A program made the position numbers and the translations under genes. 64,000 nucleotides of DNA from Gammaproteobacteria bacterium (GTDB lineage: Bacteria > Pseudomonadota > Gammaproteobacteria > S012-40): NCBI GenBank assembly GCA_919902765.1, contig CAKKRP010000063.1:15112-79111 (forward strand), written 5' to 3'. Under the pieces are notes generated by a model. The model was not told where the DNA came from and made no database searches. It worked only from the letters and a program-made list of their open reading frames with translations. Positions 1 through 64,000 of this stretch are shown here, in pieces. The first letter of the stretch is position 1. Each line of letters begins with the position of its first letter.

Positions 1-684
1 GAACTCATGCTCTCTCCATCCTGGATAATTGAAGTATTCATCAAAAACAATGATAGTACCTGCAACGATATTATTTTTTAGACCATCGAAGATCGTCTTA
101 GTTGAACTATATATATCACAATCAATATGTAGGAATTTCACGGACTTATTGGCATTCTTAATAAAATCCGGGAGTGTTTCGTTAAACCACCCTTTGACCA
201 ATCGCACATTATCTCGATGTACTTTAATATCCGGCACTTTTCCTTTCAGATCGAATTCCGCCATGATATGCTCAAAAAACCAATTTTCAGGCAGGCCTTC
301 GAATGCGTCAAAACCGTATACATAGGTATCAATCATATTGGCGATGTAAACCAGGGTTTCGCCTTTGTAAACACCAAACTCCAGCACCAAACCGTCATCC
401 AGAGATATTTCGCGTAGCGCGTCTTCCAACACCTCGAATCTACCCCGATTTTTCGGCAACCTATCCCCTCGAAATATTTTTGCCTTAAGCATATTCTTTA
501 CTACATAATCGGCGGTGTCTTCCGTCGCCTTCGAATAACACGCGACTTCAACGTCCCGTAGAGACCACACCAGTGTAGACCTAAAATGCATGCTCAGAAA
601 CGTCGCCAACTTCTCCAACGGTATTTGCATTTCCCTCGGCGCGGAACTTATATCCTGTATCGCCTTCTCAGCGGTTTGAGACAT
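1..684 (-). CDS. Class I SAM-dependent methyltransferase, TylF/MycF-like (C-terminus lies beyond the left edge)
   Basis: This ORF is missing from the supplied track because it runs off the window. ATG at 684, with AGGAGA 7 nt upstream on the minus strand. My translation reads MSQTAEKAIQ...GLVLEFGVYKGETL...FLHIDCDIYSSTKTIFDGL...VFDEYFNYPGWREHEF, which resembles macrocin-O-methyltransferase-type enzymes. Confidence 0.7.
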   Translation of the reverse strand, partial: MSQTAEKAIQDISSAPREMQIPLEKLATFLSMHFRSTLVWSLRDVEVACYSKATEDTADYVVKNMLKAKIFRGDRLPKNRGRFEVLEDALREISLDDGLVLEFGVYKGETLVYIANMIDTYVYGFDAFEGLPENWFFEHIMAEFDLKGKVPDIKVHRDNVRLVKGWFNETLPDFIKNANKSVKFLHIDCDIYSSTKTIFDGLKNNIVAGTIIVFDEYFNYPGWREHEF

Positions 685-699
685 TCAAATTTCTCCTGA

Positions 700-1533
700 T
701 TAAACGGCTTGTGACGTGGATTCAAGCATGACTTTTGTCAAGGTATGATTTTCTTTATCGAAACCGCTGGTCAAACTGGTGTCGGCGATAACGCGTATTT
801 CCATGCTCACACGCTCTTTCGTCATGCCTTCGGTAACATAGGTGCGATGAATGACACCCTCGGAAAACACAAGCGTATCGCCCCGCACCAATTGTGGATG
901 CCAAAATTTGTCCTTCCCCACCCATTCAACGATCATCTCGCGTGTAATGTGTATTTTATCAAATGCCTCGTTTTCCGGAAAAAACGGCATGGGTCGCGTT
1001 GGTTGAACACCATCAAATGGCACGGTCACTACCTCAACACTTGGCGCGTCTACACCACAATTCATAAATGGCGTCCAGTAATTTAATACCGATACCACGC
1101 CCTTGGTTTGAGTATATAAGTCCTGATGATAGGGTATTTGTCTATCTTTATTGTCTAATCGTTGGCGGCGCACTACTACCCTATTATTTTCTATAAACAA
1201 ATTCGCCGATCTAAAATAGCATGCCGAAATATCCCCTATGATGCTATTAGCCACATATTTTGCGATCATAGGAATTGCTGCGGATTCGCCAAATATAGCA
1301 ACCGGGCTTGCCACGCCAAATCGGTGTTGCCAGGACGCCTTAGGATCCAACTGGCGATTCTTTTTGCGCTCATCCTCGTACTCAAAAAATTGCATTATCG
1401 GCGCTTGCAGAGCGTCTAGGAATTGTAAATTAATCGCGCCGCGTATCACCACCGCGCCATACATTCTTAACATGCTGGCGATACGCTGTGGAACATCATT
1501 ATCCCTAAATTCCAGGTGAGAAAAATCGCTCAT
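700..1533 (-). CDS. Phytanoyl-CoA dioxygenase (PhyH) family Fe(II)/2-oxoglutarate oxygenase
   Basis: 277-aa ORF with an HxD iron-binding motif (IPYHQDLY), a distal His (GVIHRT) and the general PhyH layout. It starts 15 nt downstream of... rather, its stop lies 15 nt upstream of the methyltransferase start on the same strand. Confidence 0.65.
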   Translation of the reverse strand: MSDFSHLEFRDNDVPQRIASMLRMYGAVVIRGAINLQFLDALQAPIMQFFEYEDERKKNRQLDPKASWQHRFGVASPVAIFGESAAIPMIAKYVANSIIGDISACYFRSANLFIENNRVVVRRQRLDNKDRQIPYHQDLYTQTKGVVSVLNYWTPFMNCGVDAPSVEVVTVPFDGVQPTRPMPFFPENEAFDKIHITREMIVEWVGKDKFWHPQLVRGDTLVFSEGVIHRTYVTEGMTKERVSMEIRVIADTSLTSGFDKENHTLTKVMLESTSQAV

Positions 1534-1609
1534 CGAAGCACCATGTAAATAATCCTAGCCATCAACTATCTTGCAAGCGATGTACCTAAGATGCTCTTAC
1601 TAATGTTGT

Positions 1610-1721
1610 CGTTAGTAAAGCCACCTACCTGTCGGCGGGACGCCGTGAATACGTCCCTGTAGGCTTGACGGCGGCATCCCTGCCGCCGACACCCGCCATC
1701 ACGCAGGTGGCTTTACTAACG
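1610..1721. repeat. 112-bp nested palindromic (REP/MITE-like) intergenic element
   Basis: A perfect 17-bp inverted repeat (cgttagtaaagccacct at 1610-1626, aggtggctttactaacg at 1705-1721) encloses further hairpins: gggacg/cgtccc at 1637-1642/1652-1657, ggcggca/tgccgcc at 1670-1676/1681-1687, and tgtcggcgg/ccgccgaca at 1630-1638/1683-1691. Confidence 0.6.
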
Positions 1722-1727
1722 GAGTTC

Positions 1728-3314
1728 TTAGTAAACGGGCTTTTCACCCACAATACGCATATCGCGCGGTTCGCGTAACTTGTATTGCGCCGGTTCTTGC
1801 CGCAATTTGGTGAGGCCGGCTTCAGCGAGTACCTGTGCAAGACTGCGCGGAGTATATCCCCAACGGTGTATCATCAACGGGTCTCTCCACATAGGGTCGC
1901 CGTAGAACACCCACATGGTACGTTGACCTTCCTGCCCGGGTCCTGAAAATTTATCGGGGTCCTTTAAAAATTCCTCGCAGGCGGATAACAGGTTTGGACA
2001 TTCGACGATCATCTTTCCGCCCGGTTTCATTATCCGCACCCACTCCTTGAGCACATCCACTATTTCCCAACGCCAAAAATGTTCCACCACATGAACCGAG
2101 AGTATTTCATCAACGCTATCGTCTTCAAAGGGTGTTAATTTATGTAGATCGCATATGACATCCGGCGTTTTTCCGTTGCGAGATGGCGCAACATCCACAT
2201 TGGTGTAGCCGCTTAGTATTTTATCTCCGCACCCCAGATTTAAACGAATAATATTTTTTTCTGACGATTTAACTTTATTATTTTTTGCTATTTCATCGCG
2301 CGGAAAACCCTCAATAGCGCTTTTTATCGCACGTTCCCATTGCAATCCGATAGTCGATTGCGAATAATTATCCGCGATAAAACTCTGTGCATCCTTGATC
2401 TTTTTGTTAACCCCTGCATTGTTTTCGATGTATCGGTCTATTCCTTCGATGAGATCGTCGGTGAGCGTAATCCAAGGTGAAAATTCCTTGTACGAATCTA
2501 TTTCATTTGCGATGACGTAGGCGCCACGCCATAGCGATTCGGTCACACGATTGGCGCTTTTTGGCGTCTTGCGTATATTTTTTGCGTGGGGGATCACCAC
2601 TGCGTGGCACTGCGCAAGCGCGCCGCTGAGCAACTCTACACTCCATTCGTGCAGGTGTATGTTGATATTATTTTTTAAATTTTTTTGGATACCGTTAACA
2701 TAGTTTTTTAGGCTCTCCTCGATACGAGTAACTATATGATAATTAACATTTTTTAATGTATTAATTCGCGCCAGATTTGGCAAAAACCCGCCTAAAGAAT
2801 CGAAATTTACCGGATGTCCGAACCATAGTAATTCAACGCCGTGAGTAAACTCCGCGTGCGGTTCCGCTATAGCCATCTCGACGGGGTCCGGTATAACTAC
2901 ACTCCCTTTTCTCTCCATGACATCAGCAATAATATGCGCCATTTCTGCGGTATTGACCACAACAATATCTGCGGAAGTCACCAAATTCCTAAGATGCGGC
3001 CCCATAGCGTCGTGGTCGAAATTATTGTCGCAGACATCTACAATTACCGGTACTCTATTTTTTTTGGCGAGCTCGATTATTTTCTCTGTGACGGTTGTGA
3101 AACTTTTTGAGACGATGATCACGTCAAAACCTTTAACATTGGGAATGTTGGTAACATTTGTCTGCTCCGTTACCGCCAATATCTGTGTTTTATGACTGTG
3201 TTCCGCCAGCGCCTTCGCCGGCAACAACACGCGGTAACGGGCGCTCGCCAGATCGAATCCGGCTTGATTTCCAAATTTTTTTATCGGCGCTGACGTAATC
3301 CAAAGCATATCCAC
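1728..3314 (-). CDS. Bifunctional-looking protein: N-terminal glycosyltransferase-like (GT-B-like) region fused to a C-terminal class I SAM methyltransferase
   Basis: 528-aa ORF. The C-terminal third carries methyltransferase motif I (LNLGCGDKILSGYTNVDV) and the later VVEHF/MKPGG motifs. The GT assignment for the N-terminal ~350 aa is inferred from Rossmann-like alternation only. Confidence 0.6.
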   Translation of the reverse strand: MDMLWITSAPIKKFGNQAGFDLASARYRVLLPAKALAEHSHKTQILAVTEQTNVTNIPNVKGFDVIIVSKSFTTVTEKIIELAKKNRVPVIVDVCDNNFDHDAMGPHLRNLVTSADIVVVNTAEMAHIIADVMERKGSVVIPDPVEMAIAEPHAEFTHGVELLWFGHPVNFDSLGGFLPNLARINTLKNVNYHIVTRIEESLKNYVNGIQKNLKNNINIHLHEWSVELLSGALAQCHAVVIPHAKNIRKTPKSANRVTESLWRGAYVIANEIDSYKEFSPWITLTDDLIEGIDRYIENNAGVNKKIKDAQSFIADNYSQSTIGLQWERAIKSAIEGFPRDEIAKNNKVKSSEKNIIRLNLGCGDKILSGYTNVDVAPSRNGKTPDVICDLHKLTPFEDDSVDEILSVHVVEHFWRWEIVDVLKEWVRIMKPGGKMIVECPNLLSACEEFLKDPDKFSGPGQEGQRTMWVFYGDPMWRDPLMIHRWGYTPRSLAQVLAEAGLTKLRQEPAQYKLREPRDMRIVGEKPVY

Positions 3315-3548
3315 GCGAAACGATACCTCAGCTTAGCACTCATGAGTCCCATTTAATATAATGCGCGCAGTTCGATAGCCTAATCGCACATCGTGGAATC
3401 GACATAACGAATGCATCATTCCCTTGCGTAAGAAAGGAGGCAGAATGTGTGCCAGGGGGGGGTGCGCAAGGCGTTGCGCGGAACAACTATAGTGCTTTTT
3501 TTAATTCCGCAGTTGGCGCGTCATTTGCGTAATGCTTGTCTACGATAA

Positions 3549-4397
3549 ATGATCCAAGCACATTGTGTGGAGCAATCAGTGCCAGTCAACATCAATATTC
3601 CCGCTGAAAAATTACGCGAACGTAAACTGTTTGTCGCTACTCCGATGTATGGTGGCCAGTGTACGGGTATATACACTAAATCCATTGCCGATTTATCCGC
3701 ATTGTGTACCCACTACGGCATACAACTGCAAATGTATTTTCGCTTTAATGAATCATTAATTACGCGCGCGCGTAATTATTGCGTGGACGAGTTTCTACGC
3801 GGCCAGGCGACACATTTGATGTTTATCGATAGCGATATCGGCTTTAATCCACAGGATGTCCTTATTTTGCTGGCGCTGCAAGCGGACGAAAGCGACTATG
3901 ACGTGATAGGCGGTCCGTATCCAAAAAAATGTATCCGCTGGGACACCATTAAACGCGCCGTCGAACGCGGTGTCGCGGATGCGGATCCTAACGAGTTGGA
4001 AAAATATGTGGGCGACTACGTTTTCAATCGCGTCTCGGGCGGTCGGCCTATCACTCTCCATGACCCAGCCGAGGTAATGGAGATCGGCACGGGGTTTATG
4101 ATGATTCGCCGCAAGACATTCGAACATTTTCAGCGTGCGTTTCCACAGTACCGCTACCGCCCTGACCACGCGGGAGTTGATAATTTCGATGGCTCGCGCG
4201 AAATCACCATGTATTTCCAGGCGGAAATTGACCCAAAAAGCGCTCGCTATTTGTCCGAGGATTACTGGTTTTGCCAAAAAATTCGTGAGATCGGCCATAA
4301 AACATGGCTATGTCCGTGGATGCGTTTAGAGCATGTCGGATCGTATGTGTTCGGCGGCGCTTATACGGACCTGTCGGCGCTGGCCACCAAGATTTAA
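3549..4397 (+). CDS. Putative GT-A-fold glycosyltransferase
   Basis: 282-aa ORF. Its N-terminus (FVATPMYGGQC...) and a DxD-like motif (FIDSDIGF) are typical of small family-2-like glycosyltransferases. It is divergent from the GT-MTase gene. Confidence 0.45.
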   Translation: MIQAHCVEQSVPVNINIPAEKLRERKLFVATPMYGGQCTGIYTKSIADLSALCTHYGIQLQMYFRFNESLITRARNYCVDEFLRGQATHLMFIDSDIGFNPQDVLILLALQADESDYDVIGGPYPKKCIRWDTIKRAVERGVADADPNELEKYVGDYVFNRVSGGRPITLHDPAEVMEIGTGFMMIRRKTFEHFQRAFPQYRYRPDHAGVDNFDGSREITMYFQAEIDPKSARYLSEDYWFCQKIREIGHKTWLCPWMRLEHVGSYVFGGAYTDLSALATKI

Positions 4398-4473
4398 TGA
4401 ATAGTAAAAAATTGCTGGTTTTTTAACTATTTTTGAATATCTATCGGCCGTTTACGGCACCACCAAATACTTC

Positions 4474-4809
4474 TCAGAATTTCTTATATTGAGCCGCCGC
4501 GTTGCTGCCATTTTTTAATGCTGCAAGCTTGTTGGCAAGGACATCCCGCGCGTCGGTAGCCAAGTACATCACCTGTTTATTCATATCCAGCACGGATTGC
4601 AGACGCTGTTGAATTTCAGATTTTATCTCATCATCGTAGGAAGTTATATTCGGCAATAACTCGATGTTTTTACGTTCATTTTCGAGCTGCGTCACTTCTT
4701 CCCATGCGCCTTGCTTAGCCGCCTGCAACATGCGTTCACTACAAGAGTACAGTTCATCGATTCTAGCGCGTAATTTTTCCAAATCATTCTCTGTCAATAT
4801 ATCTTCCAT
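4474..4809 (-). CDS. fliT: FliT-like flagellar export chaperone
   Basis: Small helical acidic protein directly downstream of fliS, the canonical fliD-fliS-fliT order. It contains the motif AAKQGAWEEVTQLENER. I prefer ATG 4809 (AGGAG upstream) over the GTG at 4848 given in the ORF track. Confidence 0.55.
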   Translation of the reverse strand: MEDILTENDLEKLRARIDELYSCSERMLQAAKQGAWEEVTQLENERKNIELLPNITSYDDEIKSEIQQRLQSVLDMNKQVMYLATDARDVLANKLAALKNGSNAAAQYKKF

Positions 4810-4854
4810 GAACTCAGACTCCTGACCACGCTCGTTTATATCGCGCACAATTTA

Positions 4855-5280
4855 TCACTGCCCTGATTGTACAAATTTCTCTACGTCTAATTTTGACGGT
4901 ATAGTGTCCCATGCTTCTTTGATGGAGCGTATCAAACCTGCGACCTCATCTAGCATCTCAATATTATTATGTATATTCGCTTCTACAAGACGACGCTGCA
5001 TATAGTCGTATACGGCCTCTAAATTTGCGGCGAGTTCACCGCCGTTTTTATGATCCAAACTGATACGCAAGCCATCAATGATGGAGATAGACCAACTGAT
5101 ATACACGCCTTTATCGGCGACTTCCTTACGTTCCATAAAGCCCTTGGCGGCCGCTATTTTGTCCAGCGCGCCCTCCATCAACATCTGTATCAATCGATGC
5201 GGGTTGGCGTACTCGCCCGCCGTACGCGTGTTCATCTTCGCGTATTTGTCGATCGCGTTCTTCGCTTCACTTGACCTCAT
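4855..5280 (-). CDS. fliS: Flagellar export chaperone FliS
   Basis: 141 aa. The N-terminus (YAKMNTRTAGEYANPHRLIQMLMEGALDKIAAAKG) is the typical FliS signature. It sits downstream of fliD. Confidence 0.9.
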   Translation of the reverse strand: MRSSEAKNAIDKYAKMNTRTAGEYANPHRLIQMLMEGALDKIAAAKGFMERKEVADKGVYISWSISIIDGLRISLDHKNGGELAANLEAVYDYMQRRLVEANIHNNIEMLDEVAGLIRSIKEAWDTIPSKLDVEKFVQSGQ

Positions 5281-5328
5281 AATATGCTCCCGCCCTTGTG
5301 ACGTAAGTTAATACCGCTAACAAAAAAA

Positions 5329-7362
5329 CTACTTTTTCACCGAAAATTGGTTCGTCAGATAACTTCCCAATGAATTCAGCTTTCCAACCAAGCTATCCAT
5401 CGCACTGTATTGACTAATCAGTCTCTCTTTCAATTTCTGCAAATGTACTTCCAGGTTGCCACGCGCCTTATTTATGTCTGAAATTTCATCCTGAAAAATC
5501 TTCTGACGATGTGAGAATACTCCATCGCTACTTGATAAGTATCCGTTTAGATAGCTATACATTTCAGACCCAACGCCGGTGATGGCGGCTTGTGTCGGCG
5601 CATAATAGGTACCAGTGGTTGATCCGGTATACTGTACCTGCGCAGCGGCATAGGGTCCGCTACCGGTTAATATAGCGCCCGCACCCGTAGCAGCCACACC
5701 GCCAATGGTACCTTGAATATCCGTACCGCCGGCCGACACACCCGCAGCACCACCTATACCATAGTTGCTACTCATACTTGCCGTAAATGCAGAAATGCTG
5801 ACGGAAGAAGCGGCGCCCACGGTTGCCGACTTGAATAAAAATTTATTTGTCGCAACATCATAGCTAACGGTCACGGTTTTTCCTGCGGCCGCTAAGGTCG
5901 CATCGGCGTTAACCAAGGTTTGAATTCCAGTCGCCAGCGCGGCGCCGCTGTTATACGTCGTGCTATTCGGCATGGCGATCGTGCCAGACACCACACCATC
6001 AACATTGATTGAAAATGTGTCTTGCGTTTGCGCGTTCGCGGCGGTTGTATATGGAAACGCCACTACGGTTCCAACGTCGCTGGTATATTGGCCCTGCGAC
6101 GCGGCCGTGGTCACAACCACATCCAGCGATCCCGCTGTCATACCTGTGGGGACCGCCAACCAACTTAGCCCGGAAATAGTCGATGATGACGATGCCGGCG
6201 GCGGTCCTCCCGCAAAAAGTTGTTCTACCTCGCCCATTTTTGTCGCCATCGCCGTTTCAAACGTGGCCTTTGTAAATGAAAGGGAACCGTCTTTCTGGAA
6301 CTGTATGCCTACGCTAGATAATGTTCTATATGTCGTTGACGCATCGCCAACCGTTCTTGAAATCAGTCTATGCAAACCGGTTTGCAGACCCCATATCATA
6401 GAGTCGCCTAACATCGTACCGCTTGCCTTTGAAGCCTTGTCATAATATGACGATTCTTTCAATGTCTTCGTCATCTCGTTATATTTGTTTACAAAATTGG
6501 CGACGGCGCTGGTCGCGCCACTCGAATCACTTGCTATCGTTACACTGGCGACTGTTCCTGGCGCTTGTTTTTTAAGCGCAAGGGTCACGCCGCTTAATGC
6601 ATCCGTTACGGTATTCGTGGCGCTGGTGACATTGATCCCATCGATGCGCACCAAGGCATCCTGCGCGGCGACCGTTTGAGTCATATTTTGGACGCCCGCA
6701 GGATCAAAGACCAATCCCGACAAACCCGCAGCATCTGTATTATTGCCATCGGCATCCGCCGCACTCAAACGTATACTACTGGCGGCCCCCGCTTGCGAGG
6801 CTACCACCAATTGATATCCCGCCCCGGTATTAACTATAGTCGCGGTAACGCCGACTTTTGCGTTATTAATCGCGTCGCGCACCCCCGCCAGGCTTCCATC
6901 GGTCACGGTGATCGTTTTGCTAGAACGCGCGGCGTCAGCCGTGAATATGCCCCCGCTAAATGTGCCTAGATCTAAGGTGAGCGTTCCTGTGCCCACCAAT
7001 TGTGAGGTGGTATCCGCATATGCCGCAGAGGCCAATGAATGCGCCTGCGCCAACTGAGAGACTTCTATAGTGTGTACACCGGCTGCATTACCATTGGCGG
7101 CAGTTGCGGTAAACAAGGTCGTATCGCTAGACGTTGCTTTATATGATCTGAATGTTCCTGATACTTTTAGCGAGGAAATTACCGATTGCAGTTCCGCCAT
7201 TGCGGATTTTATCCCGCCCATGACAGAAATCTTGGCCTGTATGCGCGTCTCTTTTTTATCTAATGCATCGGCGCGCGGCTTCGCCTCATACTGCAACAAC
7301 TGTTGCACTAAGCCTTGTATATCTATGCCGGAACCCACGCCTAAACCACTAATCGACGCCAT
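5329..7362 (-). CDS. fliD: Flagellar filament cap protein FliD
   Basis: 677 aa. It has the FliD N-terminus (MASISGLGVGSGIDIQGLVQQLL..EAKPR) and C-terminal heptads (SQYSAMDSLVGKLNS). Confidence 0.9.
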   Translation of the reverse strand: MASISGLGVGSGIDIQGLVQQLLQYEAKPRADALDKKETRIQAKISVMGGIKSAMAELQSVISSLKVSGTFRSYKATSSDTTLFTATAANGNAAGVHTIEVSQLAQAHSLASAAYADTTSQLVGTGTLTLDLGTFSGGIFTADAARSSKTITVTDGSLAGVRDAINNAKVGVTATIVNTGAGYQLVVASQAGAASSIRLSAADADGNNTDAAGLSGLVFDPAGVQNMTQTVAAQDALVRIDGINVTSATNTVTDALSGVTLALKKQAPGTVASVTIASDSSGATSAVANFVNKYNEMTKTLKESSYYDKASKASGTMLGDSMIWGLQTGLHRLISRTVGDASTTYRTLSSVGIQFQKDGSLSFTKATFETAMATKMGEVEQLFAGGPPPASSSSTISGLSWLAVPTGMTAGSLDVVVTTAASQGQYTSDVGTVVAFPYTTAANAQTQDTFSINVDGVVSGTIAMPNSTTYNSGAALATGIQTLVNADATLAAAGKTVTVSYDVATNKFLFKSATVGAASSVSISAFTASMSSNYGIGGAAGVSAGGTDIQGTIGGVAATGAGAILTGSGPYAAAQVQYTGSTTGTYYAPTQAAITGVGSEMYSYLNGYLSSSDGVFSHRQKIFQDEISDINKARGNLEVHLQKLKERLISQYSAMDSLVGKLNSLGSYLTNQFSVKK

Positions 7363-7466
7363 ACGTCACCTCAAAAACCAACAACACCCCCACTCACGAT
7401 CTATCTCTGCCACAATTATCAACTACTGCTATTTCAAGCTATGTTAAATAGGCAATCTCTATACCA

Positions 7467-7883
7467 TCAGGTGTTGGAATCCAGTAAAAACCCATCTAAC
7501 TTCTTGCCTGCATCCATGCGCTTCACCATTTCTACGAGTTCTTCGGAGGGTATTTGCCGTATAATTTCATTAGTCGAGCTATCAATGATCTTAACCACCG
7601 CAATACCAGTATCATTATCCACACGTATGTTCAATACGCGGCCCATGGCCTGATCGACATATTCCTTTAAATGCCGCACTACATTATCCATTTGGCTTTT
7701 AGTTATTTCAGCGGGAACATTATCTTGCGCCGTAGCGATTGGAATTTCTTGGAGTACGGGCGTCGCCTTGCCGGTAGACGGCAATTCTTGCCTAGGAGGA
7801 GCTTTGCCTTGCACGCCATCCGTGGTGTTCGTGCCCGCTCCACCCCCGACTACTGAGCTTGTTGCAGACATGACGGGTAACAT
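7467..7883 (-). CDS. flaG: FlaG family flagellar protein
   Basis: 138 aa. The C-terminal region (LNIRVDNDTGIAVVKIIDSSTNEIIRQIPSEE) is characteristic of FlaG. It lies between flagellin and fliD. Confidence 0.85.
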   Translation of the reverse strand: MLPVMSATSSVVGGGAGTNTTDGVQGKAPPRQELPSTGKATPVLQEIPIATAQDNVPAEITKSQMDNVVRHLKEYVDQAMGRVLNIRVDNDTGIAVVKIIDSSTNEIIRQIPSEELVEMVKRMDAGKKLDGFLLDSNT

Positions 7884-7907
7884 ACTGGGTACCTCTTAAC
7901 TGAAACG

Positions 7908-7930
7908 AAGGGCGGCGGTATGCCGCCCTT
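7908..7930 (-). terminator. Hairpin terminator downstream of flagellin 1
   Basis: aagggcggc-ggtat-gccgccctt is a 9-bp GC-rich stem 22 nt past the flagellin stop. On the minus strand it is followed by cgtttc, a weak U tract. Confidence 0.5.
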
Positions 7931-7951
7931 GCGTCTAACCTATCTTACTGA

Positions 7952-9445
7952 TTACCTCAACAGACTGAGCACGTTTTGTTGCGACGTGTTGGCCTGGGCT
8001 AACATCGCGGTGCCGGCTTGTTGCAGAATCTGCGCACGCGAAAGCGCCGCAGTTTCCACCGCAAAGTCGGCGTCTTGGATACGCGACCGCGCACCGCTCA
8101 TGTTTTCAACGCTGGTTTGGATATTGCGTATCGTTGAATCGAAGCGCGATTGCAAGGCCCCGAACTTGGCGCGTTGACTGCTGATCTGCTGGAGCGCGGA
8201 ATCCGCGATGGTCAGCGCCAGCTTCGCAGCGTTGACACTGCTGACATCTAAATTCGCCACCTGCTGCAACAACGACGCCTCTGACGCCGCAGATATCACC
8301 CATCCCGTAAAGGTCAGGCCCGATTGCACGGTAAAGGACTTATCGGAATCGAAGTAGACTTGACCTTCAACTAGCATCGTGCCCGCAGTACCTGCAGAGC
8401 TGGTCAACGACGCGGTGTTGGTACCGCCGGCAACAGTGCCGTTGATATCCAAGCCCGTCATCGTTACCGTACCGGCATTGGTATATGCAGTAGCGTTCAA
8501 TTGGATATTGTCGCCGGTATAACTATGCAGGATGATGGCCGTGCCGTCCGATTTAACCTCCGCAACAACACCCGTGGTGGCTGTAAACTGGTTGATTGCG
8601 GTAGACGCCGAGGTTAAGGCATCCACACCGGTATTGGCGGTTAAATTAAAGCTCAAGGTAGACGCCGTGGTGTTGCGGCTCAACATCGTAAACACATAGG
8701 CACCGGATGAACTGAAGGCCAACTGCGCGTTGGTTTCACCAAAGGCCTCTACACCGGTCGTCGGCGTATACAAATTGATATTGTTTGCAATCGTACCCGC
8801 AGATTGACCGTTGGCGGTGGCGATCGTTGCAATACCCAGCGGCGAGGTGATAATCAACGTACCCGTGGTGGCGCGTGTACTGGTGGAAACCGTAGTACTC
8901 GCCACCGTCGAACCATATCCTAACACGCGATAGTCACCGTAATTTGCAGTCGTAAAATTACCGGTGCTCATCACGATGGTCTGATTGGCGTTGGCGCCCA
9001 CTTGGAAAAACGCCGTGCCGAACGTACCATCTAAGATTTTTTGTCCGTTAAATTCGGACGAACGCGCGATACGTTCAAGTTCCGCCGTTAACTGACTGAC
9101 TTCCGCATTCAACGATTGACGATCAGAGGATGAGTTAGTGGCGTTAATGGACTGCACCGCCAATTCACGCACACGTTGCAGAATGTTACCTGCTTCTTGT
9201 AAACCACCTTCTGCGACCTGAGCAAGTGAGACGCCGTCATTGGCGTTCAACTCGGCGCGGCTCAAACCACGGATTTGCGACGAAAAGCGCTCGACAATGG
9301 CCAAACCTGCGGCATCGTCGCGTGCGCTATTAATGCGCAAACCGGAAGATAAACGTTGCAGCGAGATCTTCAATGCGTTTTGCGAAGTGTTCAAATTTCG
9401 CTGCGCATTCAACGACATAATATTAGTGTTAATAATTTGCGGCAT
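7952..9445 (-). CDS. fliC: Flagellin (copy 1, promoter-distal)
   Basis: Conserved D0/D1 termini (MPQIINTNIMSLNAQRNL... and ...QILQQAGTAMLAQANTSQQNVLSLLR). The start is placed at the conserved MPQIINTN (ATG 9445), not at the 17-codon upstream extension in the ORF track. Confidence 0.93.
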   Translation of the reverse strand: MPQIINTNIMSLNAQRNLNTSQNALKISLQRLSSGLRINSARDDAAGLAIVERFSSQIRGLSRAELNANDGVSLAQVAEGGLQEAGNILQRVRELAVQSINATNSSSDRQSLNAEVSQLTAELERIARSSEFNGQKILDGTFGTAFFQVGANANQTIVMSTGNFTTANYGDYRVLGYGSTVASTTVSTSTRATTGTLIITSPLGIATIATANGQSAGTIANNINLYTPTTGVEAFGETNAQLAFSSSGAYVFTMLSRNTTASTLSFNLTANTGVDALTSASTAINQFTATTGVVAEVKSDGTAIILHSYTGDNIQLNATAYTNAGTVTMTGLDINGTVAGGTNTASLTSSAGTAGTMLVEGQVYFDSDKSFTVQSGLTFTGWVISAASEASLLQQVANLDVSSVNAAKLALTIADSALQQISSQRAKFGALQSRFDSTIRNIQTSVENMSGARSRIQDADFAVETAALSRAQILQQAGTAMLAQANTSQQNVLSLLR

Positions 9446-9563
9446 GACTATAACTCCGACTGGCCATGTGTGCTGCCTGCGTGAAATCCTTGGCAAGACA
9501 CACGGTCGTTGTACTCAGCGGATATGCCGACACACGGAAGGCATTCACCGCTACCAGTCTTGG

Positions 9564-9590
9564 TTAACGGCCTACTGGATGTAAAACTTA
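9564..9590 (-). promoter_or_regulatory. Sigma28 (FliA)-type promoter for flagellin 1
   Basis: The minus strand reads TAAGTTTT-N11-GCCGTTAA against the consensus TAAAGTTT-N11-GCCGATAA. It sits about 120 nt upstream of ATG 9445. Confidence 0.6.
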
Positions 9591-9763
9591 ATGGGAAGGG
9601 TCGCATTCGCCTTACAAGATAATATTTTCCCTTTTATATCAATATAATACTAGATTCATAGCGACTTCACACGTGGCCCCGGAAATACCCGCCACAATTA
9701 TCGAAACCTAGTGTACGAGTTGCTTCAACGACGCACTCATTGAAACCTCTACGCCCACTACCC

Positions 9764-11263
9764 TTATCTCAATAACGTAAGCACGTTTTGCGGTATTTGG
9801 TTGGCCTGCGCCAACATCGCCGTACCGGCTTGCTGGAGTATCTGTGTCCGCGTCAATTCAGCCGTTTCCACCGCAAAATCCGTGTCTCGAATACGCGAAC
9901 GAGCCGCACTCAAATTTTCCACACTCGTTTGCAAATTGCGAATGGTGGATTCAAAACGCGCCTGCAACGCGCCGAAACGCGCCCGCTGGCTGGAAATCTG
10001 CCCTATCGCGGCATCCGCAATCGCCAACGACAGTTTAGAATTGAAGACCGACGACACATCAAGACTGGATACCTGTTGCAATACCGACGCTTCAGTCGCT
10101 GCGGAAATCACTATACCCGTTTGCGTTGCGACACCCCATTGCAGCGTGAAGGTTCTTTGAGAATCGAAAATAACCTGGCCTTCTATATAGGACTTATCAA
10201 TCGTCGCTGCCGCCGCAGCGTTATTCGCTAACGTGATGACGGATCCGACCGTGACGCCGGCAGGAGTGATCCCCTGAATAGTAATATTTCCTGCGTTCGT
10301 ATATGTCGTGTCGGTAACCGTGATATTTTCACCGTCGTAGTGATGCAACATAATGGCGGTTCCATCCGGTTTTACCTCAGCAACCACTCCAGTACGCGAA
10401 GTAAAATCATTGATGGCGGTCACTGCCGCAGTGAGTGAATCCACCCCGGTAGCGGAATTCAATGCGAAACTGACGTTTAATGGCGATGCGTTATTTGCCT
10501 GCAACGTTATTGAATATGCGCCAGACGTGGCGAAACTCATATTCGCGTTGGTTTCCGCAAACCCTTTTACCCCGGTAATATCGGTATATAAATTCACGTC
10601 ACTGGCGACTTTTTTTGCGCTCTCGCCGGTCACCGTTGCGATAGTTGCCACACCTTGCGGCGAAGTAATTACCAGAGTGCCGGTGGTAATTCTTGCCGCC
10701 GCAACGACTGACGTGCTGGCCGCAGTCGTTCCATAACCCCATACACGATAATCGCCATAGTTGTTGGTTCTAAAATTATTGGTGGTTGCGATAATGACTT
10801 GGTTAACATTCGCTCCTACCTGAAAAACCGCAGTACCAAACGTTCCATCAAGAATTTTTTGTCCGTTAAATTCCGCCGAAGTTGAAATTCTCTCCAACTC
10901 CGCAACGAGTTGCGAGACTTCCGTATTCAATGCCTGCCGGTCGCTGGAGGAGTTAGTCGCATTTATAGATTGAACCGCCAGCTCGCGCACACGTTGTAAA
11001 ATACTGACCGCCTCAGCCAACGATCCTTCCGCCACTTGAGATAACGAAATACCGTCGTTAGAATTCCGTTCGGCTACTGTCAAACCCCTTACTTGAGTCG
11101 TGAATCGTTCGGTGATGGCCAATCCGGCGGCATCGTCTTTTGCACTGTTAATTCTCAATCCAGAGGATAGTCTCTGCAATGAGATGCGCAACGCATCTTG
11201 CGATTGATTTAAATTCCGCTGAGCGTTCAGCGACATCACGTTGGTGTTAATTACTTGAGGCAT
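9764..11263 (-). CDS. Flagellin (copy 2, promoter-proximal paralogue)
   Basis: 499 aa with the same conserved termini as copy 1 (MPQVINTNVMSLNAQRNL... and ...LAQANQIPQNVLTLLR). The central domain has diverged. Confidence 0.93.
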   Translation of the reverse strand: MPQVINTNVMSLNAQRNLNQSQDALRISLQRLSSGLRINSAKDDAAGLAITERFTTQVRGLTVAERNSNDGISLSQVAEGSLAEAVSILQRVRELAVQSINATNSSSDRQALNTEVSQLVAELERISTSAEFNGQKILDGTFGTAVFQVGANVNQVIIATTNNFRTNNYGDYRVWGYGTTAASTSVVAAARITTGTLVITSPQGVATIATVTGESAKKVASDVNLYTDITGVKGFAETNANMSFATSGAYSITLQANNASPLNVSFALNSATGVDSLTAAVTAINDFTSRTGVVAEVKPDGTAIMLHHYDGENITVTDTTYTNAGNITIQGITPAGVTVGSVITLANNAAAAATIDKSYIEGQVIFDSQRTFTLQWGVATQTGIVISAATEASVLQQVSSLDVSSVFNSKLSLAIADAAIGQISSQRARFGALQARFESTIRNLQTSVENLSAARSRIRDTDFAVETAELTRTQILQQAGTAMLAQANQIPQNVLTLLR

Positions 11264-11347
11264 GCGAATACCCTCAAAAGCCGTTTTCTAAAGTAGGTGA
11301 CATCAATGATCTAAACCGTGTTTCATCATTGACAAGTATTTTATACA

Positions 11348-11365
11348 TTGCAATGAGTTTGCCAA
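11348..11365 (-). promoter_or_regulatory. Sigma54 (RpoN)-type -24/-12 promoter for flagellin 2
   Basis: The minus strand reads TTGGCAAACTCATTGCAA, so GG-N10-GC spacing is exact against TGGCACG-N4-TTGCW. It sits about 85 nt upstream of ATG 11263 in an AT-rich spacer. Confidence 0.65.
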
Positions 11366-11534
11366 TTTATATATTTTGATTTTTTTAGCATATTTTCGCC
11401 ATAATTTAACAAAATATTATTTTTATACTATAGACAATAGGCGATTATTGCCGGTTAATTTTCTGCGCCCTGTTAGAGTAGGCAACTATTGCCGCGTTCA
11501 CCGGCTTAGATTTATTGCGATTTAATATTCGCTA

Positions 11535-12893
11535 TCATCTAATGTAATTAAAGAGCGATAACGACTGAGTTTTTGCGAATGAATTTTGCGCCGCTTCCAA
11601 TCCCAACAATTGACGGCTAAGACTGGTCGCCGCCTGTGCGTAATCAAGGTCTTTTAATTGCGATATAGTAGACTTCGACTGGATGTTGACCGCATCTAAA
11701 ATGCCTTTTTGACGATCTACAATATTAAGTCGACCGCCGATCTTGGCGCGATAATCTATGATATTACCCAAGCCCTGATCTAGATCGGCGATCACTCGAT
11801 TCATCGCGTTGTGAAAATGCGCCTTGTTCGCGTCGGTATTGTGTGGCATTGCCAGCGCATTCACTAGATTCTGAACGGTCTGAAATATGTCTTGATTGGT
11901 GCTCGGATATAATGTGAAAGAATCGCCAGGAGTCACTATCGGTACCGGCGGCGCGGTGCGCGTACCCGCGTCCGGTGTGCCAATGATTGAGGTTTGCAAG
12001 CCATTAAAGCTGATCGTCGCACCCTCTTTATAGCTCACCCCATTTTCCGCACCTGCGCTGACGGCGGCCAAAAACACCGCCTCTGTCGCATATGCCGCAC
12101 CTGACCCGGACACAATGACTTGCTGAGCCGGAGGCAACGCAGGCGGCGTAGTGATAGGTTGATACAATACGTAATATTGCGGCAAATCGGTGAAGGCTGC
12201 GGGTTGCGGCGGCTGTATAAATTTAATCTCGTAATAACCGGGAGTATAAGTGCCGACTACCGACCCTACGTCTATCATACCGGTACCTACGTTAGCTGCG
12301 CCTTCGGCCGTTTCAAAAACACCGTTCCCTCTTCTAATAAAACGAAATACGTCATCGCCCGAGTCGCTAACCTCTACAAATGTCGAACCGCCGATACGCA
12401 CTTTACGCTGACCTTGGTCGCCAAAATAGGCGAACGTCCCGTTTGTAGTAGCCGCAAACGGAGTTGTTTTACCCTGATACCCGCCATATATGTACTCGCC
12501 ATTGCTATCTCGGGTGTTACCCAAACTAACCAAGCCATCTAACAATAATTCTACTTCAGCACTGATATCACGTAGACTTTCGACCGTTTGTGTGCCGTTA
12601 TTGGCCTGTATGCTAAGCTCGCGAACGCGTTTTATATATTCGCTCACACTATCTAACGTCGTGTCGGCCATAGCCAGCCGATTGGTCGCGTAATCGGCGT
12701 TTTTTGCGAACTGATCATTGGTCGAAATGCCACCCGACAAATCCAATATCCGCGATGCTCCGTATGGATCATCCGCAGGCGCCAACATCCGCAATCCTGA
12801 GGATATTTGCGATTGCGTCTTATTCAACAACGACTGTTGTTGTAACATCCCATCCAATGAATTATTGTAAATCAAGGGCGTCGATACGCGCAT
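11535..12893 (-). CDS. flgL: Flagellar hook-filament junction protein FlgL
   Basis: 452 aa with a flagellin-like N-terminus (MRVSTPLIYNNSLDGMLQQQS) and C-terminus. It is positioned after flgK. Confidence 0.88.
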   Translation of the reverse strand: MRVSTPLIYNNSLDGMLQQQSLLNKTQSQISSGLRMLAPADDPYGASRILDLSGGISTNDQFAKNADYATNRLAMADTTLDSVSEYIKRVRELSIQANNGTQTVESLRDISAEVELLLDGLVSLGNTRDSNGEYIYGGYQGKTTPFAATTNGTFAYFGDQGQRKVRIGGSTFVEVSDSGDDVFRFIRRGNGVFETAEGAANVGTGMIDVGSVVGTYTPGYYEIKFIQPPQPAAFTDLPQYYVLYQPITTPPALPPAQQVIVSGSGAAYATEAVFLAAVSAGAENGVSYKEGATISFNGLQTSIIGTPDAGTRTAPPVPIVTPGDSFTLYPSTNQDIFQTVQNLVNALAMPHNTDANKAHFHNAMNRVIADLDQGLGNIIDYRAKIGGRLNIVDRQKGILDAVNIQSKSTISQLKDLDYAQAATSLSRQLLGLEAAQNSFAKTQSLSLFNYIR

Positions 12894-12899
12894 AGATTA

Positions 12900-14942
12900 T
12901 TATCCTCTTACCGCTGACAACAGGGTTTGAAAGACGGTATTGGCGGTTGAAATCATTTGCGCCGCTGCCGAATAGGCTTGCTGAAATTTGATCATATTCG
13001 CCGCTTCTTCGTCCAAATTTACGCCTGAAACGGACTGCACCAATTCCTCCGCTTGTTTGCGCATCGCCTCTTGCGCGTCGGTGTTTATCTTTCCATCGCG
13101 CGTTATGCCACCCACCTGCACCACCAATTGGCTATAGGCGTCCTGGTAGGTTGCGGTACCGCCAACCAACGTTGTGGTACGCTGTAAATCCGCCAATGCG
13201 CGCGCATTGCGATTATCGCTGAATCCATTAGTGTTATACGCGACATCAAAGGTGTCACCCGGTTGAGGCGTTCCCGATATACTCACTTGCAACGGAAACG
13301 CCGGGCCGGCCCCGGGCGGCAAATCGATGGCCGTACCCGAGGTATACACAAACGGACCGGCGCCACCGGCGATAGGCAGGCCCGTGACAGGATCATCAAC
13401 CTCAAAAGTTGTCGCAGTTAGAAAACGCACACGCATATTTCCGGGTTGTGTTGCGGTACCTGCATTATTAAAACCCGGTGGGACAGGGGGAGGTTGAAAG
13501 AGGGGTTGAGTGATATCTAAGATAGTCGCCAAGCCGATTTTCGCATCGCCTAAGTTGCTTTTTCCGGCCGTTGTCCGCACTGGATCTGCGGCCGCAATGT
13601 CGCGTGGATCGGTGACATTTAACCCTATAGTACGCGATGCGTCTCGCGTCGGGCGAATATTCCAAGTATCGCCGGCCACCGCCGCGCCACCCGTCAAATC
13701 AATCGTTATATCCAGTCCGATTCCATTCAAATTTAAATAGGGCGTCGCAACACCCGCTGCGGGCGCCGGAACGATCGGCGTCGAGGTTTTTGAGGTCGTG
13801 TCGATTAAACTCCAACTGACGCCATCATAGTACACTTTATAATCATGCGCAGTAAGGCTACCCACTCCGTTTAACACGTTTAATGTGGCGGTAACATTGC
13901 CTAGACCGGCATTTAGGGTGCTGGGGGCGACATTTGGAACGGGCGCACTGAAAAAACTCGCAGTGCCCAATTTGTTGTTTAAATCCATTCCTAACTCATG
14001 TTGCTTGTTAAAGGTGTCGGCTATGCCCATTGCCACTCTGCCGATTTGATTTATCGCAGGTAATAATAGGCGGTTACGAAAATCCAACAAGCCTCCCAAT
14101 TCACCGTCTTTTAATCGCGCGGTCAAATTCACCGGCGTGGGTAAAAAAGGGGGCGCGTAGAATATGTCATTAAATTGCACGTCATCCGGATTGGGCGATG
14201 ATTTTAGCGCAATCGCCTGCCCGCCCAATACCATCCCTTGGCCGCTTCCTATGAATATATTTATAGAGCCGTCATCTTGCTTTAACGTCGTAACGCCGAT
14301 AATTTTCGACAAATTCGTGATTAACTGGTCTCTCTGATCCAACAAATCATTGGGTGGCTGGTTGTGGCCAAGGCCAGTCGCTATTACTATATCTTTATTT
14401 GCAGCGGCAATTTGCGACGCTATGGCGTTGATTTCCGTCACCATCGCATCCACACGTTTGTTTACGGCGACGCGCGCATCCGATAGCAATTGTGAACTAC
14501 TGTAAAACCGGGTGACCAGCACATTGGCGTTATTGAGCATGACGCTACGCGCAGGAATTGAGGTTGGATCATCCGCCACCTGCTGCACGGAATCGAAAAA
14601 CTCTTGTATCGCCGGATCTAATCCAGCGGATTTGTCGGCCAGCAAATTGTCAATTTGTTCGGCCATATCCACAAATGATCTAAAACTTTCATAAGTAGAA
14701 TTACGATAACGCAACTGATTGACCGCAGTCTCCTCGAACATCCTACGTGTCGTCACCGCATGCACGCCGGTGCCCAAAAAACCATTGCCTTGCGGCGTCG
14801 GATAATTGCTTGTCAATTCAACTCGTTGTCTGGAATAACCCTCCGTATTGACGTTGGATACGTTGTGACCGATAGTTGCAAGCGTTTTCTGGAACGCCTT
14901 TAGGCCGGACACGCCTACGCTCAATAAATCTCCGCCTGCCAT
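12900..14942 (-). CDS. flgK: Flagellar hook-associated protein FlgK
   Basis: 680 aa. The N-terminus (LSVGVSGLKAFQKTLATIGHNVSNVNTEGYSRQ) and C-terminus (EEAANMIKFQQAYSAAAQ) are FlgK hallmarks. Confidence 0.9.
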   Translation of the reverse strand: MAGGDLLSVGVSGLKAFQKTLATIGHNVSNVNTEGYSRQRVELTSNYPTPQGNGFLGTGVHAVTTRRMFEETAVNQLRYRNSTYESFRSFVDMAEQIDNLLADKSAGLDPAIQEFFDSVQQVADDPTSIPARSVMLNNANVLVTRFYSSSQLLSDARVAVNKRVDAMVTEINAIASQIAAANKDIVIATGLGHNQPPNDLLDQRDQLITNLSKIIGVTTLKQDDGSINIFIGSGQGMVLGGQAIALKSSPNPDDVQFNDIFYAPPFLPTPVNLTARLKDGELGGLLDFRNRLLLPAINQIGRVAMGIADTFNKQHELGMDLNNKLGTASFFSAPVPNVAPSTLNAGLGNVTATLNVLNGVGSLTAHDYKVYYDGVSWSLIDTTSKTSTPIVPAPAAGVATPYLNLNGIGLDITIDLTGGAAVAGDTWNIRPTRDASRTIGLNVTDPRDIAAADPVRTTAGKSNLGDAKIGLATILDITQPLFQPPPVPPGFNNAGTATQPGNMRVRFLTATTFEVDDPVTGLPIAGGAGPFVYTSGTAIDLPPGAGPAFPLQVSISGTPQPGDTFDVAYNTNGFSDNRNARALADLQRTTTLVGGTATYQDAYSQLVVQVGGITRDGKINTDAQEAMRKQAEELVQSVSGVNLDEEAANMIKFQQAYSAAAQMISTANTVFQTLLSAVRG

Positions 14943-14974
14943 ACGTCACCGCCTCTACCTAATAATTTCAAGGA

Positions 14975-15544
14975 TCAACACTTCTCTACAATCAAATTTT
15001 CTATAAATAGATCTATATTTTTTTCGCCGCATTGGCAATGGCAGTTCGTATTTGACGCGTTTGTGTTATTTTGAGCGCTGTTTGGCGCGTTATCCTTTTT
15101 TTTGTCCATCACGGGGGGTGGCTGCCCGGCAGGTAGATCACGATGTACTTTAATTATCCCTGGCGCTTGCAACGAGACTTTTTTTTGGCCGGCTTTATTG
15201 ATTTCTACTTGCTCACCGCCACCCTCTTGAGGCATTTGCTTGCGCATATATTCCGCGAGCACCTTACCCAAGCCTAATCCGCCTTGCTTCGATAGACTGA
15301 GCGCCAATTGCTGATCCGACATCTCACGATAAAGTGTTTCACCCGACCCGCCTAGCAACGGATCACCCATCGTGGTAGCACGCATGGATTTAATTAACAT
15401 GCCGACAAACAACGACTCGAATTGAGCGGCCACTGCTTTGATGGTATCGCCATCGAGTTTTTTTCCGGCCTTGGCGCGTAGTGTGCCGAGCTCCGGCAAG
15501 TCGTAATAGGCTTGCTGCGCGGTTGTAGATATAGCATCGCTCAT
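14975..15544 (-). CDS. flgJ: FlgJ-like rod-binding protein (rod-binding domain only, no muramidase domain)
   Basis: 189 aa. It has the rod-binding motif AAQFESLFVGMLIKSMR and lies between flgI and flgK. No glucosaminidase-like C-terminal domain is visible; the C-terminus is low complexity with a Cys-rich tail. Confidence 0.8.
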   Translation of the reverse strand: MSDAISTTAQQAYYDLPELGTLRAKAGKKLDGDTIKAVAAQFESLFVGMLIKSMRATTMGDPLLGGSGETLYREMSDQQLALSLSKQGGLGLGKVLAEYMRKQMPQEGGGEQVEINKAGQKKVSLQAPGIIKVHRDLPAGQPPPVMDKKKDNAPNSAQNNTNASNTNCHCQCGEKNIDLFIENLIVEKC

Positions 15545-15560
15545 ACTATTCTCCTTACCG

Positions 15561-16655
15561 TTAAATCACTATGAGTTCGGCGCGTAAGGCGCCTGCTTCT
15601 TTCAAGGCCTCGAGTATTGCAACCAAATCCCCCGGCGCGGCGCCCACATCATTGATGGCTTGAACAATCTCATCCAGAGACACGCCCGGATTGAAAACGA
15701 ACATACGTTTTTGCTCTTCTACCGCTGTCACCGCTGAGTTCACAGCCCCTACGGTATTGCCACCAGAGAACGGCGGCGGCTGACTTACCAGCGGCTGATT
15801 TTTCACAGTGACGATGAGATTTCCATGTGCAACCGCCGCAGGAGACACCCGTACACCCTTGCCTATCACTACCGTACCGGTGCGTGAATTTATAATTACC
15901 TTTGCCGATGCGTCAACGGGCTTGATTTCCAATTCTTCCAATAAAGCGATATAAGAAACGCGTTGCCCGATGTCGCGCGGTGCGGCGATCTGGATAGTCA
16001 CCGAATCCACCGGAATGGCGGTGCCTTCTCCAAATTTTTTATTGACCGCCTCCACCAAATTCTGCGCGAGTGAAAAATCCGCAACGCGCAAATTGAGTAT
16101 GATGTGATCCGCCGTGCCCAACTCAGTGGGTACCGTGCGTTCTACCGTGGCGCCATTGAGCACCCGGCCTGCGCTAGGGACATTGACGGTGATTTTCGAT
16201 CCATCCCCTTGCACACCGAATCCGCTCACCACGACATTGCCTTGCGCCAACGCATACACCTGCCCATCCGCTCCGCGCAATGGCGACATCAACAGGCTAC
16301 CCCCGCGCAGGCTTTTTGAGTTGCCTATCGAACTCACCGTGACATCTATCGTCTGTCCTACTTTTGCAAACGGCGGCAGATCGGCATGCAACGACACTGC
16401 CGCCACATTTTTTAACTGTGGATTCACATCCGGCGGCACGGTCACTCCGAATTGCGCCAACATTGCTTTAATACTCTGTACCGTAAACGGCGTTTGACTC
16501 GTTTGATCGCCCGTTCCATCTAACCCGACCACTAAACCGTAGCCGATCAATTGGTTGTTTCTGACACCCGCCACGGTAGCCAAATCTTTAATACGCTCCG
16601 CCATCACCGATGTGGAACACAATATAATTGAAATCCCGGCCAGTATAATTTTCAT
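15561..16655 (-). CDS. flgI: Flagellar P-ring protein FlgI
   Basis: Typical FlgI sequence ([31 protein letters not shown]). The start is set at ATG 16655 (signal peptide [27 protein letters not shown]), 8 nt past the flgH stop, rather than at the longer track ORF. Confidence 0.92.
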
Positions 16656-16663
16656 ATCCACCT

Positions 16664-17332
16664 TTAGAACGGCCACCAAGGGCTGTTAAAAAACCGAGTC
16701 AACCAACCGGGCGAACTGCTATCCGCTAATGTACCCGTCCCGGCATAGATAATCTGCGCATTGGCAACATTGCTGGATAACACCGTGTTGTCGGATTTGA
16801 TATCCGCGATGCGCACGATACCTGAGAATCGGATGTGTTCACTGCCTTGATTGAGCGTCAGCAGTTTTTCGCCCTGAACGACGAGATTGCCATTGGCCAA
16901 CGTCTCCACTACGGTGACGGTGATGCGGCCGGTTAAACTATTGCTTTGCGCGGTGTCACCCTTGCCTGCGAATTTTTGTTTGGAATCGACGGAGGCCTCT
17001 AAAATATTTTTTCCATTGTAAGTGACGCCCCCTCCAAACACCGTTGGAATGGGTAGGCTTAAATTACTTTCTTTGCTACTGCCGTTGCTGGCGCTCTTTT
17101 TCGCCGCTGTACTTTCCTGCAACACTATCGTTAAGATGTCACCGATGTGTCGCGCCGTCGAGTCATTAAATATTCCAGCAGTGGTGCCAGGCTGATATAT
17201 ACTGCCATTGCTGACCGCCACGGGTTCGGCGCGTATTGGCCGCACGGGTACAAAATTGGCATCTGGCTTAGGCATATCCGATGCGCAACCCCACATGCTT
17301 AACGATAGAATGAGTGATAATAGTTTAGTCAT
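16664..17332 (-). CDS. flgH: Flagellar L-ring lipoprotein FlgH
   Basis: 222 aa with a lipobox (LSMWGC) and typical FlgH core motifs ([26 protein letters not shown]). Confidence 0.92.
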
Positions 17333-17337
17333 ATATG

Positions 17338-18123
17338 TTACAAGTTGCTGCTGATGTAGCGTAGCATTTCATCGGTAGTAGAAATCGCCTTTGAATTCAT
17401 CTCATAGGCGCGCTGTGTTTCAATCATATTAACGAGCTCTTCCGCAACATTTACGTTTGAGCTTTCCAACGATCCTTGCAGTATCGTGCCTAATCCTTCC
17501 AAACCGGGATTGGCGACACGCGGCGCTCCGCTGGCCAAGGTCTCTTGAAATAAGTTGTTTCCAACGGGCTGCAGCCCGGCGACATTCACAAAATCCGCAA
17601 GCTGAATTTGTCCGATTTCCTGTGGCGCGATGGCGCCCGGGATTAGCACCGACACAATTCCGTCCGCTCCTATGGTGACGCTACGCACATCTGCGGGTAT
17701 GGTAATTCCAGGTAATACGGGATATCCCAAGGCGGTCACCAACCGGCCTTGCGCATCGACTTGAAAACTGCCGTCGCGGGTATAATTCGTACCGCCGTCC
17801 GGCATTTGTATTTGCAGAAATCCACGTCCTTGTACCGCCACGTCATAGGCGTTTTCGGTATTGATGAGGTTGCCTTGTTGAAATATTTTCTGTGTTGCTA
17901 CCGTTTTTACACCGCTGCCCAGGCTTAAGCCAGAAGGCAACATGGTGTTTTCACTGGTCGGACCGCCGGCCTGTCGTATATTTTGATATATCAGATCCTC
18001 GAACACGCCGCGCCCGCGTTTGAACCCTGTGGTCGAGACGTTGGCGAGATTATTCGAAACCACCGCCATACGCGTCTGTTGCGAGTCCAATCCGGTCTTA
18101 GATATCCAAAGGGCGCGATCCAT
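17338..18123 (-). CDS. flgG: Flagellar distal rod protein FlgG
   Basis: 261 aa with conserved rod N- and C-terminal motifs ([14 protein letters not shown] ... [19 protein letters not shown]). Confidence 0.93.
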
Positions 18124-18306
18124 ATAGTGTCACCTTGAGTAAATACAAAATCGTTAAAAACATGCCACGTTGCGCGGTGCGCTGACGGAACTATGCAGAT
18201 ACTATAGGCAAGCTCCATACCATCCGATAAAAATATAAATTCGGGCGGCGACGGAAGCGAAAAAATGACAGTGAGCCGATTGTGTAAAGAATCAGCTCAC
18301 AAGATA

Positions 18307-18426
18307 TTAACAGTCTCAAAATTGTCTGGACATCGAAACAATATCGTACTGCAATTCGCAGCCGAAAACCCCCTCTCCCTAACCCTCCCCCGCGAGGGGG
18401 GAGGGGAACTATTATGAGACGGTTAA
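18307..18426. repeat. 120-bp palindromic element with a GC-rich REP-like core, in the flgF-flgG spacer
   Basis: Outer inverted repeat ttaacagtctca (18307-18318) and tgagacggttaa (18415-18426), with 1 mismatch. Inner 9-bp G/C hairpin ccctccccc-gcgag-gggggaggg (18383-18405). Confidence 0.55.
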
Positions 18427-18446
18427 TAATTGAATGAATTCATTGA

Positions 18447-19187
18447 TTAACCGAATTTCAATAACGTCTGTGAAGCTTGATCATTTTCTTTTGCAGTGGT
18501 CATCCCTTTGATTTGCAGTTCGTAATGTCGTTGATATTGCACCATTTTCACCAACGCATCCGCAGGCGTCACATTACTCCCTTCCAACACGCCGGAGACC
18601 ACGGTAACCGCAGGGCTGGGCGCCGCATTTTGATCGTCACGCGTTCTGATTAGACCGTCTTCGCCTTTTTTAAGATTATCCGCGCCCGGTCGTACCAATT
18701 TAATTCGATCGACCACCACTAAGGCGTTCGCACCTTGCCCTATAGGCTGAATTGCGACACTGCCATCCGGTTGAATGACTACGTTTTCCGATGGCGGCAA
18801 TGCGATAGGCCCGCCATTGCCGATGACCGGCAAGCCATTGCCGGTGACTAACATACCTAGATTTGTGACTTGAAAATCACCGGCGCGAGTATATGCTTCG
18901 TCACCGTTGCGCGCCTGTACGGCAATCCACCCTGCGCCCTTTATTGCGATATCCAAATCTCGATTCGTGTTGATCAACGGGCCTGACCGTAAGTCCATAC
19001 CCGGTCGTTCGTCCATCGCATATGCACGCGAGGGCATGCCCGGACCAAACACCGGTTGACTGCGGAATTGGGCCAGCTCGGCGCGGAATCCGGTGGTCGC
19101 GATATTGGCCAAATTATGGTTGTTTTGGGCCAAGGCCAAAAAACTTTCTTTAGCGCCGCTCATGCCTATGTATAACATTCTGTCCAT
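18447..19187 (-). CDS. flgF: Flagellar proximal rod protein FlgF
   Basis: 246 aa with rod-family termini (NNHNLANIATTGFRA ... MVQYQRHYELQIK). It lies between flgE and flgG. Confidence 0.9.
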   Translation of the reverse strand: MDRMLYIGMSGAKESFLALAQNNHNLANIATTGFRAELAQFRSQPVFGPGMPSRAYAMDERPGMDLRSGPLINTNRDLDIAIKGAGWIAVQARNGDEAYTRAGDFQVTNLGMLVTGNGLPVIGNGGPIALPPSENVVIQPDGSVAIQPIGQGANALVVVDRIKLVRPGADNLKKGEDGLIRTRDDQNAAPSPAVTVVSGVLEGSNVTPADALVKMVQYQRHYELQIKGMTTAKENDQASQTLLKFG

Positions 19188-19216
19188 ATTATGCGCCTAA
19201 TTAGCATTAATAACGT

Positions 19217-20602
19217 TTAACGAATATTCATCAACGTCTGCGTAATTTGATCCGCCGCTTGTATCACTTGTGCATTTGCTTGGTAATTGCGCTGTGCAAC
19301 GATCAAATTCACTAATTGATCCGCGATTTCGACAGTGGATGATTCCAGCGCGCCGGATTGTATCAAACCCAAGCTCGCAGTACCGGGTTGCCCTATAACG
19401 GTATCACCTGCTTCAAAACTTTCCGTCCACAACGAGTCGCCCTTTTGTCTTAGCCCTTGTGGGTTGGGTACATTAGCAAGGGCCACCATCCCCAATACGG
19501 TACGATTGCCATTCGTATAACGCGCGAATACTTGCCCGTTGCCTTCCACGTCGAAGCCCGTTAACCGGCCGGTTGAAAATCCATCTTGTGATAGTGTATT
19601 TGCAGCAAAATCCGACCCATACTGTGTGGTTCCGCCAAAGTCTATGGTCAGGTCTATCGGTGCGGATCCAGTGGTGGTGGTGATGCGCGAATAAGCAAGG
19701 GTGGTGCGTACAGGTAAACCTGTAGACGATGATGTTGTTGCGCTAAGCGTACCGTTAGTCGAGAAACTCAACAACCCGGCGTCGGTACCCGCCGCTTCGG
19801 AGGTCACTGAGCCCGCAGTATTGGTATTGCTGGGCCGAATCAACGTTCCATCGACATACAAATAGGTTTGCCAAGCATTGTTGACGGGAATAACGACATC
19901 CGTCACCTTGCGGAAATACATCATGGCGGTATGTGAAGCGCCTAAAGAATCATAAATAGTGGTTGCAGTGGAATAGTCATAAGTCGCGGTATTCGCCGGG
20001 TTAAATGCCAGCGCCGTTCCCGGTACGCCCGCAGCGGCGGAACTATACAAACTGTTACCGGTATAATTGCCGTTTATGGAAGCGTCGATGTTTGCGTCAA
20101 GATTAAAATTGGCCAATACGGTAGTCGTCGCGACGGGGGCGCCTATGGTATTGGAAAGTTGCAAGTCGGTCAGGGTTCCATAGTTGAATGTCGTCGGAGT
20201 GGTTGCGGTTGCCGCGTTTGCAACTGGAAATATTTGTAGGTTTTGTCCGGTGGCGTTGTTTACGTAACCGTCACGATCTAAACCAAATGTGCCGTTGCGC
20301 GTTAAGTATCGGCCTTTTGAGTCCTTGACGACAAAAAATCCCTGGCCAGTAATGGCAAGGTCCGATGAGTTATCGGTATACTCAACGTTGCCTTGACTAA
20401 ACATTTGCCGCACGTTGTCGGTACGCACACCGCTACCGCTGGTAATCGCGCTGACAGCGCCATAGGCGGACGCATACACATCTACGAATTCGGCACGCGA
20501 TTGTTTAAAACCCACGGTGTTGGCATTGGCGATATTATTACCAGTAACATTCAGGTCCATGGACGCGGCATGCAAACCGCTGAGCGCTATTTTGAACGGC
20601 AT
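19217..20602 (-). CDS. flgE: Flagellar hook protein FlgE
   Basis: 461 aa. N-terminus MPFKIALSGLHAASMDLNVTGNNIANANTVGFK and C-terminus LVNLIVAQRNYQANAQVIQ. It lies between flgD and flgF. Confidence 0.9.
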   Translation of the reverse strand: MPFKIALSGLHAASMDLNVTGNNIANANTVGFKQSRAEFVDVYASAYGAVSAITSGSGVRTDNVRQMFSQGNVEYTDNSSDLAITGQGFFVVKDSKGRYLTRNGTFGLDRDGYVNNATGQNLQIFPVANAATATTPTTFNYGTLTDLQLSNTIGAPVATTTVLANFNLDANIDASINGNYTGNSLYSSAAAGVPGTALAFNPANTATYDYSTATTIYDSLGASHTAMMYFRKVTDVVIPVNNAWQTYLYVDGTLIRPSNTNTAGSVTSEAAGTDAGLLSFSTNGTLSATTSSSTGLPVRTTLAYSRITTTTGSAPIDLTIDFGGTTQYGSDFAANTLSQDGFSTGRLTGFDVEGNGQVFARYTNGNRTVLGMVALANVPNPQGLRQKGDSLWTESFEAGDTVIGQPGTASLGLIQSGALESSTVEIADQLVNLIVAQRNYQANAQVIQAADQITQTLMNIR

Positions 20603-20624
20603 ATCCTACTCCTCGCAAAAAAAA

Positions 20625-21317
20625 CTACATGATTTCGTGTACGCTATCCAAACTCATATTGCCCGCGCCGGCCACACTGATAGTCATTTTTTCACCGTTT
20701 TTTCCCAGCGTCACGCTTTCGACGGGTGCGACCAGCAAGGTCTGTAATATCTGTTCTTCGCCGCCAATGTTCGCACCCACAACGACTTTGTATTCTCCAG
20801 GCGGCATATTCGCACCGTTAAAATCTTTGCCGTTCCACGTGAATCTGACCGTACCGGCTGCGTGAGTTCCCAGTTGTTGTTGATGTATCAGTTGACCCGC
20901 TCCGTCGTATATACCTACGACAACCATGCTGGCGCCGCTTTCTAATTTGACTGCGCCTTCAATCGTCGCGTTATCGCCCTTCGGCAATACACCGTGATCG
21001 GTCGTAAGTAATACACGTCTACCCACTAAAGAAGATGCTTGCAGCGCTTGATTTGAAATCATCGCGCTGGACATATCCTCCAAACTTTTTTTCATGTCCT
21101 GCAGACCTTGCACTGAGCTGAATTGGGCCATCTGACCGATAAATTCACCGTTTTCCAACGGCTTCATCGGGTCTTGGTATTTCAATTGCGCCATCATCAA
21201 TTTCAAAAAATCCTCTTGGCCGAGCGTGCTGCGCTTTTTTGCCTCCGCCGCTTGTCTTTTGGTAATGTCCATTTGATCAGGCGGTGTAGTACCCTTGGGA
21301 TCTACGCTATTGGCCAT
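20625..21317 (-). CDS. flgD: Flagellar hook assembly/capping protein FlgD
   Basis: 230 aa with the FlgD motif (LGQEDFLKLMMAQLKYQDPMKP) and a C-terminal Ig-like domain. Confidence 0.9.
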   Translation of the reverse strand: MANSVDPKGTTPPDQMDITKRQAAEAKKRSTLGQEDFLKLMMAQLKYQDPMKPLENGEFIGQMAQFSSVQGLQDMKKSLEDMSSAMISNQALQASSLVGRRVLLTTDHGVLPKGDNATIEGAVKLESGASMVVVGIYDGAGQLIHQQQLGTHAAGTVRFTWNGKDFNGANMPPGEYKVVVGANIGGEEQILQTLLVAPVESVTLGKNGEKMTISVAGAGNMSLDSVHEIM

Positions 21318-21347
21318 AAATATTGCTCCTTAAATCCACGCTAATCA

Positions 21348-21761
21348 CTATTGCCCCATCCTCAATGTCTGCATCAACAATTGTTTCGACGTATTAAACA
21401 CTTCAACATTGTTCTGATATGATCGCGAAGCGGAAATCATATTGGCCATTTCCTCTACGACATTCACATTGGGCATAAATATATATCCCTCGGCGTTCGC
21501 CAACGGATTCTCCGGTTCATAGCGCATGCGCAATTGCTCTTTACTTTCCACTATCGCCTGCACCTTGACGCCGCTGCCTGGATTATTTTCATCCATAGGG
21601 TCTAATAGGGCCTGAAATATCGGATGGCGCGCGCGATAGGTGCGATCAATACTGGAACTCACGGTTTCGGCATTCGCCAAATTGCTCGCGGTCACGTTCA
21701 AACGTAGCGATTGCGCCGTCAGCGCGCTACCGGAAATATTAAATATACTGAGCAAAGACAT
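21348..21761 (-). CDS. flgC: Flagellar basal-body rod protein FlgC
   Basis: 137 aa with typical FlgC termini (SGSALTAQSLRLNVTASNLANAET ... MISASRSYQNNVEV). Confidence 0.92.
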   Translation of the reverse strand: MSLLSIFNISGSALTAQSLRLNVTASNLANAETVSSSIDRTYRARHPIFQALLDPMDENNPGSGVKVQAIVESKEQLRMRYEPENPLANAEGYIFMPNVNVVEEMANMISASRSYQNNVEVFNTSKQLLMQTLRMGQ

Positions 21762-21763
21762 AA

Positions 21764-22168
21764 CTATGATTGTCCTTTAAGCGCGCGTAGCATACCTTGA
21801 ATCTTGTCACCCAAAAACGTCAATGTTGTTTGATAATGCACTGCGGTTTCAGCAAACTTTGCCTTTTCGACATCGGCCTCGACGGTATTCTCGTCTATAT
21901 TCGCTTGGTAGGGATGACGATACAAGGCCTCTGCCTCTAGGGCCGAGCCGCCGCCGGGCTGCATATGTCGTGCGTCGGTCAACGTAGTTTGCTCCGCGTT
22001 ATCTTGTCTTTGCACTGAGCGCATGACGGAAAAAAAATCCACATCCCGCGCTTTATAGTGCGGCGTATCGACGTTTGCGAGATTCGACGCAATCAAGGCC
22101 GTGCGGCGCGCCCCCAAATAAAGAGACTGCTCGTGCAGGTGAAATGTCTTATCCAAATCAAACCGCAT
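21764..22168 (-). CDS. flgB: Flagellar basal-body rod protein FlgB
   Basis: Rod-family motif (ALIASNLANVDTPHYKARD). The start is set at ATG 22168 (GGAG SD 8 nt upstream). The 17-codon upstream extension in the track overlaps the sigma54 promoter. Confidence 0.88.
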   Translation of the reverse strand: MRFDLDKTFHLHEQSLYLGARRTALIASNLANVDTPHYKARDVDFFSVMRSVQRQDNAEQTTLTDARHMQPGGGSALEAEALYRHPYQANIDENTVEADVEKAKFAETAVHYQTTLTFLGDKIQGMLRALKGQS

Positions 22169-22202
22169 GTAATAGCTCCATTTCTTCACATGCGTGTTAA
22201 TC

Positions 22203-22219
22203 AGCAAGCGACGTGCCAA
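22203..22219 (-). promoter_or_regulatory. Sigma54-type promoter of the flgB operon
   Basis: The minus strand reads TTGGCACGTCGCTTGCT, a near-perfect match to TGGCACG-N4-TTGCW. It sits 35-50 nt upstream of flgB ATG 22168. Confidence 0.7.
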
Positions 22220-22331
22220 GCCTACAGCGTTGATATTTAAAGTTATTTAATTGAACTGGAAGGATACGCGGCAAGGTTATGCCGCTGGAAATGTACCACT
22301 ATAACTGCGATTGCCGGACATGCCGACCTGG

Positions 22332-23171
22332 CTATTTTTCTTTTAGGCGGTAATTTACCCCATGCGGGGTGCGTACCATTTCAAACGCATTAGTGTAATT
22401 GGTAGGCGATTCCGAACCGCCCAATATCAGATAACCGCGCGGCATTAATATCTGGCTCATACGGTCTAGGATGTCGGTTTTCATTGTCGCAGAAAAATAA
22501 ATCAATACGTTGCGGCAGAAGATTACATCAAACCGTCCCAGCGCGGTGTATGGATTCATTAAATTGATTTCCGTGAAGGCGATACGCCCACGCAATTCCG
22601 GATTGATCGCCCATTTATTACTGTTTTCTACCGGCGTAAAAAACATTTTCTTGCGCTCTTCCGACAAGCCGCGCGCCATTGCAGTGGCGTCATAGACGCC
22701 CTCTTTGGCCTGTTTTAGCACCGTGGGTGAGATATCTGTGCCGATAATTTGCACACCGCGCGAAAATGCGGTCGGATTGTTCATTAAGTATTCTTGTATA
22801 ATCATGCTGATCGAATACGGCTCCTGCCCATACGAGCAGGCCGCCGACCAGATGCGTAGCGGTCTATCTTGCAACTTAGCATATTCCGGAAGAATAATCG
22901 TTTTTAAAGCTTCATACGGATATATGTCACGAAACCACTGTGTCTCATTGGTCGTCATGGCATCTACGACGACTTCCTTAAGCCCGTGTTTTGAGTTAGA
23001 TTCCAAGGCGATCAATAAATCATGCAAGCTCGCCATGCCGTGGCTAGTCAGTATGGACGACAAACGGCTCGACACTAAATATTGTTTATTGTCGCCTAAT
23101 ACAATACCGCACGATCGTTCCAGCAACGTGCGAAAGCGGTTGTAATCTTCCAGGGGAATTTCTTTTTCCAC
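22332..23171 (-). CDS. cheR: Chemotaxis protein methyltransferase CheR
   Basis: 279 aa with a CheR N-terminal helical domain and a SAM-binding domain (RIWSAACSYGQEPYSI, VIFCRNVLIYF). Confidence 0.88.
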   Translation of the reverse strand: MEKEIPLEDYNRFRTLLERSCGIVLGDNKQYLVSSRLSSILTSHGMASLHDLLIALESNSKHGLKEVVVDAMTTNETQWFRDIYPYEALKTIILPEYAKLQDRPLRIWSAACSYGQEPYSISMIIQEYLMNNPTAFSRGVQIIGTDISPTVLKQAKEGVYDATAMARGLSEERKKMFFTPVENSNKWAINPELRGRIAFTEINLMNPYTALGRFDVIFCRNVLIYFSATMKTDILDRMSQILMPRGYLILGGSESPTNYTNAFEMVRTPHGVNYRLKEK

Positions 23172-23207
23172 CGTTATCTATCCATGCCGAATAATATGAC
23201 GATTTTC

Positions 23208-24140
23208 CTATCCCGCCGCCAACTCAGCGACACGCTCATAAACCATTCTCGTTAATTCACTGCCATCGTATTTGGCCAAAAATTTATTGGCCTTGACTTG
23301 TTCCAACAGCCCGGAATCCAATACACCGCTCAAGCTGGTGTGCAATAACACATACAAATGCTGCAATTGCGAATTATTACGTATCTCTTTAGTTAATGTG
23401 TATCCGTCCATACGCGGCATTTCCACATCGGAGATGATCAAACATAGCTTTTTTAATTCCGGCGCATCGCTAGCCGCCCATTGTTTCAAAATATCCAAAC
23501 CTTCACGCCCATCCTTAGCCGCCGTGTAGCCCACCCCGGTGGGCTGGATCGCGCGTTCGATTTGTTTACGTGCGACCGCAGAATCGTCAACGAACAATAC
23601 ATGATAGCCGGTAGCGTCCACCGCACCGGCATTACTATTTTTCTGATCTAATGTATCTTTGACGCCGGTCACACCAAATAACACCTTTTCGACATCAATG
23701 ATCTCTACGATACGTCCTTCCACGTTGGTCACCGCTGTCAAAAAGTGGGAATCTCCCATTCCTGGCGGTGCGGGTAACATGTCAGTCCAATTGGTATTAA
23801 CAATTTTATCTACGCCCGCCACTAAAAAACCCTGTAGAGATCGGCTAAACTCCGTGACCACCAAGGCGGTAGTCGCGCCTTGTTTTAGCGCTGGACGGCC
23901 CATGGCCATTTGCAAATCAATGACAGAGATCGTCGTGCCGCGCATATTGGTGATCCCCAGATTAGCAGGATTTCGGCCAGGGTAGCGGGTCAACTGTGGG
24001 CACGGCATCACAACTTCGCGCACTTTAAATACATTAATGCCATAGAGCTGCGCATCATCAAGGCGAAACAACAATATTTCCAATCGGTTGTGCCCGACTA
24101 GACGCGTGCGTTGATTGACCCCCGCCAGCACCTGGCTCAT
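23208..24140 (-). CDS. cheV: Chemotaxis coupling protein CheV (CheW-like domain + receiver domain)
   Basis: 310 aa. N-terminal CheW-like domain (ILLFRL...YGINVFKVREV) and C-terminal REC domain (VLFVDDS...ISDVEMPRMDGY). Confidence 0.88.
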   Translation of the reverse strand: MSQVLAGVNQRTRLVGHNRLEILLFRLDDAQLYGINVFKVREVVMPCPQLTRYPGRNPANLGITNMRGTTISVIDLQMAMGRPALKQGATTALVVTEFSRSLQGFLVAGVDKIVNTNWTDMLPAPPGMGDSHFLTAVTNVEGRIVEIIDVEKVLFGVTGVKDTLDQKNSNAGAVDATGYHVLFVDDSAVARKQIERAIQPTGVGYTAAKDGREGLDILKQWAASDAPELKKLCLIISDVEMPRMDGYTLTKEIRNNSQLQHLYVLLHTSLSGVLDSGLLEQVKANKFLAKYDGSELTRMVYERVAELAAG

Positions 24141-24174
24141 AGCATTTTTCCTTTGTTTGTCTATCGCTTACGTA

Positions 24175-24201
24175 ATATCGGCGGGATCCCTTAAATCTGA
24201 A
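24175..24201 (-). promoter_or_regulatory. Possible sigma28-type promoter for cheV-cheR (good -10, weak -35)
   Basis: The minus strand reads TTCAGATT-N11-GCCGATAT. The -10 matches GCCGATAA at 7/8 positions and the -35 at only 5/8. It sits about 35 nt upstream of the cheV ATG. Confidence 0.3.
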
Positions 24202-24212
24202 TACAAGAAATA

Positions 24213-24228
24213 AGGCACAACGCTTGCT
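24213..24228 (+). promoter_or_regulatory. Sigma54-type promoter upstream of flgA
   Basis: The plus strand reads AGGCACAACGCTTGCT with exact GG-N10-GC spacing. It ends only 12 nt before the first ATG of the flgA ORF. Confidence 0.5.
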
Positions 24229-24239
24229 ATCAGTTAGTT

Positions 24240-24986
24240 ATGCTTAAGCACTCGATGCGTAAAATACCACACTCACTGCGACCGCTTCACCTGATGGCGG
24301 TCGCCTGCCTGCTAATCTTGAGCGGCAATAGTTGCCGCGCGGCGGCCGCGCCAGATACTGAGGGATCGCTAGCGCTCGCCGCGCAGATACGGAATTTTAT
24401 CGAAGCTCAAATCGTTCCACCCGCTGACACCGACATCGAAATCGGCCTGGAGGCGCTAAAAACCTTGCCCTATAGCACGTGCGCCAAACCCTTAGATGTG
24501 CGGCTGTATACCCCACGCCCCGGCATAGGCAACACCAGCGTGGCGCTGAATTGCCCGCAAGACTTGCCGTGGCGCGCCATCCTGCCGGTGACAATACGTG
24601 GCTACGCGGCGGTGGTGGTGGCCAATCGCCCCTTGCTACCCGGTCAAACCGTCAGGGCCGAAGACCTGCAACAGGTTAAACTCGATATTGCCAATTTACA
24701 CAACGGATACTATACCCAATCTATACAGGTGATAAACGCCTTGGTCAAACAAGCGATACGCCCCGGCATGCCGGTGTATGCGCACCAATTGCGTCCTGCA
24801 TTATTGATTAAGCGCGGGGAAAAAGTGGTGTTGATGAGAGAACACAGCGGCCTCTCCATACGCATGATGGGCGAGGCGTTGAAAGATGGCGCGCTGGGCG
24901 ACATCATCCCGGTCAGGAATTTGAATTCCCGACGCGTGGTGGAAGGCACGGTTACCCGACGACAGGAAGTGACTATTCGCATGTAG
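24240..24986 (+). CDS. flgA: Flagellar P-ring assembly chaperone FlgA
   Basis: 248 aa with a signal peptide and the C-terminal SAF-like motif (GDIIPVRNLNSRRVVEGTV). It diverges from cheV on the opposite strand and precedes flgM. The true start may be ATG 24255 or 24294 (see finding). Confidence 0.8.
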   Translation: MLKHSMRKIPHSLRPLHLMAVACLLILSGNSCRAAAAPDTEGSLALAAQIRNFIEAQIVPPADTDIEIGLEALKTLPYSTCAKPLDVRLYTPRPGIGNTSVALNCPQDLPWRAILPVTIRGYAAVVVANRPLLPGQTVRAEDLQQVKLDIANLHNGYYTQSIQVINALVKQAIRPGMPVYAHQLRPALLIKRGEKVVLMREHSGLSIRMMGEALKDGALGDIIPVRNLNSRRVVEGTVTRRQEVTIRM

Positions 24987-25045
24987 GTCGATATAACGTC
25001 GGCGTAGCCGTGTGTAAAAGTGCGACGAGATTACGCAAAAAGGCC

Positions 25046-25072
25046 TAAAGTATTTTTTTCTGCGGCCGATAG
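25046..25072 (+). promoter_or_regulatory. Sigma28-type promoter of flgM-flgN
   Basis: TAAAGTAT-N11-GCCGATAG against the consensus TAAAGTTT-N11-GCCGATAA. It sits 37 nt upstream of the flgM ATG, which has a GGAGG SD. Confidence 0.75.
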
Positions 25073-25108
25073 CTTCTGCGTCAGTCTACTTAAATTTGGA
25101 GGTGAGTT

Positions 25109-25438
25109 ATGTCGATCGAAGGTATTAAAACGGGCTTAGACAATGGGAGTTTAGTAAACGATGCCCCGGTAACACGCGCCAAGGCCCCGGCACAACACGG
25201 GTCTACCCCCCAAACACCGCCAGCGGCGGCGCACACGGGTGACCGCCTAAGCCTCACCAGCGAAGCAACGTTATTGAAGGATGTCGAAAAACGGCTTGCC
25301 GCATTGCCTATTGTGGACGCCCAAAAAGTGGCGCGGATACGCAACGAAATCAGCCAGGGCACTTACACCATAGACCCGCAGAAAGTCGCCGATAAGTTGT
25401 TGAATTTTGAGAAACTCATAACCAAAAGCGAGAAATAA
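25109..25438 (+). CDS. flgM: Anti-sigma-28 factor FlgM
   Basis: 109 aa with the C-terminal FlgM motif (VDAQKVARIRNEISQGTYTIDPQKVADKLL). Confidence 0.85.
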   Translation: MSIEGIKTGLDNGSLVNDAPVTRAKAPAQHGSTPQTPPAAAHTGDRLSLTSEATLLKDVEKRLAALPIVDAQKVARIRNEISQGTYTIDPQKVADKLLNFEKLITKSEK

Positions 25439-25440
25439 AC

Positions 25441-25932
25441 ATGATCCCCCTTGATAAGACCTCCGAGATCGCGGATTCTTTGGCCACCCAAGCCGAACTG
25501 GCGCAACGTCTCCTGGAGTTGCTCAAGGGTGAATATCAATCCTTGGCGCATCTCGACGGTGAGACACTACAATCGCAATTGATAGAAAAACAGCAACTCA
25601 TAGACGCCTTAGAGACGCTGCATCAAGAATTCCAAGGACTCGCCACTGAGGTCGGATGCCCGGTACGCGACAAAATCAGTATGGAGCGCTTGATCGAGGT
25701 ATGCGATTCGGAACATCACCTCGGGCTGGTCGAGTCCTGGAAGGACATGTCGGATGCGCTCGCGTCCTGCCAGCGACAAAATGAAATCAACGGCATGGTC
25801 ATTGTACTCGGCCACCAATCCATGCAAAATGTATTGGCGTCGTTGCAAGGCCTGCCCCCTGGGAGTGTGTTGTATGATACCCACGGACAAACCCGCGTGC
25901 CTAGCGCGCATAATGTGCTCGCCAAAGTATAG
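25441..25932 (+). CDS. flgN: Flagellar export chaperone FlgN
   Basis: 163-aa helical protein immediately after flgM (2-nt gap), with a FlgN-like N-terminal helix (LAQRLLELLKGEYQSLA). Confidence 0.78.
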   Translation: MIPLDKTSEIADSLATQAELAQRLLELLKGEYQSLAHLDGETLQSQLIEKQQLIDALETLHQEFQGLATEVGCPVRDKISMERLIEVCDSEHHLGLVESWKDMSDALASCQRQNEINGMVIVLGHQSMQNVLASLQGLPPGSVLYDTHGQTRVPSAHNVLAKV

Positions 25933-25983
25933 CCCTGGGCATTTCTAAATGGTAAGATAGCGCCCGCAAAAAGGAAATACTGT

Positions 25984-26059
<76 letters not shown>

Positions 26060-26096
26060 CCTTAAGGCGGTATCTGCCCTTCCAGTTCCCGGTTCC

Positions 26097-26173
26097 GCCC
26101 CGGTAGCTCAGTTGGATAGAGCGTCCCCCTCCTAAGGGGAAGGTCACCGGTTCGACTCCGGTCTGGGGCACCA
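26097..26173 (+). tRNA. tRNA-Arg (anticodon CCT)
   Basis: I folded the cloverleaf by hand. Acceptor GCCCCGG/CTGGGGC, anticodon loop CTCCTAA, T-arm ACCGG-TTCGACT-CCGGT, and CCA is encoded. Confidence 0.9.
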
Positions 26174-26198
26174 CCCTCTCGTTCGTCGTGGCGGCGTA

Positions 26199-27392
26199 TT
26201 ATGCCCGCGCTTTAAATAATGTACCTAAGACCTGCGATTCCGTTCGTATCATCATGGCGTTGGCCTGATACGCCTGCTTGGCCCGCAATAAATCGACTAA
26301 TTCTTCATCGAGGTTGACGTTTGAAGATTCCAAGGCCCCGCCTTGGATTTGCCCAAACGCGCTGCTCCCGGCGCTACCCAATATCGCGTTACCGGAACCT
26401 GCGGATTCGGCCACGACGCCACCGTCCAAGGCCAACAAATCTTGTGGGTTGGCAAAATTCGCCATCGCGACACGTCCAACCGTTAAGACCTTGCCGTCGG
26501 CATAGCGCGCCATAACCGTACCTTGCCGATCTATCGCAACCCCGGTTAAACCCGCACCGCCGGTACTACCGTCTTGGGTGATGGTGTTGAGGCTGGAAGG
26601 CCCAGCGAATTGCGTCGTCGCCCCCATATTCAGGGTTAAATTGAGCGGTGCCGCACCATTGCTAAAATTAACGCTGGGCAAGGTCAGGGCACCGCCTGCG
26701 GGCACCGCCAATGCGCCCGTGCTGTCAAATTGCATACTCGAGACCCCAGGCAAGGTATTGCCATCGGCGGCCGCATACACGTCCCAACCGCCCGGCGCGG
26801 CATTTTTCACGTAGTAGACGCTTAGTGGATGGTTAACCCCCAAACTGTCTTGTACCGTGGCGGCCGTTTGAAAATTGTAGGACGCGGCATTGCTGGCATT
26901 GAACGCTGCCGCCGGCGCGGTGGCGGTCGCATCGAGATTGGCGTTAACGGTCACTTGGGTCGTGGCGCGTGGCGCGCTGACCGTCGCAGATATGCGCACA
27001 TCACCCAACTGACTGGTAAGATTGCCCGCAGCATCGGCCTGGTAGGCCGTCAAACGCATCCCGCTACTATTGGCCAGATATCCTTGGGCATCCATATGGA
27101 ACATGCCCGCGCGCGCGTACACTGCATTGCCATTATCGTTGAGGCGAAAAAATCCTGGCCCGGTGATCGCCAGGTCTAAGCTATTATCGGTAAGGTCTAA
27201 TTGACCCTGCGCGTATTGACTGGATACCGACGCTACGCGCGCACCGCCTCGCGCAGGCATGGCATTATCGACCACCTCGGCGCGCGCGCGTTTGTAGCCG
27301 GGGGTATTGCTATTGGCGATATTATTGGCGGTGGTGCGCAGGCGATTTTGCGCGGCATTCAAACCACTCAAACTGATATCAAATAGCGACAT
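26199..27392 (-). CDS. Second, orphan FlgE-like flagellar hook protein
   Basis: 397 aa. Rod/hook N-terminus (MSLFDISLSGLNAAQNRLRTTANNIANSNTPGYKR) and C-terminus (LVDLLRAKQAYQANAMMIRT), with an Ala-rich central domain. It lies outside the flgB-L operon. Confidence 0.8.
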   Translation of the reverse strand: MSLFDISLSGLNAAQNRLRTTANNIANSNTPGYKRARAEVVDNAMPARGGARVASVSSQYAQGQLDLTDNSLDLAITGPGFFRLNDNGNAVYARAGMFHMDAQGYLANSSGMRLTAYQADAAGNLTSQLGDVRISATVSAPRATTQVTVNANLDATATAPAAAFNASNAASYNFQTAATVQDSLGVNHPLSVYYVKNAAPGGWDVYAAADGNTLPGVSSMQFDSTGALAVPAGGALTLPSVNFSNGAAPLNLTLNMGATTQFAGPSSLNTITQDGSTGGAGLTGVAIDRQGTVMARYADGKVLTVGRVAMANFANPQDLLALDGGVVAESAGSGNAILGSAGSSAFGQIQGGALESSNVNLDEELVDLLRAKQAYQANAMMIRTESQVLGTLFKARA

Positions 27393-27790
27393 CGGCGGCG
27401 CGTCCTAAGCAACGGTTTTTCATACGCAGGATAACGTACCGTCGGCGCTAAAATATTAGCCCGCACCGGGCCTTTAACCTATTGATTTCTTTTGCGAAAT
27501 TAACATCAACTATTTAATCAACAAAATCAGCTATTTAAAAAGTCTAACGTTGTGAAGCGGCACACACATTGGCAATTTATTTGGTGCGCACTGTCGATTG
27601 ACCTTTGCCCGAGGACGACATCACGCGCGTTGCGCTAGGTGACAATGGTGTGCCTATATTCATTTTACTCCTCGCCTATCCAACAGACAAAAATCAACCT
27701 CTTGAGTAACTTAACCCTAACCCGTTGATCACTCGAAGAAGCCCCTACCCAGTTATGCTGAGATTGGTGGCCGCCAGGCGGCCTGAATCG

Positions 27791-30547
27791 CTATTCGGCT
27801 TTGCGCGCTGAATTTTGAGCGCGTACCCGCGCCACGCCCCAGATGCCGCACAGCAATATCAATACAAACACTTCATAACCCCATGCCCCGGACGCGGTGG
27901 ATGGAGCGCGTACGGGGTCGGCCGCCACGCCTGCAATGGTGATCGGAAGATAAAATTCATCATATCCCGCCGCGCTTAAACGCAACGAGGTATCGGTGGC
28001 CACCCCATTGAAATTATCCAAGATAACGGCAAAATTCTGCGCCTTATCCCAATTCGAGGCATTGAATTGTAAGGTGTTTGCACCGCTGATTTTTACCACA
28101 CTGCCCATAATTAAGGCCGAAACATTGAGCGTACCCACCGGCGGTTGCGCCAATGCAACGGAGAATGTCGCAGTATTTTTTCCACCGCCTAATTTCAGCA
28201 TATGATCGCTCAGCACCAATTTGCGCGTAAAATAATTGAGCGGTTCCAATGGCCCCATGACTGCCGACGCGTAATTTTTGTCGCCCGCAGACCCACCCAA
28301 TTGCGAACGGCTATTATTGCCCCAGCCATATAACGTCCCATCCGCCACTAAGGCCAAACTGAAGTCATCGCCTGCGGCAATCGCAACGACGCTGACCAAT
28401 TGTTCATCCGCACTCACCATGACCGCTTGTGGTATCGACCGCGTAAGATTGGTACCATCGCCCAACTGCCCAAAGGTATTCTCACCCCAGGCCACAACCG
28501 TCCCGTTTGCCAACAAGGCGATACTATGCGCCCCACCGGCGGCCACCGCGACGACGGTCGTCAGGTTATAGCCCTGATCATCGATCACCGGTGCAGGTTG
28601 AGTCTTAAACATCTCCGACGCCGTGCTACGTATGACACCTAATTGACCTTTATCATTGGCCCCCCACGCCATCACCGAGGTGTTGTCCAATAAGGCGAGC
28701 GCATGCGACCAGCCCGCTGAAATAGCAACTACGCTACCCAAACTTCCTCCGCCGACCACGCCGGGTTCGGCCCTCGCTTGGGTCGATGCATCGCCCAACT
28801 GCCCCAAGTTATTGGCCCCAAAGGCTTGTACAGTGCCATCGCTCATCCGCGCTAGGCTAAACGACGCGCCCGCCGCCACACCGGCCACGCGAATTTTAAA
28901 GCCGAACACTTGCTGGGCCGCATTGTAGCCGCTCAGTGAGCCGTCACCCAATTGGCCCGCCGCGTTATCTCCCCAACTATAGAGTTTGCCATCTAGGGTA
29001 TACGCCAGGGCATGCGTAACACCATTGACGACGCCACCGACATTGCATAATTCATCGGCAATACAGTTATTGTCGCCCGGCAAGGGCTCGTACATGACGG
29101 CCCGTGGTGTACCGTCATTGATTTTGTTACTGGCGGATCCCAACTGCCCTTGGGCATTTGCGCCCCAACTGTATACCTTGGCAAGCTTGATAGCCTTGGC
29201 ATCCGTGGTCTCCGTTGTCTCTGCAGTGGCCGCGCTGAATGCAAACCCCGCCGACACCTGGGTCACGCCCTCTATGGGCTTGCCATCGGCCGCCAGCACC
29301 TCCCCCACCCACCAAGTCTGCGCATTGCTGCCCAACTGGCCGAAGCTATTGTCTCCCCACGCGGTGATGCTATTATCGGAGCGCACTAATAACGCGTGCG
29401 AGCCGCCGGCCGCCAATCGCCCGACCGTTTGTTCGCGTGTCAGCCCTGTAGTTCCGCCGCAATCACCCGTCTTAAACGGAATCAATACGCTAGCGACATC
29501 TCCGAATTCCGTACGTGCGAGAAATGTCACCTCGTATTGAAGCGCGCAATCTAGCGTACCGACGTGATAAACAACGCGTTGCGCAACCGTTTCCGCGCCC
29601 GCCACGACGGTGATATTTTTGGGTGCGGCTATCCACACTAAATCACCCGCCTTGCGGTATTCAAACGAGGTGCTGACGCTGGAATAATTGGGCACGACCA
29701 TAGCCGTGAACAGGGCCGAATTTGCAGTAATGCGTTGTATATTTGCTGCGCTAAAGGTCACAACCGGCGGCGGCGGACAAGGTTTAGTCGTAAATTGAAA
29801 CCCACCTCCGTTCACATCGGCCTTACCAGGAATTTTTACCACCGTGCGCGCGCCTAGGGTTGTGTTACAAGTCAACCCCGCCACCGGCACATTGATATTT
29901 TTCACACCCACACCGGCCTCAACTACGATGTCAGGTGTTTTACTTGAATTTATGAAGATCCCCGTATTACCAACCGTACCATACTCGACATAGAGGGTCG
30001 CGGCCAAACCATATAAGTTGATCGTCGATGAAAACGAGAAATCACGCACACCTACGCTGGCAAGCCGTTCATCGACAACGGTCACCGCAGTACAAGGCGG
30101 TGTAGTAAACTCTAAATATTGCCCAGCAGAAACTTGTCCGGTGCTATCCACCGTACCGATCAGACGAAACGTATAAGTTGTGCCACACAATAAGTCAAAA
30201 ACTTTATCCAATACATCCGGTTTACTAACGTTATTCCCGGCAAATATTATATCCTGCGTAAAGCGCCGAGGTGCGGTATCCCCTTTCACGCCATATTCAA
30301 AACGATGAATGACGGTAACACCACGTATATCGCCAGTCAGTGTAAGATTGCCATTCACATTAATAAAGCCCTGCAATACCGCGCCATATCGCGCCAACGC
30401 GGCGTCCGTCAGTACAATATCCGTGGCATCATTGGTCACCACCAATTCGCCAGTATTGAGCGCCGCCCAATTCAGCCCGGCAACCACCAAACCGAATACT
30501 GTGTAAAAAAGACGGTTTCTTACCACGACCCCAACTCCCCTCATCAT
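27791..30547 (-). CDS. Large membrane-anchored or secreted RCC1-repeat (7-bladed beta-propeller) protein with three N-terminal Cys-bracketed Ig/FN3-like modules
   Basis: 918 aa with an N-terminal hydrophobic signal or anchor. Three ~100-aa modules end in FTTPPC, FTTKPC and FKTGDC. Seven xWGxNxxGQLG repeats follow (AWGDNSFGQLG ... GWGNNSRSQLG). The C-terminus has a hydrophobic helix followed by a basic tail (VFVLILLCGIWGVARVRAQNSARKAE). Confidence 0.75.
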   Translation of the reverse strand: MMRGVGVVVRNRLFYTVFGLVVAGLNWAALNTGELVVTNDATDIVLTDAALARYGAVLQGFINVNGNLTLTGDIRGVTVIHRFEYGVKGDTAPRRFTQDIIFAGNNVSKPDVLDKVFDLLCGTTYTFRLIGTVDSTGQVSAGQYLEFTTPPCTAVTVVDERLASVGVRDFSFSSTINLYGLAATLYVEYGTVGNTGIFINSSKTPDIVVEAGVGVKNINVPVAGLTCNTTLGARTVVKIPGKADVNGGGFQFTTKPCPPPPVVTFSAANIQRITANSALFTAMVVPNYSSVSTSFEYRKAGDLVWIAAPKNITVVAGAETVAQRVVYHVGTLDCALQYEVTFLARTEFGDVASVLIPFKTGDCGGTTGLTREQTVGRLAAGGSHALLVRSDNSITAWGDNSFGQLGSNAQTWWVGEVLAADGKPIEGVTQVSAGFAFSAATAETTETTDAKAIKLAKVYSWGANAQGQLGSASNKINDGTPRAVMYEPLPGDNNCIADELCNVGGVVNGVTHALAYTLDGKLYSWGDNAAGQLGDGSLSGYNAAQQVFGFKIRVAGVAAGASFSLARMSDGTVQAFGANNLGQLGDASTQARAEPGVVGGGSLGSVVAISAGWSHALALLDNTSVMAWGANDKGQLGVIRSTASEMFKTQPAPVIDDQGYNLTTVVAVAAGGAHSIALLANGTVVAWGENTFGQLGDGTNLTRSIPQAVMVSADEQLVSVVAIAAGDDFSLALVADGTLYGWGNNSRSQLGGSAGDKNYASAVMGPLEPLNYFTRKLVLSDHMLKLGGGKNTATFSVALAQPPVGTLNVSALIMGSVVKISGANTLQFNASNWDKAQNFAVILDNFNGVATDTSLRLSAAGYDEFYLPITIAGVAADPVRAPSTASGAWGYEVFVLILLCGIWGVARVRAQNSARKAE

Positions 30548-30676
30548 TCTTTTACCCTTTTAACAGGGTCTCTTTTAGGATTGCTTAACAACCGAATAAA
30601 TTTTACACATTACCGGCCAGCACGTTGATTTAATAAGAAAACTTGCTATTACCACATTGCTACCGCACGCTTGTAG

Positions 30677-31357
30677 CTAGATTTTATCCACCCTTAGCAA
30701 CTGCGCATTTTCGGCCCACCCGATAACTTCCTTCTCCAGCAAGGCCGCCTCACACCACTCACGCATCGCGTCCAACGCGAGCACATGTTCCACATAGGCC
30801 TGCGCCAGCGCGTTTAGCGGCACATTATAGCGGTCGAAACGCAAACACACGGGCACGTACATCGCATCCGCGATGCTGAATTCACCAAACAACCATGGCC
30901 CGGCCGATGCAAATTGAGTGCGGCAGGTTTCCCATAGGGTCAAGATGCGGGCAATTTCTCGTTCTACATCACTGTTGATATATTGCCATTGAAAACGCGC
31001 GCGTACGTTCATCGACAAATGTTTACGCACATTGGCAAAACCGGAGTGCATTTCCGCGCTCACGGCGCGGGCATGCGCGCGCGCCTGGCGATCTTGCGGC
31101 CACGCTTTTCCGTCAAGATAGGTTTCAGACAAATACTCACATATCGCCAGCGTGTCCCACACCGTGATATCGCCATCAACCAACGCGGGCACTAACCCGG
31201 ACGGCGAATAACGCGCAATTTTTTCTGTGGAACCTACGCAATACAATGGAATGCGAACTTCTTCAAAGGGCAATTTATAATATTTCATAAATAGCCATGG
31301 ACGCAGTGACCACGACGAGTAATTTTTGTTGCCGATAATCAACTGCCGTTTGTTCAT
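30677..31357 (-). CDS. Glutathione S-transferase family protein
   Basis: 226 aa with a thioredoxin-like N-domain (IGNKNYSSWSLRPW) and a helical C-domain. Confidence 0.75.
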   Translation of the reverse strand: MNKRQLIIGNKNYSSWSLRPWLFMKYYKLPFEEVRIPLYCVGSTEKIARYSPSGLVPALVDGDITVWDTLAICEYLSETYLDGKAWPQDRQARAHARAVSAEMHSGFANVRKHLSMNVRARFQWQYINSDVEREIARILTLWETCRTQFASAGPWLFGEFSIADAMYVPVCLRFDRYNVPLNALAQAYVEHVLALDAMREWCEAALLEKEVIGWAENAQLLRVDKI

Positions 31358-31590
31358 GGATACTCCCCGGGAATTTTCACCCTGTTACTCTAAACTCTAG
31401 ATCATAAACTAATATTTTATAAATGCGAATTAAATATAGCGGGAGGTTGATATTTGCCGCGTAGATCTTCCCATTATTTGCTGTAAGTCAAAAATAATCC
31501 ATATATAACAACATGGTATGGTATGGCCTGAATCTTGATATAAGAACCGCTAGGTGCGTACTGCAAACGCGACGCTATGAGCAACTCAAT

Positions 31591-32190
31591 ATGTTATATC
31601 CTACTTTTCTGACCCGCCCTGCGACACACGTCGATGCCCACCACATCGTGCAACTCTTGAGTGTGTTATACAGCGAAACAGAATACCTCCCGCATGCCCC
31701 CGGCGATGTGATCGCCTCTCCGCAGCAACTGGCGGTGCGTATAGAGGCGGGCAACAGAACCGGCGGCGCCCCGGTATTCGTTGCCGAAGTTAAAGGCGAA
31801 TTAGTCGGTGTAGTATTTGGAAGTCGCGGCATGACAGCGCGCACGCGTCACATCATGCACGTCGTTATCGGCGTGTTACAAGCCCACTGCGGGCTAGGCA
31901 TAGGTCACGCCCTGATGCGGGACTTGGAAACGTCGGCCGCCATGCATCACCTACATCGTTTGGAATTGGCGGTACACAGCGACAATCAGCGCGCTATCGC
32001 ACTATATAAACATTTAGGATACGTCATCGAAGGCAAAAAACTACAATCGGTGTGCATACGCGATAAATACGTCGATGAACTAATACTTTCCAAGCTGCTG
32101 AATATCACCGAGACGGCCGTATCCGTGTCGGAGCGCACGCACGCGGCGATAACCCAAATGCGCGCCTCGCGCCAGAAAAAAACCGCATAA
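31591..32190 (+). CDS. GNAT family N-acetyltransferase
   Basis: Acetyl-CoA-binding motif region (VLQAHCGLGIGHALM ... AIALYKHLGY). The start is chosen at ATG 31591; the 26-codon upstream extension looks non-coding. Confidence 0.7.
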   Translation: MLYPTFLTRPATHVDAHHIVQLLSVLYSETEYLPHAPGDVIASPQQLAVRIEAGNRTGGAPVFVAEVKGELVGVVFGSRGMTARTRHIMHVVIGVLQAHCGLGIGHALMRDLETSAAMHHLHRLELAVHSDNQRAIALYKHLGYVIEGKKLQSVCIRDKYVDELILSKLLNITETAVSVSERTHAAITQMRASRQKKTA

Positions 32191-32199
32191 TAATTTGAA

Positions 32200-33357
32200 T
32201 TATTCCAGCGCCGACATTTGCAAGGTGGAAATATTTTCTCCTGCCAATTGTCGCCGCACTACCGATACATCGTCCGCGTGCAATGCGAAAGGAAATGAAC
32301 GGATATCGGACACGCTGGAATCGCCATAGGGTCTGTTGCAAGCGGAAACTTCATTATCCGCTTTTCCTGGACAACCTGAGGTCTGAAACGGTTTGCCGGA
32401 TTCGATCAGACTTGCGAGTTCGCCGGCCGCCACGCCGAAATCCACCACCTGCCCCGCCTCGTTAAACTGCATATCGCGCAGATCTCCACCCGCATAATCG
32501 ATAATAAAGCGCGCCAATTGCACGCGCCGCCAATGCGCCTGCGGCGCCGGCGACCAATCCTCCATCATCGAACCACGTTCCGGAAAAAACGCAAACATAT
32601 GATTATGACCGCCCAGATCGCGTATATGTTGCGCGACCTCCAAAATTTCTCGTTCTGTTTCGCCTAAACCGCAAATCAAATGCGCCCCGAATTTTTCCGG
32701 GCCGAAAATCTCTGCCGCCCATTCGATGGCCTGCCAATATTTTTCCCACGTATGCGGGCTGGCCACCGTTTTGCCTCGTGTACGTTCAAAGATCGCCGGT
32801 GTTACCGCATCCAATGCGACTGTAAAAATATCCGCGCCTAAATCGCGCAACACCACCAAATCTTGATAATCCATCGTCGTCGGATTCGACAAAATCGACA
32901 CCGGAATATGCGGTAATTCACCCATCCATTGGCGTAATAACACTACCGTGTCCGCATCCGAGTCGGGGTGGGTGATCATTGAAATACACATCCGTTCTAT
33001 CGCGCCGCGATCAGCGCCTTGTTTAACACGCGCTATGAGTTCGTCATACCTCACCGTGGGCCAATCTACCCGTATGAAATTTCTATCGGCATAATCGCGC
33101 GATTCCTCGCGGTGCCTCGCCAAACCGCAATAGCTGCAATTCGCCCTACATCCTTCCGGATACGTCACCAGCAAATTCAAACAATGCGTACACGAGGTAC
33201 GATACATCTGCCCTTGAATCAAACCCACCGTCGCTGCCGCTGCGGTCGATAATTGAACATATTCCGGCGAACGCAGGTTGGGTGTTTTTGCCATATGAGT
33301 GGGGCGATAAAACGCCACGGGCACCGCATCTGCGGCGGCCGTATTATTCAATTTCAC
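32200..33357 (-). CDS. Radical SAM enzyme, LipS1/LipS2-type candidate lipoyl-synthase component
   Basis: 385 aa with the CX3CX2C motif CRANCSYCG. It is the last gene of the LbpA maturation cluster and overlaps the upstream reductase gene by 14 nt. Confidence 0.7.
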   Translation of the reverse strand: MKLNNTAAADAVPVAFYRPTHMAKTPNLRSPEYVQLSTAAAATVGLIQGQMYRTSCTHCLNLLVTYPEGCRANCSYCGLARHREESRDYADRNFIRVDWPTVRYDELIARVKQGADRGAIERMCISMITHPDSDADTVVLLRQWMGELPHIPVSILSNPTTMDYQDLVVLRDLGADIFTVALDAVTPAIFERTRGKTVASPHTWEKYWQAIEWAAEIFGPEKFGAHLICGLGETEREILEVAQHIRDLGGHNHMFAFFPERGSMMEDWSPAPQAHWRRVQLARFIIDYAGGDLRDMQFNEAGQVVDFGVAAGELASLIESGKPFQTSGCPGKADNEVSACNRPYGDSSVSDIRSFPFALHADDVSVVRRQLAGENISTLQMSALE

Positions 33358-34414
33358 GATTCGATTCCCCGTAATATTCGTTAAACCCTACCCAAGCATG
33401 CCTCAGCAGCGCGTCCTGACGCGCCGGATTACCCCCGGCCTCTAATAATTTCCGACGCTGCAACGCGCGCGCAAAGCTGCCCGCATATTGGTCGCGCATA
33501 TCTTCCGCATAATCCTCAAGCGCATGCGAATTGCCTTGTAAAAATTCACTCGCGGCCTCGCCTGCACGTTCACCCGAGATTATTGCCGAGGAAATTCCTG
33601 CTCCGGTAATAGGATGGGTTAGGCCTGCGGCATCGCCTACAAACAGGGTATCGTTCATCACCAGTGTCGGGCGCAAACCACCCACCGGAATCAACCCGCC
33701 CGTGCGCGCTAAAATATGCGCACCTACCCTGCCCTCGTCGATTAAACGCGCATGCAGAAGATCCAACATCTGCTTAGCGTATATGCGTTTGCTGGCGCCC
33801 ACCCCCAGCCCGAGATTCGCCGTATCAATTTTAGGAAACAACCAAGCATAGCCCCCACGATAATCCCGCTCCAACCAAATATCCGTCGCAGCATGCGTCT
33901 GCAACAATGGAACGCGATATTGTCGTGCATGGACGCAGTTTAACGCTTGCATGCCCAACGCATGCGCAATACGCGATACGGGGCCGTCCGCCGCGACGAG
34001 TACACGGTAATAAATGTCTAATGATTGTGCGGCGACATTTACCGTAGCGCACTTGGTCTGGGAGTTTAATTTGATCAAATGATGCCCGGTTAAAATCTGC
34101 GCCCCCGCTGTCCGCGCGCGCGCGACAAGCGCTTGATCAAAGGCCGCTCGATCTAGCATCAGCCCGCTAAATTTCGTCGCCGTGTGGATGCCGGAGGGTA
34201 AATAATTGTGCATCTTGTCAACGCGTTGCACACGTATGGGCGCCGCGTGAGCATACGCGCTCATCGTCAACGGAATAAATTCAGCGCATTGCACCGGTAC
34301 GCCTACGACTTTTTTTTTATCAAGCGCTACCACTTGCAGGCCGTTCCGCGCCGCGCTATATGCCGCCGCGCTGCCCGCTGGCCCCAGACCGCAAATCAAT
34401 ACATCGGTATGCAT
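33344..34414 (-). CDS. FAD-dependent oxidoreductase, geranylgeranyl-reductase-like
   Basis: 356 aa with an N-terminal dinucleotide fold (VLICGLGPAGSAAAYSAARNG) and a GD motif (FVGDAAG). Confidence 0.75.
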   Translation of the reverse strand: MHTDVLICGLGPAGSAAAYSAARNGLQVVALDKKKVVGVPVQCAEFIPLTMSAYAHAAPIRVQRVDKMHNYLPSGIHTATKFSGLMLDRAAFDQALVARARTAGAQILTGHHLIKLNSQTKCATVNVAAQSLDIYYRVLVAADGPVSRIAHALGMQALNCVHARQYRVPLLQTHAATDIWLERDYRGGYAWLFPKIDTANLGLGVGASKRIYAKQMLDLLHARLIDEGRVGAHILARTGGLIPVGGLRPTLVMNDTLFVGDAAGLTHPITGAGISSAIISGERAGEAASEFLQGNSHALEDYAEDMRDQYAGSFARALQRRKLLEAGGNPARQDALLRHAWVGFNEYYGESNREIE

Positions 34415-34435
34415 AGCGACACAACCAACGCAAAC

Positions 34436-35533
34436 TTAGGCGCTGATCACAGGCACACTGAATTCCGCCGTGGCCAATGCAGTCTCAATCGCGGTGATAA
34501 AATCATGCCGCGTCAGCATCAACATTTCAGCCGGATACGCATCGAAAAAACGCTGTACATTTGCATACAATTGCGCCGCTGGAGTATCCTTTAACGCAGC
34601 TTCGAGGTCGACCACCATACGCCGCGGATTTACGAAAAAATCACCGATGATCCATACTTGTTTAATATGATTGCGTAAGATATCCACCGCCACCGCTACT
34701 CGCATTAACCCGCCTTGACACTTATAGAGACTGGTCAGGATCGGCGCTTCGCTACGCGGTCGCTGTACCCTATGCACCCATTGCGGCGTATCCATCGTCT
34801 GCAACGCGTGGTGAAATTTTGCGACTTCAATATCGTTCAAATCGACGGCCTCATCAAACGACACATTAAACGCGCTCGCGAATGCGCGGGTCAGCGCCGA
34901 CTTTACACTCAAAAAGTCGGGGGCTACGCCTAATAAATCCTTCAAATTAACCACGCGCTCGCGCGCCGACGCGATCGCCTTGCCGGTGAGTTTTTCCGCA
35001 GCGACCCGCAATACACGCAACATGCGTTCGACATCGAATTCCACCAACAACGTACCCTGGTACAAAATAGAATCACCGTCCGACGCGCCACCCGTACCGG
35101 AGATCTTACGACCCTGGACTTCAATGTCATTACGCGGACGGAATTGCGCATCGACGCCCAACTGCCGTATGCCTGCGGCAGCCGCTTCGCAAATGCGTCG
35201 CGCGATCTGCCCCATGTCGGCGGTGCCTAAGGTTTGCTTATCTACATATAACTCCCAGCCGATTTGCGCTTGATCAAAATAAATCGCGCCGCCGCCGGTA
35301 ATGCGGCGTTGAATTTCAATACCATGTTGGCGACAATAATCGAGATCTAATTCTTGTTCCGCGCTTTGGTGATAGCCCAATAACGCGCTAGGCAAAAATT
35401 GTAGAAACCGCAAGGTATGGGGTGTGGTCCCCTCCTGGTGGGCCTCCAATATGGCGTGATTGATTGCCATATTTTCCGCCGCGCGGCGTAATCCAGTATC
35501 AATGACGCGCCAAGTACGCATATTTTCGCTCAT
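34436..35533 (-). CDS. Lipoate-protein ligase, LplA-like, single polypeptide with a C-terminal accessory domain (sLpl(AB)-type)
   Basis: 365 aa with an LplA-like N-terminus (WRVIDTGLRRAAENMAINHAILEAH...TLRFLQF) and a later KISGTG motif. Confidence 0.8.
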   Translation of the reverse strand: MSENMRTWRVIDTGLRRAAENMAINHAILEAHQEGTTPHTLRFLQFLPSALLGYHQSAEQELDLDYCRQHGIEIQRRITGGGAIYFDQAQIGWELYVDKQTLGTADMGQIARRICEAAAAGIRQLGVDAQFRPRNDIEVQGRKISGTGGASDGDSILYQGTLLVEFDVERMLRVLRVAAEKLTGKAIASARERVVNLKDLLGVAPDFLSVKSALTRAFASAFNVSFDEAVDLNDIEVAKFHHALQTMDTPQWVHRVQRPRSEAPILTSLYKCQGGLMRVAVAVDILRNHIKQVWIIGDFFVNPRRMVVDLEAALKDTPAAQLYANVQRFFDAYPAEMLMLTRHDFITAIETALATAEFSVPVISA

Positions 35534-35583
35534 ATCCTTCCCTTATTAGTCAAGGCCTTCCCACTGCGCATTTTTCACGCCCA

Positions 35584-36699
35584 TCATTCCATTACGATTT
35601 TAATCTCTTTAAGTCGGCCCAGTCTACCCTGCGTAGACAACAAGGCGTCCACCTCCAATTGTAGACCAACTTCAGCGCCATCCACTATCGAACAACACGT
35701 AGGCGTCACACGCACGTGCCGCCCTAGCCGCATCGCCAATTCGACCACCCCTTCCGATGGATGCGCGACACCATCCAGACCCGCCATCACTGCGTAGGCG
35801 TCGATCTGCGCCTTAACGATGCCCGCTGGCCTGGCACACCCCAAGAGCAGCGGAATTTGCGGCAAGCGCATCCGCGCCAAGCGGAAAAACGCGGCAATTT
35901 CTGTAATATTCGGTATGCGATATGGCCGTTTAGGATTGGCGTAATAAGGCATGGCCACCACTAACACTAACGCTGAGGGGAGATGACGGCGCACGATTTC
36001 CAGCGCCTCAGGCTCACCTAAAAACTCCCCGTAATGCAAGCCCAATACAATATGCGGCACCACACGCATACGCGTCATCAATAAATTTTCTAACGTACGC
36101 TCAAAATCTTCCACGCCACGCCGCAGATGATACACTTGTGTGATGGTTTGTTGCGCGCCGATCACATCTAACATCGCGACATCGACCCCGGCGTCTTGCA
36201 TGGCGCGCGCGCTATCGGCATCCATCAACGCGGTATGCGCGGCAATCCGAAACATTGGGAAGGCGTCTTTGATACGCCGCACAGTGTGATAAAACGGCGC
36301 ATATTCCACTTCGTTGCGATGATTAGATCCGCCGGTAAGCAACATGCCTTGCGCCCCGTGCGCGATCTGCTCATTAACGACGCGCCATAAGTCGGCCGGG
36401 GTCGGCGCGGCATGCATAGGTTCCAAGATTTTGGCCTTGCAATGGTCGCATTGTAGTTTGCACCGGCCACCCGTAATGGAAATCGCGGGCCACGCATGTT
36501 TATTACACGCGGCGATCTCTGCGGTATGAAAATGTTTGAACGTCGGTGTATGAAACTGAATCGGTCGATTACTGTGCGTAGCGCGCGCTTGCGTTTGTAA
36601 AATATTTACTACATCGAGATCGAAGGGTATATCTTCCAAGCCCTCAATGCGCGCCAAAATTTCGTGCCAACGCATAGACGCGTCATGTTGTGCATACAT
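35584..36699 (-). CDS. Radical SAM enzyme, second LipS1/LipS2-type candidate
   Basis: 371 aa with the CX3CX2C motif CKLQCDHCK. It lies directly downstream of the GcvH-like gene. Confidence 0.68.
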   Translation of the reverse strand: MYAQHDASMRWHEILARIEGLEDIPFDLDVVNILQTQARATHSNRPIQFHTPTFKHFHTAEIAACNKHAWPAISITGGRCKLQCDHCKAKILEPMHAAPTPADLWRVVNEQIAHGAQGMLLTGGSNHRNEVEYAPFYHTVRRIKDAFPMFRIAAHTALMDADSARAMQDAGVDVAMLDVIGAQQTITQVYHLRRGVEDFERTLENLLMTRMRVVPHIVLGLHYGEFLGEPEALEIVRRHLPSALVLVVAMPYYANPKRPYRIPNITEIAAFFRLARMRLPQIPLLLGCARPAGIVKAQIDAYAVMAGLDGVAHPSEGVVELAMRLGRHVRVTPTCCSIVDGAEVGLQLEVDALLSTQGRLGRLKEIKIVME

Positions 36700-36711
36700 A
36701 CGCGCATACCT

Positions 36712-37149
36712 TTAGCACCCGCCAAAACCTTCGGCATCCATTTTGGCTTTGAACGCCACACTCGCCGCCGCACCGGTAACCAAATCACGCGCATCCGCCG
36801 CCCAATCGAAGGGTCTGATTTTCACTAACCACCCTGCGCCATACGGATCGTCGTTGATTAAACCGGGCGTAGAGGCTAGCACATCGTTGATCGCCACCAC
36901 CAAGCCTGCTACCGGCGATTTGGCCGGCCCTACCCATTTGCCGGATTCCACTGTCGCGCAAGATTTATTTTTGGCGACATCTTTACCCGCCTTTTTCGGC
37001 GTATACGCCACCAGTTGCCCCGACAGCGAACATGCATAGGAAGTCATGCCGACGGTGATGCTGCCATCGTCCTCACGGCGCGCCCACACATTATTTTCAA
37101 CGCTAAAATACAAGTCGTCTGGAAATTCGCAACCATTTACGCACCCCAT
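36712..37149 (-). CDS. GcvH-like lipoate-binding protein (LbpA-type)
   Basis: 145 aa with the GcvH fold signature: lipoyl-lysine context CATVESGKWVGPAKSPVAG and ...NDDPYGAGWLVK. No gcvT or gcvP is nearby. Confidence 0.85.
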   Translation of the reverse strand: MGCVNGCEFPDDLYFSVENNVWARREDDGSITVGMTSYACSLSGQLVAYTPKKAGKDVAKNKSCATVESGKWVGPAKSPVAGLVVAINDVLASTPGLINDDPYGAGWLVKIRPFDWAADARDLVTGAAASVAFKAKMDAEGFGGC

Positions 37150-37170
37150 ACCAGACTCCCTGTGGCGACT

Positions 37171-37560
37171 CTAAAAAGATAGCACTTTACCACAACTCAG
37201 TATCATGTCGGCGAAGGCCCCTCCACCCACTACGTCGTCGATCTCGGCAATTAAATCCAGTTTAGGATCGATTTCATAACCCGGCAAGGCGGGCGAGCAG
37301 ACATAGATACGCACTCCGGCGTGTTTGGCATCGCGTATAAAGTCGATGATTTTTTTGCCACCGTCCATGGCTACCAAATTTTCCGCCACACCCCGTTGCG
37401 CCAAGCGTACGCCTTCCATGGTTAGAAACAGCCGCACATCGGCATCCATCGCCGCCATCACCGTGGCCAAGAAAAACGGCGTCGCGCAGCGAGATGCCGT
37501 ATTCGGACCGCTGGTTACGACGATTAATACCGCCTTCTCATCACAGGGAGGAACAGCCAT
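37171..37560 (-). CDS. DsrE family sulfurtransferase-like protein
   Basis: 129 aa with a DsrE/TusD-like fold pattern (VLIVVTSGP...RCATPFF..., IYVCSPAL). Confidence 0.68.
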   Translation of the reverse strand: MAVPPCDEKAVLIVVTSGPNTASRCATPFFLATVMAAMDADVRLFLTMEGVRLAQRGVAENLVAMDGGKKIIDFIRDAKHAGVRIYVCSPALPGYEIDPKLDLIAEIDDVVGGGAFADMILSCGKVLSF

Positions 37561-37628
37561 AATTTTATCATGTAACGAAAAGATGATTCCACACGACTGT
37601 ATTATTCATTCGTTGCGGAAACTACCGC

Positions 37629-37659
37629 AAAAGCTGCGCGGTCAGGCCGCGCATCTTTT
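37629..37659 (-). terminator. Hairpin (terminator or attenuator-like) between the two DsrE-family genes
   Basis: aaaagctgcgcgg-tcagg-ccgcgcatctttt forms a 13-bp stem with 1 mismatch, flanked by A and T runs on both sides. It sits 15 nt past the stop of the 154-aa gene. Confidence 0.45.
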
Positions 37660-37673
37660 GCTTCGAACACTCT

Positions 37674-38138
37674 CTACATATACATTGCGATATCGGACTG
37701 CCCGGCGAATTCCAGAAAAGTCGCCGCGCCACCGTAATCGATACCATCCAACAAATCGCGATGTTTAAAATCGAATAAATCGACCGTCATCTGACAAGCG
37801 ATAAATTTCACGTCCGCCTCAACGCATAAATCGCGCAATTCGGGAATGCTGGCCACGCCTTTAGATTTGATTTTCTGTTTCATCATCGCGGTCATCATCG
37901 CTTGCATGCCCGGCAAGGCTTGCAGCAATACCGGCATGGGCATAGGCATGGGCATACCTGGATTGCCCAATGACGTTACTTTTAGATCCAACTTCTTTTT
38001 CAGCAAATTGATACCGTAGAAAGTGAAAAAGATCTGCACCTCATAACCTAGAGCTGCCGCAGTAGAACTCAGGATAAAAGGAGGGTAGGCCCAATCCAAA
38101 CTGCCTTTAGTTGCAATAATCGCAAATTTTTTGGCCAT
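37674..38138 (-). CDS. DsrE/DsrF-like family protein (DsrE3-like), with a Met/Pro-rich insert
   Basis: 154 aa. N-terminus KFAIIATKGSLDWAYPPFILSSTAAALG and C-terminus FIACQMTVDLF. The internal segment reads GNPGMPMPMPMPVLLQALPGMQAMMTAMM. Confidence 0.62.
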   Translation of the reverse strand: MAKKFAIIATKGSLDWAYPPFILSSTAAALGYEVQIFFTFYGINLLKKKLDLKVTSLGNPGMPMPMPMPVLLQALPGMQAMMTAMMKQKIKSKGVASIPELRDLCVEADVKFIACQMTVDLFDFKHRDLLDGIDYGGAATFLEFAGQSDIAMYM

Positions 38139-38220
38139 TCAACATCACCCGCTACGCTGCTAAATAAAATATCGACTAAACCGGCGCCCCGCCATGCGCA
38201 ACACCGGTTTAATAATTAGA

Positions 38221-38478
38221 TTAGGCCTTTTTGATCAAAAATACGAACTTTCCGGATTCTTGATTCGATTCAACCAAGGTATTGCCCGTCTGCTTGGCAA
38301 ACGCCTGAAAATCTTTCACCGAACCGGGATCGGTGGCCACCACTTTTAACACTTGGCCGCTTTTTAGATCCGCCAAACTTTTCTTTGCGCGCAAAATGGG
38401 CAGCGGACAATTTAACCCAGACGCATCCAACACTTGATCAAAACCTGACATAGCCATGCTCTCCTGATAGTAAACCAT
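38221..38478 (-). CDS. tusA: Sulfur carrier protein TusA
   Basis: Contains the CPxP active-site motif (LDASGLNCPLPILRAKKSL). The true start is probably the internal ATG at 38451 or 38457 (AGGAGA upstream). Confidence 0.85.
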   Translation of the reverse strand: MVYYQESMAMSGFDQVLDASGLNCPLPILRAKKSLADLKSGQVLKVVATDPGSVKDFQAFAKQTGNTLVESNQESGKFVFLIKKA

Positions 38479-38946
38479 GAAAACAAAAATGTTTTGCGGC
38501 CCACCTTGCGGCGTTGTTCACACCATTATAGCGGATCGCCATCCCCCAATCTTCCATCTATCTTATACGGTACTGCGTCACAATTGGAACACCTGCCCTA
38601 CCACACCCCCAGCGGCATCCATGTGACTACCTGAATCTAAGGTATTAAATAGGGCGGGAACAAGGCAAATAAATCCTTTTAATAGCTATTAAGAATATTA
38701 ATAACTAAGCATATACCAATATACCGTTTTGCAGTATAACACCCCGTTATCGTGATGCGCCATCTCCAAAACAGCCTCCATACCCAGCCCCACAGCGCCC
38801 CCTTTTCTCGCTCCAGGGAATTTCGCCCAGCCCAGACGCAATTGTGGTATAAATGTTTCTTGATACTTTGGTGACCGCGCGCTTAGTCGATCTCCAGACA
38901 ACAGCGCAAGAATTAACCAGCTTCGGAAAATCCATAGGTTTCGCGC

Positions 38947-40437
38947 TTGCGTGATCGCATTTGTGTCCTCTTTTTAGCATTGGCCCTCGGTAACCCATGG
39001 GGTACACGCGCCGGCGAAGGCGATATTCTGCTGCCCGATATCGGCGGCAACACGTCGCGCATGTCAGCGGACGAGGAACGTCGTCTAGGTGACGAGTTTA
39101 TGCGCCAAGTTCACCAACAAACGATGCTCATCACCGACCCGGAAATAGATGAATTTATCAACCATCTGGGCTACCGTTTGGTTTCCAATAGCGATTATAA
39201 ACGCGGAAATTTCCACTTTTTTGTGGTCAAATCGCGCATGATCAACGCTTTTGCCGGTCCAGCGGGGCATATCGGTGTCAATAGCGGATTAATTCTAACC
39301 GCCGATAGCGAGAGTGAACTTTCCGGCGTCATGGCCCACGAAATCGCCCACGTCGGCCAACATCATTTGGACCGCGCGTTCGATACGGCAGAAAAACTTA
39401 GTTTATCGACGGCCGGGGCTATCATTGCGGCGATCTTGCTTGGCAGTCGCGACGCGCTGTTGGCCGAGGCCGCTATCGCGGCAACCATGGCCGCGAATAT
39501 TCAAACGCAGTTGAATTTTACCCGCGCTCATGAACGTGAAGCGGACTTCGTCGGCATACAAATTTTGCAGCGCACGGGATATGATCCACGCGCGATGTCG
39601 ATTTTTTTTGAACGCCTATCGCAGAGCGATCGCATGTACGATAATGAAGTACCGGAATTTCTGCGTACCCATCCGGTCACTACCGATCGAATTGCAGAAG
39701 CGCGCGGACGCGCGGAGCGTTTTCTGCCATTAACAAAACTCGAAAACGACGGCATCATGTTTCATCTGATCCGCGCAAAAATCCAAGTTTACAGCGATGA
39801 CAATGCAAAATACGTCGCCAAGACGTTCGCTAAACAACTAGAAGATAAACGTTACCCCAATCGGTACGCAAGTTTATACGGCTACGCCCTCGCGTTACTG
39901 GGCAGCGGTCAATACGAGCAAGCGCGCAAACACATCGAACAAGTCATACGCGAAGACCGTGAACGCATCCCGTATGTCATCGCGCGCGCGCAAATCGATC
40001 TCGCCGACGGTAAGGCGGAAGGCGCGCTCGCCAAATATCGAGAGGCGCTCAAACTTAATCCGCGCAATGTCCCGTTAACGCGCTATTTTATCAACACCCT
40101 CATACAGACCGCGCACTGGCAGGAGGCCGGCACCCTGTTGGCGCAAGAGCTTGCACACCAGCCCGACAACGCCTATTTGCACCAATCACTGGCCAAGGTG
40201 GAAGGAGAAATGGGCCATCCCGGAGCAGCGCATCGCGCTATGGGGGAATATTACGCGCTAATCGGCCAAGCCACCGCGAGCTTGGAGCAACTGACACTCG
40301 CGCTACGCCAACCCGACTTGACTGCCGAACAACGCCTACAAATTGAAGAACGCATAAAACTTTTGCGTAAAGTCGTCATTGATGAAAGACAGAAATCCGC
40401 CCCGCCAGACAAATACATACATAAAAATATTTTATAG
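38947..40437 (+). CDS. bepA: M48 family metalloprotease with TPR repeats (BepA/YfgC-like)
   Basis: 496 aa with the HExxH motif (MAHEIAHVGQHH) and a C-terminal TPR-like region. The start is a TTG in the ORF track and is uncertain. Confidence 0.78.
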   Translation: MRDRICVLFLALALGNPWGTRAGEGDILLPDIGGNTSRMSADEERRLGDEFMRQVHQQTMLITDPEIDEFINHLGYRLVSNSDYKRGNFHFFVVKSRMINAFAGPAGHIGVNSGLILTADSESELSGVMAHEIAHVGQHHLDRAFDTAEKLSLSTAGAIIAAILLGSRDALLAEAAIAATMAANIQTQLNFTRAHEREADFVGIQILQRTGYDPRAMSIFFERLSQSDRMYDNEVPEFLRTHPVTTDRIAEARGRAERFLPLTKLENDGIMFHLIRAKIQVYSDDNAKYVAKTFAKQLEDKRYPNRYASLYGYALALLGSGQYEQARKHIEQVIREDRERIPYVIARAQIDLADGKAEGALAKYREALKLNPRNVPLTRYFINTLIQTAHWQEAGTLLAQELAHQPDNAYLHQSLAKVEGEMGHPGAAHRAMGEYYALIGQATASLEQLTLALRQPDLTAEQRLQIEERIKLLRKVVIDERQKSAPPDKYIHKNIL

Positions 40438-40645
40438 CCGCATTTAACCCCTCCCCATTATGAAAATTCCAAATCTCTACCTAAATTTTTTCTTGCCAAT
40501 ATCGCTGACTAATGTATCCTTGTGTTTTCTAATACAAGCCCGCGCTTCCTGAAAGCCATTGAAAATAGTATGGCTACTAGTGAACAGGTATTGTCGTATT
40601 TACGGGTCGCGTTATCAGTTGTGTTAAATCGAGAGGAGGGTTGTA

Positions 40646-41005
40646 ATGCGTAAAGCAATGAAACTCGTCATGGCCGCAAGTGTCGTCGCCTTAGTTATGT
40701 CTGTGACGATTACCCCGGCTACGGCGGTCGCAGGGGATGTCGAGGAAGGCAAAGTGATCGCGTTTGATCGCCAAAAGGGCAATTGCCTGGCGTGCCACGC
40801 CATTGAAGGCGGTTCGTTGCCTGGCAATATAGGCCCGCCGTTGGTGCAAATGAAGTCTCGTTTTCCGGACAAGGCCAAATTGCGTGATCAGATTTTCGAT
40901 CCCACACGCAATAATCCCAACACTATCATGCCGCCCTTCGGCAAGCTCGATCTATTGACTGCCGAAGAACTGCGCAAGGTTGTCGAATTTGTATACAGTT
41001 TATAG
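40646..41005 (+). CDS. soxX: Sulfur-oxidation c-type cytochrome SoxX
   Basis: 119 aa with a signal peptide and a single CxxCH (CLACH). It precedes soxYZA. Confidence 0.85.
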   Translation: MRKAMKLVMAASVVALVMSVTITPATAVAGDVEEGKVIAFDRQKGNCLACHAIEGGSLPGNIGPPLVQMKSRFPDKAKLRDQIFDPTRNNPNTIMPPFGKLDLLTAEELRKVVEFVYSL

Positions 41006-41038
41006 TGCATAATTTTTCTGAACTCAGGAGATTGCTAA

Positions 41039-41509
41039 ATGAGTGTTAAACGTAGATCCTTTTTGAAAGGCACGGTGGCCACCAGCGCGCTGGGCGTTGC
41101 AGTAGGTTCGGGCTTGTTGCAGCCGCGTGCCGCGTGGGCGGCGTGGTCTGAAAAGGCCTTTTCAGCCAAAAAAGTCGATGAAGCGATTGCCGGCCTGTAC
41201 GGCAGTGCGACGACCAAAGACTCCAGTGAAATCAAACTCACGGTGCCGGACATCGCAGAAAACGGCGCCGTTGTGCCCATTTCGGTCACCACCAGTTTAA
41301 AAAATGTAGAGAGTATCGCCATTTTGGTCGAGAAAAATCCCGCGCCTCTGACCGGTGGTTTTAATTTCAGCGGTAATCTTGAAGGCTATGTCTCCACCCG
41401 CATCAAAATGGGTGAGACCTCCGACGTTTACGCCGTAGTGAAGGCGGGCGGTCAAGTATATAGCACCAAGAAAATGGTCAAGGTCACGATCGGCGGTTGT
41501 GGCGGTTAA
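41039..41509 (+). CDS. soxY: Thiosulfate-oxidation carrier protein SoxY
   Basis: 156 aa with a Tat signal (RRSFLKG) and the diagnostic C-terminal GGCGG. Confidence 0.92.
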   Translation: MSVKRRSFLKGTVATSALGVAVGSGLLQPRAAWAAWSEKAFSAKKVDEAIAGLYGSATTKDSSEIKLTVPDIAENGAVVPISVTTSLKNVESIAILVEKNPAPLTGGFNFSGNLEGYVSTRIKMGETSDVYAVVKAGGQVYSTKKMVKVTIGGCGG

Positions 41510-41535
41510 CAACTAATTGTAGAGAGGCAACACAT

Positions 41536-41853
41536 ATGGCAAGTAGTACGATCAAAATTAAAGCGGCATTGACCGGCGACATGACGGAGGTCAAGGCGTT
41601 ATTTCAACATGTCATGGAAACCGGTCAACGCAAAGATCCCAAAACAGGTGAAAAAATTCCTGCGCATCACATCAAAGAAGTGATTTGCCAACACAACGGC
41701 AAGACGATTTTGAGCTGCGACTGGGGTGTGGCGGTGGCAAAAAACCCTTACCTATCCTTTAGGTTCGGCGGCGGCAAGGCTGGCGATACGGTCAAGATTA
41801 GCTGGACGGACAACAAGGGTGATAGCGACTCAGCGGAAACCAAAATCGGCTAA
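41536..41853 (+). CDS. soxZ: Thiosulfate-oxidation carrier complex protein SoxZ
   Basis: The start is set at ATG 41536 (MASSTIKIKA...). It contains the typical SoxZ motif HVMETGQRKD and follows soxY. Confidence 0.88.
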   Translation: MASSTIKIKAALTGDMTEVKALFQHVMETGQRKDPKTGEKIPAHHIKEVICQHNGKTILSCDWGVAVAKNPYLSFRFGGGKAGDTVKISWTDNKGDSDSAETKIG

Positions 41854-41893
41854 GTCACTTCAACAGTTTAATTGCGTGGGAGGAGGAACAGCG

Positions 41894-42724
41894 ATGCGCA
41901 AAATAGGTTCTATTGTAGTGGCCGGGTGTTTGTTGGGCGTTGCCGCATCGACATTCGCGGCTCCGGAAGACGATCTCAAATCACTGCAAAAATTTTACAA
42001 AGAACGGTTTCCGGATTTAAAGCAAGATGAATATGTAAATGGTGTGTATGCATTGGATGCGGGTCTACGCGAACAATGGCAAGCCATCGAAGATTTCCCT
42101 CCCTATGAGATGGATATCGACGAAGGCAAAAAACTGTTCGAGACGCCGTTCAAAAATGGCAAAACATATGGCTCTTGTTTTGAAAAAGGCGGCATAAGCA
42201 TTGCCCACAAGTACCCATATTTTGACGCCAAAACCGGCAAGGTGGTCACTTTGGAACAAGCGGTGAACGATTGCCGCAAGACCAACGGTGAAGAACCCCT
42301 ACCGTGGTATAAGGGCAAGATCGCGCAAATCATGTCGTATATGAACTTCACTTCACGCGGCAACGTCATTAAGGTGGACATTCCTAACGACGCCGCGCGT
42401 CAAGCCTACGAACAAGGCCGTAAATATTATTTTGCGCGCCGGGGTCAGTTGAATATGTCGTGCGCACATTGTCACATTGACAATGCAGGCCGTCGTATTC
42501 GTGCGGATTTATTGAGCCCGGCAATCGGGCATGCCGCGCATTGGCCGGTTTACCGTTCCGATTGGGGTGCCGTAGGCACCTTGCAGATGCGGTTTGACGG
42601 CTGTAATAAACAAGTACGCGCCAAAGCGGCCGCACCTCAAAGTGATGAGTACCGCAATTTGGAATACTTCATCACTTATATGAGTAACGGCCTGCCGTTG
42701 GCGGGTCCAACGTCGCGTAAATAA
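41894..42724 (+). CDS. soxA: SoxA cytochrome c (single CxxCH seen)
   Basis: The start is set at ATG 41894 (GGAGGAGG SD, signal peptide MRKIGSIVVAGCLLGVAASTFA). It has one heme motif (CAHCH) and the conserved distal Cys context (FDGCNKQVR). Confidence 0.88.
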   Translation: MRKIGSIVVAGCLLGVAASTFAAPEDDLKSLQKFYKERFPDLKQDEYVNGVYALDAGLREQWQAIEDFPPYEMDIDEGKKLFETPFKNGKTYGSCFEKGGISIAHKYPYFDAKTGKVVTLEQAVNDCRKTNGEEPLPWYKGKIAQIMSYMNFTSRGNVIKVDIPNDAARQAYEQGRKYYFARRGQLNMSCAHCHIDNAGRRIRADLLSPAIGHAAHWPVYRSDWGAVGTLQMRFDGCNKQVRAKAAAPQSDEYRNLEYFITYMSNGLPLAGPTSRK

Positions 42725-42740
42725 CGTTCTCTATGCATCA

Positions 42741-42770
42741 AAACCGGCGGATAACCCGCCGGTTTTGTTT
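42741..42770 (+). terminator. Rho-independent terminator after soxA
   Basis: aaaccggcgg-ataac-ccgccggttt forms a perfect 10-bp stem and is followed by tgtttgtt. Confidence 0.7.
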
Positions 42771-43001
42771 GTTCGAAGTAGGTGGATAAGCCCCTATTGC
42801 GAGTTAGACGTATCATAAATCCTATGCAATTTGCGTCCATATACACTGCTCATTGCACTGCGATTTGGCACATCGTTGTTAGGCATTTTTCATTATTGCG
42901 ACCTACCCCATATGCACGGCCAGCACGGCGTAATATTTCTCTCTGCTACACGATAACAACGCCTTCGCTTCAAAATTTCATATATTACGAGAGGTAATCA
43001 C

Positions 43002-44723
43002 ATGTCACTCACTCGTCGCGAATTTTTACAAATACTGGCCGCCGCAAGCGCGGCGGGCATTAGCCTTCCAGGTTACGGCGTTGCCGCTGGCAAGGAAAAA
43101 GCGGACAGCGATATTTATGAGCTTCCGAAATTCGGTAATGTTTCTTTGCTGCATATTACCGACGTACACGCGCAATTGTTGCCTATATGGTTTCGCGAGC
43201 CGAATATCAACATCGGCATCGGTAAGATGCAAGGACAAGCACCCCATTTGGTGGGCCAACACTATTTGAGACACTATGGTATCGCGCCAGGCAGCGCCGA
43301 GGCGCATGCATTTACGCACCTGGATTTTGTTGAGGCCTCTAAACGCTATGGTAAAGTGGGCGGATTCGCCCATCTCGCCACGCTGGTCAAAAAGATGCGC
43401 GAGCAACGCCCCGGCGCCCTATTATTAGATGGCGGCGACACTTGGCAGGGCTCTGCCACGTCGCTGTGGACCAAGGGTCAAGACATGATTGATGCGTGCA
43501 AACTGCTAGGCGTCAAGGTCATGACCGCGCACTGGGAATTCACCTACGGCGACAACCGCGTCAAAGAAGTCCTCGAAAAAGATCTCAAGGGCCATATCGA
43601 TTTTGTAGCCCAAAATGTCTTCGATACCGAATGGAACGAACGCATCTTTACGCCGTCGGTGACCAAGACCATCAATGGCGTACCGGTGGCGATTATCGGC
43701 CAGGCGTTTCCCTATACACCGGTTGCGAATCCACGTTATATGATCCCCACGTGGAGTTTCGGCATACGCGATGAAGAAATGCAAAAACAAGTGGATAAAG
43801 TACGTGCCGAAGGTGCCAAAATTGTTGTCGTGTTGTCGCATAACGGTATGGATGTAGACCTCAAAATGGCCTCGCGTGTCACTGGCATCGATGTCATTCT
43901 GGGCGGTCATACGCATGACGCGGTGCCTAAACCCATCACCGTCAGCAATGCCAGCGGTAAAACCTTGGTCATAAATTCAGGGTCCAACGGTAAATTCTTA
44001 TCGGTGCTGGATTTGGATGTCAAAGACGGTCGCTTACGCGATTTCCGCTATCGTTTGCTACCGGTGTTTTCTAATTTGCTCGCGCCCGACCGCGAAATGG
44101 CGGCGCTGATCGAACGCGTACGCGCCCCATTTAAGGCCAAACTGGAGGAAAAATTGGCAGTTACCGACGACCTGCTGTATCGCCGCGGCAATTTTAATGG
44201 CACCTTCGATCAACTGATACTCGACGCGTTGCTCGCGGTGAAAGGCGCGGATCTCGCCTTCTCGCCGGGTTTTCGTTGGGGTACGTCACTCCTCCCGGGG
44301 GACACCATCACTATGGAGGACGTGATGAACCAAACTGCGATCACCTATCCGACTTCCACGTTGACCGACATGACAGGCAGTCGCATCAAAGAGATTTTAG
44401 AAGATGTAGCGGATAATCTTTATAACCAAGACCCCTATTATCAACAAGGCGGGGATATGGTGCGGGTCGGCGCGCTTAAATATGCGATAGAACCGAACAG
44501 TACGATGAATAAGCGTATTTCTGCGATGGAACTCAAAGGTAAACCGCTAGCTCTTAACAAAACATACAAGGTTGCCGGTTGGGCGCCGGTGTCACAACCT
44601 ATGGAGGGCGCCCCGATTTGGGATGTCGTGGCGGAATATCTACGCAACGCCAAACACGTGAAGATAGGTGAACCCAATGTACCGCTGATAAAGGGGATCA
44701 AGCAAAACCCCGGGCTCGCATAA
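43002..44723 (+). CDS. soxB: Thiosulfohydrolase SoxB
   Basis: 573 aa with a Tat signal (TRREFLQILAAASAAG) and metallophosphoesterase / 5'-nucleotidase-like motifs (LLHITDVHAQ, DGGDTWQGS, GGHTHD). Confidence 0.92.
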   Translation: MSLTRREFLQILAAASAAGISLPGYGVAAGKEKADSDIYELPKFGNVSLLHITDVHAQLLPIWFREPNINIGIGKMQGQAPHLVGQHYLRHYGIAPGSAEAHAFTHLDFVEASKRYGKVGGFAHLATLVKKMREQRPGALLLDGGDTWQGSATSLWTKGQDMIDACKLLGVKVMTAHWEFTYGDNRVKEVLEKDLKGHIDFVAQNVFDTEWNERIFTPSVTKTINGVPVAIIGQAFPYTPVANPRYMIPTWSFGIRDEEMQKQVDKVRAEGAKIVVVLSHNGMDVDLKMASRVTGIDVILGGHTHDAVPKPITVSNASGKTLVINSGSNGKFLSVLDLDVKDGRLRDFRYRLLPVFSNLLAPDREMAALIERVRAPFKAKLEEKLAVTDDLLYRRGNFNGTFDQLILDALLAVKGADLAFSPGFRWGTSLLPGDTITMEDVMNQTAITYPTSTLTDMTGSRIKEILEDVADNLYNQDPYYQQGGDMVRVGALKYAIEPNSTMNKRISAMELKGKPLALNKTYKVAGWAPVSQPMEGAPIWDVVAEYLRNAKHVKIGEPNVPLIKGIKQNPGLA

Positions 44724-44733
44724 TTGTTAAGCG

Positions 44734-44770
44734 CTGGCAGGTCTACCTGGGTGGATCTGCCGCTTTTTTC
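44734..44770. terminator. Hairpin plus T-run between the convergent soxB and lptG genes
   Basis: ggcag(g)tc ... ga(t)ctgcc forms an imperfect stem and is followed by gcttttttc on the plus strand. Confidence 0.5.
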
Positions 44771-44775
44771 GGTAA

Positions 44776-45843
44776 TCAGCGTAATCTGCGCATCATCGCC
44801 ATAGCGATAAACGCAAATACCAAGGTCGGCAAGCTTGCGGAAATGCGCGGATCGACTTGAAACACCAGCCCCATGTAACCCACCACTTGATTAATCAAGT
44901 AAAAACCCACGCCTATCAACATGCCGATAAATATGCGTGCGCTGGCACCCACGCTACGCAACGGGCCAAAGACGATGGGCACCGCCAATAACACCATTAC
45001 CGCAATCGTAATCGGGGTCAATAATTTATTCCATAGCGTGGCGACATAAGCCTGCGACGCTAGCTCATTGTTTTCCAAATAATTAATGTATTCATATAGT
45101 GTCCATATGGGCATGCTGTTGGCGCGCACCGTCACCACCTCCAACAAACTTTCCGTCAACAAGCCATCCCATTGGTGCTCCGCTTGACGCTCAATTTTGG
45201 CACCTGAGGCCGTGAAGCGCACCCGTTCATAAGCGAGGAGTAGCCAATGGTTGCTCCCTTGGTGTATGGCAGTCGCCGCCTTATTGATCGCGTATACCTG
45301 CCCGTTATGATTGAGTTCGACGATTTCGACGTTGAGCAGGCGGCCATTGTGTTCTACACGCCCGACGCGGATCACGCTTTGACCCTGGCGCAACCATAAG
45401 CCTTTTTGGGTGCTTAAACTGGCCTCGCCGCTAATCGCCAGGGTTCTTAGCAACTCGGCCTTGCGTACGGCCCACGGCGAAATTCCCTCGCCTATCAATA
45501 CCGTAATCACCATCATGCCCAAACCGACCCACAGCACCACGCGCGTAATACGCGCAATCGGCACACCCGCCGCGCGCATGGCGGTGAGTTCTGAACTGCC
45601 GGCGAGCCCTCCTAGACCTACCATGCAGCCCAATAAGGCCGCCGGTGGAAACAACTGATACGTGAACCCTGGCAACATCAAGGCGACAAACACCGCTGCG
45701 CGCCATACATCGTAACTACCCTGCCCAGTGCGGGTCAGTTCGTCGATAAAGCTGACGAGCGTAAAAAGGCTTAATAGACTCACCAGCACAACGGCCGTCG
45801 CCTTAACGATGGTCACTCCCAAATAACGATCAATAATGCGCAT
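44776..45843 (-). CDS. lptG: LPS export ABC transporter permease LptG
   Basis: 355 aa polytopic membrane protein with a YjgP/YjgQ-type N-terminus (MRIIDRYLGVTIVKA). It is paired with lptF. Confidence 0.88.
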   Translation of the reverse strand: MRIIDRYLGVTIVKATAVVLVSLLSLFTLVSFIDELTRTGQGSYDVWRAAVFVALMLPGFTYQLFPPAALLGCMVGLGGLAGSSELTAMRAAGVPIARITRVVLWVGLGMMVITVLIGEGISPWAVRKAELLRTLAISGEASLSTQKGLWLRQGQSVIRVGRVEHNGRLLNVEIVELNHNGQVYAINKAATAIHQGSNHWLLLAYERVRFTASGAKIERQAEHQWDGLLTESLLEVVTVRANSMPIWTLYEYINYLENNELASQAYVATLWNKLLTPITIAVMVLLAVPIVFGPLRSVGASARIFIGMLIGVGFYLINQVVGYMGLVFQVDPRISASLPTLVFAFIAMAMMRRLR

Positions 45844-46958
45844 CAGCGACTTCCATAAATGCGGTCATGCAACCACGGCCAGACTTGTTGCAGCGACCAA
45901 CGCCAACCGAAATATTGGGCATACAAGGCCACCACGACAACGCTTAAAATGCTATGCACCCACCATAAACCTAACCACGTCGGCCACACACCCTGGGCGA
46001 GATTGGCCTTGCTCACCATGAGTGCGTTGTAATAAAACACGGCCACGCCTAGTGCTATAAATAGACGCGTAAATCGACCTTGGCGGGGTCTACTCCGCGC
46101 CAGCGGCACCGCCATTAAGGCCAGTAATAAAACGCTCACCGGCATAGACCAACGCCATTGCCACTCGGCGATTTCCGGCAGGCGGTCGCTATGCCATAAA
46201 TCCCAAGTTGCACGCGCGGCGATGGATCTATCGCGCGCCGCGCGCCCGGAGGGGGCCAAACGCACCCCACCTTTTTCATATTGATACACGCGAAATCCAC
46301 CGTCGTTGGGCATCCAACGATAGCGATAACCTTTTTCTAACAATAAATAGTGATCTCCACTGACAGCGTCTTTTGATAAGCTGCCGCGTTGCGCAGAAAA
46401 TATGTTTAATCCAGTCTCATCCTCCATTTGCAAAAATACTTCGCGCATGGTCTTGCCGTCGGGTTCTAGGCCCTCTATATAAAACACCCCCTGCCCCCCG
46501 CGCATTTCTTGGAAACGCCCAGGTTGAATAAAGGCAAATTCCGCATCGGTTGCGGCCTGGTCGCGAACCCGAAACTGTTGTTCTTCGGCCCACGGCGAGA
46601 CTATCAGCGATAGGTAGGACACACCTAACGCAAAGCCAAGCCCGATAATAATGACGCTACGCAAGATGCGCGGTAATCCAATACCGCAGGCCTCCATGGC
46701 CGCCATCTCACTATCTCGGTATAATCGCCCTAGCGCCAATAAGATCGCCAAAAAAACGATTAAAGGGAGCAAAAATACCAGGGAACTCAATAGGTAATAC
46801 CCTAGTATTTTAAATACGAGGGTGGCCGGCAGGGTGCCAGCGGCGGCGTCCGACAAATAACGAACAAAATGTTGGCTTACAAAAATGAGTAAGACCACAC
46901 TCAGCACGGCAGATAAATTGGTGACGATCTCACGAGTTAGATAACGTTGTACGATCAT
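45843..46958 (-). CDS. lptF: LPS export ABC transporter permease LptF
   Basis: The start is set at ATG 46958 (MIVQRYLTREIV...). It is divergent from pepA, as in enterobacteria and pseudomonads, and overlaps the lptG start by 1 nt. Confidence 0.85.
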   Translation of the reverse strand: MIVQRYLTREIVTNLSAVLSVVLLIFVSQHFVRYLSDAAAGTLPATLVFKILGYYLLSSLVFLLPLIVFLAILLALGRLYRDSEMAAMEACGIGLPRILRSVIIIGLGFALGVSYLSLIVSPWAEEQQFRVRDQAATDAEFAFIQPGRFQEMRGGQGVFYIEGLEPDGKTMREVFLQMEDETGLNIFSAQRGSLSKDAVSGDHYLLLEKGYRYRWMPNDGGFRVYQYEKGGVRLAPSGRAARDRSIAARATWDLWHSDRLPEIAEWQWRWSMPVSVLLLALMAVPLARSRPRQGRFTRLFIALGVAVFYYNALMVSKANLAQGVWPTWLGLWWVHSILSVVVVALYAQYFGWRWSLQQVWPWLHDRIYGSR

Positions 46959-47080
46959 TCCTATGCCTTGCGCGTATATTTGGTGCCGTTTGGATTGCGC
47001 TACACTATGATTCAAAAACGCGAATTTATTCTACCACGTTCCCGGCGTTACGCTGGGACATTGCATTGAGAGGTCAAGTT

Positions 47081-48595
47081 GTGGAATTTTTAATCAAGAG
47101 CGGCACGCCTGAAAAGCAACGGACGGCCTGTGTCATTGCCGGCATTTTCGAGACGCGCCGTTTAAGCAATGCGGCACAAAAAATCGACGAGGCCAGCGGC
47201 GGGTTTGTCGCCAATCTGCTCAAACGTGGCGATCTTGAAGGCAAAGTGGGGCAGACCTTGCTGTTGCACAGTGTCCCCAATGTCGTCAGCGATCGTGTGC
47301 TATTGGTAGGCTGTGGCAAAGAACGCGAGCTGACGGAGACGATATATCGCAAACTAATCACCAAGACCATTAACGCCTTGCAAGACACCGGCGCGGGTGA
47401 GGCCGTATGCTTTTTGACGGAACTAAACGTGAAGGGGTTGGATCTGGCGTGGAATATCCGCCAAACTGTTCTCACTGTCAATGATGTGTTATATCGTTTT
47501 GAGCAGACTAAAAGCAAAAAAGATCCACAACGGCATAACTTGCGCCGCCTTATATTGACCGCTCCGGGACGGCGCGAGGTACTGGAAGGTGAAGACATCG
47601 TAAAAGAAGCCACGGCCATTTCGACAGGTGTCAATCTGGCGCGCGATCTCGGCAATTTGCCGGGCAATATCTGCACCCCGGCCTATTTGGCGGAACAAGC
47701 AATTCAGATCGGAATCCGTCACCCGGCCATAAAAGTGACCGTGCTGGATGCCGATGATGCCGAGGTGCGCAATATGGGTGCATTTTTATCGGTGTCCAGC
47801 GGCAGCCGCCAACCGCCTAAATTTATCACTATGGAATACTACGGCGATGCGCCTGACGCCGCCCCCTACGTGTTGGTCGGCAAAGGACTGACTTTTGACG
47901 CGGGGGGAATTTCATTAAAGCAACCCGGCGGCATGGATGAGATGAAGTTTGACATGTGTGGTGGCGCAGCAGTGCTCGCTACGCTGCAAATCGCCGCCAC
48001 GTTGGCCCTGCCCTTAAATGTGATCGGCGTGGTTCCCGCGAGCGAAAATCTCCCCGATGGCAACGCCAATAAACCGGGCGACGTGGTAACCAGCTTGGCG
48101 GGGCTCACCATTGAAATCCTCAATACCGATGCCGAAGGGCGCTTGATTCTATGCGATGCGCTGACCTACGTCGAACGTTACAAACCCAAGGTAGTCATCG
48201 ATATCGCCACCCTGACCGGCGCATGTGTCGTGGCGCTGGGTAAACATGCGAGCGGGCTATTGAGCAATCACGCCAGCCTCGCCCACGATATCCTCACCGC
48301 CGGCAAGGATAGTGGCGACCGTGCCTGGGAATTGCCGTTGTGGGAAGAATATCAAGACGGCCTCAAAAGCAATTTCGCCGATCTGGCCAACGTCGCCGGA
48401 CATCGCGAGGCGGGGGCGATTATGGGGGCATGCTTCCTCGCGCATTTCACCAAAAAATATCATTGGGCGCACCTCGACATCGCGGGTACGGCTTGGTTGG
48501 GTGGGGGTGATAAAGGCTCTACCGGGCGACCAGTACCGCTCTTGGCCCGCTATCTATTGGACCGCGTAGCGGCCAAATCCCGCGTTAAGGCATAA
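47081..48595 (+). CDS. pepA: Leucyl aminopeptidase PepA
   Basis: The GTG start at 47081 gives MEFLIKSGTPEKQRTACVIAG, matching the canonical PepA N-terminus. It contains the M17 active-site motif NTDAEGRL. Confidence 0.92.
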   Translation: MEFLIKSGTPEKQRTACVIAGIFETRRLSNAAQKIDEASGGFVANLLKRGDLEGKVGQTLLLHSVPNVVSDRVLLVGCGKERELTETIYRKLITKTINALQDTGAGEAVCFLTELNVKGLDLAWNIRQTVLTVNDVLYRFEQTKSKKDPQRHNLRRLILTAPGRREVLEGEDIVKEATAISTGVNLARDLGNLPGNICTPAYLAEQAIQIGIRHPAIKVTVLDADDAEVRNMGAFLSVSSGSRQPPKFITMEYYGDAPDAAPYVLVGKGLTFDAGGISLKQPGGMDEMKFDMCGGAAVLATLQIAATLALPLNVIGVVPASENLPDGNANKPGDVVTSLAGLTIEILNTDAEGRLILCDALTYVERYKPKVVIDIATLTGACVVALGKHASGLLSNHASLAHDILTAGKDSGDRAWELPLWEEYQDGLKSNFADLANVAGHREAGAIMGACFLAHFTKKYHWAHLDIAGTAWLGGGDKGSTGRPVPLLARYLLDRVAAKSRVKA

Positions 48596-48636
48596 ATATT
48601 GCTGCAATTACAACAAGGTATAAATGGCGACCGTCT

Positions 48637-49062
48637 ATGACACAAGTGGATTTCTACCTGCTCAACGAAACGTCCGCCCAGGCGCGCCACTTGGTGGCGT
48701 GTCGCATTGTCGAAAAGGCCTTTCAAACCCAACAAACCGTCTACATCCACGTCGATACCCCGCGCGAGGCCAGCCAAATTGATGATTTGCTGTGGTCTTT
48801 CCGTCCCGGCAGTTTTATTCCGCATCGTGTAAACACGACCGATCAAGAGGCCGCTCAAGTCACTATTTCTGCGACGCCCCAGACCTCTTGTTCCGCTCAC
48901 GTCCTCGTCAATTTATCGCAACACGTGCCCGAATTCTTTCAACAGTTTGCGCGCGTGGTCGAGATCGTGGAAGGCGACGAACAGACGCGCCAACGTGGCC
49001 GTGAGCGTTTCCGGTACTACCGCAATATCGGCATCACCCCCCTCACCCACCACCTCACCTAA
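48637..49062 (+). CDS. holC: DNA polymerase III chi subunit HolC
   Basis: 141 aa with a chi-like N-terminus (VDFYLL...) and DDLLWSFRPGSFIPH. The pepA-holC synteny is conserved. Confidence 0.85.
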   Translation: MTQVDFYLLNETSAQARHLVACRIVEKAFQTQQTVYIHVDTPREASQIDDLLWSFRPGSFIPHRVNTTDQEAAQVTISATPQTSCSAHVLVNLSQHVPEFFQQFARVVEIVEGDEQTRQRGRERFRYYRNIGITPLTHHLT

Positions 49063-49072
49063 GGAACCTACC

Positions 49073-50278
49073 GTGGAAACGAGATCCGAAATGAGCGCTA
49101 CCCCTCTCTTAAGCGATATCGCCTTAGATCCTCAACGCCATCATGTCGATGATCCCATGCTGGCGGATCTCAACGCATTGACGGCCGCAGAAGGCCTCGC
49201 TACCCGAAGCCTAGGAAACACACCGGTACGCAATGTGGTCGATCCCATATTGACACCTAGCGAAGATATTCCTTTATTGATGGATGCCATCGCCGTGGAT
49301 CCCACTCCAACGACGCCCGCGTTGACCTCGGGCGATATTCCAGAGGTCAATAGCGTCATGATCCCCGCCAATGGCGGACCGGCTGAACCGATGGCATCGG
49401 CCCATAGCGCCTATGCGTCGCCGTCGCGCCCAGGATTCGCCACCGAGTCACGCTCGGCGCCACCGGCGTTATCGCTCGTCACCAAACCGCGCGCCACGAT
49501 GCGTGCCGCCGATGGTCCGGAACCCGATACTGCGTCTATCCTCAGCCTAGTCGAGGATCCCGGTGTGATGCAACAACCATCGGAGGCTACTGAAGTATTA
49601 GATGATGCGGGCTTGTTAGCGCTGCTCAATGCGCCGACGCAAGCGGTCTCCGCCGCGCGCCCGTCCCCAGAGGATATGCCACCCGATATCGCGCTCGGAT
49701 CGCACACGATAGAAGACGCAAATGCCGCACCCGACGAACCACTTGAATTCTCGCACGCCGCGCCGCCGCCCGATTTCTCCGAACCACCGACGAGCTCCAC
49801 TTCGCAACTGATCGGTCGCCTAACCCTCGAAGAACAGGAGATACCGGAATTATCTCTGGCCTCGCTCAATTTGGAAGAATCGACCCCTGTCGCGCATACC
49901 GGCAAAAGCGCGGAACCACCATCATCTTCAAAATCGCGATCTGCCCTATTGGCGCTGCAAAATAGTTTAGACGCTGCGCCGGAAACCGCACCCCACAGCC
50001 CCATCAACGCCGCCGCCCATACCTTGGCGGGCGAATTACAACAACAGCTTTATCGCAAAATAGATCAATTGATTGTCGATACCGTGGATACGCTGACGCG
50101 TGATTTACATACCCAACTCGGCAGCCGCATTGAGGCTATGGTGCTCGCCACGATTGATGAATCGTTGCCACCCTTGTTAGAACAATTTGCGCGCGGGCTA
50201 CACAATGAATTGCGTCCTAAACTTCAAAGCAAATTGCCTGAATTACTTTTTGAAGTATTAGGAAAAACAAAATACTAG
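49073..50278 (+). CDS. Hypothetical acidic, Pro/Ala/Ser-rich low-complexity protein with a helical C-terminal domain
   Basis: A long ORF follows holC. The part of the track ORF upstream of 49062 overlaps holC and is discarded. Candidate starts are GTG 49073 (AAGGA 7 nt upstream) and ATG 49091. I recognise no family. Confidence 0.45.
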   Translation: METRSEMSATPLLSDIALDPQRHHVDDPMLADLNALTAAEGLATRSLGNTPVRNVVDPILTPSEDIPLLMDAIAVDPTPTTPALTSGDIPEVNSVMIPANGGPAEPMASAHSAYASPSRPGFATESRSAPPALSLVTKPRATMRAADGPEPDTASILSLVEDPGVMQQPSEATEVLDDAGLLALLNAPTQAVSAARPSPEDMPPDIALGSHTIEDANAAPDEPLEFSHAAPPPDFSEPPTSSTSQLIGRLTLEEQEIPELSLASLNLEESTPVAHTGKSAEPPSSSKSRSALLALQNSLDAAPETAPHSPINAAAHTLAGELQQQLYRKIDQLIVDTVDTLTRDLHTQLGSRIEAMVLATIDESLPPLLEQFARGLHNELRPKLQSKLPELLFEVLGKTKY

Positions 50279-50289
50279 AAGTTACCCCG

Positions 50290-50796
50290 TTACGCCTCGA
50301 CCAATGCATCGCGTTGCGCCCGTTGCTGGCGCAACGCCGTGGTCAAAACACCTTCGAGTTTTTCCAAATCTGGAATCATTGCCGACTCGCCATTTACCTG
50401 CAAATACCCGTTTGCATACGCATGACTAACGCTTGGGTTGGATGCAACATCGGTATTATGCGCATCGACATGTAACAATTTAGGTACATCGCAAGTCGAT
50501 AATGCATATAAACGCGGTTCGGTCTTGCTCAGCAAACTGCGCATAATGACTACCAACGCTGCATGATCGGGATGGTCAACATTCGTATATTCGACTTCAT
50601 CTAAAGTTACTACCGGTAATACCTGACCACGCCACTGAATTTCTCCGAGCATACAATTGTTACCACGCCGCCAATGTACACGCCTGTTCAAACGATACAC
50701 CTCCACTGTGGTGGATACAGGCACTACCACGCTAAATCGTAGCAATGGAATCAACAGGCAGTTTACGCTTACGTTGGTTTCCACCGGCATGATCAA
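50290..50796 (-). CDS. CheW-like coupling protein (ChpC-like)
   Basis: 168 aa with a CheW-like pattern (...LGEIQWRGQVLPVVTLDE...). Its ATG overlaps the chpA stop (ATGA). Confidence 0.68.
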   Translation of the reverse strand: MIMPVETNVSVNCLLIPLLRFSVVVPVSTTVEVYRLNRRVHWRRGNNCMLGEIQWRGQVLPVVTLDEVEYTNVDHPDHAALVVIMRSLLSKTEPRLYALSTCDVPKLLHVDAHNTDVASNPSVSHAYANGYLQVNGESAMIPDLEKLEGVLTTALRQQRAQRDALVEA

Positions 50797-53700
50797 TGAC
50801 CTCTAATACCTTCGTTGGTCGTTAGTCGATATATATGGTCTAAAAGTTCCGTTTCTTGGTAAGGCTTGCCCAAGAACAAATTGACACCCAACTCCTCGGC
50901 ATAACTAATATGCTTAGGACTGCTGCGTGACGAAATCATAATAATAGGCAACCCTTGCCAACGCTGATCATGACGGATACGTTTAGTAAACTCGAATCCG
51001 TCCATGCGCGGCATTTCTATGTCCAACAACACGATATCCGGATGTTTTTCTTCCAATTGTTGCAATGCTTCTATTCCATCCTTGGCGGTAGAAACATTCA
51101 TTTGATGCCGCAATAAAAACCGCTCCGTCACTTTTCTGACTGTCACCGAATCATCGACCACTAACACTTTAAGTGTATCATCCGCCAATTGCGCAGCAGA
51201 AGAAATCGCATCGGCCGCTTGGTCGCCTTGCGCCAGCGAGACTTTAAACAACCGCGCGATATCCAAGATGAGCGCCACACGTCCGTCACCCAGTACCGTC
51301 GCCCCGGTCACATAGGGAATATTTTGAAACTGCGTTCCGGCCGGTTTTACAAATAGTTCACGTTCGCCCAGAATTTCATCCACTAACAGCGCCGCGCGAT
51401 AATCACCTTGCTTGACCAACACCAGCGGCTGATCGCGTACCACGCGCCGCATTTCCGGTTGATTAATCAATTCAGCGAACCGCCAAAAATGATAGGTCGC
51501 GCCGTTGAACGCATAGCTGGGGTTTTGCACCAAATACAAGCGTTCCAATATTTCCATAGGCACAGCCGCTTCGACATGTTCTATCTGTACTACAGGAAGC
51601 GCAAATATCTGCTCACCCTGCCTTACGAGCAACACCTGATGCATGGCCATCGTAAAAGGCAATACTATGGTAAAAGCGGTGCCCAGTCCGCTATGGCTTT
51701 CAACATGTAAACTGCCGCCCATTTGCAGGATCTCTCGATTGGCTGCATCCAAGCCGACACCGCGCCCCGCGATTTGGGTAACCGCTTTGGCCGTGCTAAA
51801 ACCCGGTTCCAGAATTAAATGCACCAGCTCTTCCTGCGACAATACTTGATCGGTGCGCACCAGCCCTTTTTCTAAAGCCTTGTTGCGTACCGCCGACAAA
51901 TCGATGCCCGCGCCATCGTCGGATACCTCAAGAATATTTTTCTGACCATCTTTACGCAGGCGTACCGTTAAAACGCCCTCTGTCGGCTTGCCTACCGCGC
52001 GCCGCTCTTGTTCGCTTTCTATGCCATGCGCCAACGCATTCCGCAAAATGTGTTCTAACGGTCCCATTAAACGATCTAATAATACGCGGTCCAATTTCCC
52101 ATCGACACCTTCTAAGTTTAAGCGCGCTTTTTTTCCTAACTCTTCCGACGTTTTGCGTATTAATCTCTGTAGGCGCTGAGCCTGACGCCCAAAAGGCACC
52201 ATGCGCGCGCTCAACAAACCTTCGTGCAAACTGCGATGCACCTTGGTTTGTTGCTTTAACATCGAATTTGCATCGTGAAAAAGCTTGATAAAATTACTTT
52301 GCAGAGTCATCAATTCACCCACCGTACCCGCGAGTTCGCCGGCGATTTGTTGTTGTTCGGTAAAATGCTGAAGATCCAGCGGATCGGCGGTAGGGCTGCG
52401 CGCAACCCTAGAAAATCCCGGCTGGTCGCTACGATTTTCAACATCGCGCACTTGCTCGCGCAATTTCTGCAACATGCGATCAAAATCCGTCACTAAATGC
52501 TTGAACCCCCTGAATTGCATCTCCATGCGTTCAAGCAAAATATTGCCTTCTCCTCCAAAATTGACCAATTGATCCAAATCTTCGGCATTGACCCGTAACG
52601 GTTCCGCCTTTTTCTGCGCATCCTCGTTGAGGGCTGCATCCGCAAGCGATGCCTGGTTATCAAATGCATATTGAACAACCGCGCCTCGCGACGAAATAGT
52701 GCTTGCCGCTAACGTAGTCGCCGGCGTCTCCGTGTTGACGGCAGGTGACGCAGTCACCGGGGCTGCGGTTGCAGCGCTATTGCCTGCCTGCAATACCGAT
52801 AAGGACACCAGCAAACGACTATCGCTATGAGGAATTTCTCCACGTCGCACCTCGTCAACCAAATCCAGCAAGGCATCCATCGCCTTAGTAACGCCTACGC
52901 GCACCTGAGGATCAAAAACTACACGATTGCCGCTGACGGTTTCCAACAACGATTCCAGTGCATGTGCAAGATCGCCCACCGGCTTAATGCCCGCGACCCG
53001 CGCGCCGCCCTTAATAGTATGCACAATACGCAACAACTCCGCCACGCCGTCGGTGCGACGCCGCTCGTCATCCAGCAATGCAATGACAGATTCAATACCT
53101 TCGGTTAATTTTTGAACCTCATCTAAAAATATTTCTAGCAACGACTGCCCTTCCTCGGCCGTGTCGATGCGTGTACTTTGCGTACCGGCGTCAGCGGGAA
53201 CGACGAACTCAGCCGCCAATGAACGTTGTAAAGAACGCGTATCCACGGAACGCGCCGATTGCGACTGTAGTCCCACCACGAGCATATCGATGGTGTTGCA
53301 AAATTCTCTCAACAAATTTAGCGTCTGCGAATCCGCAGAAACCTGCGCCTCTTTTAGGCGGCCGAAAAAATTTTCCAGCAAACTAGAAAGCCGGGCGATT
53401 TCGGCCAAATCTAATGTCGCTGCGTTGGTGGTAATGGATTTTACCGTATATATCAGATCATCCGTTACCCGGCATCCGTGTGGTGAAGACGCGCAATCAT
53501 TGATGAAGCGACGAATACTGGCCAACGATGCGCCCACCTCAACGACAAAACTCGTTAGTAGATCCGTGGGGGACGCATTTGTATCCGCACTGCCGGACAC
53601 TCTAGGCGCACCCTCTTCACTACGTGCCGGCGCTTGCATAATGCGTTGTATTTGACTTAAAAAGTCGCGTCCCATATCGGGCGGCGGTTGTTTATGCTTA

Positions 53701-55910
53701 AACGCTTCAACCGCCCCTTGTAACGCGGTTGGCGCCACCGAAAGCACCGCCATTGTCTGACTATTCAAGATGATATTGTCATTCGTCAAGGACGCGGCGA
53801 ATTTTTCGACCTGTGCCGCGATCTCCGCAACATCCACCGCCTGTACGATGCGCGCACTACCGTTGAGCGTATGACAAATACGCTGCATCAACAACAGGAG
53901 TTCCATCGACGATTTTCCTTCGTTCAGCGCCTTGAGAATCTCGCGAATACTCAAGACCTGCTCATCGGCCTCTTCGAAAAAAATTCCGATTACTTCTTCG
54001 TCTATGGGCTCTGCAGGTTCATCCATAGGTGACAAAACAAGCTTATCGTGCAGGCTTTCCGTAGAATTTATAGCGTCACCCGACTCATCGGCAGGCTTTT
54101 CCATAGGTTTTGCCTTGGGCATAGGCACACCCTTAGGACGAAAACTCGCGGTTTTTTGTATTGCGGCCTCGGACTCCTGAACTAACAACAATGCGGCGGC
54201 GTGATCTCCATGCTCACTTAACAGCGTTTCCAAAAACATTTCAAAACTCATAATCGCTTCCGCCAGCACATCAAGAAATTCCTCCTGAGGCGCGCCGTCT
54301 ACTTCTAATATTTTTTGTTCAATATGTTGCACAAGACGACCCGCCAAACGCGCCGCCACCGCAAATTCCAACATATTCAAACAACCTTCAATTTCCCGTA
54401 ACAGACCCGGCACGCCCACAGGTAATCGCTGCGTGGAGGGATCTCCCACGTACGCAAGTATACGTTGTTTGATAGTATTGAAATTGCTAATACATTGCTT
54501 AAGCGCTTGGTTGCGAATTTTGCGTAATTCCGCGCCAGGCGCGGTGCGAAATGATGTTGGACTATTCATTGAGGATATTCTCCCATCGGAATCGACGGTT
54601 GATCCGAAATCTGCATATTCAGGCTGTGCCATTAGATGCACACGTAAATTATTTAGCACCGCCTCGACCTTTAGCAATTGCTCGGCAATCGTTAACATTT
54701 GAATTTCATTCGGAACTTCATTGCGAGTCAAACAATCCCGCAAGAACTGCAAATTAGCGGTCAGTATGAGTTGGGCATCCCCCATACCTAGCAACGTCAA
54801 CGTATCGGCGCTTGATTTTAATATATCAATGGCTTCGGACAACAAGGCTGAATCGCGCCGTTCACCGTAGGTGTAACTGTCTAACAACACCTTAACGCGC
54901 GCCAATTCTTCCTTAATAGCGACCGCAATGGTCTCCGGTAAATTCTGCATCGGGCCGCTTAGATCGGTCAATGCTTGCTTCAAGCTATCGGCATCCGGAA
55001 GCAAGCGATCAAGCGCATATTGGTTTTTGATGTCTCTTACTCGCAAACTCACCACCGGCGCCCTTGCGATATAGTAAAGCATGTTTTTCATCAAATCTTG
55101 CAGTGGCTGCCGGTTAAACGCATCCTCGCCTAGATCACGTATCACTTTGAGCACGCGATCTAATTTTCCAAACAATACCCTGACTGCAACAGACAACTCT
55201 ATCGCCTGATTAAGCACAGCATCGATTAAACCGCGCGCGATCCACCATGTTTGATGGGAATAGGGATTGCGCGAGGCGCGTTCCATACGATGAATAATAG
55301 TGGTGAGCTGTAATAAACCGCGATCGTCACCCGGGTCGTTATACCAACGTAACAGGCCTGACTGGTAATATGGGCGCAATCTTCTCGCCATCGTTTGCGC
55401 GCTATGTTTGCCGGTGGCGGCGACCGGGGGCCGAGCGCCTAAATTGGGGGAAAATAAGGCCATTTCCGACAACATTGGCGCCTGCTGTACAGCCCTCAAA
55501 TCATTTAACAACGGCAATAATACTAATGGGGCGGCGGCTTCGCCGCGCGCCGTCTGCTCGATATAAGTTTCTAGCGATAACGTCGCCCGTACCAACACCT
55601 CGAATTCTTCGGAATTGAAACCGTCTTGACGCTTGGAAATAGTCTCTGTAGCGGCGAGTATATCTTCTGCAAGTAAGCGTAATCCGCCTAGTTCTAGAAT
55701 ATGCACGACACCGCGAACTTGATTGATATGTTCACAAAAAATCGTCAACTGAGCAACGGCATGCGGCGCTATACCATAGGCCTCCAACGCACCGCGCGCA
55801 TTCGCCAACGATAACCGCAAATCGGCAAGCACCTGACCAAGCGCTTGAATACGATCAAATGCCGGATGATCCGCGATGTCTATTACATCATTCTCTGGAA
55901 TGGTGTCCAT
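50793..55910 (-). CDS. chpA: ChpA/PilL-like hybrid histidine kinase (multiple Hpt domains, CheA kinase core, CheW-like domain, C-terminal receiver)
   Basis: 1705 aa with Hpt signatures (ICHTLNGSARIV, IVHTIKGGARVAG), the H-ATPase core (HILRNALAHGIE...DDGAGID...GRGVGLD) and a C-terminal REC domain (VLVVDDS...LLDIEMPRMDGF). Confidence 0.88.
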   Translation of the reverse strand: MDTIPENDVIDIADHPAFDRIQALGQVLADLRLSLANARGALEAYGIAPHAVAQLTIFCEHINQVRGVVHILELGGLRLLAEDILAATETISKRQDGFNSEEFEVLVRATLSLETYIEQTARGEAAAPLVLLPLLNDLRAVQQAPMLSEMALFSPNLGARPPVAATGKHSAQTMARRLRPYYQSGLLRWYNDPGDDRGLLQLTTIIHRMERASRNPYSHQTWWIARGLIDAVLNQAIELSVAVRVLFGKLDRVLKVIRDLGEDAFNRQPLQDLMKNMLYYIARAPVVSLRVRDIKNQYALDRLLPDADSLKQALTDLSGPMQNLPETIAVAIKEELARVKVLLDSYTYGERRDSALLSEAIDILKSSADTLTLLGMGDAQLILTANLQFLRDCLTRNEVPNEIQMLTIAEQLLKVEAVLNNLRVHLMAQPEYADFGSTVDSDGRISSMNSPTSFRTAPGAELRKIRNQALKQCISNFNTIKQRILAYVGDPSTQRLPVGVPGLLREIEGCLNMLEFAVAARLAGRLVQHIEQKILEVDGAPQEEFLDVLAEAIMSFEMFLETLLSEHGDHAAALLLVQESEAAIQKTASFRPKGVPMPKAKPMEKPADESGDAINSTESLHDKLVLSPMDEPAEPIDEEVIGIFFEEADEQVLSIREILKALNEGKSSMELLLLMQRICHTLNGSARIVQAVDVAEIAAQVEKFAASLTNDNIILNSQTMAVLSVAPTALQGAVEAFKHKQPPPDMGRDFLSQIQRIMQAPARSEEGAPRVSGSADTNASPTDLLTSFVVEVGASLASIRRFINDCASSPHGCRVTDDLIYTVKSITTNAATLDLAEIARLSSLLENFFGRLKEAQVSADSQTLNLLREFCNTIDMLVVGLQSQSARSVDTRSLQRSLAAEFVVPADAGTQSTRIDTAEEGQSLLEIFLDEVQKLTEGIESVIALLDDERRRTDGVAELLRIVHTIKGGARVAGIKPVGDLAHALESLLETVSGNRVVFDPQVRVGVTKAMDALLDLVDEVRRGEIPHSDSRLLVSLSVLQAGNSAATAAPVTASPAVNTETPATTLAASTISSRGAVVQYAFDNQASLADAALNEDAQKKAEPLRVNAEDLDQLVNFGGEGNILLERMEMQFRGFKHLVTDFDRMLQKLREQVRDVENRSDQPGFSRVARSPTADPLDLQHFTEQQQIAGELAGTVGELMTLQSNFIKLFHDANSMLKQQTKVHRSLHEGLLSARMVPFGRQAQRLQRLIRKTSEELGKKARLNLEGVDGKLDRVLLDRLMGPLEHILRNALAHGIESEQERRAVGKPTEGVLTVRLRKDGQKNILEVSDDGAGIDLSAVRNKALEKGLVRTDQVLSQEELVHLILEPGFSTAKAVTQIAGRGVGLDAANREILQMGGSLHVESHSGLGTAFTIVLPFTMAMHQVLLVRQGEQIFALPVVQIEHVEAAVPMEILERLYLVQNPSYAFNGATYHFWRFAELINQPEMRRVVRDQPLVLVKQGDYRAALLVDEILGERELFVKPAGTQFQNIPYVTGATVLGDGRVALILDIARLFKVSLAQGDQAADAISSAAQLADDTLKVLVVDDSVTVRKVTERFLLRHQMNVSTAKDGIEALQQLEEKHPDIVLLDIEMPRMDGFEFTKRIRHDQRWQGLPIIMISSRSSPKHISYAEELGVNLFLGKPYQETELLDHIYRLTTNEGIRGH

Positions 55911-56290
55911 TATCCTCTCGACCGCCGTGATACCAAAAGACAGCGTTGTGCGATATGGGAACCTCCGAATTCATTAAACCCGCATACCCCGCGTCGCTCG
56001 CCCTGTTATAGTGTTTTAGATAAATTTGCAACGCACGAACAGTGACTTAATGCATTCCCCGGTTGCCCTCCCCCCTCATCATTTACTTTACACTTCCCCA
56101 AGGTGGAACATAGTACGAATAGCTTGTCCCAGCCTTAAACCCGCCGTTAAGCGCGTCACCGAATAACGCAATACCTAAAAAACGATTACTAATCAGTAAA
56201 ATAGGCGTCGCAGATGGACTTTGTCCGGGTGCGCTAAATAACACATACTGTCTGTAAGCATAGGCGCGAAAAACCTGCTTTATTTGTCAA

Positions 56291-56460
56291 GGGAACCTCT
56301 AAAAATTCACTGAAGCCGCGCCGACGGCGTTGAAAAGTGGCTCAAATTGCGGGGCCGCGTAGCGGTAGACTGCGTGTAAACCGCGCATTTTCGCCACTTT
56401 TCGCCTTGCCATCACTGGCGCCCTCCGAGTATCGTCTTGATTTAATTTTTAAAGGTTCCC
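56291..56460. repeat. 170-bp imperfect nested palindrome abutting the pilJ stop
   Basis: Outer arms gggaacctctaaaaatt (56291-56307) and aatttttaaaggttccc (56444-56460), 1 mismatch. Inner arms ggcg(tt)gaaaagtggc (about 56327-56341) and gccacttttcgcc (56393-56405). Confidence 0.5.
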
Positions 56461-58485
56461 TCAACTATCAACTCCGATTTTCGGCAATTTGAAACCACTG
56501 ACCATTTGCCTTAGTGTATGCGCTAATTCGGCGAGATTTTCCGTCAATTCCGCCGTTTGTTGCGTACCCGCCAAATGCTCGTTGGTGACCTCTTTGATTA
56601 AATTCATGGCCTGTGCGACTTCCATCGCCCCATGCGCCAACTGTTGCGCGGTGTGCGAAATATCTTGAATGTGCCCGGCAAGATCCGCCGACACATCCTG
56701 TATCGCGATCAGCGCCGTTCCCGCACCTTCCGCCAATTCAGTACCCTCACCCACGTCATGCGTACTGCGCGCCATCGACATCACGGCTTCCTGCGTGTCC
56801 TGCTGTATCGCTTTGACCAAGATTTCGATCTGCCGCGTCGCGTAACCCGTGCGTTCAGCCAGTTGCTGCACTTCATCGGCGACGGTGCCGATGCTGGTAT
56901 TTGATTGCCCGCCGCTCGTTTGGATTGCCGCATTCAATGCAAGAATATGCGTTTGATCGGCGATATCATTGATCAACTCGACGATATTACCGATCTCTTG
57001 CGAGCTTTCGCCAAGTCGTTTGATACGCCTTGCGGTATCTTGTATGTGTTCGCGCGTGGTAACCATGGAATGTATCATTTGCCGCACCGTGTTCGCACCA
57101 TGGTCAGCGATTTCTACATTTTGTTGCGCGACTTTTAGCGAGGATTGTGCGCCTTCCGCAACCCGTTCCATCGCCGCAGCGAAACTCTGTACCGATGCAG
57201 TAACCGTTGCGATTTGCTCCGCCTGGCGCGTAGACCCGCGTGTTAAATGCACTGCGGTAGCGCGCGTTTCCGCCGCCGCCGAGGCCACCTCTCCGGCCGC
57301 GTCATTGATAGCCGTCACCAACTCACGCAATGCCGACACCATATAATTTACCGCTTCAGCGATAGCGGCAGTATTTTCCTGATTATCGGTCGTAGCGCGC
57401 ACCGTTAGATCACCCTCGCCTAGCGTGCGGATTTCATGGCGTAGGCGCATGACGGCGTCCCGTTCGGCTTTGTGCTGTTGCACCGTGGCGCGCGCGCGCG
57501 CTTGCGCCTCACGCACCAAATGATATCCCATTGCAATCAGCGTAACCAATGCCAGCAATCCAAAACCATAACCCAACCAAGCGAACACATGCGATTTCTT
57601 TTCCAGCGCATCGTAATTTTCTATCAACTGCGAAATCTCATCAACCATAGGATCGACATTGACCAACATACTATTACCAGCGCGCTGCGCTTTATTGAGA
57701 TCCGGTAATTTTTCCCGAATGCGTTCAACCCGCTGGCGTATATCCGAAAATCGACTACGCACATCTTGCAGCGTCGCACGGGCGCGGTTATCGCCCTGCG
57801 CCGCGCCTATCTGCCCCCCAAGCGCCACTTCAAACTCGCCCAAATCACGCAAAAAAACCTCGCCCAAACTGCTACCTTGCGCACCTAACATCAACACCTT
57901 ATCGATATGCCCCGCGATACGTTGCGCCAACACGAGTTGCCGCCCGGAAAATGAGCTATCGGACACATTACCGCTGCCGGCCGTAGTCTCGGCAGAAATA
58001 TTTTGCAGTTGCGGAGCGCTGCTGACGAGCATACGCAGCAATTCCGACAGCGAACGCGCCGCAATTTCAGCGCGCAATACCATATCGACGTTATCGCGGA
58101 AATCATTCCACTGCGTGGTAACCGCCGCAAGCTCGGCGGCGACTGAATCGGGCGAGGCGGGTAAGCCGTGCGCGGAATCGCCTTCGCGCAAGAATTTTAA
58201 ATTCGCGTCAAACTGATCGCGACGCACTTTTAATGTGATGTACGCCTGCGGTTTGGCGCGTAACGCCTCGGTGGACAAGGCCACCATTTGTAAGGCGGCG
58301 ACGCGCAATTGTGACGCGAGATTGATATATTCTTTGTCTTGCGCGTTGCGTATGGCAAGGTAGCTGAACGCGGCCACCATCGAGACCACCAATAACACAA
58401 GGATGCCGATCAAAAAAATAATCGGTCGATTGGTATTTTTGATATTATTGCGTCTAAATTCCTGCGGGAAGGGTTCATCGATCAC
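56461..58485 (-). CDS. pilJ: PilJ-like methyl-accepting chemotaxis protein
   Basis: 674 aa with an N-terminal TM helix and a PilJ-type periplasmic region, a HAMP domain and an MCP signalling domain (ILALNAAIQ...TVADEVQQLAERT). Confidence 0.85.
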   Translation of the reverse strand: MIDEPFPQEFRRNNIKNTNRPIIFLIGILVLLVVSMVAAFSYLAIRNAQDKEYINLASQLRVAALQMVALSTEALRAKPQAYITLKVRRDQFDANLKFLREGDSAHGLPASPDSVAAELAAVTTQWNDFRDNVDMVLRAEIAARSLSELLRMLVSSAPQLQNISAETTAGSGNVSDSSFSGRQLVLAQRIAGHIDKVLMLGAQGSSLGEVFLRDLGEFEVALGGQIGAAQGDNRARATLQDVRSRFSDIRQRVERIREKLPDLNKAQRAGNSMLVNVDPMVDEISQLIENYDALEKKSHVFAWLGYGFGLLALVTLIAMGYHLVREAQARARATVQQHKAERDAVMRLRHEIRTLGEGDLTVRATTDNQENTAAIAEAVNYMVSALRELVTAINDAAGEVASAAAETRATAVHLTRGSTRQAEQIATVTASVQSFAAAMERVAEGAQSSLKVAQQNVEIADHGANTVRQMIHSMVTTREHIQDTARRIKRLGESSQEIGNIVELINDIADQTHILALNAAIQTSGGQSNTSIGTVADEVQQLAERTGYATRQIEILVKAIQQDTQEAVMSMARSTHDVGEGTELAEGAGTALIAIQDVSADLAGHIQDISHTAQQLAHGAMEVAQAMNLIKEVTNEHLAGTQQTAELTENLAELAHTLRQMVSGFKLPKIGVDS

Positions 58486-58681
58486 GTTTAGCAGCGCCCT
58501 TGTACGTATTAATTTACTGTTGAGAAAACACTAAACGGCGCATGAACGATTTAAATCCTCAATAAATTGTCGAGGGCAAGCGGCGCTTTTCAACTTCTAA
58601 ACTTTATTGTGGCGTTCATTAGATTCGAATGCGCATCCGGATAACAACGATAACGGGAAATCTATAAAAAAGCCGCCATAC

Positions 58682-59227
58682 TCAACTAATCGCAGTGCTG
58701 AATTCCGGGTGTTGCGCCAATTTATACACACTTACGCTACCCCAATAACGATCATCCTGATGGTAAACTTCATTCAGAAAATTCGCTACTCTACCTTTAA
58801 AAGCAGGGCCTTTTTGGGCTTTTTGCAACGAAGTGAAATGGCGTAACCCAACCACATCATCCACCAACAAACCCGCAGCCGCACGTGGATGCTTAGTTAC
58901 CAACACGCGGCCAAGACGCTTGCTATTAACACGTCCTAACTCTAAAAATTGCGCTAAATCGATTACCGGCAAGAGCTGTCCGCGCAAACTACTCATGCCA
59001 ACCAACCACGGTTTAGCGTTGGGCACTGAAGTAGGTTTGGGGTGGCGCACATAACTATAAACCTCTTTGAGCTCATCCAGCGGGATAAACAAATGCTCGC
59101 CTCCGGCCACAAACGCCAAACCCGACAAGCCGGTAACCGGCTGCGTCTCCGGCAACACCACTTGCGTACCCTGGCGGCCCTTCAGTTCAAGATCGCGCAA
59201 CATGATCAAAGGATTACGATTATCCAT
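58682..59227 (-). CDS. pilI: CheW-like protein PilI
   Basis: 181 aa with a CheW-like domain (VPNAKPWLVGMSSLRGQLLPVIDLAQFL). It lies between the receiver gene and pilJ. Confidence 0.8.
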   Translation of the reverse strand: MDNRNPLIMLRDLELKGRQGTQVVLPETQPVTGLSGLAFVAGGEHLFIPLDELKEVYSYVRHPKPTSVPNAKPWLVGMSSLRGQLLPVIDLAQFLELGRVNSKRLGRVLVTKHPRAAAGLLVDDVVGLRHFTSLQKAQKGPAFKGRVANFLNEVYHQDDRYWGSVSVYKLAQHPEFSTAIS

Positions 59228-59339
59228 AAATGCTCCAAATTTTTGGTATCCATACTGCTTATAAATCTGTTGTGGCTAACCACATTGATTATTAAAAATA
59301 GCACACGCAACGCAACACCGCGCAACCCTTGGGCGATGC

Positions 59340-59765
59340 TCAGTGCGCGGCCTCTTCCGTCGCCTGAGTATAGCGTGCAATCGTTTCGATCAAATCTTCT
59401 CGCGTAAAGGGTTTGGTTAAATATTGGTCCGACCCCGCCAAACGACCGCGCGCGCGATCAAACAAACCGTCTTTACTGGTCAACATGATCACCGGCGTGC
59501 GTTTAAATTCATGATTGTGTTTAATTAACGCGCACGTCTGGTAACCATCCAAACGCGGCATCATGACATCCACAAAGATAATATCAGGTCGATGCGTAAC
59601 GATCTTGGCCAAGGCCTCGAAACCGTCATTGGCGGTGATCACGTCATAACCGGATTTTTGCAGCAAATTTTCTGCGGTGCGCCGTATCGTCTTGCTATCA
59701 TCAATGATCATGACCTTAACGGCATGACCAGACCCTATGCGGGAATCTTGCTTCGTTGCGTTCAC
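59340..59765 (-). CDS. pilG: Single-domain response regulator, PilG-like
   Basis: 141 aa with a receiver domain (VMIIDDSKTIRR...FVDVMMPRLDGY...LTSK), a short N-terminal extension as in PilG, and a position divergent from the gsh genes. Confidence 0.78.
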   Translation of the reverse strand: MNATKQDSRIGSGHAVKVMIIDDSKTIRRTAENLLQKSGYDVITANDGFEALAKIVTHRPDIIFVDVMMPRLDGYQTCALIKHNHEFKRTPVIMLTSKDGLFDRARGRLAGSDQYLTKPFTREDLIETIARYTQATEEAAH

Positions 59766-60158
59766 GCTTATCCCTCATCTTACTACGGGCAGGCCCAAAC
59801 ACCCGCCACTCGCCCTAGCGCCGACTCTCAACGCCTGGGCACCATCTGCAGCGCTCAGTCTTTTGAGTAAGCGATACCGAACGCCTGTGCCCGACGGAAT
59901 CGCTCAAACTACCTACTGACGACCTCCTTATTGTCAATTCCCAGTATTAACAAGCGATTAACCATGTTTTAAGTAATGATGTATCAAAACCAGTGCGGTA
60001 ATTATTGTGCATTTATCTGAGGAAATGCTTAGCAATGGCCTAGCAGTTTCCGAAATCTTTAAGTAACCCTACTTTAGCTCGCGCTAGCAGCGCCGCCATC
60101 GGGTATCGCGCCCTTAAGATATTTGTATTAACCGGATAATTTCATTAACATAGCCGCT

Positions 60159-61451
60159 ATGCATCCAGACACCTACGCTGTACCGCACTTGACCACCGCC
60201 ATGCGCGGCGCCTTGCTTGAGCTCGAAACCTTATTTTTGAGTCGCCAGGCGCATATCGAGGCGTGGTTTCGACGCGCCTGGTTGGTCACGCCGCCGCCCT
60301 TTTACTGTTCGGTGGATTTACGCAATAGCGGATTTAAAATCGCGCCGGTAGATACCAATCTTTTCCCGGCCGGATTTAACAATCTCAATCGCGCCTTCAT
60401 GCCATTGTGCGTACAGGCGGCACAAGCGGCGATTCAACGTGTATGCGCCAAGGCCTTAAATATCCTGATCGTGCCGGAGAGTCATACACGCAATATATTC
60501 TACCTGGAAAGCCTCGCCACACTAAAAGAAATCCTGATACGGGCGGGCTTTGTGGTGCGCATAGGGTCCCTGTTGACCGATATGCGGGAACCGCTGACGA
60601 TAGATTTGCCCAGCGGCAGACGCATCATTTTAGAAGAACTCATGCGTGACGGAGAGCGCGTTTCCGTCGCCGATTTTGAACCCTGCATGGTGTTGCTCAA
60701 TCACGATATGTCCGGCGGTAGACCGGCGATATTGGAAAATCTCGATCAACCGGTTGTGCCGCCGCTCAATGTGGGATGGAGCAACCGCCTTAAATCCGAG
60801 CATTTCGCTCAATACCGCAGCGTCGCTAGTGAGTTCGCGCAACTCCTCAATATAGACCCCTGGATGGTAGATCCGTTATTTCGACATTGCGGCGAAATCG
60901 ATTTTATGAAACGCGAAGGCGAAGATTGCGTCGCGCGCAATGTGCAGGCCTTGTTGACCGAAATCCAAGCCAAATATAACACCTATGGTGTCGATAAAAC
61001 GCCCTTTGTCATCGTCAAGGCGGATGCCGGAACTTACGGCATGGGCATCATGACGGTGCGTAACGCCGATGAGATTTACGAATTGAATCGCAAACAACGC
61101 ACGCGCATGACCGCCACCAAAGGCGGTCAAGTGATCAGCAAGGTCATCGTTCAGGAAGGCGTTTACACCTTTGAAACGTGGAATGACGCCGTGGCCGAAC
61201 CCGTGGTCTATATGATGGATCACAACGTGGTGGGTGGTTTCTACCGCGTACACAAAGAACGTGGCGTAGATGAGAATCTCAACGCCCCCGGCATGCATTT
61301 TGAACCACTCGCATTCGCCAATCCGGGCAATTGTCCCGACCCCACGCAAGATCCCGACGCCGATCCCAATCGCTTTTACGTATATGGCGTCGTAGCCCGT
61401 TTAGCCTTACTGGCGGCGGCGCGCGAAATCGCCGAGGCGACCAAAAAATGA
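60159..61451 (+). CDS. gshA: Putative glutamate-cysteine ligase of the rare Acidithiobacillus-type family
   Basis: 430 aa. The motif CSVDLRNSGFKIAPVDTNLFPAGFNN matches, from memory, the T. ferrooxidans-type GshA family. It is translationally coupled (ATGA) to gshB. An HMM search is needed to confirm. Confidence 0.6.
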   Translation: MHPDTYAVPHLTTAMRGALLELETLFLSRQAHIEAWFRRAWLVTPPPFYCSVDLRNSGFKIAPVDTNLFPAGFNNLNRAFMPLCVQAAQAAIQRVCAKALNILIVPESHTRNIFYLESLATLKEILIRAGFVVRIGSLLTDMREPLTIDLPSGRRIILEELMRDGERVSVADFEPCMVLLNHDMSGGRPAILENLDQPVVPPLNVGWSNRLKSEHFAQYRSVASEFAQLLNIDPWMVDPLFRHCGEIDFMKREGEDCVARNVQALLTEIQAKYNTYGVDKTPFVIVKADAGTYGMGIMTVRNADEIYELNRKQRTRMTATKGGQVISKVIVQEGVYTFETWNDAVAEPVVYMMDHNVVGGFYRVHKERGVDENLNAPGMHFEPLAFANPGNCPDPTQDPDADPNRFYVYGVVARLALLAAAREIAEATKK

Positions 61452-62395
61452 GCCTGCGTTTTGGGGTGGTGATGGACCCCATCGCCGCGATCAAACCCGC
61501 CAAAGATACTACGCTGGCGCTGTTGATCGAGGCACAGCGACGCGGATGGCCGCTGTGTTATTTGGAAATGGGCGATTTATATTTGCGCGATGGCGTCGCA
61601 TGGGGACGTTGGCGCGAACTCCAAGTAAGCCATGATAGCCAAGCGTGGTACACCCTGGGCGCGGCGCACGACGAGCCGCTGCACACATTGGACGCGCTCT
61701 TCATGCGCAAAGATCCGCCCTTCGACACCGAATATTTAATGGCCACCTATATCTTAGAACGCGCGCAATTAGCGGGCGCCCATGTCTACAACGATCCGCG
61801 TGCGTTGCGCGATGTGAACGAAAAAATTTTTACCGCGTGGTTTCCGCAGTGCTGCGTTCCCACTTTAGTGACCAACGAAATCGCCCGCATTAAATCTTTT
61901 TTAACCGAACAACACGACATCATCGTTAAACCCCTCACGTTGATGGGCGGCGCATCGATATTTCGGATCCGTGAGGACGACGCCAATGTCAACGTCATCT
62001 GCGAAACGATGACACACAGCGGCACACAATACACGATGGCGCAACGCTATGTTCCCGAAGTGCGCGCCGGCGATAAACGCATTCTACTAATCGACGGCGA
62101 GCCTTATGCGTATGCCCTGGCGCGCATCCCCGCCGCCGGTGAAACGCGCGCCAATATGGCGGTGGGCGGCACAGGCGTCGGCCAACCATTGACGGAACGC
62201 GACCGCTGGATCTGCCAGCAAGTGGGGACGCAGTTGCGTACACGCGGTTTAATTTTTGTTGGCTTGGATGTCATCGGCGATTATTTGACCGAGATCAATG
62301 TCACCAGCCCCACGGGTGTGCGCGAGCTCGAAAAACAGTATGGCGACAATATCGCGGCGCGTATCTTGGATTGCGTGGCCGCAAGGGCATCGTGA
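61448..62395 (+). CDS. gshB: Glutathione synthetase GshB
   Basis: The start is set at ATG 61448 (MSLRFGVVMDPIAAIKPAKDTTLALLIEAQRRGW...YLEMGDLYL), which closely parallels E. coli GshB. The upstream 39 codons of the track ORF overlap gshA. Confidence 0.92.
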   Translation: MSLRFGVVMDPIAAIKPAKDTTLALLIEAQRRGWPLCYLEMGDLYLRDGVAWGRWRELQVSHDSQAWYTLGAAHDEPLHTLDALFMRKDPPFDTEYLMATYILERAQLAGAHVYNDPRALRDVNEKIFTAWFPQCCVPTLVTNEIARIKSFLTEQHDIIVKPLTLMGGASIFRIREDDANVNVICETMTHSGTQYTMAQRYVPEVRAGDKRILLIDGEPYAYALARIPAAGETRANMAVGGTGVGQPLTERDRWICQQVGTQLRTRGLIFVGLDVIGDYLTEINVTSPTGVRELEKQYGDNIAARILDCVAARAS

Positions 62396-62403
62396 CGCCG
62401 GGC

Positions 62404-63453
62404 ATGCGCCATCCCTTAATCGCACTTGCGTTGCTATTGTTGACGGCGTGCGCGGAAAAAACGCATCCACCGCAAGTATACAAGTACACTTTTTTTTCCA
62501 TGGGCACGCAAATCGATTTATCGCTATTCGATGTTGACCCTGCACGCAGCGAACAAATCGCAACCGCCATTGAACGAGATTTTACGGCCCTGAATACCGC
62601 ATGGAATCCTTGGGGAAACGGTGATTTAGGACAACTCAATACGGCATTGAAAAAAAACCAACCCGCGACCGTCAATCAGGCGCTACAAGAATTGATAGAA
62701 AACGCCCGTATCCTTGCGCGCGACAGTGACGGATTATTTAACCCCGGTGTCGGCGGCCTGGTAACATTATGGGGTTTTAACGAAGCCGCCACGCAAATGC
62801 CCAGTGGTCCGCCGCCCACGCAAGCGGCGCTGGATGTGTGGTTAAAACGCCATGACAGTTTAGCGAATTTGAAAATTCAAAACCTGACCCTCTCCGGGCA
62901 TAAACCCGGTTTAATTTTGGATTTTGGCGGTTACGCCAAGGGATATGCGGTGGATAAGGCGATTCAACACCTCACGGATTTAGGCGTCAAAAACGCTATT
63001 GTAAACGCCGGAGGGGATTTGCGCGCCATCGGAAGTAAAGGTGGACGTCCGTGGATGATAGGCATACGCGACCCGCGCGGCCCAGGCATGCTCGCCGCAT
63101 TGCCTGTGCGAGATGGCGAAGCGGTGTTTACCTCAGGCGATTATGAACGATTTTATGAATATCAAGGACATCGTTATCATCACATTTTTGATCCGCGCAC
63201 CGGGTATCCTACGCAGGAAACCGCCTCCGTCACCGTCGTATACAACGCCGGCGCCAAGGCCGACGCCAGCGCCACGGCCTTGATGGTCGCGGGTCCGCAA
63301 CACTGGCAATCCACCGCCAAGCGTTTAGGCGTGCGGCAAATCATGCTGGTCGCAACCGACGGCACGGTCTATATCACATCCGCTTTGCAGACACGCATTC
63401 AGTTTGAAAAATCGCCCGCCAAATTGATCGTCGGCGATGTTGACGCGCACTGA
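62404..63453 (+). CDS. apbE: FAD:protein FMN transferase ApbE (lipoprotein)
   Basis: Lipobox LLLLTAC after ATG 62404. ApbE motifs are present (FFSMGT, GGYAKGYAVD, SGDYERF, HHIFDPRTGYP). Confidence 0.88.
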   Translation: MRHPLIALALLLLTACAEKTHPPQVYKYTFFSMGTQIDLSLFDVDPARSEQIATAIERDFTALNTAWNPWGNGDLGQLNTALKKNQPATVNQALQELIENARILARDSDGLFNPGVGGLVTLWGFNEAATQMPSGPPPTQAALDVWLKRHDSLANLKIQNLTLSGHKPGLILDFGGYAKGYAVDKAIQHLTDLGVKNAIVNAGGDLRAIGSKGGRPWMIGIRDPRGPGMLAALPVRDGEAVFTSGDYERFYEYQGHRYHHIFDPRTGYPTQETASVTVVYNAGAKADASATALMVAGPQHWQSTAKRLGVRQIMLVATDGTVYITSALQTRIQFEKSPAKLIVGDVDAH

Positions 63454-63799
63454 TCGTTGGATCATCGCGCTGGCCGTGTGTGGGATTGCGAGTTTATATA
63501 TTTTATTGTGGCGGCCAAACACCGAGGGACGCCGGGCGGAAATAAGCGTAAACGGAAAAGTCGTCGCCACTCTTGATTTGCAACGCGATGTCCTGCAAAA
63601 ATTCACGGGCATGTTAGGTGAATCAGAAATCGAAATCCGTGATCGACGCATACGCTTTCGCGCGTCGCCCTGTCATGGCAAACAATGCATACACATGGGC
63701 TGGGCGCGACGCGGCGGCGAATTTATCGCATGCCTGCCCAATCGCATCGCCGTCACGATCATCGCAGACGAAAGTGTTTATGATGCAGTGAATTTTTAG
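63437..63799 (+). CDS. NusG domain II-containing small membrane protein
   Basis: 120 aa with an N-terminal TM helix, then ISVNGKVV...CHGKQC...FIACLPNRIAVTI, typical of the NusG-II family often found next to apbE. It overlaps apbE by 17 nt. Confidence 0.68.
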   Translation: MLTRTDRWIIALAVCGIASLYILLWRPNTEGRRAEISVNGKVVATLDLQRDVLQKFTGMLGESEIEIRDRRIRFRASPCHGKQCIHMGWARRGGEFIACLPNRIAVTIIADESVYDAVNF

Positions 63800-63888
63800 G
63801 CGCTCAACCTGAGCGTCATCCGAAAACGCGGTGCGCGGATGCGCCAGCGGCGGTTTTGCTTCTCATATCCCTACCTTCAAATGTTTTT

Positions 63889-64000
63889 TTATATCCCAGC
63901 CGTCGTAAATTTGTGCGGCTTGACTACGCTAGACAACATGAGATTGTCCGGCATTGCGCCGTCGCGCACATACACGTCATCGCGAAACTCCGCCATGCGG
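63889..64000 (-). CDS. Possible 3' end of an unidentified gene entering from the right edge
   Basis: An open minus-strand frame from the window edge to TAA at 63889-63891 (...AEFRDDVYVRDGAMPDNLMLSSVVKPHKFTTAGI*). It is too short to identify. Confidence 0.2.
   Translation of the reverse strand, partial: RMAEFRDDVYVRDGAMPDNLMLSSVVKPHKFTTAGI

Follow-up and report, generated by a model that had tools for sequence, protein, structure and literature searches.

A type I sHdr-LbpA locus deprived in place of its shdr core and retaining an intact LbpA2 and sulfur-carrier operon

The window analyzed here, a stretch of 64 kb of gammaproteobacterial DNA, carries the operon tusA-dsrE2-dsrE3-lbpA2-lipS1-slpl(AB)-lipT-lipS2. 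Because this order is the canonical order of related loci minus shdrC1 through lbpA1, the core of the cluster (shdrC1B1AHC2B2 and lbpA1) was lost by deletion in place, immediately downstream of a hairpin that follows dsrE2. The loss of shdr recurred at least seven times and the genes left behind are under continued selection. Since the helper genes stay intact after deletion of the core, they appear to work also without the sHdr enzyme.

Gene content and surroundings of the operon

All eight co-directional open reading frames that a preliminary description had placed on the minus strand between 32200 and 38478 were confirmed at their coordinates (Table 1), with spacings of 82, 113, 21, 12, 50 and 21 nt and one 14-nt overlap.

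Table 1. Coordinates of the operon and neighboring features in the window
Feature	Position	Strand	Evidence
GNAT acetyltransferase gene, convergent, closes the operon	31513..32190	+	PF00583
lipS2, radical SAM lipoyl synthase subunit (CRANCSYC), overlaps lipT	32200..33357	-	NF053743; 156/162 invariant positions kept
lipT, GGR-family FAD oxidoreductase	33344..34414	-	TIGR02032; 70/72 invariant positions kept
slpl(AB), lipoate/octanoate:protein ligase, fused C-terminal LplB domain	34436..35533	-	PF21948; 62/62 invariant positions kept
lipS1, radical SAM lipoyl synthase subunit (CKLQCDHC)	35584..36699	-	NF053742; 105/107 invariant positions kept
lbpA (LbpA2 type), lipoate-binding protein, lipoyl-lysine in VESGKW	36712..37149	-	PF01597; LbpA2 clade; 39/40 invariant positions kept
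dsrE3-type sulfurtransferase, 129 aa	37171..37560	-	PF02635, 67.6 bits; 21/21 invariant positions kept
Deletion junction, 113 nt, dsrE2/dsrE3	37561..37673	-	Synteny maps
GC-rich hairpin directly after dsrE2, interrupted 14-bp stem	37627..37661	-	Fold of the 113-nt gap
dsrE2, DsrE2-type sulfur carrier, 154 aa	37674..38138	-	NF047629 equivalog (NCBIfam), PF13686; 46/48 invariant positions kept
tusA, sulfur carrier, CPLP active-site motif	38221..38478	-	PF01206, 85 bits; 31/32 invariant positions kept
bepA-like M48 peptidase/TPR gene, divergent	38947..40437	+	PF01435 plus TPR
soxXYZAB, no soxCD	40646..44723	+	Pfam matches
soxX	40646..41005	+	Pfam
soxY	41039..41509	+	Pfam
soxZ	41536..41853	+	Pfam; SoxZ call on L084 transferred to the window
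soxA	to 42724	+	Pfam
soxB	43002..44723	+	Pfam

The first family assignments were largely borne out. TusA, recognized early by its CPLP motif, shares 62-78% identity with TusA proteins from shdr clusters, and gene callers on four other assemblies place its start at 38451 (76 aa). The 154-aa protein does belong to the DsrE family, but the name dsrE3 that had been implied for it has to give way to DsrE2 (NF047629, 282 bits for a cutoff of 210; PF13686, E=4e-52). The 129-aa protein, correctly described as DsrE-like and whose nearest structure is 3MC3, shares 54-71% identity with the DsrE encoded between the two lbpA genes of relatives. Its orthologue in Thioalkalivibrio-type clusters is the dsrE flanked by lbpA1 and lbpA2, and synteny with this Thioalkalivibrio lbpA1-dsrE-lbpA2 arrangement would make the 129-aa protein a member of the DsrE3B subtype. 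The GcvH-like lipoate-binding protein matches PF01597, scores under both NCBIfam GcvH cutoffs and groups in the LbpA2 clade, separate from LbpA1 and from Escherichia coli GcvH; its placement as an LbpA2 orthologue rules out a canonical GcvH identity.

The two radical SAM proteins, seen from the outset as LipS-type enzymes, have LipS1 (NF053742, E=1e-58, 199 bits, under the cutoff of 230) and LipS2 (NF053743, E=3e-55, 188 bits, under the cutoff of 270) as top NCBIfam matches and share 58-66 and 67-80% identity with shdr-linked LipS1 and LipS2, respectively. Since these are their best matches, a BioB or HemN identity was rejected. The LplA-like ligase matches PF21948 (E=5e-50) and carries the LplB domain (NF053749) at residues 270-353. 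The GGR-like FAD reductase passes the TIGR02032 cutoff (194 bits versus 158.8) and could be refined to LipT, the proposed electron donor for LipS1/S2; in Thioalkalivibrio K90mix, lipT occupies the same position between slpl and lipS2 (PMC10332631).

The bounds of the operon, a divergent bepA-like gene and a convergent GNAT gene, and the proximity of a soxCD-less sox cluster are as first described. In more than 20 related loci, shdr present or not, bepA and tusA are divergently oriented, and bepA is a conserved upstream neighbor of tusA in gammaproteobacterial shdr clusters; the sox-bepA-tusA context is common to the window and to loci L003, L006, L013, L056 and L088. The GNAT gene is outside the system: it is missing at the matching position of related loci, where lipY usually follows lipS2. 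The claim that the window holds no Hdr-like gene was upheld. Searching the 64 kb by tblastn with Sulfuriferula shdrC1B1AHC2B2 queries gave a best E of 0.7, its open reading frames above 90 codons contain neither the CxxCxxCxxxCP nor the CCG motif, and Pfam annotation of most other frames, including all the larger ones, returned flagellar, chemosensory, lpt, pepA, gshA and apbE genes.

Synteny, deletion scar and recurrence

The link to the sHdr accessory gene set proved justified, as the same genes occur in the same order in the shdr clusters of relatives. The order tusA-(dsrE2)-shdrC1B1AHC2B2-lbpA1-dsrE3-lbpA2-lipS1-slpl-lipT-lipS2 is found in about 60 of the 80 related loci from genomes, often accompanied by the same divergent bepA, and the nearest relatives of the window, L065 and L009, carry shdr. 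In relatives, some 6.2 kb (shdrC1B1AHC2B2-lbpA1) sits at the site of the junction; in L065, for example, the stop of dsrE2 lies at 2783 and the start of dsrE3 at 9008. The 113-nt junction of the window holds no detectable remnant of shdr and is reproduced in four independent assemblies (L082-L085) with 99.8-100% identity. Locus L003 keeps a scar consisting of shdrC1 residues 23-93 and a fragment of shdrB2; its lbpA1 carries a stop codon and its dsrE3 is frameshifted, and the genes from lbpA2 to lipS2 are all intact.

The window is not alone in this arrangement, which concerns about one in six related loci, shdr being missing in 11 of the 80 genome loci and in 10 of 64 informative metagenome contigs. 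Junctions of four different kinds occur among these sHdr-less loci, which are dispersed across the LipS1+sLpl+LipS2 tree (trees are unrooted, unbootstrapped neighbor-joining trees). They retain tusA, lbpA2 and the lip genes throughout, except for the Thioalkalivibrio paradoxus-type loci L071 and L136, devoid of lbpA. The lbpA1 gene is always lost along with shdr, and of the two copies only LbpA2, encoded next to lipS1, is ever retained. Among the 80 genome loci, no assembly supplied two.

The strong hairpin suspected to split tusA and a dsrE gene from the rest is real and marks a unit boundary. The 113-nt gap folds with -38.9 kcal/mol (z = -3.8) and none of 200 shuffles folds as well; the coding strand of the hairpin carries no tract of at least five Us and the element is not repeated within the window. 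A hairpin or terminator occupies the same position after dsrE2 in L060, L017, L062, L069, L003, L081 and L155, and is present in many relatives with or without shdr. It is a positionally conserved end-of-unit structure that closes the tusA-dsrE2 unit.

Selection on the retained genes

The retained open reading frames are all intact, with no stop or frameshift in 1,990 codons; all catalytic motifs are present and 530 of the 544 residues invariant in shdr-linked orthologues (97.4%) are kept, the replacements being mostly conservative. Neutral accumulation of the excess substitutions of the window would have produced about seven stops, and none is seen (P ~0.0015). Inside sHdr-less clades diverged to dS ~1, dN/dS amounts to 0.05-0.19 and equals that of shdr-bearing controls; these figures come from sHdr-less clades other than that of the window, on whose own branch dS is saturated. 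The module of the window evolves at about 2.7 times the rate seen in its shdr-bearing sisters (243 versus 91 unique changes), bepA showing no rate excess; the L081 module is likewise accelerated. Such acceleration could indicate that decay is beginning, not that a new role has been taken on.

Possible roles of the retained module

We give roughly an even chance to the following reading: a type I sHdr-LbpA locus lost its core in place and its survivors are functional, in a genome that lacks sHdr, uses another oxidation route and keeps holo-LbpA2 and TusA for an sHdr-independent role. Taken separately, sHdr is probably absent from the rest of the genome, for which the decay of lbpA1 and dsrE3 after the deletion in L003 was counted; the alternative sulfane sulfur oxidase is probably an rDsr encoded elsewhere; and the role of holo-LbpA2 with TusA is most likely independent of the core. 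According to biochemistry taken from the literature on orthologues, sLpl(AB) would attach octanoate or lipoate to the LbpA2 lysine in VESGKW, after which LipS2 would insert sulfur at C8, then LipS1 at C6, with electrons from LipT. Sox without SoxCD would leave sulfane sulfur on SoxYZ, to be relayed through the cytoplasm by TusA, DsrE2 and the DsrE3-type protein and oxidized by a non-sHdr route, probably rDsr, holo-LbpA2 and TusA being retained for a role that would not need the sHdr core. Against this reading, an sHdr-independent function of LbpA is not known from experiments, and sLpl(AB) is reported to be LbpA-specific. In Aquifex, TusA was reported to interact with LbpA (PMC11094781), and published hdr losses fall in rDsr-positive lineages, namely Sulfuricella, T. 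paradoxus and T. nitratireducens (PMC6397845, PMC6382920).

The preliminary description had left the choice between an sHdr core encoded elsewhere and an LbpA serving another partner, an alternative that stands as worded. A core present in trans, as a second or relocated copy to which the operon would supply holo-LbpA2 and sulfur carriers, is rather unlikely. Published surveys often find accessory genes without linkage to shdr (of 397 shdr clusters, 302 have a linked tusA and 199 contain dsrE2; PMC11094781), and the strength of purifying selection on lbpA2 and lip genes within sHdr-less clades would fit a complete pathway. Synteny, however, indicates removal from the ancestral site and not a never-linked state, the invariable loss of lbpA1 with shdr and the lbpA1 and dsrE3 pseudogenes of L003 are unexpected if sHdr needed them, and two loci never came from one genome assembly. 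We consider it improbable that the deletion inactivated the pathway and left functionless genes that are merely undisrupted so far. The acceleration specific to the module in the window and L081, and the decay of parts of L003, speak for such a remnant; the intact frames, the conservation of invariant residues, dN/dS values of 0.05-0.19 over dS ~1 in other sHdr-less clades and the survival of the same gene set through at least seven independent losses speak against it.

A use of LbpA2 as a lipoyl relay seems more doubtful still. Like Bacillus GcvH, LbpA2 would carry lipoate built by sLpl(AB) and LipS1/S2 for other lipoyl proteins, with tusA and dsrE genes kept for unrelated sulfur trafficking. 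The pathway serves general lipoylation elsewhere, 58% of LipS1/S2 bacteria being without sHdr (PMC10332631), L071 and L136 keep lipS1-slpl-lipT-lipS2 and an adjoining second LplA-family gene without lbpA, and the retained copy is always the one beside lipS1. Yet no amidotransferase-like gene was found among the annotated frames of the window, sLpl(AB) is reported to be blind to the lipoyl domains of organisms without an sHdr-LbpA system (PMC10332631), and tusA beside lbpA2 in every sHdr-less locus that has the latter favors sulfur trafficking over cofactor supply. Finally, the idea of an ancestral sHdr-less order, or of an assembly artefact at the junction, follows only from unrooted trees and the single sequence of the window. 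This very improbable reading is effectively refuted by the scar in L003 and by the four matching assemblies, which also dispose of an artefact such as an shdr operon lying just past a contig break; the sHdr-less loci are moreover nested inside shdr-bearing clades and their junctions differ.

Comparison with known systems

Type I shdr-lbpA clusters of Thioalkalivibrio, Ectothiorhodospira and Sulfuriferula follow the order hdrC1B1A-hyp-hdrC2B2-lbpA1-dsrE-lbpA2, then lipS1-slpl(AB)-lipT-lipS2 (Cao 2018; Berben 2019; Tanabe 2023, 2024). The window shares with them the order and orientation of its eight genes, the divergent bepA and the hairpin after dsrE2, with 52-80% amino acid identity to the nearest shdr-bearing relative; it differs by the absence of the six shdr genes and lbpA1, by the lack of lipY after lipS2 and by the faster evolution of the retained proteins.

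In-place hdr loss has a precedent in Sulfuricella ('Sulfuricellaceae'), where hdrCBAhyphdrCB is missing from between conserved flanks, now directly adjacent, which the authors interpreted as evolutionary loss in a dsr-bearing lineage (Watanabe et al. 2019, PMC6397845). The new element here is the selected retention of the LbpA2 module. Sulfuricella belongs to the Betaproteobacteria, tusA, lbpA2 and lip genes are not named as flanks in the text of that paper, and selection on retained genes and recurrence are analyzed here and not there. The gammaproteobacterial T. paradoxus ARh1 and T. nitratireducens ARhD1 resemble the window in having a truncated sox and no hdr, and rely on a complete rDsr (Berben et al. 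2019, PMC6382920). Both lack lbpA1-dsrE-lbpA2, whereas the window keeps lbpA2, dsrE3, dsrE2 and tusA; in the T. paradoxus-type L071, only lipS1-slpl-lipT-lipS2 and the second LplA-family gene are kept. LipS1/S2 with a ligase also occur without sHdr in non-sulfur-oxidizers, and LbpA-positive genomes outnumber sHdr-positive ones in per-phylum tables (Tanabe et al. 2023, PMC10332631). Those cases mostly concern other phyla and other gene orders, whereas the module of the window derives from an shdr cluster and is still linked to tusA, dsrE genes and sox.

Gene content of the module

The preliminary description of this DNA proposed an operon of eight minus-strand genes devoted to sulfur transfer and lipoate assembly, and all eight open reading frames are present (see table). 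From tusA to lipS2 they are separated by 82, 113, 21, 12, 50 and 21 nt, and lipT and lipS2 overlap by 14 nt.

Features of the window, with domain or model assignments
Feature	Coordinates	Strand	Assignment
tusA	38221-38478	minus	PF01206, CPLP motif
dsrE2 (154-aa protein)	37674-38138	minus	NF047629
Hairpin after dsrE2	37627-37661		interrupted 14-bp stem
dsrE3-type, DsrE family (129-aa ORF)	37171-37560	minus	PF02635
lbpA, GcvH-like	36712-37149	minus	below both curated GcvH cutoffs
lipS1 (radical SAM 1)	35584-36699	minus	best match LipS1 model
slpl(AB) (LplA-like ligase)	34436-35533	minus	PF21948 + LplB NF053749
Putative lipT (FAD reductase)	33344-34414	minus	geranylgeranyl-reductase (GGR) family, above cutoff
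lipS2 (radical SAM 2)	32200-33357	minus	best match LipS2 model
Main flgE	19217-20602
tRNA pair	25984-26173	plus	tRNA-Ala(CGC), tRNA-Arg(CCT)
Second flgE-like gene	26199-27392
RCC1-repeat protein (918 aa)	27791-30547	minus	PF25390, E=2e-103
71-aa ORF	42782-42997	plus	no Pfam match
443-aa ORF	48947-50278	plus	no Pfam match
Pil-Chp-type chemosensory cluster	50290-59765	minus

Pfam and NCBIfam profiles confirmed the three linked sulfurtransferases. The 154-aa protein is DsrE2, matched over its full length by the equivalog model (282 bits, cutoff 210), while the 129-aa protein probably belongs to the DsrE3B subtype, as judged from its synteny with the Thioalkalivibrio dsrE gene located between lbpA1 and lbpA2. 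LipS1 is the best NCBIfam match of the first radical SAM protein (199 bits, E=1e-58; curated cutoff 230) and LipS2 that of the second (188 bits, E=3e-55; curated cutoff 270). Both models score far ahead of the BioB, LipA and HemN-type models, which stay below 43 bits, and membership in the BioB or HemN families, considered at the outset, was not borne out. The ligase combines the two domains of an sLpl(AB) protein, the catalytic LplA domain at residues 18-219 and the accessory LplB domain at residues 270-353 (E=9e-14). The GGR-family flavoprotein would be LipT by its position, the gene order being that of PMC10332631. The order lipS1-slpl(AB)-lipT-lipS2 is also that of Thioalkalivibrio K90mix, whose set has been validated experimentally (PMC10332631), and LipS1, sLpl and LipS2 share 59-75% identity with the proteins of two Thioalkalivibrio loci (L036 and L044), LipT about 50%. 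The four lipoate-assembly proteins retain 393 of 403 invariant residues. All catalytic motifs of the module were found: CPLP, the DsrE cysteines, the lipoyl-lysine, both CX3CX2C motifs, RKISG in the ligase and the FAD-binding GxGxxG.

The lipoate-binding protein falls inside the LbpA2 clade, formed by the copy adjoining lipS1, and is clearly apart from LbpA1 and from Escherichia coli GcvH. The latter constitutes an outgroup to all LbpA sequences, and a clustering with canonical glycine-cleavage H proteins, initially considered, was therefore not observed. The protein shares 60-76% identity with the lbpA2 products of shdr clusters, together with the SCATVESGKWVGPAK signature, and scores below the GcvH models TIGR00527 (82 bits vs 115.85) and NF002270 (114.5 bits vs 117); the Pfam matches of the window ORFs scanned include neither gcvT nor gcvP. 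When PDB sequences were searched for an LbpA of known structure, ordinary GcvH entries only were returned, and thus no structural discriminator.

Absence of the sHdr core from the window

The flanks correspond to those first described: a divergent bepA-like gene encoding an M48/TPR protein, a soxXYZAB cluster lacking soxCD that starts 2.2 kb from tusA, and, 9 nt beyond the lipS2 stop, a convergent GNAT gene. The lack of any Hdr-like gene in the window, also pointed out in the preliminary description, was upheld by tblastn, motif and Pfam scans. Six Sulfuriferula multivorans sHdr proteins taken from locus L018 and verified as HdrC, HdrB, HdrA, hyp, HdrC and HdrB-like gave a best E of 0.7 against the 64 kb. 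The CxxCxxCxxxCP ferredoxin motif occurs in no frame of the 64 kb, the CCG motif is limited to short spurious ORFs and is missing from those above 90 codons, and no Hdr-like domain was matched by Pfam in the window ORFs scanned. A type I sHdr-LbpA cluster carries shdrC1B1AHC2B2 in one syntenic cluster (PMC11094781), an arrangement that the window does not have. The remaining ORFs, most of which were scanned including all larger ones, encode flagellar and chemotaxis proteins, an RCC1-repeat protein, GST, LptFG, PepA, a Pil-Chp cluster, GshA and ApbE. No dsr genes were seen among the ORFs scanned.

Deletion of the core in place

A scan of one genome per GTDB species with the window LipS1 retrieved 80 loci, all at most 66% identical. 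The tblastn maps of about 60 of these 80 loci follow the order tusA-(dsrE2)-shdrC1-B1-A-H-C2-B2-lbpA1-dsrE3-lbpA2-lipS1-slpl(AB)-lipT-lipS2(-lipY), and the gammaproteobacterial loci carry a divergent bepA upstream of tusA, as in the window. The Thioalkalivibrio operon has been described as hdrC1B1A-hyp-hdrC2B2-lbpA1-dsrE-lbpA2 (PMC6382920). Compared with clusters of this type (PMC6382920, PMC10332631), the order in the window is identical, minus the block extending from shdrC1 to lbpA1. The distance from the dsrE2 stop to dsrE3 amounts to about 6.2 kb in the shdr-bearing locus L065, versus 113 nt in the window. We read this as a deletion of the sHdr core in place, not as a relocation or an artefact.

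The dsrE2-dsrE3 junction, with an identical 113-nt gap, is found in four independently assembled contigs sharing 99.8-100% nucleotide identity (ENA ERZ1292636; Logan ERR3858122, ERR3858126 and SRR32696680). This agreement led us to reject misassembly, and the contig break suspected at first was not confirmed. The contig name in ERZ1292636 suggests an origin in Hainich groundwater well H32.

An ancestral state devoid of sHdr was rejected on the basis of a scar and of the tree. The scarred locus L003, from a related MAG, shares the soxXYAB-bepA-tusA context and has intact tusA and dsrE2 ahead of position 8386. Up to position 9539, what is left is a frameshifted stretch of shdrC1 (residues 23-93), 27 residues of shdrB2, an lbpA1 interrupted by a stop codon and a dsrE3 spread over three frames, followed by intact lbpA2, lipS1, slpl, lipT and lipS2. 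In a neighbor-joining tree of LipS1, sLpl and LipS2, which carries no bootstrap values, the window is the sister of two shdr-bearing loci (L065 and L009), and the sHdr-less loci are dispersed. In the window itself, the 113-nt gap holds no detectable trace of shdr.

A promoter-like motif, TTGAC(A/T)AAATTG-N5-GGGT(G/A)TAAGG, is located upstream of shdrC1 in two shdr-bearing loci (L043 2713-2829; L017 2442-2583). It is absent from the 113-nt gap of the window, so the deletion of the core may also have removed the promoter from which the shdr unit was transcribed.

The gap folds at -38.9 kcal/mol (z = -3.8) around the hairpin that follows dsrE2. Since the coding strand lacks a run of five U, a terminator scan reports this hairpin on the opposite strand only. 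A dispersed REP-like repeat was rejected, the hairpin sequence matching its own site only in the window, and no intergenic homolog of the gap turned up when it was compared by blastn with all loci. In four shdr-bearing loci (L060, L017, L062 and L069) and in three loci without shdr (L003, L081 and L155), the dsrE2 stop is likewise followed at once by a strong GC-rich hairpin, which frequently qualifies as a textbook terminator. Because it is present in relatives of both kinds, we regard it as the ancestral boundary of a tusA-dsrE2 unit, kept in position and not in sequence. This conserved position supports the early suggestion that the hairpin splits tusA and a dsrE gene, which is dsrE2, from the rest. 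The deletion point lies immediately downstream.

Recurrence of the loss

The shdr genes are missing between tusA and lbpA2 in 11 of the 80 genome loci (L002, L003, L006, L008, L010, L013, L014, L029, L035, L056 and L081) and in 10 of 64 informative metagenome contigs, some of which are common to the genome set. Four junction types were distinguished, beside the scarred intermediate L003, and their combination with the tree implies at least seven independent losses.

Junction types left by the missing shdr genes (L-numbers are related loci and contigs)
Junction	Members
tusA-dsrE2 / dsrE3-lbpA2	window, L155
tusA-dsrE2 / lbpA2	L081, L002, L014, L090, L159
tusA / dsrE3-lbpA2	L008, L035, L092, L106, L110
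tusA / lbpA2	L006, L013, L056, L087, L088, L091, L010, L029, L096

The genes tusA, lbpA2, lipS1, slpl, lipT and lipS2 are intact in every sHdr-less locus except L029, a MAG in which lipS2 is split by frameshifts; an intact lbpA1 is retained in none.

Several loci have peculiarities of their own. In two betaproteobacterial loci, the sHdr-less tusA-lbpA2 module is preceded, at a distance of 2-5 kb, by genes for QmoA-like, QmoB-like (HdrA+MvhD), HdrC-like and HdrB-like (CCG) proteins, distinct from sHdr (L029 1732-7017, minus strand; L010 8-2449). These genes resemble the QmoAB-HdrCB set found with APS reductase in sulfur oxidizers. As a replacement partner this set was rejected, having no counterpart in the window. 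Betaproteobacterial loci, with and without shdr, keep a conserved 307-311-aa gene upstream of tusA that encodes a DmsC-like membrane protein (PF04976; L002 7008-7931, L018 108-1043). Loci of the Thioalkalivibrio paradoxus type (L071 9150-14600, L136 5551-8849 and L073) retain lipS1-slpl-lipT-lipS2 without lbpA or tusA. Directly upstream lies a further, divergent gene of the LplA family (38-41% identity to sLpl); its product may be a LipL/LipM-like transferase, which would be a hint that the set now serves general lipoylation.

Selection on the retained genes

Between loci of sHdr-less clades that diversified once the core was gone, dN/dS ranges over 0-0.14 (L013/L056), 0.05-0.18 with dS about 1 (L006/L013), 0.04-0.19 (L010/L029) and 0.11-0.37 (L008/L035); shdr-bearing control pairs give 0.01-0.24. 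As dS is saturated between the window and all its relatives, relative-rate and invariant-residue tests were used for it instead; a metagenome search for closer relatives, suitable for within-clade dN/dS, found none above 69% identity.

For the whole module, the Tajima relative-rate test counted 243 amino-acid changes specific to the window versus 91 specific to L065 (p about 0), with a similar outcome for other sisters and outgroups. The window module has accumulated about 2.7 times the lineage-specific substitutions of its shdr-linked orthologs. The adjoining bepA has no such excess (38 vs 28, 29 vs 24, 37 vs 35) and the GC contents of the window, L065 and L009 are similar (0.51-0.53); the faster change is thus confined to the module and has no compositional cause. 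The module of L081 is accelerated like that of the window, and those of L003, L008 and L013 are not.

The changes in the window fall at variable positions: 530 of the 544 residues (97.4%) invariant in all shdr-linked orthologs are kept, and the replacements are mostly conservative. In a simulation that ignored indels, about 150 excess non-synonymous changes would, if neutral, be accompanied by about 7 premature stops, and the window has none (P about 0.0015). Since acceleration coexists with preserved invariant residues, motifs and stop-free ORFs, selection on the module is relaxed or shifted, not absent.

Possible function of the sHdr-less module

Experiments on orthologs established that sLpl(AB) loads octanoate or lipoate onto LbpA and that sulfur is introduced at C8 by LipS2 and at C6 by LipS1; LipT has been proposed to supply the electrons (PMC10332631). 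Sulfane sulfur passes from DsrE3B to TusA, and the Aquifex TusA co-purifies with DsrE, LbpA and sHdr proteins (PMC11094781). In the host of the window, a Sox system devoid of SoxCD would leave sulfane sulfur on SoxYZ; after import, TusA, DsrE2 and the DsrE3-type protein would carry it. The four maturation enzymes would produce holo-LbpA2, whose lipoylation is predicted, and the sulfane-oxidizing enzyme would be encoded outside the window.

This enzyme could be rDsr or a distant sHdr. Losses of hdr are documented in rDsr-positive lineages: the cluster is missing between conserved flanks in Sulfuricella (PMC6397845) and has been lost in T. paradoxus and T. nitratireducens (PMC6382920). Given these precedents and the decay of lbpA1 and dsrE3 in L003, it is most probable that no sHdr is left in the genome and that rDsr is used instead. 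An sHdr acting in trans from elsewhere in the genome seems rather unlikely to us; it stays a serious rival because accessory genes are often unlinked from shdr in published surveys (PMC11094781).

If sHdr is lost, LbpA2 may have another role. That tusA and lbpA2 are always retained together suggests that TusA and LbpA2 form a couple in sulfur or redox chemistry. We tentatively propose that LbpA2 might not be sHdr-specific and might make up, with its own lipoylation enzymes and TusA, an autonomous module for lipoate and sulfane sulfur that works with another oxidoreductase, for instance in the rDsr pathway or in a lipoamide-dependent step of persulfide reduction or oxidation. Such a module would explain survival through repeated sHdr deletions under purifying selection. 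Alternatively, LbpA2 could fulfill a GcvH-like lipoyl-relay role.

Precedents and significance

LbpA has so far been regarded as an obligatory partner of the sHdr complex. The present comparison shows that the sHdr core and LbpA1 were excised from the locus many times, and that TusA, LbpA2, LipS1/LipS2, sLpl(AB) and LipT remain intact and constrained. This bears on what the lipoate-binding protein does in cytoplasmic sulfur oxidation, and points to natural sHdr-knockout lineages as places to seek an sHdr-independent function of LbpA2 and as a means of telling the roles of LbpA1 and LbpA2 apart. In genome annotation, lbpA, lipS1/S2, tusA and dsrE genes must not be counted as evidence of the sHdr pathway. 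The gene families are all known, and in-place loss of hdr has a 2019 precedent. In the per-phylum tables of PMC10332631, LbpA-positive genomes outnumber sHdr-positive ones, a point not discussed alongside these tables. The cited literature yielded no description of a repeated independent excision of the sHdr core and LbpA1 from the proteobacterial cluster, nor of the persistence, each time, of TusA, LbpA2 and the lipoylation genes with purifying selection acting on them. Nor was an earlier description found in that literature for the window, an intact sHdr-less case that arose independently and evolves fast.

Other features of the window

Rfam scans detected two tRNAs only in the window, located between flgN and the second flgE-like gene, which is distinct from the main flgE; the tusA leader and the 113-nt gap gave no credible match. 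The two ORFs without Pfam match are found between soxA and soxB (71 aa) and after pepA (443 aa). The RCC1-repeat protein, encoded between the flagellar genes and the GST gene, has repeated modules at its N-terminus. The Pil-Chp-type cluster includes a PilJ-type MCP and a 1705-aa ChpA-like hybrid histidine kinase with Hpt, HATPase, CheW and receiver domains.
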